The translations under genes and the position numbers were made by a program. Shown piece after piece: positions 1 through 64,000 of a DNA stretch of 64,000 nt. The stretch comes from Macrostomum lignano (taxonomy: Eukaryota): assembly GCA_002269645.1 (NCBI GenBank), contig NIVC01001911.1, positions 62,001 to 126,000 of the forward strand, written 5' to 3'. Positions within the stretch are counted from its first letter, which is position 1, and the number at the start of each line of letters is the position of its first letter. The notes under the pieces are model-generated. The model was not told the DNA's origin. It saw only the letters and a program-made list of their open reading frames with translations, and made no database searches.

Positions 1-706
1 GTCATGTAAACAATCATAGAAGCGTCATGTAAACAATCATAGAAGCGTCATGTAAACAATCATAGAAGCGTCATGTAAACAATCATAGAAGCGTCATGTA
101 AAAATCATAGAAGCGTCATGAAAAAATCATAGAAGCGTCATATAAAAATCATAGAAGCGTCATGTAAAAAATCATAGAAGCGTCATGTAAACAATCATAG
201 AAGCGTCATGTAAAAATCATAGAAGCCTCATGTAAAAATCATAGAGGCGTCATGAAACAATCATAGAAGCGTAATGTAAACAATCATAGAAGCGTCATGT
301 AAAAAATCATAGAAGCGTCATGTAAACAATCATAAAAGCGTCATGTAAACAATCATAAAAGCGTCATGTAAACAATCATAGAAGCGTCATTTAAAAAATG
401 GTAGAAGCGTCATGTAAACAATCATAGAAGCGTCATGTAAACAATCATAGAAGCGTCATATAAACAATCATAGAAGCGTCATATAAAAATCATAGAAGCG
501 TCATGTAAACAATCATAGAAGCGTCATGTAAAAATCATAGAAGCCTCATGTAAAAATCATAGAGGCGTCATGAAACAATCATAGAAGCGTCATGTAAACA
601 ATCATAGAAGCGTCATATAGAAATCATAGAAGCGTCATGTAAAAAATCATAGAAGCGTCATGTAAACAATCATAGAAGCGTCATGAAAAAATCATAGAAG
701 CCTCAT
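1..706. repeat. 23-bp tandem minisatellite (GTCATGTAAACAATCATAGAAGC)n
   Basis: About 30 units read directly; the array runs off the window start. Confidence 0.95.
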
Positions 707-1607
707 TTAAAAACTAAGGAAAGTGTTATTTAAAAAATTAAGAAGCATCATGGTAGAATAAAAGAAGCGTCATGTCAGACATGAAGGGTGTCATGTAAAA
801 ATTAAATGCAGCTATAATGCTGTGCTGGGAAGAAAAACTGAGACGTAAAGGCTCTCAGAGAATAACTGAGATTACGGGGGGGGGCTTCTGAGATGTCAAA
901 GCAAAGTTCAGAAGCGACTTCAAAGTTCATGCACTTTACTCAATTTTTTTATTGCATTCTTTGTTGGCTCGCCACTGGGGGGTGCTGATAGAAAAAGAGT
1001 CATGTAAAAAATAAAAGTAGCACTATGTATACATAAAAGAAAAGTCATGTCGAAGTTAAAAGATTCATTTGGGAATTGCTACGATGTCAAAGCTAGGTGG
1101 AAATCGTTATAGTGCTGTGATTCTTAAAGAAGGAATCACTAAAATGTCAAGGCTTAGGGGAGAAGAATTGCTGAGATTTCAAGGCTTTAGGGTGGGTTAA
1201 AGTTAGGTTTAGGTCAGGTGTGGGTTGAGGGTTATATTTTATCGGGTTTCAAGGTTAACAGGGGATTTTTTAGATTTCAAGGTTTATGGGGGCCATCGCT
1301 GACATGTCAAGGCTTACGAGGGGAATAGCTGAGATGTCAAGGCTCACGGGGGTATAAATGAGATTTCAAGGCTAAAGTCAGAAGCTACATGTAGTTTATT
1401 GAAAACTTTTTATTACATTATTTGATGCCTCCTCAGGGGAGGGATCGCTGATAAAAAAAGCGTTATGTAAAAAATAAAAGAAGCTTCATGTCGAAGTTAA
1501 GAGATTCATTTGGGAATCCCTACGATGTCGAGGCTTGCAGGGAATCGCAATAATGCTGTAGCAGTGCTATAATGACTCTTAGAGAGAATTACTGAAATGT
1601 CAATGCT

Positions 1608-1663
1608 TTAGGGTTAGGTTAGGGTTAGGGTTAGGGTTAGGGTTAGGCTAGGGTTAGGGTTAG
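1608..1663 (+). repeat. Interstitial telomere-like (TTAGGG)n tract
   Basis: About 9 mostly perfect TTAGGG units with TTAGG and CTAGGG variants. Confidence 0.85.
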
Positions 1664-1902
1664 AAGGTTGACAGATTTTTTAGATTTCCAAGGCTTATTG
1701 GGGGCATTGCTGAGATGTCAAGGGGGGAGTTGATATGTTAAAGCTTGTGGGGGGGAATTACTGACATGTCAAGGCTTACAAGGTTTGACAGGAGATTTTT
1801 TAAGATTTCAAGGATACATGTAGCTTATTAAAAAAACGTGTATTGCATTTCTTTGGCTCCCCAACGGGGGGCGTAGATTGCTAGTAAATGATCTACAATT
1901 AC

Positions 1903-2154
1903 CTGAACAGCCACGCGCAGCTCAGAATCCAGCTGTGCAATCTGAGCCCTGATGCCAGACAGAACATCGTCAAGCCCAGCTAGGCTCTGCTCAGTAGGAA
2001 AAATCCTATTAATATAATCTGTAGCGCAGAAACTAGCCTGATCGAGTGGATCATTGGGATCCACCAGCTCTTGTAGGGCAGCTTCAACCTCGGGTGGAAA
2101 TGCCATCAAAGCATCTAACTGCTGTTGTTGTTGAGCTGCTTCAGTGTCGGACAT
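1903..2154 (-). CDS. VPS53: VPS53 (GARP/EARP complex subunit), first coding exon; remainder presumably beyond the window start
   Basis: DPLDQASFCATDYINRIFPTEQSLAGLDDVLSGIRAQIAQLDSELRVAV matches the Vps53 N-terminus (DPLD..DF....YIN..FPTEQSL). Phase-0 donor CAG|GTAATT at 1903/1902. Confidence 0.88.
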
Positions 2155-3132
2155 CTTTAGATTGAGTCTTGATGCAGAAGTTTAAAAAAACGAACTTCTT
2201 TTTACTACTAGATTTAGTAGTAGTATATAAAACTCTGAATGTGAATGTGAATCATAGGTTTTTAACTAGTCATATTCAATTGGCCATCCAAATTTATCAT
2301 TGATATAGTGACATACATATAGTTATATTGGTTGTTAAGCATTTTTAAGGCAATTTTTAGTTGAATGATCTCATAGAATATTTTTTTACTTCATCTTGCT
2401 ACCAGTCAATGCACTATACTTATAGGCATTCATTGTACTTGTGGCATTGGCTACTAAAAGATTGATTAAGTTGCAAGAGCAAGGCTAACTATGGCTAGGG
2501 TTATATCTATTTAATAAGATTAAGGTAGGCCTATACTATAATGAGTTTGAGGCTGAAACTAAAAGTGGGAATTTAGGTCATAGACAAGGTAACTTGTGAG
2601 CATTCAAAAGAAAATACTTTTTTTAAATGCAGAGAAACAAATCATATCTAACTGGCCTAACTGCTACAATATAATAATATACGCATTTATACATATTAAG
2701 TTTGTATGTTTTTATTATTAGGCCTAATTTTGTAAGAGAATTTTATTATTAATATTATTAATCATGGACATAAATTAATTTAGATAGTTTCTCTATGTGT
2801 TAAATAAATAATTAAGATAACAAAGTAGTAAATAAAAATGGTGAGAGTCTGATTACCATCTATAGGCTAGGGTAGGGGCCTAAATCAAATAAAAGTCAAT
2901 AGTAGTAGGCCAATAATATACTAATAAATCTAACACTATAATTGGCCCTAATGCTTTGTTTGTAAATAGACTTAATTAAGTAATGTATTTAAGTATTTTA
3001 TCTATTTAAAAGTAGGCCTAATAGTTCTGAAAGTATTAAATTGAAACTCAAGAGAACTATATTATAGCATAGGCCTGCATATTCTGTTCAAGAAAGCAAG
3101 AATAAATGAACACATGGTCATGATTTCGGCAT

Positions 3133-3606
3133 AGTTCTAGTTTACTTCGTTATATTATTTCATAATTCTACTTTACTTTGTTATATTAATTTCATGTATT
3201 TTCTTGCAATGCCATATGCTACCTAGGACCTGTATCATCACCGATGGCTGGCTGGCCTATGCTAGGCTACAGAATCACGCAGTGGTAAACCACCGTCTAT
3301 ATTTCATGGATCCGGCTGACCCAACAGTGCACACAAACCACATCGAGGGGATGTGGGCCCTGGCCAAGAGGCACCTATGGGCTACAGGCCATGCATGGAA
3401 TGAGCGACGCGCTTTTTGAGGCCCATCTTGAGGAGTACATCTGGCGCCGCATGTACCATAACAACCCCTTTGGCGCCGTGCTGTACTGGGCTTCTGTTTA
3501 TTATCCTGTTTAGGACTTGACTTGACCTTGAACCTGAAATTGATAGAAAAACGGGGTAAAATAATTTAACGAAAGGCAGAATAATATAACGAAGTAAACT
3601 AGAACT
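3133..3606 (+). mobile_element. Internally deleted Merlin (IS1595/ISXO2-like DDE) DNA transposon
   Basis: IITDGWLAY..VNH..HTNHIEGMW motifs, then a frameshifted FEAHLEEYIWRR. Flanked by a perfect 27-bp inverted repeat AGTTCTAGTTTACTTCGTTATATTATT (3133-3159 / 3580-3606). Confidence 0.85.
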
Positions 3607-6063
3607 CTTGCTTCGCTAATCGCTACATATTATAATAGCATGTTTCATACATGAAACAGTACAATGCTATGATTGCCTTACTGTCTAAATTAATATAGGC
3701 TATTAGCTGATATTATGTTCGGCCTACAAATGGTGGAATAGGTAGGCTGAAGGGCAGGGCAGTGATAGGTAGATATGATAGGGCAGGGAAGAAATAGGTA
3801 GATATACTAATTACTAGACAATACAGGTAGAACACAGGCAGGCTACATGCAGGAAGCAAGCAAGCAAGCAATCTTAATACAGTTGGCTCAATGTCAAAGT
3901 CAATGTCTTAATAGCTATTCACGTACTTCTAATAATAATAAGTCTTGGAAAAGATGATTTTCTCTTGAAAAAGCAACTTCTAGGAATGTGTAAAAATCTA
4001 CACTCTTTTCAATTAACTGATCTAGATTAAATTTTGATATGTAGAAGAACAGGTATATAAATTTCGTTTGCTTGTTTAATTGGTTACAGCAAAATATCAT
4101 TTTGCAATTGTTATATTAAGTGATCAAACTGCGGCCCCCGGCCGCAGGCTAGAGCTGGCCGGACCGGGCCGCTAAGTACCAACACCCTTAAATTAAAATT
4201 TTACTTATTGGAGTTCGCTTCGCTAGCTAGGCGATGTATGTATAAAAATGACTCTATGTACAAAATGACTATAAAAATGATGGCATATACATTTGCTAAG
4301 ATGTCAATGCTTATGGGAAAATTTAAATTTATGAGATGTCAAGCCCACAATGAGAATCGCTGAGATGTCAAAACTCATGAGAGGATTGCTGAAATGCAGC
4401 TGTTGGCTCGTCAGGGAAAGGGTTACTGAAATGATTGGATGAAGTTGTTGGTAGGCCAAGGCAAAAATGTAGATCAAAAAGGGCTTTCAGGCTGATTTTG
4501 CTGCTTTAGCTATTGTTTTAGCTCGTATCTATGAGCTGCTAGAAGCTACTGTGGCTTCTGTGCAAGTAGTGGTTCGGAGAATTAGATTCGGAGAAATAGA
4601 CTAGAAATTTAATTCGCAACCTCCAAGGTGCAGCAGCTTTAATCCGATGAAAAAAGTTGCACACAGCTGCAGCCACAAGCGGGCGCTCATTCTCCTAAAT
4701 TGGTGTGGATGAGTGTGTCTGCAAGAGCTGGAACGCAGCAGCTCCGTGATCTGAGTGCACGGTTCCTGAATTTAATTTGATGTTAAGTTTCTGTAGCTGT
4801 ACAGTTGTAGCTGTACTGTAGCTGTACAGCTGTATATAGTAGTACAGTATATACTACAATCGATAGTGAAGTGTATGGTTTGGATAAGCTACTACTCCCA
4901 TTTATTTATTGCTGCAGCTGCCTTAATTATCGATAAAGAGAAAAAAAATCGATGTGCCATCAATAAGCTACTGCACAAAATCCGCGGGCGTTGCAAGCCG
5001 GTCTTTGGATTGGTTTAGAGAGATTTTTTGTTATCTTTATGGTTGATTTTTTCGCTGAAATTCAGTATCGTGTTGCCAAAGAGACAGAGAAAACTGTTTA
5101 CTGAGGGACAGCCGGGGGAGGCTGTGGTGCTGCTCCAATTGCTGCTTCTGCATGCGTAGAATCTCGATCAATGTAGCGTTCTCTAAGTATTCGAAAGCTG
5201 CGTTTGAGCGTGAATTTTCCGCCCTAGTTTAATCGGTGGGCGTCTCTTTGTTGGTGTCTTTCAGTCTCAACGGAATGCTTTTTTCTACTGCTTCCATGAG
5301 CAAAAGAGATGCCGATTGTTTTTTTCTCTGTTGATTTATCCTGGCACTATTCACTTTTCTCGTCATCATCCGTTTTAAGGAGTTAATTTTAGCATAATTC
5401 GAGCCCATTCAAGTTTTTTAACGAATTCAAGCTCACATATGGATGTTTCTTTAAGGACTGCTTTGAAGGCACACTGCGCGGAATGGGAGCTGTTGTGACC
5501 GTAGGATGCACTGGTTGTGCAGGAAACTCAATTCATGTATTTTATTCGCAGATGGCTAATCTCCGTAGCTAGGTAGAGCTATTTATTTGAAACCGAGGGG
5601 AGGCTGGTATTACGTGTGATTTAGAACATATACTTTACAATAGAATGCATAGAGTGCTTGGGCTTGAAAAGAAAGCCCAACAGAATACTTATTTTAATGT
5701 AGTTATAATTATTTGGTGCAACATACGATGCAATATTAAGATAGAGGTTCATTTCTACTAAGTTTTTATTTATTTGAGCTCGTTTCATGTAAAAAAATAC
5801 ATGTACATATATATTTAAGTACATGTAAGCTTTCAAAACAACAGAATACGTATCATGCAGCTTTGTCGTAGGACTTTGCATGTACAATCTACATCATCAA
5901 CATGTACATAAACAATAATTTAACAGAGCTACATGTAGCTGTAAGTGTTTGAAACAAAAGAAAATTGATTATAAAATCTTAGCCTTTTCTAACTTTAGTG
6001 CTCCATGGGTTCAAAAAGAGAAATCATATGATCATCTACAAGCTCTTATGTTTTGAACGTCGG

Positions 6064-9000
6064 CTACTGCGGCACAACCAAATCGCTAGTGTAGTGTGTC
6101 TTCGGGATTGGCGTCGATTTGTCCTTTTTAGCCGACGTCGGCCTTTCCGAATGGCAATCGCACGGCGCGAAGCGGAATATTTTCAGGCAGTGCAGCCCAT
6201 TGGCAGCGAACTCCGTGACGGCTAGGTGACCCTCGGGAGTGAACCGGGCGCATTGAACGTTGCCTAGATCGTCGACAGGACCCAGAGCCTGAGTGTGCAG
6301 ATTTGGTTTGTGATGAATCGAATGACATGTAACATAGATCTAACCAACTCTAAATGGTCGATTTGTTGCTTCAATAAGACGTAAATTACAGTAAAGTACT
6401 ATGCGCTAAGGTGGGTTTCAGGTGCTAATTTAGATCACTGTGTCTGAGGGTTTGCGAAAAATTTCAGTAGCTCCAAGATGGGTGTCTGGGGTGCAACAAC
6501 ACTCCCGTAGCTTCAAGATGGGTGTCTGGGGTGCAACAGCACTCCCGTAGCTTCAAGATGGGTGTCTGGGGTGCAACAGCACTCCCGTAGCTTCAAGATG
6601 GGTGTCTGGGGTTCAACAGCACTCCCGTAGCTTCAAGATGGGTGTCTGGGGTGCAACAACACTCCCGTAGCTCCAAGATGGGTGTCTGGGGTGCAACAGC
6701 ACTCCCGTAGCTTCAAGATGGGTGTCTGGGGTTCAACAGCACTCCCGTAGCTTCAAGATGGGTGTCTGGGGTGCAACAGCACTCCCGTAGCTTCAAGATG
6801 GGTGTCTGGGGTGCAACAGCACTCCCGTAGCTTCAAGATGGGTGTCTGGGGTTCAACAGCACTCCCGTAGCTTCAAGATGGGTGTCTGGGGTGCAACAGC
6901 ACTCCCGTAGCTTCAAGATGGGTGTCTGGGGTGCAACAGCACTCCCGTAGCTTCAAGATGGGTGTCTGGGGTGCAACAGCACTCCCGTAGCTTCAAGATG
7001 GGTGTCTGGGGTGCAACAGCACTCCCGTAGCTTCAAGATGGGTGTCTGGGGTGCAACAGCACTCCCGTAGCTCCAAGATGGATAGTGAGGCCGACGTCAT
7101 AGACCTCAGAGCTGCTGTAAGCTCCAAGATGTGAGCCAGGGAGTGCAAAAACAATGCTGTAAGCTCCAAGACGTAAGGGGTTTCTACGCTCGTAAAAAAT
7201 GCTGTCACCATCCACTTGACTTCCCGGCCGCGCTCACCTGTTGGTGAAATTCGCCAGTCAGAGCGTACGCATTCACCGTATGATTGGTGGCATCGGCGAT
7301 CAGCAGCAGGTCGGCCGACAAATCGACGCTGGTCGGCAGCACGGCGAGCCCGGGTCTCGACGCTGCAGGCTCGAACGTCAGCTTGCAGACGCCGTCGTAG
7401 TCGAATAGGCGAACAACTCCGCAGGCCGTGTCGCAGAGGGCAATCAGCTGGCGATTGGCGGCCACGCTGTACATCTGCACCGGGCTGGCGATGGCGGCGG
7501 CGGCAGCGGCGGATTTGGCTCCGGTTGGCGTGTCGATTGGAAAAGATTTGTCAAATTTGCAGCCTTTGCGGTACATTTCAATCTGAGAGTGGAAAGATTT
7601 GTTTGCTGGTTTGTTAGACAACATGTTAGAGAGGAGTGTTGCTTGTGTCACCTGATAGAGAGCATGTTAGAGAGGAGTGTTGCTTGTGTCACCTGATAGA
7701 CAACATGTTAGAGAGGAGTGTTGCTTGTGTCACCTGATAGAGAGCATGTTAGAGAGGAGTGTTGCTTGTGTCACCTGATAGAGAGCATGTTAGAGAGGAG
7801 TGTTGCTTGTGTCACCTGATAGACAACATGTTAGAGAGGAGTGTTGCTTGTGTCACCTGATAGACAACATGTTAGAGAGGAGTGTTGCTTGTGTCACCTG
7901 ATAGACAACATGTTAGGGAGGAGTGTTGCTTGTGTCACCTGATAGAGAGCATGTTAGACAGGAGTGTTACCTGTTAGAGAGGAGTGTCACCTATTAAGCG
8001 GGGATTCTTCCCGTTCCCCAAAATTTTGTGCTTTGAGTCTACTCAATTAATTACGAGTACGCGATGCAAGAAGGCTGTGGGGCACCCGAACGTCATCCTG
8101 CCCTTTTGCTGACTGCTGAGCACAGGAGAGCGGTATACATTCTCTGTGCCTAGGAGGTTGGCCCTGAAGGGTGTACGTGATTCGAAACTGCATGCAATGA
8201 ACAGCATTTCACCTGTCTGGCTTCGCTAACAACGATGATGTTGTGCCCAGCATCGCAGGCGATGGCCACTGGAGCGGCTCTAGTTAAAAACATCATTCTC
8301 AAACTGCCTTTTGGCCGGAAAATCTGTACCCGACTATTTCCGGTATCGGCTACAGCGTAATTTCCGGTCGGCATCCAAGCGACATCCAATGGGCTGTCCA
8401 GTTCGCCCGGTGCAGAACCTTTGCCGCGGCCGATAATGTTCTTGAACACGCCGGCAGAGTTGAACAGCTGCACCCGATGATTCTCGGTGTCCGCGATGGC
8501 GAGTTCACCGTCCGAGGCGACGCTTAAACCGCGAGGATAGCAAAAGTAGCCTTCGCTTGAGCCACGCTGACCGACCGAGTGCAGCAGCTTGTCTTTGCTG
8601 AGTAGTCGGTGGGATAAATTAATTAATAAGGAAGCCTGAGCTCTCTTTTGTCTTTAGTATACCCAATTCCTGTTTCAGTAACCCCCCCAATGCTTCAGTT
8701 ACCCCCGATGCTATTCTTCAGTAACCCTCCCGATGCTTCAGTAACCCTCCTGATGTCTCAGTACCCTCCCGATGCTTCAGTAACCTTCGATGCTTCAGTA
8801 ACCTTCGATGCTTCAGTAACCTTCGATGCTTCAGTAACCTTCGATGCTTCAGTAACCTTCGATGCTTCAGTAACCTTCGATGCTTCAGTAACCTTCGATG
8901 CTTCAGTAACCTTCGATGCTTCAGTAACCTTCGATGCTTCAGTAACCTTCGATGCTTCAGTAACCTTCGATGCTTCAGTAACCTTCGATGCTTCAGTAAC

Positions 9001-10025
9001 CTTCGATGCTTCAGTAACCTTCGATGCTTCAGTAACCTTCGATGCTTCAGTAACCTTCGATGCTTCAGTAACCTTCGATGCTTCAGTAACCTTCGATGCT
9101 TCAGTAACCTTCGATGCTTCAGTAACCCTCCCGATGCTTCAGTAACCCTCCCGATGCTTCAGTAACCCTCCCGATGCTTCAGTAACCCTCACGATGCTTC
9201 AGTAACTTTCCATGCTTTAGAAACCCTCCGATGCTTCAGTAACCGCCCCCCCCCCGATAGTTCATTAATCTTCTCAATGCATCAGTAGCCTCCACGATAC
9301 TTCAGTATCAATCCCAATAGCTACTTAAAGTAACCCTTGATTCAAAACTTCATTCTACAGGAGACGAGACACCTCTCAACAATCTTTGTTATGCATCTCT
9401 AATTTCGGACGTCACTCACGGCTTATCCTCGAACCGGAACTGTTGCACTTTGTAATGCAAGGCCTGCACATCCTGCTGGGTCTGCTTGAGACCGAATGCC
9501 AGCAGAAACGCCGGCCAATGCTGAGAGTCATGCTTGTCCTGCTGAGATGATGGACGACACGAGTGAGCTGAAATATTTTTAGTAGAAATATGAGTAATCA
9601 AGTTGAAATTCAGTTGTATCATTTATGAACAAAGCTTTATTAAAAATGGAAGAAACCATCGTACGACGATTTTGACGCCAAAGAACAAAACGTTCATTTG
9701 ACGGCGATATAATGATGGTCACCTAAATACCATATCGTTTCCCTGAAAACCATACCGGTCACCTGAAGCCCCTTATATCTAGCTCGTAAGACGTGAAAAG
9801 ATCGGCCTGCTCTCCTAATAAATCCTCAGTTGTCGCATCTGTTTTTGATGCGGAAAAGTGCCAAGCAGCAGAATCCATTGCGAGCTCACCCGACGGATGC
9901 ACCGACTTAAACACGCGATGTGAGCACTCCGTGTTGAGCAGATGATTCGACGGGTAGCTCTGACGGATCTCAACGGCGCACGGGCCGAGACGTTTCAAAC
10001 GAAGCTGGGATTGCGAATCCACCAT
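6064..10025 (-). CDS. NHL-repeat (beta-propeller) protein, about 412 aa, 5 exons
   Basis: Phase-consistent exons 9890-10025 (tentative), 9420-9567, 8213-8597, 7238-7582, 6064-6288. NHL motifs FCYPRGLSVASDGELAIADTENHRVQLF, LDSPLDVA..YAVADTGNSRVQIF and PTSVD..LLIADATNHTV. Confidence 0.85.
6467..7081. repeat. 40-bp intronic minisatellite
   Basis: GTAGCTTCAAGATGGGTGTCTGGGGTGCAACAGCACTCCC, about 15 copies. Confidence 0.95.
7612..7990. repeat. 41-bp intronic minisatellite
   Basis: CATGTTAGAGAGGAGTGTTGCTTGTGTCACCTGATAGA(GAG/CAA), about 8 copies. Confidence 0.93.
8690..9245. repeat. 18-bp intronic minisatellite
   Basis: (CTTCGATGCTTCAGTAAC)n; it produces the artefactual DASVTF ORF. Confidence 0.95.
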
Positions 10026-10347
10026 TGCGAACCTGACAGGGGGTGTTCAAACTGGCCTCTCTATCTGCTGCCGCGCAGCTAAAGAGAAATTTTCGAAGCA
10101 GCGGTCTCTCCTGTTAAAGCTTTAATAAAGAAAAGCTGCAGGTGTACAGTACAGACATTGTTGGCCCTGTTACCAAGCGCCAAATTCCAATAAGAAGCTT
10201 AAATTTTCTTTCTTTCTCTGCCTGCAAAACTGTGCAAGGCTGTTGGCCTTAAAAGCTGCATTGAGGGGTCGCATCTCCATCCACCCTCCTCGCTCGGTTT
10301 TTACGCGTGTGCATAAGAATTGTACGGCAATAACGTTGCCGCACTTC

Positions 10348-10406
10348 CTGTCTATCAGTCTATCAGTCTATCTATCTATCTGTCTATCTATCTATCTGTC
10401 TATCTG

Positions 10407-10437
<31 letters not shown>

Positions 10438-10446
10438 GTCTATCTG

Positions 10447-10525
<79 letters not shown>

Positions 10526-10537
10526 GTCTGTCTATCC

Positions 10538-10602
<65 letters not shown>

Positions 10603-10608
10603 ACTATC

Positions 10609-10639
<31 letters not shown>

Positions 10640-10650
10640 CTATCTATCTC
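10348..10650. repeat. (TCTA)n microsatellite
   Basis: Read directly. Confidence 0.97.
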
Positions 10651-10951
10651 AGATACACTTGCATTAAACGTAGAACAACTGCAATTAGTGCATCACTCGC
10701 TAGTGCAGCATAACACTTTTTCTGTCAGCATTTTATTTATGATTGTTTAGGTACTCATTAAAAAGCAAAAAGGCGATTAAGCGTACATTTAGATTAGGTC
10801 ACTCGTTCATGAAATAAAAAGTACTTCATCAAAGAAAACATTGTCATTAGTAAGTGAAACTCCCTTATTACCTACGCACACTATGATAGGCAAAAATGTT
10901 TAGTGGATCTATGATGGATTCCGTTTGCTTCTGCTTTCGACTTACTTTCCG

Positions 10952-12193
10952 TCAGCCCTGAGCAGCAGCCTCTTTTCGCTTCTTGTTAGCTTCCGTCATT
11001 CTATTCACGAGTTCTTGAGCGGGGACCTGCTTTTGCATCTTCGCCTTCGTAGCCGCCCGTTCTGCTTGAGACATGGCGGGCCGGTTCACGGGCCAGCTGA
11101 TGTCCATTTTCTTCTTTGGTGGCGCCGACTTAAACGGATTTTTGACGCTCTTCACTGTGGAAGGCGAGTGGGGCGGCTCCGCTGTGTCTATCTGCCCTTT
11201 TCCGCTGTGTCTATCTGCCCTATTCCACTGTGTCTATCTGCCCGATTCCACTGTGTCTATCTGCCCTATTCCACTGTGTCTATCTGCCCTATTCCACTGT
11301 GTCTATCTGCCCTATTCCACTGTGTCTATCTGCCCTATTCCACTGTGTCTATCTGCCCTATTCCACTGTGTCTATCTGCCCTATTCCACTGTGTCTATCT
11401 GCCTTATTATTCTGCTGTATCTATCTGCCCCTATTTTGCTGCGTCTATCTGCCCTATTCCACTGTGTCTATCTGCTCTATTCCACTGTGTCTATCTGCCC
11501 TATTCCACTGTGTCTATCTGCCCTATTCCACTGTGTCTATCTGCCCTATTCCACTGTGTCTATCTGCCCTATTCCACTGTGTCTATCTGCCCTATTCCAC
11601 TGTGTCTATCTGCCCTATTCCACTGTGTCTATCTGCCCTATTCCACTGTGTCTATCTGCCCTATTCCACTGTGTCTATCTGCCTTATTATTCTGCTGTAT
11701 CTATCTGCCCCTATTTTGCTGCGTCTATCTGCCCTATTCCACTGTGTCTATCTGCTCTATTCCACTGTGTCTATCTGCCCTATTCCACTGTGTCTATCTG
11801 CCCTATTCCACTGTGTCTATCTGCCCTATTCCACTGTGTCTATCTGCCCTATTCCACTGTGTCTATCTGCCCTATTCCACTGTGTCTATCTGCCCTATTC
11901 CACTGTGTCTATCTGCCCTATTCCACTGTGTCTATCTGCCATATTCCACTGTGTCTATCTGCCTTATTATTCTGCTGTATCTATCTGCCCCTATTTTGCT
12001 GCGTCTATCTGCCCTATTTTACAGTGTGTATCTACTCTAATCCTTAATCTTATTTCGAGCCATATCAGCTAAAACACAAATTAGCAGATTTACCTTTTGC
12101 CATAATAGGCCTGGGGCATCCTTGAACTTCAGTAGCTATCACCAGAGCCATTATCAGCAGGCACAGAGTTGTGAAAAGTTGGCAGCTTGACAT
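10952..12193 (-). CDS. Secreted cationic Pro/Lys-rich peptide, paralog A (109 aa, 2 exons)
   Basis: Exon 1 12094-12193 (MSSCQLFTTLCLLIMALVIATEVQGCPRPIMAK, donor G|GTAAAT). Exon 2 10952-11181 (acceptor CACAG|CG; AEPPHSPSTVKSVKNPFKSAPPKKKMDISWPVNRPAMSQAERAATKAKMQKQVPAQELVNRMTEANKKRKEAAAQG*). Phases match, and the structure recurs in three paralogs. Confidence 0.85.
11182..12030. repeat. 23-bp satellite array 1 (CCACTGTGTCTATCTGCCCTATT)n in the intron of paralog A
   Basis: About 37 units. The variant GCCTTATTATTCTGCTG recurs at 11401, 11681 and 11961, giving a 280-bp higher-order period. Confidence 0.95.
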
Positions 12194-13542
12194 TTTCGTA
12201 TTAATATTTCTAGATTTGTTTTGATTTTCGGCTCGTGAACTAATCAGTTGTAGAGGTGGCAGTTCTTCAACTGAAGTTACAACAGCTTAAAGACGCGTTG
12301 TTACGAGTGGCTATGCGGCACCAGCGTAGTGAAATTGCTGCCGATAAAATTTCTGGCAGCAAGCATAGCTTGCGTTATTTTTTGCCACAGACAAGTTGAC
12401 AAGTAAGATATGGTCAACCAACTGCGATAGAATCTCGCAAAAGTGCAAGTTTTTATTATTTCACTTATTACAGACAATTTAGAATTTATCTAGTGCATAC
12501 TTGATATGCAAATGGTGTTGAATTTTTTTAAAAGTTTGAAAGGTTAAAAGCATATCTTTTCGTTATTGTTTGAGATGTCAATGCTGATGCTAACTAAGAT
12601 GTTCTTTTTCTGGAATTGATTGATTTCTAGACTATTGCTTAAAGTACTGTTTTTGATCAACGAAGTAAGCATTTTAAGGCTCACGGTGAGAATCTCTATG
12701 ATGTAAGAAGTTTAATTTGGTGTAGATTAATTTTGCGCTGTGGCGGCCAGACTGTACGCGACCGGCAGCACCAGTGCAGCCGCACTGGAAACCCCCAACC
12801 TCTTGTCTAGCTGAGGTGGGGTGGGTGCGCACCAAGCTAGCCGGCTCGCTAAGCCGGGGAGTTGGCGTAGCCAATCACGCCACGCCACCTTTTCGCACCT
12901 CCCTAGGCCCCTCAATATCGCTCTGTTTGTGTAAACATAAATATACGCACAAAGCAGCGCAAAATCTTCGCTGCCATTCCATCTATTGAACTAAAAAGGC
13001 CTTCCGCCTCAGCGCTAAAATTTCGTTCCGACAAATGCCGAAACGAAAAGGTAAAAGTGCCACAAGTAAGATTCGAGCTGCAAAGCATAAGCGGTGCGAT
13101 GAGTCTGAGAGTGAACGCCAGCTTCGAGCTGACCAGTTCGAAGGTACGCCTCCACATATGGACTATATTAGCGTTCGACGTGCTATTGCAGAGCATATTT
13201 CTCCCCTACTATGTATACTCGTAGTACTCGTAGCCGACATACTACGAGTATAAATGTTGTGCTGGAATTGCAGTTTTTAATGGTCCGATCGGGTTTAGCT
13301 TGGTAGGGTGGTAAACCAGTGGGGCGTGGCTCTTGTGCTTTGATGCGGGGTGGTGGGGCCGTGCTTTGGTCCCGTGCCATCGGTTTGGGTGCCTTTATTT
13401 AGCGCCTCTGGCCCGCTAAGTACGTGTCGATTTTTCTCTTCTAAGTCTCCAAGATTTTCTAAGTTTTTAGTCCTTTAAAATAAAGTAAATACTCGTAAAT
13501 ACGAGTTTACGTAAATACAGTACGCTCGTACGCTCGTATTAC

Positions 13543-13612
13543 TGCGGCCAGACTCGAACTCGCGCCTCTCGTGCTAAATGCCTTGAATTCGTCTCACTGG
13601 TTTAACTATGAA
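13543..13612 (-). mobile_element. Possible tRNA-derived SINE head
   Basis: B-box-like GAGTTCGAGTCT with a degenerate A-box-like TAGTTAAACCAGTGAG upstream; no complete cloverleaf. Confidence 0.3.
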
Positions 13613-13619
13613 TCAGATT

Positions 13620-14190
13620 GTTCCACTGTTTCTATTCCACTGGGTCTATCTGCCCTATTCCACTGTGTCTATCTGCCCTATTCCACTGTGTCTATCTGCC
13701 CTATTTCACTGTGTCTATCTGCCCTATTCCAGTGTGTCTATCTGCCCTATTCCGCTGTGTCTACCTGCCCTATTCCGCTGTGTCTATCTGCCCTATTCCG
13801 CTGTGTCTACCTGCTCTATTTCACTGTGTCTACCTGCCCTATTCCGCTGTGTCTATCTGCCCTATTCCGCTGTGCTATCTGACCTATTCTGCTGTCTATC
13901 TGCCCTATTCCACTGTGTCTATCTGCCCTATTTCACTGTGTCTATCTGCCCTATTCCAGTGTGTCTATCTGCCCTATTCCGCTGTGTCTACCTGCCCTAT
14001 TCCGCTGTGTCTATCTGCCCTATTCCGCTGTGTCTACCTGCTCTATTTCACTGTGTCTACCTGCCCTATTCCGCTGTGTCTATCTGCCCTATTCCGCTGT
14101 GCTATCTGACCTATTCTGCTGTCTATCTGCTCTATTCCACTGTGTTTATCTGCCCTATTTTGCTGTCTATCGGCCCTATTCTACTGTGTC
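13620..14190. repeat. 23-bp satellite array 2 (same family, intergenic)
   Basis: Same unit and orientation as array 1. Confidence 0.95.
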
Positions 14191-14503
14191 TTTCAGGTTG
14201 ACATTTTCGCGTAAAATTGTTTATTAAAATTACATTCTAACTCGCGTACTAATAGTTTGTATAAGCGAATTTTTTTCTACACCATAAAGTAGAAAAAAGT
14301 TTTTACGAGTTTAACCACAGACATTTGATAATTAAATAATACCAGAGAATATTGAGTATGCATAGAATGCCAACGTAGCTTTAAAAAGTGAAGCCAATTT
14401 TCGCGTTCCGCCGAAAGTTTGGCTTTGGACCATAGACTAAAAATATATTCTAAAGCGTTATTTATTCTCATATAGACCAAACAGCGGCAGCACTTGTAGG
14501 ATT

Positions 14504-14927
14504 ATATAGCTTTTGTCATGCTATCTCAGCCTAGGGACATCCAAACTCAGCCAGCCCCATTCCGCAATGCGTTTTTTGGCTCGAGCTAGTCGAGTTTTAC
14601 CATAGACATGCTTCTTAAGGCCATGCTATCTCAGCCTGGGACATGCAATCTCAGCCAATATAGATTTCAATTGCAAACAGATCTCAATGCTATCATTTCT
14701 GTAACGTGACATGAAATGGCAACAAACAGCAGTGAATGAACGCAGCAAGAAAAGTCAGTAAGAATCTGAAAAGTGGCTGAGATTGCATGTCCCAGGCTGA
14801 GATAGCATGGCCTTAAGAAGCATGTCTATGGTAAAACTTGACTGGCTTACGTAAAAAATCGCACTGTTGAGATGGGCTGGCTGAGTTTGGATGTCTCTAG
14901 GCTGAGATAGCATGACAAATACTATAT
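14504..14927. mobile_element. MITE-like element with about 150-bp terminal inverted repeats
   Basis: TTTGTCATGCTATCTCAGCCTAG..GCAATCTCAGCCA (14512-14658) is mirrored by TGGCTGAGATTGC..GCTGAGATAGCATGACAAA (about 14774-14919); no ORF. Confidence 0.85.
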
Positions 14928-14999
14928 TTATTACAAGTATATTTTTAGCTCAAAACAATTTAGGCGCGTCGGGTGTCCTGAAGACTGGCATCATTAAGG

Positions 15000-16600
15000 C
15001 ATGGTGCGCAGAGAATCCGAGACTTCCAGACAATCAACCCCCGTTTGCTCTTGACACCTTCGCAAACTGAAACCCAGCAGAATGTTTCTTTCAAACAGCA
15101 ACTTTACTGCACCTGTTGCACTAGTTTCAAACTTTGGTATAGCCACGACAGCGCACCTTGTTCCCATTCCGAAAAAGCCAGGTACGATCAGGATCATTTA
15201 ACACAGGGGAATATACACTCGTAGCTGATATTGTGCGCCCCGAAGCTCTTCAACAAGATCTAGCGTGGGGCCAAGGAGCCTCTGGCGGCTGTCTACCTGC
15301 AGCGACGACAACAGGCTGCTGTTGACGAAGCCATCCAGGCCGTCACCGCTGCTGGACCCGACGCCAAACGGCGCGCGGCCTAGTCCGTCATCAACGCTCT
15401 GACCGGGCGGAAGTGGAGCATCCCGCTCAACCCGGCTGGCGATAATCCGGATCAGTGGAAGAAATAACGTCGCCCCCGCTGCCAAACGATCTGAGGCTGC
15501 CGCAGGGGACGGCATTTTGCTGACAGAGGGTTTCAATGTAGCACAAGTCAGCACAGCCGACGTTGTGATGCTCGCTCAAAAGACTTCGGGTGGCAAAGCG
15601 CTGGGTATTCCGAAGAAACCGTATACCACGCGCGGCACAGTGGTGCAGATCCTGGCTCTTCGGCGAGTCATCGAGGAAGCGCGGACCCCCAGTCCAGCCT
15701 GATTACTCTCTTATTGACTTCAGGAAGGTCGTGAGGGCCGTGCTCCCAATGGTGCTTACAATTGTGATGTTCAACGTGCCAGAGCAGCTGATTTCCGCCG
15801 TCATGGCGCTGTACCATGGCACGAGAGCTGCTATGCGGACACCGGACGGCCTGTCGGATTTCTTTGAGACATCCTCTGGGGTGCTTCAGGGAGATACGCT
15901 TGAGCCGTTCCTGTTCGTCCTGCCGCTTGACTGGGTGCTGCGAACCGCCCTAGCTCCCTTCTACCGACGACGGCTTCCTGCTGCAACGACGCGTGGGTCG
16001 TCGCCAACCGGAGAGGCGGCTCGGCGTGCTTGACTACGTCGACGATTTTACCCTACTGTCCTCGACCGTCGAGGGCGCCCAGCGCCAGCTGGACTGGCTT
16101 GTGAGCGTTGCAGTGAGTGTCGGACTGGTAATCAACACGCGGAAGACCGTCGTGCTCTGCGTGCCGGGCGACATCGAGGCTGCAATTTTCTGCCGAGACG
16201 CTGACAGACAGGGGACGAGGCTTCCGCGCTGTCAGCAGTTCGTCTACATCGGCGGTCTGATGCCTGACGTTCGCGAGGCCTGCTAGGCGCTACAAGTGCG
16301 GCTACGAGCGAGTCACCAATGCGGCACTCTACCGCCGCACCGGCCTGTCCCGTCCTAGCGAACTGTTGCGCACCGGGCAACTCCATCTGGCAGGCCACAT
16401 CCAAGCTGAGTCGTACTGCTCACAACCGGTGCCGAAGGTGCTGTTGCTCAAGCTGCAGGCACCCTACCGGCAGGGCAGGTGCGCACTCGGCGTTTCGTCG
16501 ACTGCCTGCTGACTGATATGATGCCGGCGGTGCGGCCTACATTCGCGCCCAGGCCTTGAAACGAGCCCTGTGACGCAGGCTCACTCTTGACTGGCTGACA
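15000..16600 (+). mobile_element. Degenerate RTE-clade non-LTR retrotransposon reverse transcriptase
   Basis: QILALRRVIEE, IDFRK, GVLQGDTLEPFLFVL.LDWVLR, LDYVDD and GLVINTRKT..FVYIGG motifs, interrupted by frameshifts and stops. Outer limits approximate. Confidence 0.88.
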
Positions 16601-16681
16601 ATGCATTTTATCGTTGTTTTTGCTATTGTTGTTGTTGTTGTTGTTGTTGTTTTTGTATTTTTATATTTGTTTAAACGTATA

Positions 16682-17492
16682 CACCATTTTACCTCCATTG
16701 GCTGCATTGGTGAACAAAGTCTTGTTCAAAAGAAACAAGCAAAACTTCAATTCAAACAAAGTCCCTTTCTATTGAAACAGAAAAACTTCAATTCAGACTG
16801 TCTGCGGCCAAAATTGTCCCCGAGTGACGCGCATGCACAGATTTGAAATTCAAAAGAAACAAAGTCACATTCTATTTCGACAGAGATTTTTGCACATACA
16901 TTTAGATACGAGTACATTTTTAGTACATTAATCTAATTTTTTGTTTTTCCTGTACTGAAAAACTGTACAATCGTTGCGCAATAAGAAACGATATGAATGC
17001 TGAAGATCAGATTAAAGAAGACGATGAATTGCTGGAAGAAGGTGGAATCGGTGAATAGCACGGGAATCAGTCGATTGCGACCTATCGGCGAGACATTCTG
17101 TACAGCATGGTGGACAGAACCATTGGCTGCATCTCTGTGGACAAATGCATTGAGTGGTTCAACCATGTGTTTACATGCTTCCCTCGCTGCCTTGGTGGAC
17201 AGGCATTGATGGTTAGGTGTCCCAAGTTGGCCAATTGACACTGTCTTGTTCCTGTTTTTCATTTTACTCTTATGTTCGTCGATATGCTGTGTTTTATCCC
17301 TTTGTTGAAATAGAATACGACTTTGTTTCTTTTGAATTTCAAATCTGCGCATGCGCGTCATTCGGAGATAATTTTGGCCACAGACAGTCTGAATTGAAGT
17401 TCTTCTCTTCTGAAGAATAGAAAGGGACTTCGTTTGAATTGAAGTTCTGCTTGTTTCTTTTGAATTTGTTCAAAATAGGAGGTAAAATGGTG
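16682..17492 (+). mobile_element. Non-autonomous IS630/Tc1-mariner-type DNA transposon
   Basis: About 200-bp imperfect TIRs (CACCATTTTACCTCC... / ...GGAGGTAAAATGGTG) and TA on both sides. Internal remnant ISVDKCIEWFNHVFTCFPRCL resembles DDE_3 transposase C-termini. Confidence 0.8.
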
Positions 17493-17891
17493 TAATACAT
17501 CTGTTAGTAAAAGTAAATAAATAACATGCATACATATAGATATACATGTATATGTAGAGTAGAGCGTTGCAGACAATACATCTTAGGCATTCAGTACGAG
17601 TACACGTAACTCGTACGGCTCGTAGATGGATACATGCTTCATTACGGCAATAAAGCTATTGTCTAACTTGCAATTTTATTTATTAAAGTTTCGCTACTCT
17701 CATTAAAAACAAAATTGGTGACTGAAAATACATAAAAAAGCTACTCATCCTCGTTCAAAAAATAAACAGCGTGTTAGTAGGCAGTAAAACTTACATTGAC
17801 TGCTCAAAAACTACGAGTATAATCAGTAAAAAGTAGAGCTCTTTGACCACCACATGAGCTTATTGTCGAAAACAGTAAACTTGTTTTCGCT

Positions 17892-19023
17892 TTATCGGCG
17901 GCCGGCCTGCTTTCTTTTAAAATAAGCCGCTTCCCGCTGGCTTTTCATATTCTTCAAATCCTTATTGATGGAATCTATTGGGGCCTTTTTTGACGTGGTA
18001 GGCCGGTTCACGGGCCAGCTGATGTCCAACTTCTTTTTTTGTGGCGGTGGCGCCGATTTAAACGGATTTTTGACGCTCTTCACTGCGGAAGGAGAGTGCG
18101 GCGGCTCCGCTGTGTCTACCTGTCCTATTCCGCTGTGTCTACCTGGCCTATTCCGCTGTGTCTACCTGTCCTATTCCGCTGTGTCTACCTGTCCTATTCC
18201 GCTGTGTCTACCTGTCCTATTCCGCTGTGTCTACCTGTCCTATTCCGCTGTGTCTACCTGGCCTATTCCGCTGTGTCTACCTGCCCTATTCCGCTGTATC
18301 TATCTACTCATTCCGCTGTGTCTACCTGCCCTATTCCGCTGTGTCTACCTGCCCTATTCCGCTGTGTCTACCTGCCCTATTCCGCTGTATCTATCTACTC
18401 ATTCCGCTGTGTCTACCTGCCCTATTCCGCTGTGTCAATCTGCCCTATTCCGCTGTGTCTACCTGCCCTATTCCGCTGTGTCTACCTGCCCTATTCCGCT
18501 GTGTCTACCTGCCCTATTCCGCTGTGTCTACCTGCCCTATTCCGCTGTATCTATCTACCCATTCCGCTGTGTCTACCTGCCCTATTCCGCTGTATCTATC
18601 TACCCATTCCGCTGTGTCTACCTGTCCTATTCCGCTGTATCTATCTGCCCATTCCGCTGTGTCTACCTGTCCTATTCCGCTGTATCTATCTGCCCATTCC
18701 GCTGTGTCTACCTGTCCTATTCCGCTGTATCTATCTACCCTATTCCGCTGTATCTATCTACCCTATTCCGCTGTGTCTACCTGCCCTATTCCGCTGTGTC
18801 TATCTACCCTACTCCGCTGTCTACCTGTCCTATTCCGCTGTGTCCATTTACCCTATCCCACTGTGTCTGTTCCTAAATCGTATTTCGAGCCCTATCAGCT
18901 AAAACACAAATAAGCATATTTACCTTTTGCCATAATAGGCCTGGGGCATCCTTGAACTTCAGTAGCTAACATCAGAGCCATTACCAGCACGCATAGAGTT
19001 GTGAGAAGTTGGCAGCTAGACAT
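17892..19023 (-). CDS. Secreted cationic Pro/Lys-rich peptide, paralog B (105 aa, 2 exons)
   Basis: Exon 1 18924-19023 (MSSCQLLTTLCVLVMALMLATEVQGCPRPIMAK). Exon 2 17892-18109 (AEPPHSPSAVKSVKNPFKSAPPPQKKKLDISWPVNRPTTSKKAPIDSINKDLKNMKSQREAAYFKRKQAGRR*). Phase-1 GT-AG intron. Confidence 0.87.
18110..18870. repeat. 23-bp satellite array 3 in the intron of paralog B
   Basis: Dominant variant CCGCTGTGTCTACCTG(C/T)CCTATT. Confidence 0.95.
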
Positions 19024-19895
19024 TTTCGCATTAAATTTTCTTTTTATATCCTTGGTTCGCGTACTACTAAGTTGCAGGGGTGGCAATTATCTAATTGAAG
19101 TTATAACAGCTCAAAGACGCGTTGTTACGAGTTGCTACCTGGCTTCAGCATAGTGAAATTGCTACCGAAAAAGCCGGCAACATGCATAACTTGCGTAATT
19201 TTTTGCCATAGACAAGTAAGATTTGATCAATCAAGTGCGATAGAATCCGGCAAAAGTGCAGATTCTTATTATTTCCCTATTTACTTTCGCTGATTACAGG
19301 AAATTTAGATTTGGAACTTCTAAAGACCTTTACAGCTGTGTCCCAAAGTAGACTGACGTCGCAAGCAGAATTTAATGTAACTTGCATCACTGAATATAGA
19401 TATTTTAGTATATTAGAAGCTCTATGGCTTTTTTGTTAATTATTGTAGTTTTATACAAGAAAGAAGTCATGCATAGAATGAGTATGAGATGAATGTACAT
19501 AAGTCTACGTACATTCAAATTTAATCAACACATCTCATCCCAGATAGTTAACCAACGAATGGACAGAAGCCCTCGAAGTCACACTCGCCTCCTACAATCT
19601 GACAGGTGCGCAACTGAAAGTCTGACATTTTCAAGCCGCTCTGTTTGGACACCAGCAATAACGATACTGGATCTCCTTGCGCGACACCGCAGCACCAGCT
19701 GCCCGTGATCGCCAGGGGTCAGCGGAATGGCAGCGACGCCTCCCGTTGCACTCGGATGCTTGGAGCCGCCTACAGCTGAGTCAAAAGAGGCGACAGCAGT
19801 GTAGCCACCCATGGAAGCGACAATTTTAGCTTGAGAGGCAGCCAAGGAGTTAGGTCAATCTTCCAGGTGATTATGTGATCATCTCCAGAGGTCAC

Positions 19896-20745
19896 ATTCC
19901 GCTGTGTCTATCTGCCCTATTCCACTGTGTCTATCTGCCCTATTCCACTGTGTCTATCTGCCCTATTCCACTGTGTCTATCTGCCCTATTCCACTGTATC
20001 TATCTGCCCTATTCCACTGTGTCTATCTGCCCCATTCCGCTGTGTCTATCTGCCCTATTCCGCTGTGTCTATCTGCCCTATTCCGCTGTGTCTATCTGCC
20101 CTATTCCACTGTGTCTATCTGCCCTATTCCACTGTGTCTATCTGCCCTATTCCACTGTGTCTATCTGCCCTATTCCACTGTGTCTATCTGCCCCATTCCG
20201 CTGTGTCTATCTGCCCCATTCCGCTGTGTCTATCTGCCCTATTCCACTGTGTCTATCTGCCATATTCCACTGTGTCTATCTGCCATATTCCACTGTGTCT
20301 ATCTGCCCTATTCCGCTGTGTCTATCTGCCCTATTCCACTGTGTCTATCTGCCCTATTCCACTGTGTCTATCTGCCCTATTCCACTGTCTATCTGCCCTA
20401 TTCCACTGTGTCTATCTGCTCTATTCCACTGTGTCTATCTGCCCTATTCCGCTGTGTCTATCTGCCCTATTCCACTGTGTCTATCTGCCCTATTCCACTG
20501 TCTATCTGCCCTATTCCACTGTGTCTATCTGCCCTATTCCACTGTCTATCTGCCCTATTCCACTGTGTCTATCTGCCCTATTCCACTGTGTCTATCTGCC
20601 CTATTCCGCTGTGTCTATCTGCCCTATTCCGCTGTGTCTATCTGCCCTATTCCGCTGTGTCTATCTGCCCTATTCCGCTGTGTCTATCTGCCCTATTCCG
20701 CTGTGTCTATCTGCCCCATTCCACTTTGTCTATCGACTATATCTG
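19896..20745. repeat. 23-bp satellite array 4 (intergenic)
   Basis: Same family and orientation as arrays 1-3. Confidence 0.95.
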
Positions 20746-21019
20746 CCCTGTTCCATACGAACGTAGGCTAGTTGACCTTGACGCCAAAATTCTCTATGAA
20801 TGGACGATGATTCTGTATTTACCTGTTAGAGATTTCTACTCGCTGATGGTATTCAAATGCAACTTTTCAATGCCTAAAATCTATGATAGTGACGTCGGCA
20901 CTGTACAGGAACTGCATGACTATTTCTCTGACTTCTCTCAGTAAAAGCAATGTCGAAAGAGTATGATCTATATTGTACCATTGTCACTGCAGACAAGACA
21001 TCTTAGATAATTAGTGTGT

Positions 21020-21870
21020 AAACTGCCAGCCGACAACTGCCAGCCGACAACTGCCAGCCGACAACTGCCAGCCGACAATTGCCAGCCGAGAAAACTGCCA
21101 GCCGACAACTGCCAGTCGACAATTGCCAGCCGAGAAAACTGCCAGCCGGAAAACTGCCAGCCGACAACTGCCAGTCGACAATTGCCAGCCGAGAAAACTG
21201 CCAGCCGGAAAACTGCCAGCCGACAACTGCCAGCCGAGAAATCTGCCAGCCGACAACAGTTGAAGGAGAAAGCATTCAAATTTTGTATTTTAGGTAGCCT
21301 TTGCTCTTTCTTTGAAAGCTTTATTTAAGTAAAGTAATTTAATAGACTTATCTAGGATTGCGTCAGATAGCAATCGCAATCGCAAATTAAATAATAAAGT
21401 AAATAAACTTTCAATACAGAAATATTTACAATAGGCATTACAGAATGCCTTCTCCTTCACATATATACTTCTAATGGAAATCTGAAAAATTTAGGGAAGA
21501 GAAGGGCGACATTTAAGGCTACCCCACAAGCCTTTTGCTAGCCAAACAGTTTCGTGCTTTTTACTTAGCTAATAAGTAGGCTACAGTAGATTCAATTATC
21601 TAGAACTTGTCCGCTGGCAGTTGTCGACTGGCAGTTGTCGGCTGGCAGTTTTCCGGCTGGCAGTTTTCTCGGCTGGCAATTGTCGACTGGCAATTGTCGG
21701 CTGGCAGTTGTCGGCTGGCAGTTTTCCGGCTGGCAGTTTTCTCGGCTGGCAATTGTCGGCTGGCAGTTGTCGGCTGGCAGTTTTCCGGCTGGCAGTTTTC
21801 TCGGCTGGCAATTGTCGGCTGGCAGTTGTCGGCTGGCAGTTGTCGGCTGGCAGTTTTCCGGCTGGCAGTT
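21020..21870. repeat. Pair of oppositely oriented 14-16-bp arrays (AACTGCCAGCCGAC) around a unique spacer of about 350 bp
   Basis: Forward array 21020-21257; reverse-complement array 21613-21870. Confidence 0.85.
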
Positions 21871-22456
21871 GGGGTGGACCCCCCATGTCCAGCAGAGTGG
21901 ACGACAGCGCACCTAGGTCCCAGTTCGAAGAATCCCGGCACGACCAAGATCGAAGAACACAGGGGCAAATACGTATTCAAATTAAACCTTACGATACCTA
22001 CAATTTATGAGTGATGTTTACACTACTGCATCACTATTACTTTGAGCTCTTTCGCTAAAATCAATGTCAAAACGCGTTTTCGAATATTTGTTGGATGCAT
22101 TACTTTACGCTTGTATACAAGCTATAGAGTACACGACTAGAGCGTTGCAGACAATATTGTACATGTTAGGCATTCAGTACGAGTACATGCAACTCGTAGA
22201 TGGATACATGCTTCATTATGGCAAAAAGCTATTTGCAACTTGCAATTTTATTTATTAAAGTTTCGCTACTCTCGTTAAAAAGGGTGACTGAAAAAAATGT
22301 ACAAAAAAGCTATACTCGTACTCCTTCAAAAAAATAAACAGCGTGCTAGTAGTCAATAAAGAACTCACATTGACTGATCAAAAACGATGACCAGTAAAAA
22401 GTAGAGCTCTTTGACACCACATGAGCTTGTTGTCCAATGCAGTAAACTTTTTCGCT

Positions 22457-22870
22457 TCATAGCTTGCCGGCCTGCTTTCTTTTAAAATAAGCCGCTTCCC
22501 GTGCTTTTTTCATTTTCTTCAAATCCTTATTGATGGACTTCATTGAGGCCATTTTTGACTTGACAGGCCGGTTCACGGGCCAGCTGATGTCCAGCTTCTT
22601 TCTTGGAGGAGGTGGCGGCGATTTAAACGGATTTCTTATGTTCTTCACTGCGGAAGAAAGGAGAGGCTCCGCTGTGACGAACTGCTCTATTCCGCCGTGT
22701 CTATCTGTCCTATTATTCCTACATCGTACGTAGAGCCCATGTCAACTAGAACACAAATTAGGATATTTACCTCTTCTTAAAATAGGCCTAGGGCATCCTT
22801 GAACTTCATTAGCTAACATCAGAGCCGTTACCAGCAAGCACAGACTGGTGAAAAGTTGACTGCTCGACAT
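22457..22870 (-). CDS. Secreted cationic Pro/Lys-rich peptide, paralog C (104 aa, 2 exons, 99-bp intron)
   Basis: Exon 1 22771-22870 (MSSSQLFTSLCLLVTALMLANEVQGCPRPILRR). Exon 2 22457-22671 (AEPLLSSAVKNIRNPFKSPPPPPRKKLDISWPVNRPVKSKMASMKSINKDLKKMKKAREAAYFKRKQAGKL*). Confidence 0.87.
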
Positions 22871-24570
22871 TTTCGAAATTAATATTTTTATGCTTTTTTT
22901 ACTCTTACTAAAATGATGTAGAGGTAGCAATTATCTACTCGAATTAGAAATTAGCTCAAAGCTTAGGTTTATTTTGGCCATGGACGATTGCAAAGATATA
23001 AAGTCAAATAACTGACTAAGATCTGGCGAAAGTGCAATATTTCTTCAAGTTGACTTACATGTACTTTACGCAGATGTCTATGGCCTAGACACCAACTGAG
23101 AGTCGGCATTACCTAAACCCTACATGTAGTCACATGCCAGATTTCGTTGGTCATTATTAATTTTATGCTGTCGCAGCCAGCAAAATGTCTTACTTGAGTA
23201 AATGCTTGGCATTCCTGTGTCTACTGGTTGTGATTACAAATCTTATTTCGTTGCCCATAGCAACCGAAGGATGCAGTAGCGGTAAGAAGAGATGGAATCT
23301 TGTTTCTGAACTTGGGAAATCTGTATAATGAGGGGACTACTCAGGTATAGAAGCGTCCGAAACTAAACTTTCTTGGAAAATTTAGATTCTTAGAAAAGTT
23401 AGAAAATTAAAACTCTTATAGCTGAGTGTGTAGCAATAAAGTGTAACAGAATGATAAAATAGATTTATAAAACCAATGACTCGAGCTTTAAACATGAATT
23501 TTTTATGATTTTTAGGTATGAGACATGTACGTAGGATATAAAAGCAGGATCTGCTCTGCCTGCCTATAAAAACTATACAAGTTTCAAACTTTAACAACTA
23601 GCTGGATGGTGAATTCACTCAGCGCATTATAGCATACGCTCGTACAAGCTACTTTCAGTTCAGTAGAAGTTGAAATACAAGTACAAGCATTGTAATTGCA
23701 TTCCTTAAAGGCTCATTTATTGCTTCTCTGTCCCATCCCATGCAGGCCATCCGTAGCTAAACCCTTAGGCTCAGGTCTAATTTTTATGTACATGTACATT
23801 TTAATGTACACGTCAATGTACATTTCAGGTGCTTTGGCTTACAATGAACATTATGACTGAACCTAATTGTATTTTACTAAACACAAGTGTCTAAGCGGCC
23901 CAAGTATTTTATCATAAAAATAGTTTATGTTAGCTTGTAGTTCACTAGAGTTTAACCGTCATTCACTTTGTTTATCAGAATTCAGTACATTTTATAGTAT
24001 ACCTTTCTAATGTATAAACACTTGCTGAAACTACTGTTGTTATGCAACTTTTCTTTGTACAAATAAAGTAATTTTTAAATTAAAATAACTTAAAGCGATT
24101 GGATACGTTTGTTAACGTTGTAAACTTTTCCGAGTACAAATTCAAGTACATTGTTATTAAAGGTTCTACTGTTGTTGTAACGGCTGAAATTTAGGAAATG
24201 TGAATTTGATCGTGGCATGACATTGCCTAGCATGCATTTTATTTAATCAACAAAAAAACTTGACTGAGTTTGAGTACCTTGACCTAACATGATGTTTGAG
24301 TAGTCGCTGAGTTAAGAGAGGCTGAAAGTTTAACATGAAAGCCCCAACGAGCTGTAACAGCTGTAACAAACTGTGCCATCGAAGTTATAGAGCAGATCGT
24401 AGTCTACAACATGCCCCTTCGATAACAAGTCTTTGGAACTAAAATTTGAGATCTTTCAAAGGGCACTAATAAGAACTCGTCAAAGGGCAGAGGGTTGATA
24501 TAATACACAGGGAATTAAGTCTTTAACTGACAGTACTTGAGTGCCTTCAGGAATCAGGAAAGCTATAAGT

Positions 24571-25370
24571 GGGGAGGAAATTTCACTTCGCCGAAAAGCA
24601 GATTGTGAGTCTTTCACTTGGCCGAAACTTCACATTGCCGAAAAATCATTTTAGCAGCGTCCTGACTATGGTCGAAAGAGGATGTGAACTTAAGCCTCTA
24701 AAATGGAACCGCAAGCAGTGACGATTTCTCTGCATCAGTTTCTTTATTTTGACCTAAGTGTTACTGCTACCAAAGTGGGAGCACGATATGGTCACTCAGT
24801 TTTTTCGACATTTCTGACTTCATTTGGGGGTGAACTCTGATTGCTTATTATTTTCATTGCCATTTTCTGTCTCAATCGGATGGACTTTTAAGTTGTAAAG
24901 TTTGTATGTTTTTGTGGCTCCTTTGAAAGCACGCAGATTTGCCTAGATTCCTATTCGTAGAATATGCATGGCTCTAAGATTCACTTTAATGTTACCATGT
25001 TAGTTTCGGCCTAGTGAAGTTTCGGCCTAGTGAAGTTTCGGCCTAGTGAAGTTTCGGCCTAGTGAAGTTTCGGCCTAGTGAAGTTTCGGCCTTGTGAAGT
25101 TTCGGCCTAGTGAAGTTTCGGCCTTGTGAAGTTTCGGCCTTGTGAAGTTTCGGCCTAGTGAAGTTTCGGCCTAGTGAAGTTTCGGCCTAGTGAAGTTTCG
25201 GCCTAGTGAAGTTTCGGCCTAGTGAAGTTTCGGCCTTGTGAAGTTTCGGCCTAGTGAAGTTTCGGCCTAGTGAAGTTTCGGCCTAGTGAAAGAGGCTGCT
25301 AAAATTATTTTTCGGCAATGTGAAGCAAGATGCTTTCGGCGAAGTGAAATTTCGGCCTAGTGAAACCCCC
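24571..25370. mobile_element. Non-autonomous TIR element with a subterminal 16-bp tandem array
   Basis: GAAATTTCACTTCGCCGAAA (24577) is inverted at 25334-25353. A second inverted block CTTCACATTGCCGAAAAAT.ATTTTAGCAGC is present, and (TTTCGGCCTAGTGAAG)n spans 25014-25290. Confidence 0.75.
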
Positions 25371-25371
25371 C

Positions 25372-26560
25372 GTCTGCGCCGCGCCCGTCACGTTGGCTTG
25401 CCAATAATAAATGAGGATTCGAGCTGCCTAATGTGCCATGTCTTTAGCCAGGAGGTCAGCTCATCGCTGATGAATTCAGGGCCTTAATCGGACTCGAGAA
25501 ATTCTGGAGCACCAATGCGTGTGACGACTGTGTGAAGTGCGGTGATAACAGAAGTAAAAGTTCGGTTTCTACATGGAAAAGCTTCAATCCAGCCGGAGTG
25601 TGCATCAACAACAATAATGAGGATGTTGCCAGATCAATCCATTTGAAGCTTCTGAAATGGTGCGTCACGCTCTCGTGCAAGCCTTGGTCGGAGGACATTG
25701 CATGCGGTGCAACATAGTGCTCGACGTCAGATCGTACGCCGGGCCACGAACATGTACTTGTAGGCTGCTATGTACCCATTATGAGTTGTGAGTTTGAAGT
25801 GAATGGGCATTTCGCGGCCCTTAGTCGAATTAGAATAAAGACGCATTTTTTGTTGCAAAGAAGTCCATTTTTGATGGTGAGCTTATTAGTACTGCTCGGC
25901 CTGAGATCATGACTTCCATGCAGTAACCAGACAACCCTTTTTGCATGACGCGTTAAACAAATGGTTCTGCGTCGATCTCCGCTACACAATGCGATTTTGC
26001 GGGATTACAGGCGATTCAAAGTTTACAAAGTTGATACGAGCTAGCACTCTCTACGCTTCCTGAATCCATGGCTTGGACCAACCCGTGTGATGGCGCATCA
26101 GAATAATTTGACTCTCTGGCGCATACTGAATGTCGTAATAGTCGAAATGCTATGGCTTAGCGATATATTTGTCGGGATTCCCAGAGATCGGCCAAATGGA
26201 CGCATCAACGGCTGGTGATCAATATGACGATGGTGAACTTTCTACCCAGGATGTAGGGCTTGAGACGATGGGATGCCCAGAAGTCCGAGTTGAGTTCATC
26301 CAGTTCATGCTTGCCACTTGCCTGAGTAGATAGCATCCTCACATGTGAAGAAATTTGGGAGTACATGTACTTCTATGACCCTGGCCTCAGACTAGAAACA
26401 ACAGAACCGTCATTGGATTACCAACAATGAGAAGGATGCTTTAATCAAGTTTCGCCAAATAACGCAGCATCGGCAGAGTGATGGCAGTGATTTTCTTGCG
26501 ACAAAGTGACATTCTCTGTAGCCTGTTCTGCTCAGTCGGGAAGCCACCTCGGAGGTACAT
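25372..26560 (-). mobile_element. Degenerate Ty3/Gypsy pol fragment (RNase H and integrase)
   Basis: LKPYILGRKFTIV-DHQPL, WPGVRSDVEHYV and LIIVVDAHSGWIEAFPC..RIGAPEFLESD*GPEFISDEL, across frameshifts and stops. Confidence 0.85.
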
Positions 26561-27152
26561 GTGCACAGAGGAGCAACAACAAAAGTTAGAGGCCAATGAG
26601 CTGCTACCTTCGTAGTTGTATTCCCATAAAAATCAGTGAGTTGTTGTTCCTAGAGGTATGGAATTAGAAAATTTCTATCAGCGTAATAAACCCTAGGACA
26701 ACTCAAGTAACGACGAGAGGTGTTTGTTAATTCTGGGAAAATGTACGTCTAATTTTACACACAAATTATACTCTACTGTATTAGAACGTTTCAGCATTAT
26801 AATTTCAGCCAAATTCCCCCAGGGCGACAGAAGTTGGAGGCTGATCTATATTAAGAGCTTATATCATCGGAAAGCATAACTTCGATGGGTTTTTACCACA
26901 AGCAAAAACAGGTTAAGAAAAACTTATGTATGTATACATGTTCATGTATTTAAGTAATATAGTAACATTATTTTACATCTTTCATCATTACTTAGATAAG
27001 ACGCGCTTTGTGGCTACATACATGTACGCTCGTATATTTCATTTGTTAAAAACAAACACATTTACATACAAAACCAATTTTTTAGCTTCTCACACTGATC
27101 GTGTACCTGCTGAAGTTGTTTTTTTATCGCTCATTACGAGCGTACTAACCTA

Positions 27153-27796
27153 TTAATCAAAGTCAAGAATATCCGTTACAACCTTTCCAGTGAATTTAGG
27201 CCCCTTTTTCATAAACTTCCGTTTCGCTTTTTTCTTAACCTTTTTCTGCGCGTAGCCCGCCACACTTGCCGCGATCTTCTGATTGACGTCAGCGTCTGGA
27301 AGCCTCCTACCGTCTGGTACAGCTAGTGGCGGGTTTTTGAACGGATTCCCCTTACTGAGAACTCCTGTGTGGGGGCGAGTGATCGAGCTAGCTGTATTGT
27401 ACGCATGACGTAAATCCGACACCCAACCCCAGCTCTGACAACCACCCCAACTTCGACACCCACCCCAACTCCGACACCCAACCCAACTTCGACACCCACC
27501 CCAACTCCGACACCCACCTCAACTCCGACACCCACCCCAACTCCGATACCCACCCCAACTCCGACACCAACCCCAACTCCGGCAGCCATCCCAACTTTGA
27601 CAAATATATGTACACGATGTATCCTATATACATCTAAATTATATCCCCTCACCTTGAACATAGCACATGTACTTCTCAAATCAGAAAAAGCAGACTATTT
27701 ACGCTTTGCAATCGGAGGAGCGCAGCCATAACCAGCGTCTAGCACCAGGCTCATTAATAGTAGACACAGGCCGATAGCAGTATGATTGAGTAGCAT
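27153..27796 (-). CDS. Secreted cationic Pro/Lys-rich peptide, divergent paralog D (110 aa, 2 exons)
   Basis: Exon 1 27703-27796 ([31 protein letters not shown], donor C|GTAAAT). Exon 2 27153-27391 (acceptor TACAG|CT; [79 protein letters not shown]). Same phase-1 intron and G|C site as A-C. Confidence 0.75.
27416..27598. repeat. 18-bp minisatellite in the intron of paralog D
   Basis: (CCCCAACTCCGACACCCA)n, about 10 copies. Confidence 0.9.
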
Positions 27797-29650
27797 TTGG
27801 AGGCCGGGGGCACAAGGATTTCGCAGGCGCGCGGTCTTTAAATCTAGTTGTTGGAACCGGTTTCGAAAAGTTTGTAGTAGACTTCTACGTTGTATACAAG
27901 TACATAGTATATCTGTCAGGGAATAGAAATCGACGTTATTTTAAGCCAAAGTTTTTAATTAGACGGAGAAAGTCCCCCATTCCGGCCATTATTGACCACA
28001 GACAAGGTTAGACCAAGATTATTTAATGTCAAACGATGCACTTAACTAGGGTACTTCCAAAATTATTATAATGATTTCCTCACAAACACGCAGTTGTTAA
28101 AAAAACTACATGTACCTTCTCAGATAAAAACATTAAACAAGAGCTAGCTAACTCAATTTTTTTTCAGTTTTGAAAGTGAAAATTCAAGCAAACGTATATT
28201 ATATACAATTTTTTTAATTTGCAGGAATCGATCAGTGTTAATAAATAATTTGCATGGATGCATGATATGTATCTGTTTTTGGTGCATGGTTTCAAACTCC
28301 TTATCCTTCCGAAATCTAAATTTTTAACAATTTTTAGAAAAAATTTGGGGATATTGATGGGTTTCGGCCTCTCAGCCCCCTCGTGGGGAAGCCTTCGGGC
28401 CTCAGGTCTCAGAAATAAATCAATTAGAGTCCTGGCCCCCCACTCCTGTCAGATGGTCAGCCCCATGGTAGCTTGATCGTGTGGCGAGCAGTCTAGGTCC
28501 TATAGCTAAGAGAGGGACAGCGAGAGACGAGCAGGGAGAATTTTGAAAGTAGAAATTAGCTAATCCGCAGATCAACTAACTTGCTGCCACCAGCCCGTGC
28601 GTCCTGGCTCACCACACCGGGACTCTCGAAATCGGGCTTCCGACTAGAAGGGGCTTTGCACTTACCTGCCAACTAGTGTCTTTTTGCTGTCAATCTCGAA
28701 GTCATAGCCGATGATAGGGACACTGCTGGGACTCGATCGCATTGGCCATGCAGGTACAGAGGCGACTTGTGCAGGGGATTCTTGCAGTGGCGAGACTGGG
28801 GTAGCTATACATGTAATATTACATTGCTAAATACGAAGAATTGTACTTTTGGCCTTCAACGCGCCAACTAGCCTCTCATAGCGCTGATGATAGACTAACT
28901 CGAACTTCGGAGACCGCATGATTCATTACCCGAGCCGCTTGGCAAACCTAGAGTGCACAAAGTACATCTCTGGCGCCGATTTTGCACTATTGGCAATTTT
29001 GCTCACTGATTTGATAGATTGATCGACTGAGAACTGCCTTGCCATTGGTCCACTGTGACCGGCGCCTACTAACTACTCATCTGAGCCATCGGCGAACAAA
29101 GAAATAAAACCGATAACAATATCTGTCAGATTTAACCTTCTCACTGAATCACTTCACACTTCAGATTGAATTGGAGTTTCGGACTTGAAGACTCGGACTC
29201 GGACTCGGAATTGGAGTTTTAGCAGTATTATTGAATGGTTTCCGCCTCAGTAACAGCACTACTGAACAAAATGAGCAAAAGTGTGCGCCTAATCCAGCTA
29301 CTGAAACAGGAGACAGGTAAGGAATCCCCCAATCAAGTCTAGGCAGCCTCTCACCCAACCAATCAGAAGCTCAACAGCCGGAGACCAGGTAATCCACAGT
29401 GACCGAATCGGCTTAGTGCTTTGCAGTTGTAGACCCGGGATGATGCTGATGTCACAATCTTCGCAGATAGCTAGCAGGTGATTCTCTTAACTTTGATGTT
29501 CACTGCTGATGACCGGGGGAATTCGTCCTTGACGATGATGGGGGGAGTCGCAATCCGGGGATCAAGAAACGACGGTCGGTCCAGAGAGAGAGCAAGTTCC
29601 TGTTGGCCGGTCTCCAGAAAGGGTTAGTCCGAGCGGGCCAAAAACACCGG

Positions 29651-29783
29651 TTTAAATAGCCGCCAACTGGACCGCAGTTTGTTATAATGGAACACGTCGA
29701 TTCTGATTGGCTGAGCCGATTTGTTAGAATGAGCGTCGAATTTCCTGCTTGGCTGAGCTTGTTGCCACCCAAAGTCACGTGAC
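29651..29783 (-). promoter_or_regulatory. Candidate promoter: palindromic E-box GTCACGTGAC, CCAAT box and TATA-like TATTTAAA
   Basis: GTCACGTGAC 29774-29783, AGCCAATCAG (-) 29703-29712 and TATTTAAA (-) 29651-29658, in the expected order for a minus-strand start; target gene unresolved. Confidence 0.35.
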
Positions 29784-31811
29784 CGGCAGATCCTATCAGT
29801 TCCCTCGGGGTCGTAAAAATATGACAGGTGCGGCCATAAATCAATCAAAATCGCAACAAAATGATTTATGCCTTTTCGCGTAGAATTGACAAAAATCAAT
29901 GAAAAAATATACATTAGAAAGCTCTTATTAAGTAGAAAGCGAAGATAATGAAGAGAAATCGCTAATCGCTAATCCCAAGGTACTTTTAGGGGTAAAACGC
30001 ATATAGCTGTCAAAGCTGTCACACGCTTGAGTGAACACGAACAATAGGGCCTGACCTCATAAATCTTGATGGCCTGTCAAAATGATGAGAAAAAAGCTGC
30101 GTACCGCCCGCATCCTTTCAGACTATCTAGCGCCATGCAGCCTCCGCACTGAGTGAGGCTCAGGTTGCTGTCAGACCAGCTCAGGCACAATAATTTATGA
30201 CCCAAAAGCAGCAAAAACCGCGCCTATGTTATTATAACTACAAGTATGGCAGATTAATATAGCTACAGAAGTCCTACTAGTATGAATTCTAGAAAAATTA
30301 CAAAAGAGGGAGAAAAACGCCCATAGCCTGCTGTTAGTAGGCTAGCAAGTTTGGAACCCGTGCGAGCGTGAAATTTGGAAAAAAGTGCGTCCTCATCAAT
30401 ATAACTACATGTATACATGAGCATAAATTTATGGTCGAGGTGGTGTATAGATTCGCGTTCGTATATCTATATGCATAAGAAAGTCGAGCTTTTATTGCCC
30501 TCTATTGCAGTCTTCTGCAGTCTGCTGGTGATAATTTTCACTTGATTCATAAAAAAACTGGAATATATAGTGAAGAGGCGAAGAGATGGATGTGAATAAT
30601 ATGGTTTTTTCTGATCTAATTTTTTAAACATTAACTTAAAAAAACAAAGCAATACACCAAGTGGACACAAGGCCGTGGCGAGTAGCTAGTATACCGCCAC
30701 GGCCGTTAAACAATTTTCAACTCTTAAGTACCCAAAACGTTCATGGATAGCAATAGTATTTTATGCATGTGAGAATATACTCAAGGACCGTTGTAAAACT
30801 ACATACAGCTATATACAGTGGTCATTGAATAGACTTTCATCTTTCATTTCTTATCAGTGATTTTTAAACACTGCCGGATTAGCTTACCGATATAACAAAG
30901 TTAGTTTTTTAAAAATTATTTTAATAACAAAAGAATAGACTTTAAATGCAGTTAGGAGACAAACTAAATATCTGTAAATTGATTGCTGTATGAAATCACA
31001 AAACCGTTTTTATGAAAATGATTTGGAAAATAATTCTAATCTGATGTTTTTCTTCGAAAGTGGGCAAAAGCAGGCTAATTATTGTTGACTCTGCTGCTAT
31101 GTTAATACCAACAAAATTTTATATTCTATGATTTGAAATTGTTTTTTATATATGTTATTTGGTGGTTGAAGCAAATGAACTATTTTTTCGTACTGCTTCG
31201 TCTACTAAAAGTGACTTTACTTCGTCTACGCTTAAAATTAAAAAAATCATACCACATACCAGTCGTCCACTAACATACCTTACATGTATGCCTTAGCTAC
31301 TATTTTCTATTTTTTGTTAATTTTGTTATTGATATTTTATGAATATACCTAACCTGTAAAAATATTGCTAAACTAAACAAATTAGGATAATAACACTTCA
31401 GGTTAAAACCCAAAAGTTAAAATGCTTTCCAATTTACTAGTAGAGAACATACTTGTCCTTTTTGAAATAATTTTTCACATATATTATTAAACTAGACTGT
31501 CACGTCGGATTAGTCGTAATATATGAATGTATTTATTACTAACAATTCTCCATTTTAAGTTAATGCTTTATTCTGTTAAATAGTAATTTATATAAATATT
31601 GTGAAATAAAATAAAGTATAATACTCAATGTGAAAATCTGAAACATTTCAGTCTCATTATTAGTATTCTAAATTTCAATTTATTTTTTTATCCATATGCT
31701 AAATATGTATGTTTTTATTTCCATATGTCTCTATTTGTTAGAAAATATTTTAGATAATTTATATAACACAATTTAAACCCTTCATTTTGCATGCTAAATA
31801 ATCTTTAAAAC

Positions 31812-34227
<2,416 letters not shown>

Positions 34228-34324
34228 GAGCGGAGATCGTGGAGATCGGCTGCCTTGTTGGCCTAACTGATGGGTAAATTAATCTAGTTGATGTGGTTGA
34301 TTGGTTTGTTAATGAAACTGATAA

Positions 34325-34480
34325 TTTGATTGATTTATCGATTTATAGAGTTATCGATTTATTGATTTGTCGATTTATTGCTTCATCGATTTATTGATTT
34401 ATCGATTTATTGATTTGTCGATTTATTGATTTAGCGATTTATTGATTTATCGATTTATTGATTTATCGATTTTTTGATTA
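34325..34480. repeat. 16-bp repeat (GATTTATCGATTTATT)n
   Basis: Read directly. Confidence 0.85.
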
Positions 34481-35442
34481 ACTGATCGATTTGATTGAAT
34501 AATTAATTGATTTATTGAGCTATTGATCGATCGATTTGATTTGATGACTTAATAGAATAATCGATTGTTTGATATAAAAATGATTTTCATTATTTTGTTC
34601 TGATTATTATACAATTATGTTTCAGTACCTGTTTTATTAATCCTTACTCCTAATCCTTTGATAATTTTCTATGTGGTGAATAGATTATATAATATTGCTA
34701 AACTACTATTTAGCTGTTTGTGTAAGTGTGCCTAGTAATCGTAGTTATGGTTACCATATCCGTGTGCATTGACCTTCTTTGTCGCTTTGTCCGCTAGCAT
34801 TGAACTATTTTTCTCTCGTTTTAAATGGCGTTCCGGCTTTTTCTATTTGAATTTATCGTGCTGGTATTTTTTTATTAAACGCAACATTTTTCCGAAAACT
34901 ACTTACATCCAGTTTTTTATAGTAGTGTGATTAGCGTATGATATTACTAAAGTTTTATTGCACTAGGAGTTGACTTTTTCATACAAGTTTTGATGCAATA
35001 GACGACATATTTTTCGTGTGCTTTTACCTCTCAGATATCAGTAGTATCTGCTAATATTATTACCGGTATTACTGATTTATAACAGTTTTGTTTTACTGAA
35101 TCTATAATATGCTTATTTAACTTAATGAGTTCTAAATTAATTATTATTCAGCTTTTTTGCGCTATTGTTTTTTATGTAATAATAAAACAGTATAGTTACC
35201 TATAAATAAATAAAAGTTGCTATAAGATTTACTCAGCAATATTCCTTATCTACTGTTGTAAATCTGCACTTGTTTTAATTGTGTAATAAGTGAATTGTAA
35301 TTATATAAACGGTAAATTAACTTGTCTGTTTGTATTCTGAATTTTAAGTGCAATCACCGAAAATATTCGCTAACTCCAGATTGATCGGTCGTTTATAACG
35401 AATATTTTACTGATTAATCTGTTATTCAGACAGATTGAACAG

Positions 35443-36030
35443 CCATTCACACAGACTATTCACAGAATGATAGGCTATTCACACAGACTATTCACATAAT
35501 GATTGTCTATTCACACAGACTATTCACAGAATGATTTGCTATTTACACAGACTATTCACAGAATGATCTGCTATTCACACAGAATATTCACAGAATGATA
35601 GGCTATTCACACAGAATATTCACAGAATGATCTGCTATTCACACAGAATATTCACAGAATGATAGGCTATTCACACAGAATATTCACATATTGATTGGCT
35701 ATTCACACAGAATATTCACAGAATGATAGGCTATTCACACAGAATATTCACAGAATGATCTGCTATTAACACAGAATATTCACAGAATGATAGGCTATTC
35801 ACACAGAATATTCACAGAATGATAGGCTATTCACACAGAATATTCACAGAATGATTGGCTATTCACACAGACTATTCACAGAATGATTAGCTATTCACAA
35901 AGAATATTCACAGAATGATAGGCTATTCATACAGACTATTCACATATTGATAGGCCATTCACACAGAATATTCACAGAATGATAGGCTATTCATACAGTC
36001 TATTCACAGAATGATCTGCCATTCACATAG
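35443..36030. repeat. 32-bp minisatellite
   Basis: (CTATTCACACAGAATATTCACAGAATGATAGG)n. Confidence 0.93.
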
Positions 36031-36117
36031 GCTGAATGCTAACTAAGTTCTAGGGTAAAATAACTACTGCATACGTTAGTAGTACAATGAAACAGGCGCC
36101 CAGGTTCCATTTGTCAT

Positions 36118-39100
36118 TCAAGAGTGATCCTCATTGAAAGCGGGCGATGCCACACAGCAGATGGTGAAGAACATGGCCACTGTGAGCGCTGTGAACACCC
36201 AGAAAAATATCCTATCCAGAGCGAACGCCGCGTGCTTCCACACGTCGGATAATTCCTGCAACTCTTGCTGCTGCTGCTCCTGTTGCTTCTGCTTTTGCTG
36301 TAGCCGAGTTCCATCGCTTGTGCCATTAGATGATGCTGGGATTGGCTGTAGAGCGACCTTGAGTACATATTAATAATTGAGAATAGCGGTAGAACTCTAA
36401 TCAGCTGGATAATAGCTCTTTAACTAACCAGGAGAATAGTTCTCTAATCACATGGATAATGGCCCTCTTATTAACCTGTGAAGAATGACTAATTAACCCG
36501 GAGAATGGTTCTCTAATTAACCTAGAGAATGGCTCTCTAATTAACCTGGAGAATGGCTCTCTAATTAACCTGGAGAATAGCTCTCTAATCAAATGGATAA
36601 TGGCCCTCTTATTAACCTGTGAAGAATGACTAATTAACCTGGAGAATGGCTCTCTAATTAACCTAGAGAATGGCTCTCTAATTAACCTGGAGAATAGCTC
36701 TCTAATTAACCTGGAGAATGGCTCTCTAATTAACCTGGAGAATAGCTCTCTAATTAACCTGGAGAATGGCTCTCTAATTAACCCGGTTAATGGCTCCCTA
36801 ATTAACTACCTTAAAGTACGTTGATGGCAATGTCGGAGGCTGCTGCACTGGCGATTTCAACGGCGAATTCGAACTGTCGGTCGCTTCGGCCCAGCGGCGT
36901 CTAGTGGCCTGCTCATGCTGCTGGCCCAACGAGCAGCGCGACTCCAAAGCAACCGCGCCCGTCGCTGTTGTCGCATTCTTTGACTTCCCTAGCGAGGAGC
37001 CAGTCCAGCGACGATGCAGTTTGGCGAGCCACACAATGTAACTCGGCAGTCGATGCCTTCGTTGGTGCAGACCCTGCTGATGCTCCTCCTGCTGATGCTG
37101 GTGATGCTGGTCGGCAAAGAACACTCGCGTTACAATCACCGACATGACAACTGCAAGGGCTACCATTGTCATTGTGACAGTGAATAGCAGGCCTGAAAGT
37201 TCGGACAGTTTATCGAGGTTTGGAAGAGATTAGTTTCATTTTTAAGGTAGTATTCAGGTAGTAAACATGACTATCCTTGCTATCCTATCATTCTTAAGTA
37301 GCCTGTTAACTCGTAGGAATGCTTTACGCCCTGTTAGTCTAGAAGTCCTTGATTCTAATCTTGAAACCAATGAAACCGAGGAGCATTACTAACCAAGAAT
37401 AGGAATGGCATCAGGTGTCGGCGGCATAGTCTCGCTCACCATCAGCAGGAAGACCACCAGAGCCAACAGTACAGTTATTTCAAGGTTAACCTTCTCGCCA
37501 GATTCTATTGGCAGGTAGAAGCCCAGAAATGAGACAAAGTAGATCAGCAGACAGGGACAAATAAGGTTGATAACGTAGAAAAGACACCGCCTGTACATGT
37601 GTATCGTGAAGTGAATAACTGGGAACGGCGACTTGCAGCAGGGATACTTTATCAGCTCTTGGCGGGGCGAAATTCCTGTCACTTTCCATTCTTGGTTTCT
37701 GGCATTGTAGTACACTTTCTGGTCGTCTCGGCCGGTGTGGTTCAGCGCCACCTGGAATCCGTCGTATGTCCACGACACGAACGTCACGTTGCAGTCCTGC
37801 GAGTCGAATGGGAAATAGCGCACGTCCAGGGTGCAGTACATTTTTACAACCATGGGAAAAGTCCACATTATTTTGCCGTTCTTCTCCACTATAGCGTTAG
37901 TGTTCATGTAGTCGGAGTATTCGTCGTTGGCGCTGAGAATTCGAAGCGAATCGGGTTGATTTGAAGGTTTGATTCAAGTATGGTCAATTGAAGTAGTAGG
38001 ACGCAACAAAATTGTCAGCTGTGGGATTTGGTGTCTTTACATCCTGTTGAGTCAGGGAGTGTCAGCTGTGGGATTTGGTGTCTTTACATCCTGTTGAGTC
38101 AGGGAGTGTCAGCTGTGGGATTTGGTGTCTTTACATCCTGTTGAGTCAGGGAGTGTCAGCTGTGGGATTCAGGTGTCTTTTACATCCTGTTGAGTCATGG
38201 AGTGTCAGCTGTGGGATTCGGTGTCTTTTACATCCTGTTAAGTCAGGGAGTGTCAGCTGTGGGACTTGGTGTCTTTACATCCTGTTGAGTCATGGAGTGT
38301 CAGCTGTGGGATTCAGGTGTCTTTTACATCCTGTTGAGTCAGGGAGTGTCAGGTGTGGGATTCAGGTGTCTTTTACATCCTGTTGAGTCAGGGAGTGTCA
38401 GCTGTGGGATTCAGGTGTCTTTACATCCTGTTGAGTCAGGGAGTGTCAGCTGTGGGATTCAGGTGTCTTTACATCCTGTTGAGTCAGGGAGTGTCAGCTG
38501 TGGGACTTGGTGTCTTTACATCCTGTTGAGTCATGGAGTGTCAGCTGTGGGATTCGGTGTCTTTTACATCCTGTTGAGTCAGGGAGTGTCAGCTGTGGGA
38601 TTCGGTGTCTTTTACATCCTGTTGAGTCAGGGAGTGTCAGCTGTGGGACTTGGTGTCTTTTACATCATGTTGAGTCAGGCAGTGTCTGCTGTGAGATTCG
38701 GTGTCTTTACATCCTGTTGAGTCATGGAGTGTCTGCTTTGGGATTCAGGTGTCTTTACATCATGTTGAGTCAGGGAGTGTTTGCTGTGGGATTCGGTGTC
38801 TTTACATCCTGTTGAGTCAGGGAGTGTCAGCTGTGGGACTTGGTGTCTTTTACATCCTGTTGAGTCAGGGAGTGTCAGCTGTGGGATTCAGGTGTCTTTA
38901 CATCCGTTTGAGTCATGGAGTGTCTGCTTTGGGATTCAGGTGTCTTTACATCATGTTGAGTCAGGGAGTGTCAGCTGTGGGACTTGGTGTCTTTTACATC
39001 CTGTTGAGTCAGGGAGTGTCAGCTGTGGGATTCGGTGTCTTTTACATCCTGTTGAGTCAGGGAGTGTCAGCTGTGGGATTCAGGTGTCTTTTACATCCTG

Positions 39101-41169
39101 TTGAGTCAGGGAGTGTCAGCTGTGGGATTCAGGTGTCTTTTACATCCTGTTGAGTCAGGGAGTGTCAGCTGTGGGATTCAGGTGTCTTTACATCCTGTTG
39201 AGTCAGGGAGTGTCAGCTGTGGGATTCAGGTGTCTTTACATCCTGTTGAGTCAGGGAGTGTTTGCTGTGGGACTTGGTGTCTTTACATCCTGTTGAGTCA
39301 GGGAGTGTCAGCTGTGGGACTTGGTGTCTTTACATCCTGTTGAGTCAGGGAGTGTCAGCTGTGGGACTTGGTGTCTTTACATCCTGTTGAGTCAGGGAGG
39401 GTCAGCTGTGGGACTTGGTGTCTTTACATCATGTTGAGTCAGGGAGTGTCAGCTGTGGGACTTGGTGTCTTTACGTCATGTTGAGTCAGGGAGTGTTTGC
39501 TGTGGGATTCGGTGTCTTTACATCCTGTTGAGTCAGGGAGTGTCAGCTGTGGGACTTGGTGTCTTTACATCCTGTTGAGTCAGGGAGTGTCAGCTGTGGG
39601 ATTCGGTGTCTTTACATCCTGTTGAGTCAGGGAGTGTCAGCTGTGGGATTCGGTGTCTCTACATCCTGTTGTTGAGTCAAGGAGTGTCTGCTGTGGGATT
39701 CAAGTTCGTGTAAATCCCGAATGTATCAGTTCGAATCTTCTATTCTGGTTGTATTTCTAGATTGCCTTTCATTCTGTTCCAACAAAGGTCAGACGAAGCG
39801 CGATGTTTCCTCACTAATTGGTGATGATGAGATCCGGTCGCCAGATGCTCTTAGCAGGGATCCAGAATCTCTGTATGGGAAAGTCCTCCACGCTCCAAGT
39901 CAAATATTCGTCCCACCAGTGCTGGAAAAGAAGAACGACAACGGAAGAACGAGAATTTAAGAACGCTGCAAAAAAGTGCATTTAATTTTGATTGTTGATT
40001 CAGCTGTTGATTCTGGAACTCTACCAGCGCCTTACCACTCGAACGGACACCTGCGCAGAGATGGTCTGATGGCGCTCACTCTGCAACGGGAAAATGTGGA
40101 ACAATTTTGTGTGTGTGAACTGTAAAAATGGATGGCGGATTAATGGCGGTGCAGATAGCTTTTTTCCGGCAATTTCTCTTCATTTTAATGCTTATTTTAT
40201 AGCTGTTTTGGAGGCCTCTTGGCTGCGCTATGCTTTTTCCAGTAGTTCTTTTTCGTCCCACCAGATTGTTGCTGCCTGTTTGGCAAAGCACCAATTTGAA
40301 AACTTTTTCCGCGAGGAATTTTTTTCTTCACAGAACAGTCGTTCGTTTTAGATTGACAGGACAGAATCAATCCCGCATCTGTCTGATAATGTCGCTCATG
40401 TTATACACAATGTCACACATTTCAGACACAACCTCACACCTGTTAGACACAACCTCACACCTGTTAGACACAACCTCACACCTGTTAGACACAACCTTAC
40501 ACCTGTTAGACACAACCTCACACCTGTTAGACACAACCTCACACATGTTAGACACAACCTCACACCTGTTAGGCACAACCTCACACCTGTTAGACACAAC
40601 CTCACACCTGTTGGACACAACCTCACACCTGTTAGGCACAACCTCACACCTGTTAGACACAACCTCACACCTGTTAGACACAACCTCACACCTGTTAGAC
40701 ACAACCTCACACCTGTTGGACACAACCTCACACCTGTTAGGCACAACCTCACACCTGTTAGGCACAACCTCACACCTGTTAGACACAACCTCACATCTGT
40801 TAGGCACAACCTCACACCTTGTTAGACACAACCTTACACATGTTAGGCACAACCTCACACCTGTTAGACACAACCTCACACCTGTTATACGCGATGTCAC
40901 ACCCGTTAGACACATTATTATTTAAAATCTGTCACCCAGTAACAGTTATCACTTCACGACAGGCAATATAAAAATGTACATTTTCGTTCAACTTACAGTG
41001 TCCAAGATGTGAAACAGCGACATTCCAACACTGGTGTCCACCGGACTCGAATCCCTGCGAACCGGCCGGCTAGTGGTGTCGTATCCCCTGAGCAGTCGCT
41101 GCTTGAGCATGTACTCAACCGATGCGTTGATGTGTAACTGGCGGTCTTCGGTTAGCGAGTAGGCTAGGC
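36118..41169 (-). CDS. Nicotinic acetylcholine receptor alpha-type subunit (signal-peptide exon not located)
   Basis: Exons 40997-41169, 40036-40080 (conserved 45-bp exon), 39815-39921, 37394-37932, 36810-37192 and 36118-36357 are all phase-consistent. Cys-loop CTLDVRYFPFDSQDC, loop C YPCC, M2 GEKVNLEITVLL and M4 LDRIFFWVF. Confidence 0.93.
36400..36805. repeat. 24-bp intronic minisatellite
   Basis: (TTAACCTGGAGAATGGCTCTCTAA)n. Confidence 0.9.
38012..39705. repeat. 47-48-bp intronic minisatellite
   Basis: CAGCTGTGGGATTTGGTGTCTTTACATCCTGTTGAGTCAGGGAGTGT, about 35 copies. Confidence 0.95.
40420..40905. repeat. 21-bp intronic minisatellite
   Basis: (AGACACAACCTCACACCTGTT)n. Confidence 0.95.
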
Positions 41170-41369
41170 CTGCGTTTAATCAGCAAGATTTCATATCCAT
41201 ATATTTTATATTCCACAGCGTTCTCCTCCAACGAGACTATAGGGCATAGCATGGAAAATGGTGAACTAACTGGGCGTGTCAAATTAGGCGTCCTTGAGAT
41301 ACTAGATCCGGTGTCTGAGAGACTTTCTATTTAGTGACCTTGAGGAGTGAAGGTGTCAGTCACTAAAGT

Positions 41370-41695
41370 GCAACACTGGGTGTCCATTGGACGTCTCTGA
41401 GGTGCAACATTGGGTGTCTCTGAGGTGCAACATTCGGTGTCTCTAAGGTGCAACATTCGGTGTCTTTGAGGTGCAACATTGGGCGTCTCTGAGGTGCAAC
41501 ATTCGGTGTCTCTGAGGTGCAACATTCGGTGTCTTTGAGGTGCAACATTGGGCGTCTCTGAGGTGCAACATTCGGTGTCTCTGAGGTGCAACATTCGGTG
41601 TCTTTGAGGTGCAACATTGGGCGTCCTTGAGGTGCAAAATTGAATGTCCTTGAGGTGCGAAATTGGGTATCCTTGAGGTGCAGCACTGGATGCCT
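41370..41695. repeat. 23-bp minisatellite with a 69-bp trimer period
   Basis: GAGGTGCAACATT(C/G)GG(T/C)GTCT(C/T)T units. Confidence 0.9.
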
Positions 41696-42219
41696 TGAGA
41701 AGCTATATAACGAACTCAATACTGACGCTCGCTGAAATCCCATTGACGCCCTTAGTCGCTCCTCTTCAACTTAAAAATCCGGTTGACTCATTATTCTCAC
41801 ATTTGTTAAAGCATACAGCGAAGGATTTTTACTCCTAGAAATCTCAACTCAACGCAGCCCAGCTCAGAACGGGATTTCAATGTACAGTGACGGAATTCAT
41901 AGAAGCGTAGCTAATTCTCACCTCGCAATCAAATAAGTCCCGATCGTCTCTACCGATTATTATCGAAATCCTACTTGACAAAAAAGGGCTTTACAAAAAT
42001 CCCCACCCAAATCCTGGCAGCGAACGGGTGGGATCCAGATTTCTTTTCCCGGGAATCGAGGATTCTTGGGATTAGGGCAAGGGGGCGGAGCACCCCAAAT
42101 ATCCCTACAAAAACTAAATGAAAAAAGCAACCATGCTCACTGGAGGACAGGAGCTCCACTTTTGCCAAACTCTTGGATGTGACATTCTCTGGTCTTAGGA
42201 GACGGGGAGTAAGGGCGCC

Positions 42220-43110
42220 CACCTAAGAGACAGTGGCGCCCACCTAAGAGACAGTGGCGCCAACCTAAGAGACAGTGGCGCCAACCTAAGAGACAGTGGC
42301 GCCAACCTAAGAGACAGTGAGACAGTGGCGCCAACCTAAGAGACAGTGGCGCCAACCTAAGAGACAGTGGCGCCAACCTAAGAGACAGTGGCGCCAACCT
42401 AAGAGACAGTGGCGCCAACCTAAGAGACAGTGGCGCCAACCTAAGAGACAGTGGCGCCAACCTAAGAGACAGTGGCGCCAACCTAAGAGACAGTGGCGCC
42501 AACCTAAGAGACAGTGGCGCCAACCTAAGAGACAGTGGCGCCAACCTAAGAGACAGTGGCGCCAACCTAAGAGACAGTGGCGCCAACCTAAGAGATAGTG
42601 GCGCCAACCTAAGAGACAGTGGCGCCAACCTAAGAGACAGTGGCGCCAACCTAAGAGACAGTGGCGCCAACCTAAGAGACAGTGGCTCCAACCTAAGAGA
42701 CAGTGGCGCCAACCTAAGAGACAGTGGCTCCAACCTAAGAGACAGTGGCGCCAACCTAAGAGACAGTGGCGCCAACCTAAGAGACAGTGGCGCCAACCTA
42801 AGAGACAGTGGCGCCAACCTAAGAGACAGTGGCACCAACCTAAGAGACAGTGGCGCCCACCTAAGAGACAGTGGCGCCAACCTAAGAGACAGTGGCGCCA
42901 ACCTAAGAGACAGTGGCGCCAACCTAAGAGACAGTGGCGCCCACCTAAGAGACAGTGGCGCCAACCGAAGAGAGACAGTGGCGCCAATTCCTAAGAGACA
43001 GTGGCGCCAATTCCTAAGAGACAGTGGCGCCAACCTAAGAGACAGTGGCTCCAATTCCTAAGAGACAGTGAGACAGTGGCGCCAACCTAAGAGACAGTCA
43101 GACAGTGGCG
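42220..43110. repeat. 21-bp minisatellite
   Basis: (CCTAAGAGACAGTGGCGCCAA)n. Confidence 0.95.
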
Positions 43111-44004
43111 CCCATCTACCCAAAAGACAGGGGCGCCGAACTTACATTGGGTTCTGAAAAACAAAGCTTTGATTATTATACGATATCTCGCTAAAGACGA
43201 TACTAAATCAGGGGCTTCTAAAAGCTGAGCTCTAACCTATGCTGACTCCCCTCTGCTGACTTTCTGTAGCCAAGGGGAAGCCAAATTGGAAATTTTTAAT
43301 GGAATTTTGACGGAAGTTGTGCTCAGGATAGCATTTGAGTCCGAAATTCCTCTTTCCCACTCGCTCTCTCACTGACTCCCTAGAGTCGCTGGGTCGGTTC
43401 ATTCCCATTTTAAGCTTGCTGTTTTACCGTAGGTCACCAATACATCAATTCGTTGTTGAAGCCAATTCTGACCTACTCGATATGCAAAGCAGTCAAGCAA
43501 AACCTATTGAAGCTATGTTAGCATAGCTTCGTTTATAATTTAGTGCCTATGAATAAATTAATAAAACCAGCAGTTGCTTGGGACTCTTGAGAAATTCTCC
43601 AACTAGTCCGAGCACATTCTCGGGAGAAGGTTATTAATGAAGAAAAGGCTCCCGTCTTTTATCTTCGGCCATAGACTACTTCAGAAAACTATCGTTCCCT
43701 GGACGGCTTCCTGCAGTTGGAAGTCCGGGTCTTTTATTACCCATTTGGGCCTGGCCATAGACTATAGGAACATGTTGATTTAGCCTGACGCAATAAAACT
43801 TTGTCTATTGTAGAAAGTCTCCACACCTCCATCTACGTCAAAGTAGCTTATTTATTGGTTTGCTTTTTATTTCCTTACGAAGGCTGACTGTCTCAAATAT
43901 ATACGAAGTACTTCATGGGGCAAGATGAACTTTCGAGGACACCTCAATAATACAGCGTTCGGCTTGAGTTCTAATTGAGTTTAAAGAAAATTGTATTAAT
44001 TTTA

Positions 44005-44570
44005 TGTCTGTACTTTTCAATACCTGTCTGTACTCTTCTATACCTGTCTCTACTCTTCTATTCCTGTCTCTACTCATCCCTACCTGTCCCTACCCTTCTA
44101 TACCTGTCTGTACTCTTCTATACCTGTCTGTACTCTTCTATACCTGTCTCTACCCTTCTATACCTGTCTGTACTCTTCTATACCTGTCTGTACTCTTCTA
44201 TACCTGTCTGTACTCTTCTATACCTGTCTATACTCTTCTATACCTGTCTGTACTCTTCTATACCTGTCTGTACTCTTCTATACCTGTCTGTACTCTTCTA
44301 TACCTGTCTGTACTCATCTATACCTGTCCGTACTCATCTATACCTGTCTCTACTCCTCTATACCTGTCTCTACTCATCTATACCTGTCTCTACTCATCTA
44401 TACCTGTCCCTACCCTTCTATACCTGTCTGTACTCTTCTATACCTGTCCCTACCCTTCTATATCTGTCTGTACTCTTCTATACCTGTCCCTACCCTTCTA
44501 TACCTGTCTGTACTCTTCTATACCTGTCCCTACCCTTCTATACCTGTCTGTACTCTTCTATACCTGCCTC
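44005..44570. repeat. 20-bp minisatellite
   Basis: (TACCTGTCTGTACTCTTCTA)n. Confidence 0.95.
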
Positions 44571-45334
44571 TATAAGCTTAAACAGCCTATTGCTATTAAA
44601 TTTAGACAGAAAATTGTTTGCTAGGAACCATTATAGCAATTTAATTTCTTTGTCAAAGTACACAATAGTTGACCGGAAGTTCGACTCTTTCGAGCAATCA
44701 AAACGCGACGCCGCTCTGGCCACAACTGGCTAGCGCATTCTATATGCCTAGGAATTAGTTTAAGTCTACTAATAACAAGTAAGCGGCGTGCGTGCTCATG
44801 CAGACTCGAGGGACTGCGCCAAGCAAGTGCTGAGGCCTTTCGCGCAGTGGAAACTCGTGCAGAGTTGCGTGCGCTCCCAAGCTAGTCCGCTGGCCCCCTC
44901 TTACCCCTTGCTAGCTACTTCTCAACTGCCTTGGCTCTACCTAGACTTTACTTTACTCCGGAAGCCGACTGACTCAATTCAGCCAGCCAGTCAGTCAGCC
45001 GGTTCCCGAGGGGCGACAAGCGGAGAGCAGAGGAAGTGAGACGGGCAGGCAGAAGACAGACTAAGCTAAAGGCTGCTTCTGTAGAGAATAAGTAACTCGA
45101 TAATAAAATTCGGATTCTTCTCCAGCCAAGACAGGAGTTGTGGCTGAAATCCCAACAGTTTGGGAGCTTGGGATTAAAATAAGCCCAAAGCGGTTCTGAT
45201 CGAGGCGTGAAATCTTGGAATTGGTGACTGGCTTCACACGCCACCGAGTCTGCTCCTGACAGGCAGAAATCCAAAAAATAATCATATTTCTTCAACTAAT
45301 TTCAAATTCTGTTGTGGCTAATTCTTTAGCACAT

Positions 45335-47930
45335 TGTGTGTTTGTGGCGCCGAAAGTCATTGTTTTGTGGCGCCGAAAATCATTGTTTTTGTGGCTCCAA
45401 AAATCGTTGTGTTTGTGGCGTCGAAATCTGTGTTTGTGGCGCTGAAACTCTGTGTGTTTGTGGCGCCGAAATCTGTGTGTTTGTGGCGCTGAAACTCTGT
45501 GTGTTTGTTTGTGGCGCCGAAATTTGTGTGTTTGTGGCGCCGAAATCTGTGTGTTTGTGGCGCTGAAACTCTGTGTGTTTGTGGCGCCGAAATCTGTGTG
45601 TTTGTGGCGCTGAAACTCTGTGTGTTTGTTTGTGGCGCCGAAATTTGTGTGTTTGTGGCGCCGAAATCTGTGTGTTTGTGGCGCTGAAACTCTGTGTGTT
45701 TGTGGCGCCGAAATCTGTGTGTTTGTGGCGCTGAAACTCTGTGTGTTTGTTTGTGGCGCCGAAATTTGTGTGTTTGTGGCGCCGAAATCTGTGTGTTTGT
45801 GGCGCTGAAACTCTGTATGTTTGTTTGTGGCGCCGAAATCTGTGTGTTTGTAGCGCTGAAACTCTGTGTGTTTGTGGCACCGAAAGTCATTGTTTTCTGG
45901 CGCCGAAAATCATTGTTTTTGTGGCGCCAAAAATCAGTGGTTTTGTGGCTCCGAAAAATCGTTGTGTTTGTGGCGCCGAAATCTGTGTATTTGTGGCGCT
46001 GAAATCTGTGTGTTTGTGGCACCGAAATCTGTGTGTTTATGGCGCCAAAATCTGTGTGTTTGTGGCGCCGAAATCTGTGTGTTTGTGGCGCCGAAATCTG
46101 TGTTTTTATGGCGCCGAAATCTGTGTATTTGTGGCGCTGAAATCTGTGTGTTTGTGGCACCGAAATCTGTGTTTGTGGCGCTGAAACTCTGTGTGTTTGT
46201 GGCGCCGAAATCTGTGTGTTTGTGGCGCTGAAACTCTGTGTGTTTGTGACGCCGAAATCTGTGTGTTTGTGGCGCCGAAATCTGTGTGTTTATGGCGCCG
46301 AAATCTGTGTATTTGTGGCGCTGAAATCTGTGTGTTTGTGGCACCGAAATCTGTGTGTTTATGGCGCCGAAATCTGTGTGTTTGTGGCGCCGAAATCTGT
46401 GTGTTTGTGGCGCCGAAATCTGTGTGTTTATGGCGCCGAAATCTGTGTATTTGTGGCGCTGAAATCTGTGTGTTTGTGGCACCGAAATCTGTGTTTGTGG
46501 CGCTGAAACTCTGTGTGTTTGTGGCGCCGAAATCTGTGTGTTTGTGGCGCTGAAACTCTGTGTGTTTGTGGCGCTGAAACTCTGTGTGTTTGTGGCACCG
46601 AAATCTGTGTGTTTGTGGCGCTGAAACTCTGTGTGTTTGTGGCGCCGAAATCTGTGTTTGTGGCGCCGAAAATCATTGTGTTTGTGGCGCCGAAAATCAT
46701 TGTGTTTGTGGCGCCGAAAATCATTATGTTTGTGGCGCCGAAAATCATTGTGTTTGTGGCGCCGAAAATCATTGTGTTTGTGGCGCTGAAAATCATTGTG
46801 CTTGTGGCGTTCAAAAATCATTGTGTTTGTGGCGCCGAAAATCATTGTGTTTGTGGCGCCGAAATCTGTGTGTTTGTGGCGCCGAAATCTGTGTGTTTAT
46901 GGCGCCGAAATCTGTGTATTTGTGGCGCTGAAATCTGTGTGTTTGTGGCACCGAAATCTGTGTTTGTGGCGCTGAAACTCTGTGTGTTTGTGGCGCCGAA
47001 ATCTGTGTGTTTGTGGCGCTGAAACTCTGTGTGTTTGTGGCGCTGAAACTCTGTGTGTTTGTGGCACCGAAATCTGTGTGTTTGTGGCGCTGAAACTCTG
47101 TGTGTTTGTGGCGCTGAAACTCTGTGTGTTTGTGGCACCGAAATCTGTGTGTTTGTGGCGCTGAAACTCTGTGTGTTTGTGGCGCCGAAATCTGTGTTTG
47201 TGGCGCCGAAAATCATTGTGTTTGTGGCGCCGAAAATCATTGTGTTTGTGGCGCCGAAAATCATTATGTTTGTGGCGCCGAAAATCATTGTGTTTGTGGC
47301 GCCGAAAATCATTGTGTTTGTGGCGCTGAAACTCTGTGTGTTTGTGGCGCCGAAATCTGTGTTTGTGGCGCCGAAAATCATTGTGTTTGTGGCGCCGAAA
47401 ATCATTGTGTTTGTGGCGCCGAAAATCATTATGTTTGTGGCGCCGAAAATCATTGTGTTTGTGGCGCCGAAAATCATTGTGTTTGTGGCGCTGAAAATCA
47501 TTGTGTTTGTGGCGTTCAAAAATCATTGTGTTTGTGGCGCCGAAAATCATTGTGTTTGTGGCGCTGAAACTCTGTGTGTTTGTGGCGCCGAAATCTGTGT
47601 TTGTGGCGCCGAAAATCATTGTGTTTGTGGCGCCGAAAATCATTGTGTTTGTGGCGCCGAAAATCATTGTGTTTGTGGCGCCGAAAATCATTGTGTTTGT
47701 GGCGCCGAAAATCATTGTGTTTGTGGCGCCGAAAATCATTGTGTTTGTGGCGCCGAAAATCATTGTGTTTGTGGCGCCGAAAATCCATGGGTGTTTGTTG
47801 CGCCGAAAATCCATGGGTGTTTGTGGCGCTGAAAATCATTGTGTTTGTGGCGTCCAAAAATCATTGTGTTTGTGGCGCCGAAAATCATTGTGTTTGTGGC
47901 GCCGAAGTCTGTGTGTTTGTGGCGCTGAAA
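45335..47930. repeat. 2.6-kb complex satellite of about 22-bp units with higher-order blocks
   Basis: Alternating subfamilies GTGTTTGTGGCGCCGAAATCTGT, ..GCTGAAACTCTGT and ..CCGAAAATCATT. Confidence 0.95.
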
Positions 47931-48774
47931 TTCTGTTTAATTTGTGGCGTCAAAAATCTGCTTTTACTTTTAACTGAACCAAAATTAATTCTCATTTTGT
48001 GGTCGAGAAAATTCGTTTTTGCCGTGGAATGAAACTAATTTAATAAGAAGTTCTAAATGGCCCAATATCCATTTACAACTACACAACTGTATAAAGGCTA
48101 CATATAAGAGTCAAGGACTACAGTGGTCCTTGATAAGAGTTTAGTGAAACAGCTCAACTTAACATCTGGGAAATTCTGCGCGCGATTGAATCATTTTTAC
48201 AGACGAATTGTCAATCACTTCTGAAACGTATAATATGTGTGGAAAACTGAAGTACAATAGAAGGACGCTGCAAGGGTATTCTCGGTTGATTTTCTTAGAA
48301 ATGAGATAGAGACCAGTAAGGAATGTACGAGTATGTCGTATCGCTATTAGTGAATTTATTGGCCTCCAAGCTCCTTTCCAAAAAATCGAGTCTATCTTCC
48401 TTTCTAATTGCAATTTTCTTCGCAACATTGGTTGGAAACTAAAAAGAATTCCCCCAGTCTATAAAACTGCAAAGCAATTTATAACGAGACGAGACTTACA
48501 CTTCAACGCGGATGCAATAAATAAAATCCAGCTAATGTTGATTAAAGGCCGGACTACTAGGCTGGTCATTATGTTGATTAATTCAATCGATATTTAAATT
48601 AGTAGACTACGATTGTCTACTTTGTGAAAGATTTTCTGGCTGAATAAAAATTCGGCCTTTTTAGCGGCTTGAAACATAGGGGCAGCAACTCCAGAGCCAA
48701 TAGAAGAGGGGAGCCCGCAGTGCCCAACCATTCAAGGGCTTGTAAGATCAGTGCCGTTTTGATTGGGAGCGGAG

Positions 48775-49005
48775 TGACACCTGTTAGACAGGAGTGAATC
48801 ACCTGTTAGACAGGAGTTTATCACCTGTTAGACAGGGGTTTATCACCTGTTAGACAGGAATATATCACCTGTTAGACAGGATTGTTACCTGTTAGACAGG
48901 AATTTATCACCTGTTAGACAGGAGTGTATCACCTGTTAGACAGGAATGTCACCTGTTAGACTGAATTATGTCAACCGCTAGACAGTAGTGTGAGCTGTTA
49001 GACAG
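48775..49005. repeat. About 21-bp degenerate repeat with core CACCTGTTAGACAGGA
   Basis: About 10 units. Confidence 0.85.
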
Positions 49006-49609
49006 GAGTGTCGCATGATATAGCAGAAATCAATAGTTTATCTATACACTCGGATTTCCTGAAGGCTTGAAGCAACTTGCTTTTGGTAATCCAGCAAGTA
49101 CCAGTATGCGTCAGAGAGCTATATGTTTTTGATGATATTCTCTCTCACCCTTACCTACCCTGCATTATTAGCACAATCTACTCAGCCTAGTCGGTAATAA
49201 CAAGAATGTCACGAATTTTCCTTATACACAAGCATTACGAATAGACGTAACATTTGCATGAACCAAGGCATACGAGATTAGAAAGCAGACTTTGAAATGG
49301 GAGATCGCGGAAACCAAAACAACACTGCTTGCCACTTGACTCGACTGTTTATTGATTGCATAGAAACTTCGCAAAAAAGAGTAACTAGAGTGATTAGAAA
49401 GATTACTGGAATATTAATTAGCTTGTTTAACTGCGATCTAGCTTTTAGCTAAGTTTAACAAAATAACAACTACGGCAACAATTCTTATAGAAACGATACT
49501 GGCACAACTTCTGAAAACCGATTCAATAACACAATACTAGCTTACCTTGGTTGCGCTTGAACAACAAGTTTGAAGCTAATGCTGATAAATAGAGGGAAAA
49601 CAAACAGAA

Positions 49610-49611
<2 letters not shown>

Positions 49612-49684
<73 letters not shown>
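49612..49684. repeat. (CAGA)n microsatellite
   Basis: Read directly. Confidence 0.95.
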
Positions 49685-49833
49685 GTTACCACAGAGACAA
49701 ACAATTTATTGACATAAACAAATTTAAACGTTCGAAGTTAAACACGGGCTGCTTTTATAACCAAAGCCAACGTTAAAAACAAGAAAAGTTTTATTCCGTT
49801 GATGAGTTCAACATCGGTGCTTGAATCATTCAT

Positions 49834-53427
<3,594 letters not shown>

Positions 53428-54399
53428 TTTATATGTTAGCGAATAGCAGACTTCTAAATCTAATAAGACGAGAATTAACCCTGAGACGTTCGCTAAAAGA
53501 CTTAACAAACGCAATAAATAAAGAAACAAGAGAAAATTCAATCGATGCAAGGAATAGGTCTATGGCCTAGGTCTAGGTCTAGGTTGTTTCCGTTTTTTTA
53601 TAACCTCATAATCCTGCTTGCTTGCTTTGCTGGCTTTCGATTGGTCACTGCAGGCCGGGACTGGGGGGTCTAGGCTTTGGGTTTGGGGTGGCTCTTCGCA
53701 CTAAGGCTTTGGGGGGTTCGGGCTTCGGGGTTGAGGGGTGGAGGGGTTTCTTCGCGTACGAAAGTTAAAGGACACATCCGATCGATCGATATTTTCTTCC
53801 CGCACCAAACCCCACGGAACTGACAGACAGGCCCTCCTCACATCGTCAGCCAACCAACCCAGCCTAAGGAATTAAGAGTATTAGGAAAGAAGGCTTTAGA
53901 CTAATTCCAGATAAACAAACAGCAGCTGCCAGCTGCCCATCACAGATCACAGAAATAATCTAGACAAAAGATAAAGAATAATTATTTAGTTTGTAATCAG
54001 TTGGCCAGCTTTGTACAAGGGTGGCGCCATGAAATTTACTGCGAGTTTCTTCTTATGCATTTCCTTATTTGGATAATAAGTGACAATAATAAGTGTATTT
54101 AAACAACGAAACACACTAATCTTTCTGTTTCTTATTTCTTTCTTCCCTTTCCAAAGAAGCCATCTGATTCCGGTTTGAAGTCTCAGTAGGGGGGTGTTAT
54201 TAGAGACTGAGCTTCCTTCATTGCAGTTCCCGCTCAATTATAATTTAGGATATACTTATTGTTATTCGCCTAATAACACGCTTGCTCGTGACTAAGCATT
54301 CAATTCTTCCCGGTGAATTTTTTATGATGAACAGGTGAGTGAAAGATTATGCGTAATCCATGCTCGACTTAACGAGCTGTGCAAAGCGGATGAAGGAAC

Positions 54400-55040
54400 A
54401 CCCTGTCTCTACTCCTACTCCTCTATACCTATCACTACTCCTCTATACCTGTCTCTACTCATCTATACCTGTCTGTACTCTACTATACCTGTCCGTACTC
54501 TTCTATACCTGTCTGTACTCTTCTATACCTGTCTCTACTCATCTATACCTGTCTGTACTCTACTATACCTGTCTGTACTCTTCTATACCTGTCTGTACTC
54601 TACTATACCTGTCCCTACCCTTCTATACCTGTCTGTACTCTTCTATACCTGTCTGTACTCTACTATACCTGTCTGTACTCTACTATACCTGTCTTTACTT
54701 ATCTATACCTGTCCGTACTCATCTATACCTGTCCGTACTCTACTATACCTGTCCGTACTCTTCTATACCTGTTGTACTCTTCTATACCTGTCTGTACTCA
54801 TCTATACCTGTCCGTACTCTTCTATACCTGTCTTTACTTATCTATACCTGTCTGTACTCATCTATACCTGTCTGTACTCATCTATACCTGTCCGTACTCT
54901 TCTATACCTGTCTTTACTTATCTATACCTGTCCGTACTCATCTATACCTGTCTGTACTATTCTATACCTGTCTGTACTATTCTATACCTGTCTTTACTTA
55001 TCTATACCTGTCTCTACTGTTCTATACCTGTCTATACTCT
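54400..55040. repeat. 20-bp minisatellite, same family as 44005-44570
   Basis: (TACCTGTCTGTACTC(T/A)TCTA)n. Confidence 0.95.
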
Positions 55041-55765
55041 GTATATGTCTGTATCTTTTGTTACACAAATTTCAGAAAACTTGTTTCCACATAATCAATG
55101 CTTATTTTTAAGCCTTTACGAGTAGAAACGTTTCCATTCTAACCTGATCTTCTTTTCCCTCGTCTACAGTATTATTTGATCCATGAAAACGTATCGAGTA
55201 TTAGGCGTTGACTGTTGACTGTTCTCAGTACTTCTTTCCCACCCCCATTTTCTAATCCCCCCAAGTATACGGTACACCCGGACACATGGTTTTCAAGCTA
55301 AAGCGCGTGCATATCCTTGATCGGTTTTACCACATACAGCCCCTCTTTCTGATCGCCAATAATCGATATTAAGTGAATGTCGCTGAGCCGTGTCCCAGTT
55401 GGCTGGTGAGGCTCAAGGGTGAGCGGGGGGTGAGCAGAGAATGAAATCAAGCGGGACAGCGGCTGAACTTGGAGAGGGGGAGAGGGTGGCAAACAGAGGG
55501 AAGAATTTTTGCTTTGGTCCCTTTTCTGATCTCTCCGAAGCCTGCTAATCCGTCCCGGACAGAGACAGTCTCAAGCAGTGGCTGACTAGCAGTTCAAAAA
55601 AGGAAGCTTTTAATATTGGGAGGGCGACTCTTCGGCGAGACTTGCATGACGATTTCTGGAGCTCCGTCTGCTGCTCAAAAACTTCAAATTTTAGCTTTGA
55701 TTGGTAATTGCTGAATAAGCTGCAGTCGGATTAAACTCGTACAGGAGCTCTAAGGTGAGCGCTCC

Positions 55766-56094
<329 letters not shown>

Positions 56095-56097
56095 GCA

Positions 56098-59000
56098 ATG
56101 CAGAGGCCAACGGCAGCAAACGGCTCTGGACCTCCGCCGGGGTTCTTCGCATCCACCAGTCCTGGCGGTGGCAACTTCACCCTGGCCGCACCGTCAACCA
56201 GCAGCAGCTCGGCAGCCGGTCAGGCCCGCCTGCCGAGAACCTACGTGGAGCCGTCGGTGAGGCCGCAGGCTTGGCGCCAGGAGGAGGTTGGCGCCGGTCT
56301 CGTCAACGGGAATTCCGCGTGGTTGCGGTGGTCGCGAGAGAGAAGAGCTTCGGTATGGCGTTGGGATATTGGAAGTAATTGAGGCTTACAATAATAGTTT
56401 GCTATCTATATTTTAGTAGAAAACAGTCCAGTGCAGTGCTGTAAATGGCAGGCGATGACAGCATAAAGCAGTAGCTAGTAATACAAAACACCAAACTACA
56501 ATATTATATAACATCAGTTTATATTAGATTACTGGAAACTACTGTACATTATAATACATAACAGTAGATAACAATAGATAACAGTTGATAACAGTGGCTA
56601 ACAGTGGATAACAGTAGATGACAGTGGATAACAGTGGATAACAGTAGATGACAGTGGATAGCAGTAGATACAGTAGATAACAGTAGATAACAGTGGCTAA
56701 CAGTAGATACAGTAGGTAACAGTAGATACAGTAGATAACAGTAGATAACAGTAGATAACAGTAGATAACAGTAGATAACAGTAGATACAGTAGATAACAG
56801 TAGATAGCAGTAGATGCAGTAGATAACAGTAGATAACAGTAGATAACAGTAGATAACAGTAGATAGCAGTAGATGCAGTAGATAACAGTAGATAACAGTA
56901 GATACAGTAGATAACAGTAGATAGCAGTAGATGCAGTAGATAACAGTAGATAGCAGTAGATACAGTAGATAACAGTAGATAGCAGTAGATGCAGTAGATA
57001 ACAGTAGATAACAGTAGATAACAGTAGATAACAGTAGATGCAGTAGATAACAGTAGATAACAGTAGATAACAGTAGATGCAGTAGATAACAGTAGATAAC
57101 AGTAGATAGCAGTAGATAACAGTAGATAACAGTAGATACAATAGATAACAGTAAATGATAGCAGATAACAGTAAACAGTTTTTTTTTATACCGCTGACAA
57201 CGTTTTTCAACGCTGACAGTACGGCAAGTTAAGTAGTATTGGCTGCGGTTAGTCCGCAGGGAGCAAGTGTTAAGTTAAGCGGGTTTTCGCTCACTCTGCT
57301 AAACATGTTACAGATTGTTCGCCAAAGTCAGCGTAAAGCTCGCGACTCAATCACGGCTATTCGAGAGCTGCCACCTCCGCTTAACGGTCGGCCCAACAGC
57401 GATCCCTTGGTTGCTACAGGCGACGGCTACGGTGGGGAATCGCTGCTCCCTTCGACACTGCCACCGCCGCGCCAGCGACAGCAGCCGATGCAACCGGCAC
57501 AGAGGGGAGGCCAGCGTCGTCGAGGTCGACACCAGGTGACGGAGACGGACTTGACGATGAACCAGTGGAGCCGCCTGTTGGCCTTCTGGCAGCATCCGGT
57601 GTTTAATAGGGCTCGCATAGTTGCCATGCTGTGCGTTGGTGCCGCTTTGGTTGTCGGCGTTACCTCAGTGAGCTGTCGGGCCTGGTCGACCCACCGGATG
57701 TCGGGTGAGCATCTCAGGTCATGGAGACTGTCATCTCAGGTCATAAAGACTGTCATATCAGGTCATAGAGACAGTTATCTCAGGTCATAGAGACTGTCAT
57801 CTCAGTTCATAGAGACTGTCATCTCAGGTCATGGAGACTGTCATCTCAGGTCATAGAGACTGTCATCTCAGTTCATAGAGACTGTCATCTCAGGTCATAG
57901 AGACTGTCATCTCAGGTCATAGAGACTGTCATCTCAGGTCATGGAGACTGTCATCTCAGGTCATGGAGACTGTCATCTCAGGTCATAGAGACTGTCATCT
58001 CAGGTCATAGAGACTGTCATCTCAGGTCATTGAGACTGTCATCTCAGGTCATGGAGACTGTCATCTCAGGTCATGGAGACTGTCATCTCAGGTCATAGAG
58101 ACTGTCATCTCAGGTCATAGATATAGTCATTTTAGGTCATGGAGACAGTCATCTCAGGTCATAGAGACCGTCATCTCAGGTCATAGAGACTGTCTTCTCA
58201 GATCATCGAGACTGTCATCTCAGGTCGTAGAGACTGTCATCTCAGGTCATAAGTTCCTGCATTCTATAAAGCATCCAAATTTTGAAGAGTCTAAGTGCAA
58301 TTTTTTTACAAAAAATATCTGTAGACAATGTCACTTTGGCGGCATCGGGACTCTGGGACACGTGCTTTACAGCAAACGACACCTGTATCAGTGCGTTCGA
58401 TTTGCCAACCACAAACAGCGATGCTTCTGGTGAGTAGCTGCCGCTTTGGTTTGAAAGTTTTGGTCCAGTTTGAAAAGCTAGTTCAAGACAGTGACGCAAT
58501 CAGTTCAAGACAGTGACGCAATCAGTTCAAGACAGTGACGCAATCAGTTCAAGACAGTGACGCAATCGTTTCAAGATAGTGACGGAATCAGTTCAAGACA
58601 GTGACGATGCAATCAGTTCAAGACAGTGACGCAATCAGTTCAAGATAGAATCAATACAGCTGAAGATAGGACATATTAAGCACTCTCTAACAATCATATT
58701 TGACAAAAAACTTGCAGACTGGCAAAAGTCGGTGGCCTTCCTACTGGTTTCCTCGGTACTTTTAACTGTCATTGGTTCGGTCGTAGCCCTGTGTGGATTC
58801 TGGGTCAGCTACCTGCCAAGAAAGATTTACTACTTTCATTCCTCCGGAGAAATTTTCTTCGTATGCGGTGAGCACTCATAGATCTAACTGTATTAAGATT
58901 TTTCAATGTTGGTTCAAGACTGTATCGTTATCACATACACGTATTACAGCCATGCTGTCCACCATTTCGGCTGTAATTTATCCTTATTCGCTGCAAAGAT

Positions 59001-59206
59001 TTCTACTGCATTCGATTGTTTATGGCTACGGATATTTTCTGGGCTGGGCCACGTCCGGGTTGCAGTGTCTGGCCGCGTTCTGCATGATGCTGGATTTGCT
59101 GGTTCGAGAGTCAAGCAGGCCGCTGCCCTGCGCCAAGTTCTGCTGCTGCTGCGCCTGCTGTAGAGAGGAGACCGACCGTGGAATAGGCAGGCCCTTGATG
59201 GCGTAG
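56098..59206 (+). CDS. PMP22/claudin-superfamily tetraspan protein (TMEM47/VAB-9-like) with a long N-terminal extension, about 385 aa
   Basis: Exons 56098-56352, 57314-57704, 58325-58429, 58718-58867 and 58950-59206 are phase-consistent. Claudin-type loop W...GLWDTC....C, four hydrophobic segments and YGYGYFLGW. First exon less certain. Confidence 0.82.
56555..57175. repeat. 10-bp repeat (CAGTAGATAA)n
   Basis: Read directly. Confidence 0.93.
57710..58250. repeat. 22-bp intronic minisatellite
   Basis: (CATCTCAGGTCATAGAGACTGT)n, starting just after the splice donor. Confidence 0.95.
58482..58650. repeat. 22-bp intronic minisatellite
   Basis: (AGTTCAAGACAGTGACGCAATC)n. Confidence 0.9.
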
Positions 59207-59244
59207 GATTGCTCTTGAAGCTCGATTGGTTGGAATTATCGAGG

Positions 59245-59770
59245 GGTGAGGTGGCTGCCACAAGGGGGTTGGAATTAAGGGGTTTGACGCAGTGAGGTGG
59301 CTGCCACGGGGGGGGGTAGAAATTGAGGGGTTTGACGCAGGGAGTGGGGTGGCTGCCACGGGGTAAAAATTGAGGGGTTTGACGCAGGGAGTGAGGTGGC
59401 TGCCACGGGGGTAGAAATTGAGGGGTTTGACGCAGGGAGTGGGGTGGCTGCCACGAGGGGTAGAAGTTGAGGGGTTGAGGCAGAGATTGAGGTGGCTTCC
59501 ACGGGGGGGGGGTAGAAATTGAGGGGTTTGAGGCAGGGAGTGAGGTGGCTGCCACGGGGGTAGAAACTGAGGGCTTTGAGGTAGGGAGTAAGGTGGCTGC
59601 CACGGGGGGTAGAAATTGAGGGGTTTGACGCAGGGAGTGGGGTGGCTGCCACGAGGGGTAGAAGTTGAGGGGTTGAGGCAGAGAGTGAGGTGGCTTCCAC
59701 GGGGGTAGAAACTGAGGGGTTGAGGCAAGGAGTGAGTTTGGTGCCACGGGGTGTAAAAATGGGGGTTGGG
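59245..59770. repeat. About 48-bp G-rich minisatellite
   Basis: GAGGTGGCTGCCACGGGGGTAGAAATTGAGGGGTTTGACGCAGGGAGT units. Confidence 0.9.
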
Positions 59771-60357
59771 GCAGGCATTGAAGTTATTTTGAGAACGGTA
59801 GAGATTTCAGAAAATCGAGAGAGTCATTTGATGGACTGTGCAACTTCGCTTCACTTTCAGTGACAAGTCATCGCATCCGTATCTAATCCATTCACACACT
59901 ATTGGTTTTCGGCTTTGTGAACGTTTATAATGTTTTTGAAGTTGTTTTATTTTTTAAAAAATATCATTTAAATCAAAACTCTATTGTGACATAGCTCGTA
60001 AAATGCGCTGGCTACTTACAGTAGACAATTAACATGTTTAAATATATTTTTCTACACAAATCTTGTACATACAGGTACGTGCAAAAATGTCATTAGAAAT
60101 CTTATTTTTAACGAATCTTAACTGGGTCTTATCGTTTTATTAAAATTAGGACCCAATGCAGTGCAGCATAGCTAGCTAGGAGGACAGGAATCCAGGGTGA
60201 AGAGAAAAAATATCTATAAAAACTTGGTCACTTGGCAGTCGTCTGACTTTCTTATAATCGATAAAAAATGCTTCGCTAGCATAGAGAGCCTAAAATTTGA
60301 CCTGTTAGGATTGAACAGTCTGCTTTTTTAATCTTGACGATTCGAGGACAGCCTAGT

Positions 60358-62751
60358 ATGGCGGGCAACAGGCATTCGCCGCCACATCTGCAGAAGCTGG
60401 ACTCCAGCAATCAGAGTATTCTTTTGCAAAGACGAATGGCTGCGTTTGGCACTGCCGAGCCGGATTCAAACGAGGGCGACTGCTTGGTTCAGTAAGCAGT
60501 TTGAAAACTATTAATAGACAGTTTAAAAGTTATTTCTGATCACCATTCCCTAATTAAGTATCTGCATAATTAACTCTCCCTAATTAAGTATCTGCATAAT
60601 TAACTCCCCCTAATTAAAGATCTGCATAATTAACTCTCTCCCTAATTAACGATCGGCATAATTAACTCTCTCCCTAATTAACGATCGGCATAATTAACTC
60701 TCCCTAATTAACGATCTGCATGATTAACACTCTCCCTAATTAACGATCGGCATAATTAACTCTCCCTAATTAACGATCTGCATGATTAACACTCTCCCTA
60801 ATTAACGATCTGCATGAGTAAAACTCTCCCTAATTACCGATCTGCATAATTAGCACCCTCCCTAATTAACGATCTGCATAATTAGCACCCTCCCTAATTA
60901 ACGATCTGCATAATTAGCACCCTCCCTAATTAACGATCTGCATAATTAGCACCCTCCCTAATTAACGATCTGCATAATTAGCACCCTCCCTAATTAACGA
61001 TCTGCATAATTAGCACCCTCCCTAATTAACGATCTGCATAATTAGCACCCTCCCTAATTAACGATCTGCATAATTAACACTCTCCCTAATTAACGATCTG
61101 CATAATTAACACTCTCCCTAATTAACGATCTGCATAATTAACACTCTCCCTAATTAACGATCTGCATAATTAACACTCTCCCTAATTAACGATCTGCATA
61201 ATTAACTCCCTAATTAACGATCTGCGTAATTTAAAAAATCTCTCAAATTAACGATATTGTGTAATTAAAACTCCCCCTAATTAACGATTTTGAATAATTA
61301 ACACTCCTAAAATCTTCGCATTCCAAAACGCTATTAAGGAATTCCAATAATTTAAAACATCCAGACTGACTGAAGACCGGCCACTGTCAACAGTCTCAGT
61401 AGCCCTGAGCGGCAGCTCAATAAACACCAATCGTCGCCGACAATTAGCAATGCTCCCGGCCGCTTGCAGCCATTGCGGTGAATCCTTTGATGTTTCCGAC
61501 AAAGTGCTGAAAGCTGGCGGTAGCGAGGCTTGGCATGAATGGTGCTTGAAGTGAGTGGAGTGTATAATAGCATAATTTATTTATTGATATGTATAATTTA
61601 TTGCCGACAACATAGCTTGTATATACAGATGTTTATAATCAATTTACTAGCGCCAGAGCAGAGATGTACAAATTATTTAATTTGAGTCATGAAGAGTTGT
61701 ATAAACTATTTAGTCGCAACAAAGGTGTATAACAAATTTATTAGCTCCAAAACGGAGGTGTATAAATCAATTAGCTAGCGCCAAACAGAGGTGTATAAAT
61801 CAATTAGCTAGCGCCAAACAGAGGTGTATAAATCAATTTGCTAGCGCGAAACAGAGGTGTATAAATTAATTAATTATCACCCCAACAGAGGCATATACTC
61901 GTACTAAAAAAATAAATTCAATCACACCTTACTACTGACTTTATTAGTAGTATAAACCTGCGTTAAAATAAAAAAAATTCATGTGGTCAGCAGTAATTTC
62001 TCTTGTTGACAATTTGCGTTGCCATAACTTGTAGCACCATTGTGCAGAAGGCGAGTATAGCTGAGTACAACTTTATTTCATGGAAAATAAGCAGTACAAA
62101 ACATTGCAATCTCTTCTGTCTCACAAGAGTGCTTCATCTAATTCTTTTTTCCTCATTCTGTCGGTTATAGTTTTAGCAATCTACTTTGCAAAAAAATATT
62201 AATTATGCTTTAAACTAATGCGCAGTTGCTTTATTAATTGTTGGTCTCGACCCTCGAGTACCCCAACCCCTCAGATGTGCTTGCTGGTTGGCTGGCTCTC
62301 TGCTCTCCTAGAAGAAGCAGAGACTCATGCGCGCATATAAAAGCAGGTCTTCTTGCTTTGTGTGGCAGTTCAGTTAGAAAAATTATTAATTATTATCCTT
62401 AGAAAAAATGCTGTCAGTTACGTACAGTTTAGTAACCACAGTCCAGTGCTGCGACCAGCTGGCCTTGAGCTGCATCAATATTGATGGCGATGGAGCCAGA
62501 GAGGCTGGCAAGACTTCTCACTCAGCGGGTGTGCTCGCCACGCCAAGACGATCTACAGCAGTCGATGCGGGCCGATTGACTCGGTCGGAGACTCACCCGC
62601 TCAGGCAGCGGCTGTGTCGGGTGTGCCGAGCCGTGTCGCTCGGCTCCCTGACTGCCCTGCGATGCCGGCACTGCGGCAAACCAGTGGACACCGACTCGAT
62701 GGCTGGGGCTGTCAGCCACGCTGGCGATGTGTGGCATCGGAGATGCTTCGT
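60358..62751 (+). CDS. LIM-domain protein, 5' part (continues toward or beyond the window end)
   Basis: Exons 60358-60491 and 61365-61550 join in phase (CSHCGESF..WHEWC). A further exon ends at 62751 with CRHCGKPVD..WHRRCF and donor GTGAGA; its acceptor is unresolved. Confidence 0.65.
60545..61300. repeat. 31-bp intronic minisatellite
   Basis: (TCCCTAATTAACGATCTGCATAATTAGCACC)n. Confidence 0.95.
61750..61870. repeat. 33-bp short tandem repeat
   Basis: GAGGTGTATAAATCAATTAGCTAGCGCCAAACA, 3-4 copies. Confidence 0.8.
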
Positions 62752-62769
62752 GTGAGAGGCCGGGTGGGA

Positions 62770-63790
62770 AAGTCGGAGGGTGAGAGGAGGGTGAGAGGAG
62801 AGTGAGAGGAGGGAGCGAGGAGGCTGAGAGGAGGCTGAGAGGAGGCTGAGAGGAGGGTGAGAGGAGGATGAGAGGAGGATGAGAGTGAGAAGAGGGAGTG
62901 AGCGGGAGAGAGGAGGGAGGAGAGTGAGAGGAGGGAGTGAGCGGGAGAGAGGAGGGAGGAGAGTGAGAGGAGGGAGTGAGCGGGAGAGAGGAGGGAGGAG
63001 AGTGAGAGGAGGGAGTGAGAGGGAGAGAGGGAGGAGAGTGAGAGGAGGGAGTGAGAAGGAGAGAGGAGGGAGTGAGAGGGAGAGAGGAGGGAGGATAGTG
63101 AGAGGAGGGAGTGAGAGGGAGAGAGGAGGGAGGAGAGTGAGAGGAGGGAGTGAGAAGGAGAGAGGAGGGAGGAGAGTGAGAGGGGGGAGTGAGAAGGAGA
63201 GAGGAGGGAGTGAGAGGGAGAGAGGAGGGAGGATAGTGAGAGGATGGAGTGAGAAGGAGAGAGGAGGGAGTGAGAGGGAGAGAGGAGGGAGGATAGTGAG
63301 AGGAGGGAGTGAGAAGGAGAGAGGAGGGAGGAGAGTGAGAGGAGGGAGTGAGAAGGAGAGAGGAGGGAGTGAGAGGGAGAGAGGAGGGAGGAGAGTGAGA
63401 GGGGGGAGTGAGAAGGAGAGAGGAGGGAGGAGAGTGAGAGGAGGGAGTGAGAAGGAGAGAGGAGGGAGGAGAGTGAGAGGAGGGAGTGAGCGGGAGAGAG
63501 GAGGGAGGAGAGTGAGAGGAGGGAGTGAGCGGGAGAGAGGAGGGAGGATAGTGAGAGGATGGAGTGAGAAGGAGAGAGGAGGGAGTGAGAGTGAGAGGAG
63601 GGAGTGAGAAGGAGAGAGGAGGGAGGAGAGTGAGAGGAGGGAGTGAGCGGGAGAGAGGAGGGAGGAGAGTGAGAGGGGGGAGTGAGAGGGAGAGAGGAGG
63701 GAGGAGAGTGAGAGGGGGGAGTGAGAAGGAGAGAGGAGGGAGGAGAGTGAGAGGGGGGAGTGAGAGGGAGAGAGGAGGGAGGAGAGTGAG
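62770..63790. repeat. Almost pure purine (GA-rich) tandem array
   Basis: GAGAGGAGGGAGTGAGAAGGAGAGAGGAGGGAGGA-type units. Confidence 0.93.
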
Positions 63791-64000
63791 AGCAGCTCAA
63801 TTCTACCACAAACTCGAGTTTATCGTCTGAACTTTTTCCCTTTCCCGCTCTGACGGATGAGACCAAAGAGCTCTGCAGTGCTGTTGCACTTTTCCAAACG
63901 GTACAAATCAAGTAGGTACAGAAGAATCCCAAGCTTTGGTTGCAGCTGCAGAATTGAAGATAAACTTTGAAGCCGTGTTATCGCTCTGTGCCAGGAGATT

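Follow-up and report, generated by a model that had tools for sequence, protein, structure and literature searches.

Cationic alpha-helical antimicrobial peptides (AMPs) of the cecropin, magainin and LL-37 type combine a signal peptide with a small, strongly cationic chain containing a predicted helix, and are encoded in tandem, fast-evolving gene clusters. Proline-rich AMPs (apidaecin, oncocin, Bac7 and PR-39) are secreted, cationic peptides of about 15-45 aa with repeated PRP/PxP units. Flatworm prohormones are preproproteins of about 100 aa with a leader, di-/tribasic sites and short conserved blocks beside basic residues. Two further systems come from Macrostomum lignano. According to Wunderer et al. 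(2019; PMC6410801), Mlig-ap1 is extremely basic and secreted, the authors propose a charge interaction with polyanions, and an added cationic peptide changed detachment. Weber et al. (2018; PMC5977470) describe Mlig-pro1-76 as prostate-limited putative seminal fluid proteins, known under MLRNA110815 transcript identifiers, with a signal peptide predicted for 38 of the 65 translatable candidates. The gene cluster described here, also from M. lignano, resembles each of these systems in part.

The window is a stretch of 64,000 nucleotides from the M. lignano assembly Mlig_3_7 (GCA_002269645.1), contig NIVC01001911.1, which is 100% identical to window positions 12457-32870. A short-chain dehydrogenase gene flanks the cluster, A-D, on one side, and an NHL-repeat gene flanks it on the other. 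An earlier note on this DNA had proposed four minus-strand, two-exon genes, and all four models were found:

Gene A (100 aa), minus strand: exon 1 at 12193-12094, intron at 12093-11155, exon 2 coding sequence at 11154-10952 including the stop codon
AATAAA poly(A) signal of gene A, minus strand: 10732-10737, 215 nt past the stop codon
Gene B (96 aa), minus strand: exon 1 at 19023-18924, intron at 18923-18083, exon 2 at 18082-17892
Overlapping AATAAA signals of gene B, minus strand: 17675-17684, about 208 nt past the stop codon
Gene C (96 aa), minus strand: exon 1 at 22870-22771, intron at 22770-22648, exon 2 at 22647-22457
Overlapping AATAAA signals of gene C, minus strand: 22247-22256, about 201 nt past the stop codon
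Gene D (101 aa, divergent and unannotated), minus strand: exon 1 at 27796-27703, intron at 27702-27365, exon 2 at 27364-27153

The note had observed that the genes are hidden as wholes in the ORF track; in a prokaryote-style ORF list, each exon shows up only as a short ORF of its own. The introns (939, 841, 123 and 338 nt in A-D, respectively) are all in phase 1, begin with GTAAAT and end with CAG, in agreement with the common donor claimed for them. All four proteins contain LC(L/V)L, G|C and NPFK(S/N).PP, and KK(L/M)DISWPVNRP is common to A-C only, both as claimed. A-D form a real tandem family of small, strongly basic proteins that carry a hydrophobic leader at the N-terminus.

By sequence similarity, A-C are unambiguously paralogues of one another: tblastn E-values range from 1e-11 to 1e-19, and DNA identity is 77-87% from the promoter across exon 1 to ~130 nt into exon 2. 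D is a weaker case. No similarity between D and A-C was found at the DNA level. Scored with an A-C profile, D reached 26.7 bits, exceeding all 5000 segment-preserving shuffles (best 18.4), but without its leader it reached just 5.2 bits and ranked 165 of 5001. A BLASTP alignment with A-C contains 12 identities in 21 positions spanning the exon junction (pairwise E 3e-6), and in this ungapped alignment, as read from the sequences, the D intron lies one codon off that of A-C, with equal phase. The likeness of D to A-C resides mainly in the leader and the exon-junction region; the leader, Cys, NPFK and overall charge are all retained in D. No AATAAA or ATTAAA was found within 500 nt of the D stop codon, whereas A-C have AATAAA at 200-215 nt downstream.

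Most of the family is already in GenBank as hypothetical proteins. Gene C is annotated at exactly 22457-22870 on NIVC01001911.1 (PAA62065.1, Mlig009388.g1), and a protein identical to that of gene B is annotated on the duplicate contig NIVC01000353 (PAA84953.1, Mlig020625.g1). Exon 2 of gene A is contained in PAA62066.1, a chimera of B exon 1 and A exon 2 that uses the A exon-2 acceptor. All three entries are transcript-derived, the sole inputs of the Mlig_3_7 GenBank annotation being RNA-seq and transcript assemblies (PMC5730564). The description of the family as "unrecognised" goes too far, since C, B and part of A had been deposited. Spliced transcripts, the absence of which the earlier note had named as counting against its models, are indirectly in evidence from the two-exon CDSs of C and B and the A exon-2 acceptor; because the GenBank models at the locus include odd chimeras, transcript support is indirect. 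Neither the D protein nor its duplicate-contig version is present in a collection of 5.8 billion proteins, and no annotated model exists for D.

Exon 1 encodes a hydrophobic leader of 24-25 residues that ends in V-Q-G|C in A-C and in G-Y-G|C in D. The mean Kyte-Doolittle hydrophobicity of its 15-residue core is 2.3-2.8, and the residues at -3/-1 are small and uncharged (V/G in A-C and G/G in D). All four leaders satisfy the manual signal-peptide rule that we applied (a core of about 7-15 residues, a polar c-region, and small uncharged residues at -3/-1). We infer from these features that the leader serves as a signal peptide and is cleaved off, which would leave a mature peptide of ~8 kDa beginning with the invariant Cys, and that the A-D peptides are probably secreted. 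In AlphaFold2 models of A and B, the leader forms a helix at residues 3-23. This 21-residue helix might instead be an uncleaved anchor of single-pass membrane proteins with a cytosolic polybasic chain. By the positive-inside rule, a net-positive flank after the helix favours an N-out/C-in orientation, and in A-D the N-terminal flank is uncharged and the flank past the helix is net positive; a leader core of 15-17 residues would also be compatible with such an anchor. However, the strictly hydrophobic core measures only about 15 residues, as is typical of signal peptides, and a polar c-region comes after it, having Val at -3 and Gly at -1. Furthermore, the G|C junction is kept even in the distant D, as a cleavage site predicts. 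We consider membrane anchoring very unlikely.

Exon 2 specifies a stretch rich in Pro and Lys/Arg and, after it, a basic tail. The mature peptides (A 75, B 71, C 71 and D 77 aa; ~8 kDa) have a pI of 10.3-11.6, and each contains one Cys, at mature position 1. Their computed net charges are +13 for A, +16 for B, +20 for C and +13 for D; earlier manual counts of +12, +15, +19 and +13 were correct for D and one too low for A-C. In the two modelled proteins, AlphaFold2 leaves the Pro-rich middle disordered (pLDDT 53-65) and predicts tail helices at residues 69-95 of B and at 63-74 and 79-99 of A (pLDDT 77-84), in line with the probably helical tail that had been suggested. However, the membrane-active helical antimicrobial mechanism implied in the note finds no support in the tails of A-C. 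Their best 18-residue hydrophobic moments (0.30, 0.34 and 0.41, respectively) were equalled or surpassed by 36-78% of shuffled tails, and the tails are very hydrophilic (mean hydrophobicity -0.34 to -0.56). Only the D tail reached a moment of 0.60 (p 0.036), in a stretch that contains Gly-Pro. The non-amphipathic nature of the A-C tails argues against classical pore-forming helical AMPs. A-D share the net positive charge of amphipathic AMPs, but A-C lack a high-moment helix with a hydrophobic face, and all four lack an anionic pro-piece and sequence similarity to such peptides. The resemblance to proline-rich AMPs, drawn from general descriptions of that class, consists of the PRP at the mature N-terminus of A-C and the PPP(PP) runs. 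In contrast to the short, highly Pro-rich chains with repeated PRP/PxP units of that class, the A-D chains are 2-4 times longer (71-77 aa), contain only 8-10 Pro (11-14%) and a single PRP in A-C, and have a predicted helical tail.

Another reading of the same chains is that A-D are precursors of prohormones or neuropeptides, from which di- or tribasic cuts would free V(K/L)..NPFK..PP and (L/M)DISWPVNRP as receptor signals. A-D are leader-bearing precursors of roughly 100 aa, and the sole conserved blocks of A-C are short and edged by basic residues: AK/RR precedes VK..NPFK..PP, and KKK/RKK stands immediately before (L/M)DISWPVNRP. In addition, D has KR, a 17-residue segment and then G-RR, the classical signal for amidation and cleavage; the C-terminus is G-RR in B and G in A. 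However, no conserved basic site follows DISWPVNRP, the internal basic sites of A-C have no preceding Gly, an amidation Gly is not consistently placed, and no peptide is repeated. Because basic residues make up at least a quarter of the mature chain, chance dibasic pairs are expected. Protein searches also gave no match to described flatworm neuropeptide families, and we regard processing of A-D into peptide hormones as improbable.

The claim that no known family is involved was borne out by the homology searches. Pfam returned no family for any of A-D at E<=10, and the best match in a PDB profile search was a ribosomal protein at E 0.37. In a word/HMMER search of the 5.8-billion-protein collection, B matched only M. 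lignano proteins and D matched none, and a profile search of 1.84 billion representatives retrieved nothing beyond the two M. lignano clusters; these results are bounded by the content of the databases, in which other Macrostomum species are represented by few proteins or none. Within public protein data, the family thus appears to be restricted to M. lignano.

Our preferred reading, to which we assign a probability of roughly 55%, is that A-D are a lineage-restricted family of secreted polycations. The peptide would act extracellularly as a soluble polycation, binding electrostatically to polyanions such as microbial envelopes, glycans of the mucus or glycocalyx, the surfaces of sperm or eggs, or the acidic contents of granules, and would not insert into membranes through an amphipathic helix. 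The conserved N-module, CPRPI..NPFK..PP..KK(L/M)DISWPVNRP, would be the part responsible for specific recognition, and the fast-changing tail would be a generic charge carrier. As for the biological role, mucosal or epidermal host defence is a tentative candidate, and secretion from reproductive glands (seminal fluid or cement gland) is a somewhat less probable one. A function as packaging or adhesion partner of polyanionic secretions is unlikely, and we consider some other role, or none, to be equally so. The published seminal fluid candidates carry older transcript identifiers, and neither the locus tags of the family nor 'BOX15' was present in the available portions of the PMC5977470 supplements. 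The likeness to the Lys/Arg-rich regions of Mlig-ap1 is one of description, and the KR-rich regions of that protein alone exceed 3,600 aa and are accompanied by lectin and von Willebrand D domains, whereas A-D are 8-kDa peptides. DISWPVNRP, NPFKS and the family locus tags were absent from the available portions of the PMC6410801 supplements, including the mass-spectrometry tables of footprints and tails; tryptic digestion, however, gives poor recovery of chains very rich in Lys, a point made for Mlig-ap1 in the same source.

A more far-reaching version of the polycation reading is that A-D constitute a new Macrostomum-specific class of secreted effectors, in which a non-amphipathic polycation carries a functionally modified N-terminal Cys and an N-module that recognises a specific target. 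This is a long shot. If true, the Cys exposed by leader cleavage might form a disulfide dimer or be N-acylated, as in the Hedgehog and Spitz ligands; CPRPI..NPFK..DISWPVNRP would recognise the target, and the rapidly replaced basic helix would provide charge. Such a peptide could be a mucosal defence peptide of a new kind, or a seminal peptide that manipulates the mating partner, and splicing between neighbouring paralogues (exon 1 of B to exon 2 of A), if real, might mix leaders and tails.

Comparisons among paralogues suggest that the N-module is constrained and that the tail changes fast. Between A and B, the N-module contains 2 nonsynonymous and 5 synonymous changes (dN/dS 0.09). Between B and C, dN/dS is 0.83 overall, which looks near neutral, and 2.6 in the tail, although the counts are small. 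The A tail cannot be aligned at the DNA level, though the end of the A 3'UTR is still 69-79% identical. On the duplicate contigs, the A protein is intact and identical on NIVC01001978, and the A-type copy on NIVC01000353 carries a Q-to-stop change. The B protein is identical across all three duplicate copies, with 3 nt differences on NIVC01000353, every one synonymous. The C copy on NIVC01000353 carries S3N and a 1-nt insertion in an A-run that shifts the frame over the last about 15 residues; given this position and the PacBio-based assembly, the frameshift may be a sequencing error. Both duplicate contigs lack the following segment around D:

27347-28266, minus strand: 920 bp from the 5' flank of D through exon 1 and the intron to 18 nt into exon 2

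On these contigs, an upstream ATG is fused in frame, generating a leaderless ORF, MHQKQIHPFKNPP... The original description as "four intact genes" passes over the state of D, which has no transcript-based model on any of the three duplicate contigs and whose leader exon is deleted in two. The duplicate contigs diverge from one another unevenly (0-8% per 200 bp), so the near-identical exons of B and C on them are no clear sign of constraint.

These damaged duplicates, together with the relic copies within the cluster, the dN/dS of about 0.83 between B and C and the lack of an annotated D transcript, are what would be expected if A-D were young lineage-specific genes with low transcription and no selected peptide, drifting to loss. 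We consider such drift improbable, as the N-module of A and B is conserved, A and B have each remained unchanged in protein sequence in the duplicates noted above, and even D has kept the hallmarks of the family.

The introns and the spaces between the genes contain minisatellites and remnants of further copies:

11178-12043, minus strand: 23-bp minisatellite of about 37 units that fills the gene A intron
18106-18868: 23-bp minisatellite inside the gene B intron
22687-22709: single remaining unit of the 23-bp minisatellite in the gene C intron
27415-27596: 18-bp minisatellite in the gene D intron
13632-14259, minus strand: dead fifth copy with a relic of the family 5' flank and of exon 1 up to its nucleotide 13
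19894-20734, minus strand: second orphan 23-bp minisatellite array, between C and B

In the dead fifth copy, the relic (14259-14192, ATG at 14204) runs directly into an orphan 23-bp minisatellite (14191-13632), after which no exon 2 is present. No exon relic was detected at the second orphan array, which is probably the remnant of a further lost copy. The relic copy, the orphan arrays and the damaged duplicates of A, C and D demonstrate birth-and-death evolution of the cluster. Besides A-C and the divergent D, it holds one dead copy that can be recognised and what may be a second remnant.

The four minus-strand genes A-D, for which the earlier note had given ATGs at 12193, 19023, 22870 and 27796, were all recovered as two-exon ORFs starting at these codons, and all of the motifs that it listed were found in the translated products.

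12193-12094 (exon 1) and 11154-10952 (exon 2), minus strand: gene A, 100 aa
19023-18924 (exon 1) and 18082-17892 (exon 2), minus strand: gene B, 96 aa
22870-22771 (exon 1) and 22647-22457 (exon 2), minus strand: gene C, 96 aa
27796-27703 (exon 1) and 27364-27153 (exon 2), minus strand: gene D, 101 aa

As the note had also stated, the genes are invisible as wholes in a prokaryote-style ORF list, where their exons appear only singly, as separate 63-aa ORFs, and where the intronic repeat of the cluster creates long spurious ORFs. The introns of all four genes start with GTAAAT, end with a pyrimidine-rich tract and CAG, and are in phase 1; they are 939, 841, 123 and 338 nt long in A, B, C and D, respectively. 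An AATAAA signal is located 200–215 nt past the stop codon in A, B and C, and neither AATAAA nor ATTAAA is present within 500 nt of the stop codon of D.

The leader, i.e. the hydrophobic N-terminus up to G|C, has a hydrophobic core of 15 residues, and the residues at positions -3 and -1 are small. It is probably cut at G|C, and the peptides are probably secreted; the mature chains would then consist of 71–77 aa, with 18–23 Lys and Arg residues, 3–6 Asp and Glu residues, 8–10 Pro residues and a single Cys at mature position 1. The net charges computed on this assumption are +13, +16, +20 and +13 for A, B, C and D (pI 10.3–11.6), which differ from the earlier manual counts by at most one. A less likely alternative is that the leader is retained and anchors the protein in the membrane, with the basic tail in the cytosol; another is that the products are prohormones.

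A stretch of contig NIVC01001911.1 (GCA_002269645.1) is 100% identical to positions 12457-32870 of the window, which places the window in the published Mlig_3_7 assembly. A protein search with B yielded three proteins, all from Macrostomum lignano and all named 'hypothetical protein BOX15_Mlig...', one of which is 100% identical to B and another to C; the search with D yielded none. Exact look-up identified the following models, and neither A nor D as predicted is in the protein collection.

22870-22457, minus strand, this contig: PAA62065.1 (Mlig009388.g1), exactly gene C
19023-10952, minus strand, starting at the ATG of B: PAA62066.1 (Mlig027967.g1), 100 aa, exon 1 of B joined to exon 2 of A
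Duplicate contig NIVC01000353.1: PAA84953.1, both exons of B

The GenBank annotation of Mlig_3_7 was derived solely from a genome-guided transcriptome, which was built with StringTie and TACO from RNA-seq data together with de novo transcripts that had been mapped; the ORFs were predicted with TransDecoder (PMC5730564). Because these models are transcriptome-derived, transcripts indirectly support splicing as predicted in C and B, as well as the A acceptor site, and A-C are probably expressed; spliced transcripts, whose absence would have refuted the earlier note, are thus indicated at these sites, at least indirectly. The Mlig027967.g1 and g2 models, which run from exon 1 of B to exon 2 of A, skip exon 2 of B and exon 1 of A, covering 8 kb in the window (19023-10952, minus strand) and 14 kb on contig NIVC01001978 (L004 10001-24164). 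As the sequences of A and B do not differ over a stretch of more than 60 nt that spans the exon junction, this chimera may be an artefact of transcript assembly, or it may represent real splicing between tandem paralogues.

No relative of the family was detected in Pfam (zero matches at E<=10), and there was no meaningful match in the PDB. A word-indexed search of 5.8 billion proteins detected only M. lignano entries, and a profile search with HMMER, run exhaustively against 1.84 billion representatives, detected only two M. lignano clusters. Other annotated flatworm proteomes form part of such protein collections. Therefore, the family appears to be confined to Macrostomum or to a group within it, although other Macrostomum species are poorly represented in these collections. 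The locus tags, accessions and peptide motifs of A-D did not occur in a full-text literature search, and the identifiers and motifs were also absent from the supplements of PMC5816591, PMC5730564, PMC8662610, PMC6410801 and PMC5977470. The identifiers did not occur in the supplements of PMC7336406 either; the silence of its orthogroup table, which has the right identifier format but was available only in part, is uninformative. The family is real and uncharacterised, with no match to any characterised family; the word 'unrecognised' in the earlier note is nevertheless too strong, because most members had already been deposited as hypothetical proteins, of the sort common in flatworm genomes.

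Sequence comparison leaves no doubt that A, B and C are paralogues. Their exon 1 peptides match each other at E values of 1e-13 to 1e-19 and their exon 2 peptides at 1e-11 to 1e-13, and their DNA is 77–87% identical from approximately 250 bp upstream, through exon 1, to ~130 nt into exon 2; between B and C, 83% identity continues for approximately 550 nt into the 3' flank. The status of D is different. No DNA similarity between D and A-C was found, and BLASTP detected only 12 identities in 21 positions (GC.PPI..RV....NPFK.PP), across the exon junction. The A-C profile scored 26.7 bits on D, above all of 5000 shuffles that preserved the composition of leader, middle and tail separately (best shuffle, 18.4 bits), whereas D without its leader scored a non-significant 5.2 bits (rank 165 of 5001). 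In the ungapped alignment, the intron of D lies one codon further upstream than that of A-C, with its phase unchanged. Based on these similarities and on its adjacency to A-C, in the same orientation and with similar size and charge, D is probably, though not certainly, a distant paralogue. Its status as a working gene is doubtful, which the 'four intact genes' of the earlier note does not convey.

In the head (the mature N-terminus to WPVNRP), A and B differ by two nonsynonymous and five synonymous changes (dN/dS 0.09). For the whole of B and C, dN/dS is 0.83; in the tail it reaches 2.6 (14.5 versus 1.5 changes, too few for significance). The basic C-terminal tail of A does not align with those of B and C at the DNA level. 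Together, these values indicate a constrained head and a very fast-changing tail. We considered whether the A tail might be frameshifted or foreign sequence; it resembles the C tail weakly and in frame (24% over 25 aa, E 0.05), and the 3'UTR of A can at its end be aligned with those of B and C (69–79%), which may point to extreme divergence and not to replacement. That A-D are near-neutral young genes is a further, less likely alternative.

AlphaFold2 models of A and B, which were obtained with a tiny family alignment and are of only moderate confidence, contain a leader helix (residues 3–23), an unstructured middle (pLDDT 53–65) and a C-terminal helix (residues 69–95 in B; 63–74 and 79–99 in A; pLDDT 77–84). 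A and B are thus predicted to be largely disordered with a helical tail, and a helical tail is what the earlier note had supposed. However, the A-C tails are not amphipathic: their best 18-residue hydrophobic moments (0.30–0.41) are no better than those of shuffled tails, and their mean hydrophobicity is strongly negative. This speaks against membrane attack in the manner of cecropins and magainins but leaves other routes of defence, and a part in reproductive or gland secretions, unaffected. A-D constitute a lineage-restricted tandem family of leader-bearing, very basic peptides of approximately 8 kDa. The observation in the earlier note is confirmed, and its interpretation is partly supported.

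The peptides would most likely function as polycations in solution and bind to polyanionic partners, with the conserved head providing specificity and the variable tail providing charge; any function assigned to A-D is inference. In M. lignano, adhesion uses extremely Lys/Arg-rich polypeptides, for which a model of attachment and release by charge interactions has been proposed (PMC6410801), and many putative secreted proteins are expressed only in the prostate (PMC5977470). A-D could not be linked to either of these sets. They represent a new sequence family of a familiar kind, namely orphan secreted cationic peptides in tandem arrays. Should they turn out to be secreted abundantly by glands or the epidermis, a free-living flatworm model in which transgenesis and RNAi are available would gain some of its first candidate effector peptides, and either flatworm mucosal immunity or seminal-fluid-mediated sexual conflict would become more tractable.

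Several repeats are associated with the cluster.

11178-12043, 13632-14191, 18106-18868, 19894-20734 and 22687-22709, minus strand: 23-bp minisatellite GGCAGATAGACACAGTGGAATAG
21020-21257 and 21607-21871, facing each other: inverted arrays of the 14-bp unit AACTGCCAGCCGAC and its reverse complement
27415-27596, D intron: 18-bp minisatellite TCCGACACCCACCCCAAC, approximately 10 units

The 23-bp minisatellite (105 matches versus 0 expected) is confined to the gene cluster, with all copies in the same orientation. Its arrays fill the A and B introns and also occur at two orphan sites (13632-14191 and 19894-20734), a single unit is left in the C intron (22687-22709), and there is no other copy in the 64 kb; array length varies between the duplicate contigs. 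The orphan array at 13632-14191 is directly preceded by a relic in which the family 5' flank is followed by 13 nt from the start of exon 1, and this marks it as a recognisable dead fifth unit of the A/B/C type. No exon relic was found beside the array at 19894-20734, which is only presumed to derive from a lost copy. The 18-bp minisatellite of D is unrelated to the 23-bp repeat. The 14-bp arrays form a large inverted repeat (~240 bp per arm) in the spacer between C and the second orphan minisatellite, which could be a hairpin-forming or transposon-derived element.

The genome of M. lignano DV1 contains large recent duplications (PMC5730564), and the A-D cluster is also present on two other contigs, NIVC01001978 and NIVC01000353, with ~92–100% identity per 200 bp. 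The B protein is identical on all three contigs, with three synonymous nucleotide differences on NIVC01000353. A is identical on NIVC01001978; the A-type copy on NIVC01000353 has five to seven substitutions per exon and a Gln-to-stop change, and a second, orphan leaderless A-type exon 2 is located 6.8 kb downstream (both copies within L005 10001-18283, on the same contig). PAA84952.1 (94 aa, NIVC01000353.1) is a three-piece model with frame changes and an Arg-rich tail, in which the first A-type exon 2 is cut short at an internal CAG|GT and the reading continues within the second copy in a different frame. In C on NIVC01000353, residue 3 is changed (S3N) and an A-run is longer by one inserted base, which may reflect an error of long-read sequencing. 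As a test of coding constraint, the duplicate contigs were not decisive, nearby non-coding stretches often being equally similar.

Both duplicate contigs lack positions 27347-28266 (920 bp), which contain the 5' flank, leader exon and intron of D and the first 18 nt of its exon 2; in these contigs, an upstream ATG is in frame with the remaining D exon 2 (MHQKQIHPFKNPP...). An insertion in the present contig was rejected and a deletion in both duplicates concluded, because it is precisely the residues alignable with A-C (GC.PPI..R/V....N of NPFK) that this segment encodes. The history of the cluster is one of birth-and-death evolution, of which it is a compact case in an orphan gene family of a recently duplicated genome, displaying a tail that has been replaced next to a head that is conserved, minisatellites in introns, relics, and unequal decay of the duplicate copies. 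The B-to-A spacer is ~12.9 kb on NIVC01001978 (L004 11100-22900) versus 6.8 kb in the window (17890-12200), indicating a large insertion or deletion in one copy.

Rfam detected no RNA family in the whole window, and Pfam, applied to ten large ORFs elsewhere in it, gave only sub-threshold noise, on repeat-derived ones. According to the annotation of the same and duplicate contigs, the A-D cluster is bracketed by conserved genes encoding an NHL-repeat protein and a short-chain dehydrogenase, and two further repeats separate A from the former.

About 6000-10000, minus strand: gene for a 412-aa NHL-repeat protein, downstream of A
9000-9307: 18-bp tandem repeat, between the 3' end of A and the NHL gene
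10351-10649: (TCTA)n microsatellite, approximately 75 units, between the 3' end of A and the NHL gene
31815-32870 onward, plus strand: gene for a 294-aa short-chain dehydrogenase (adh_short), upstream of D
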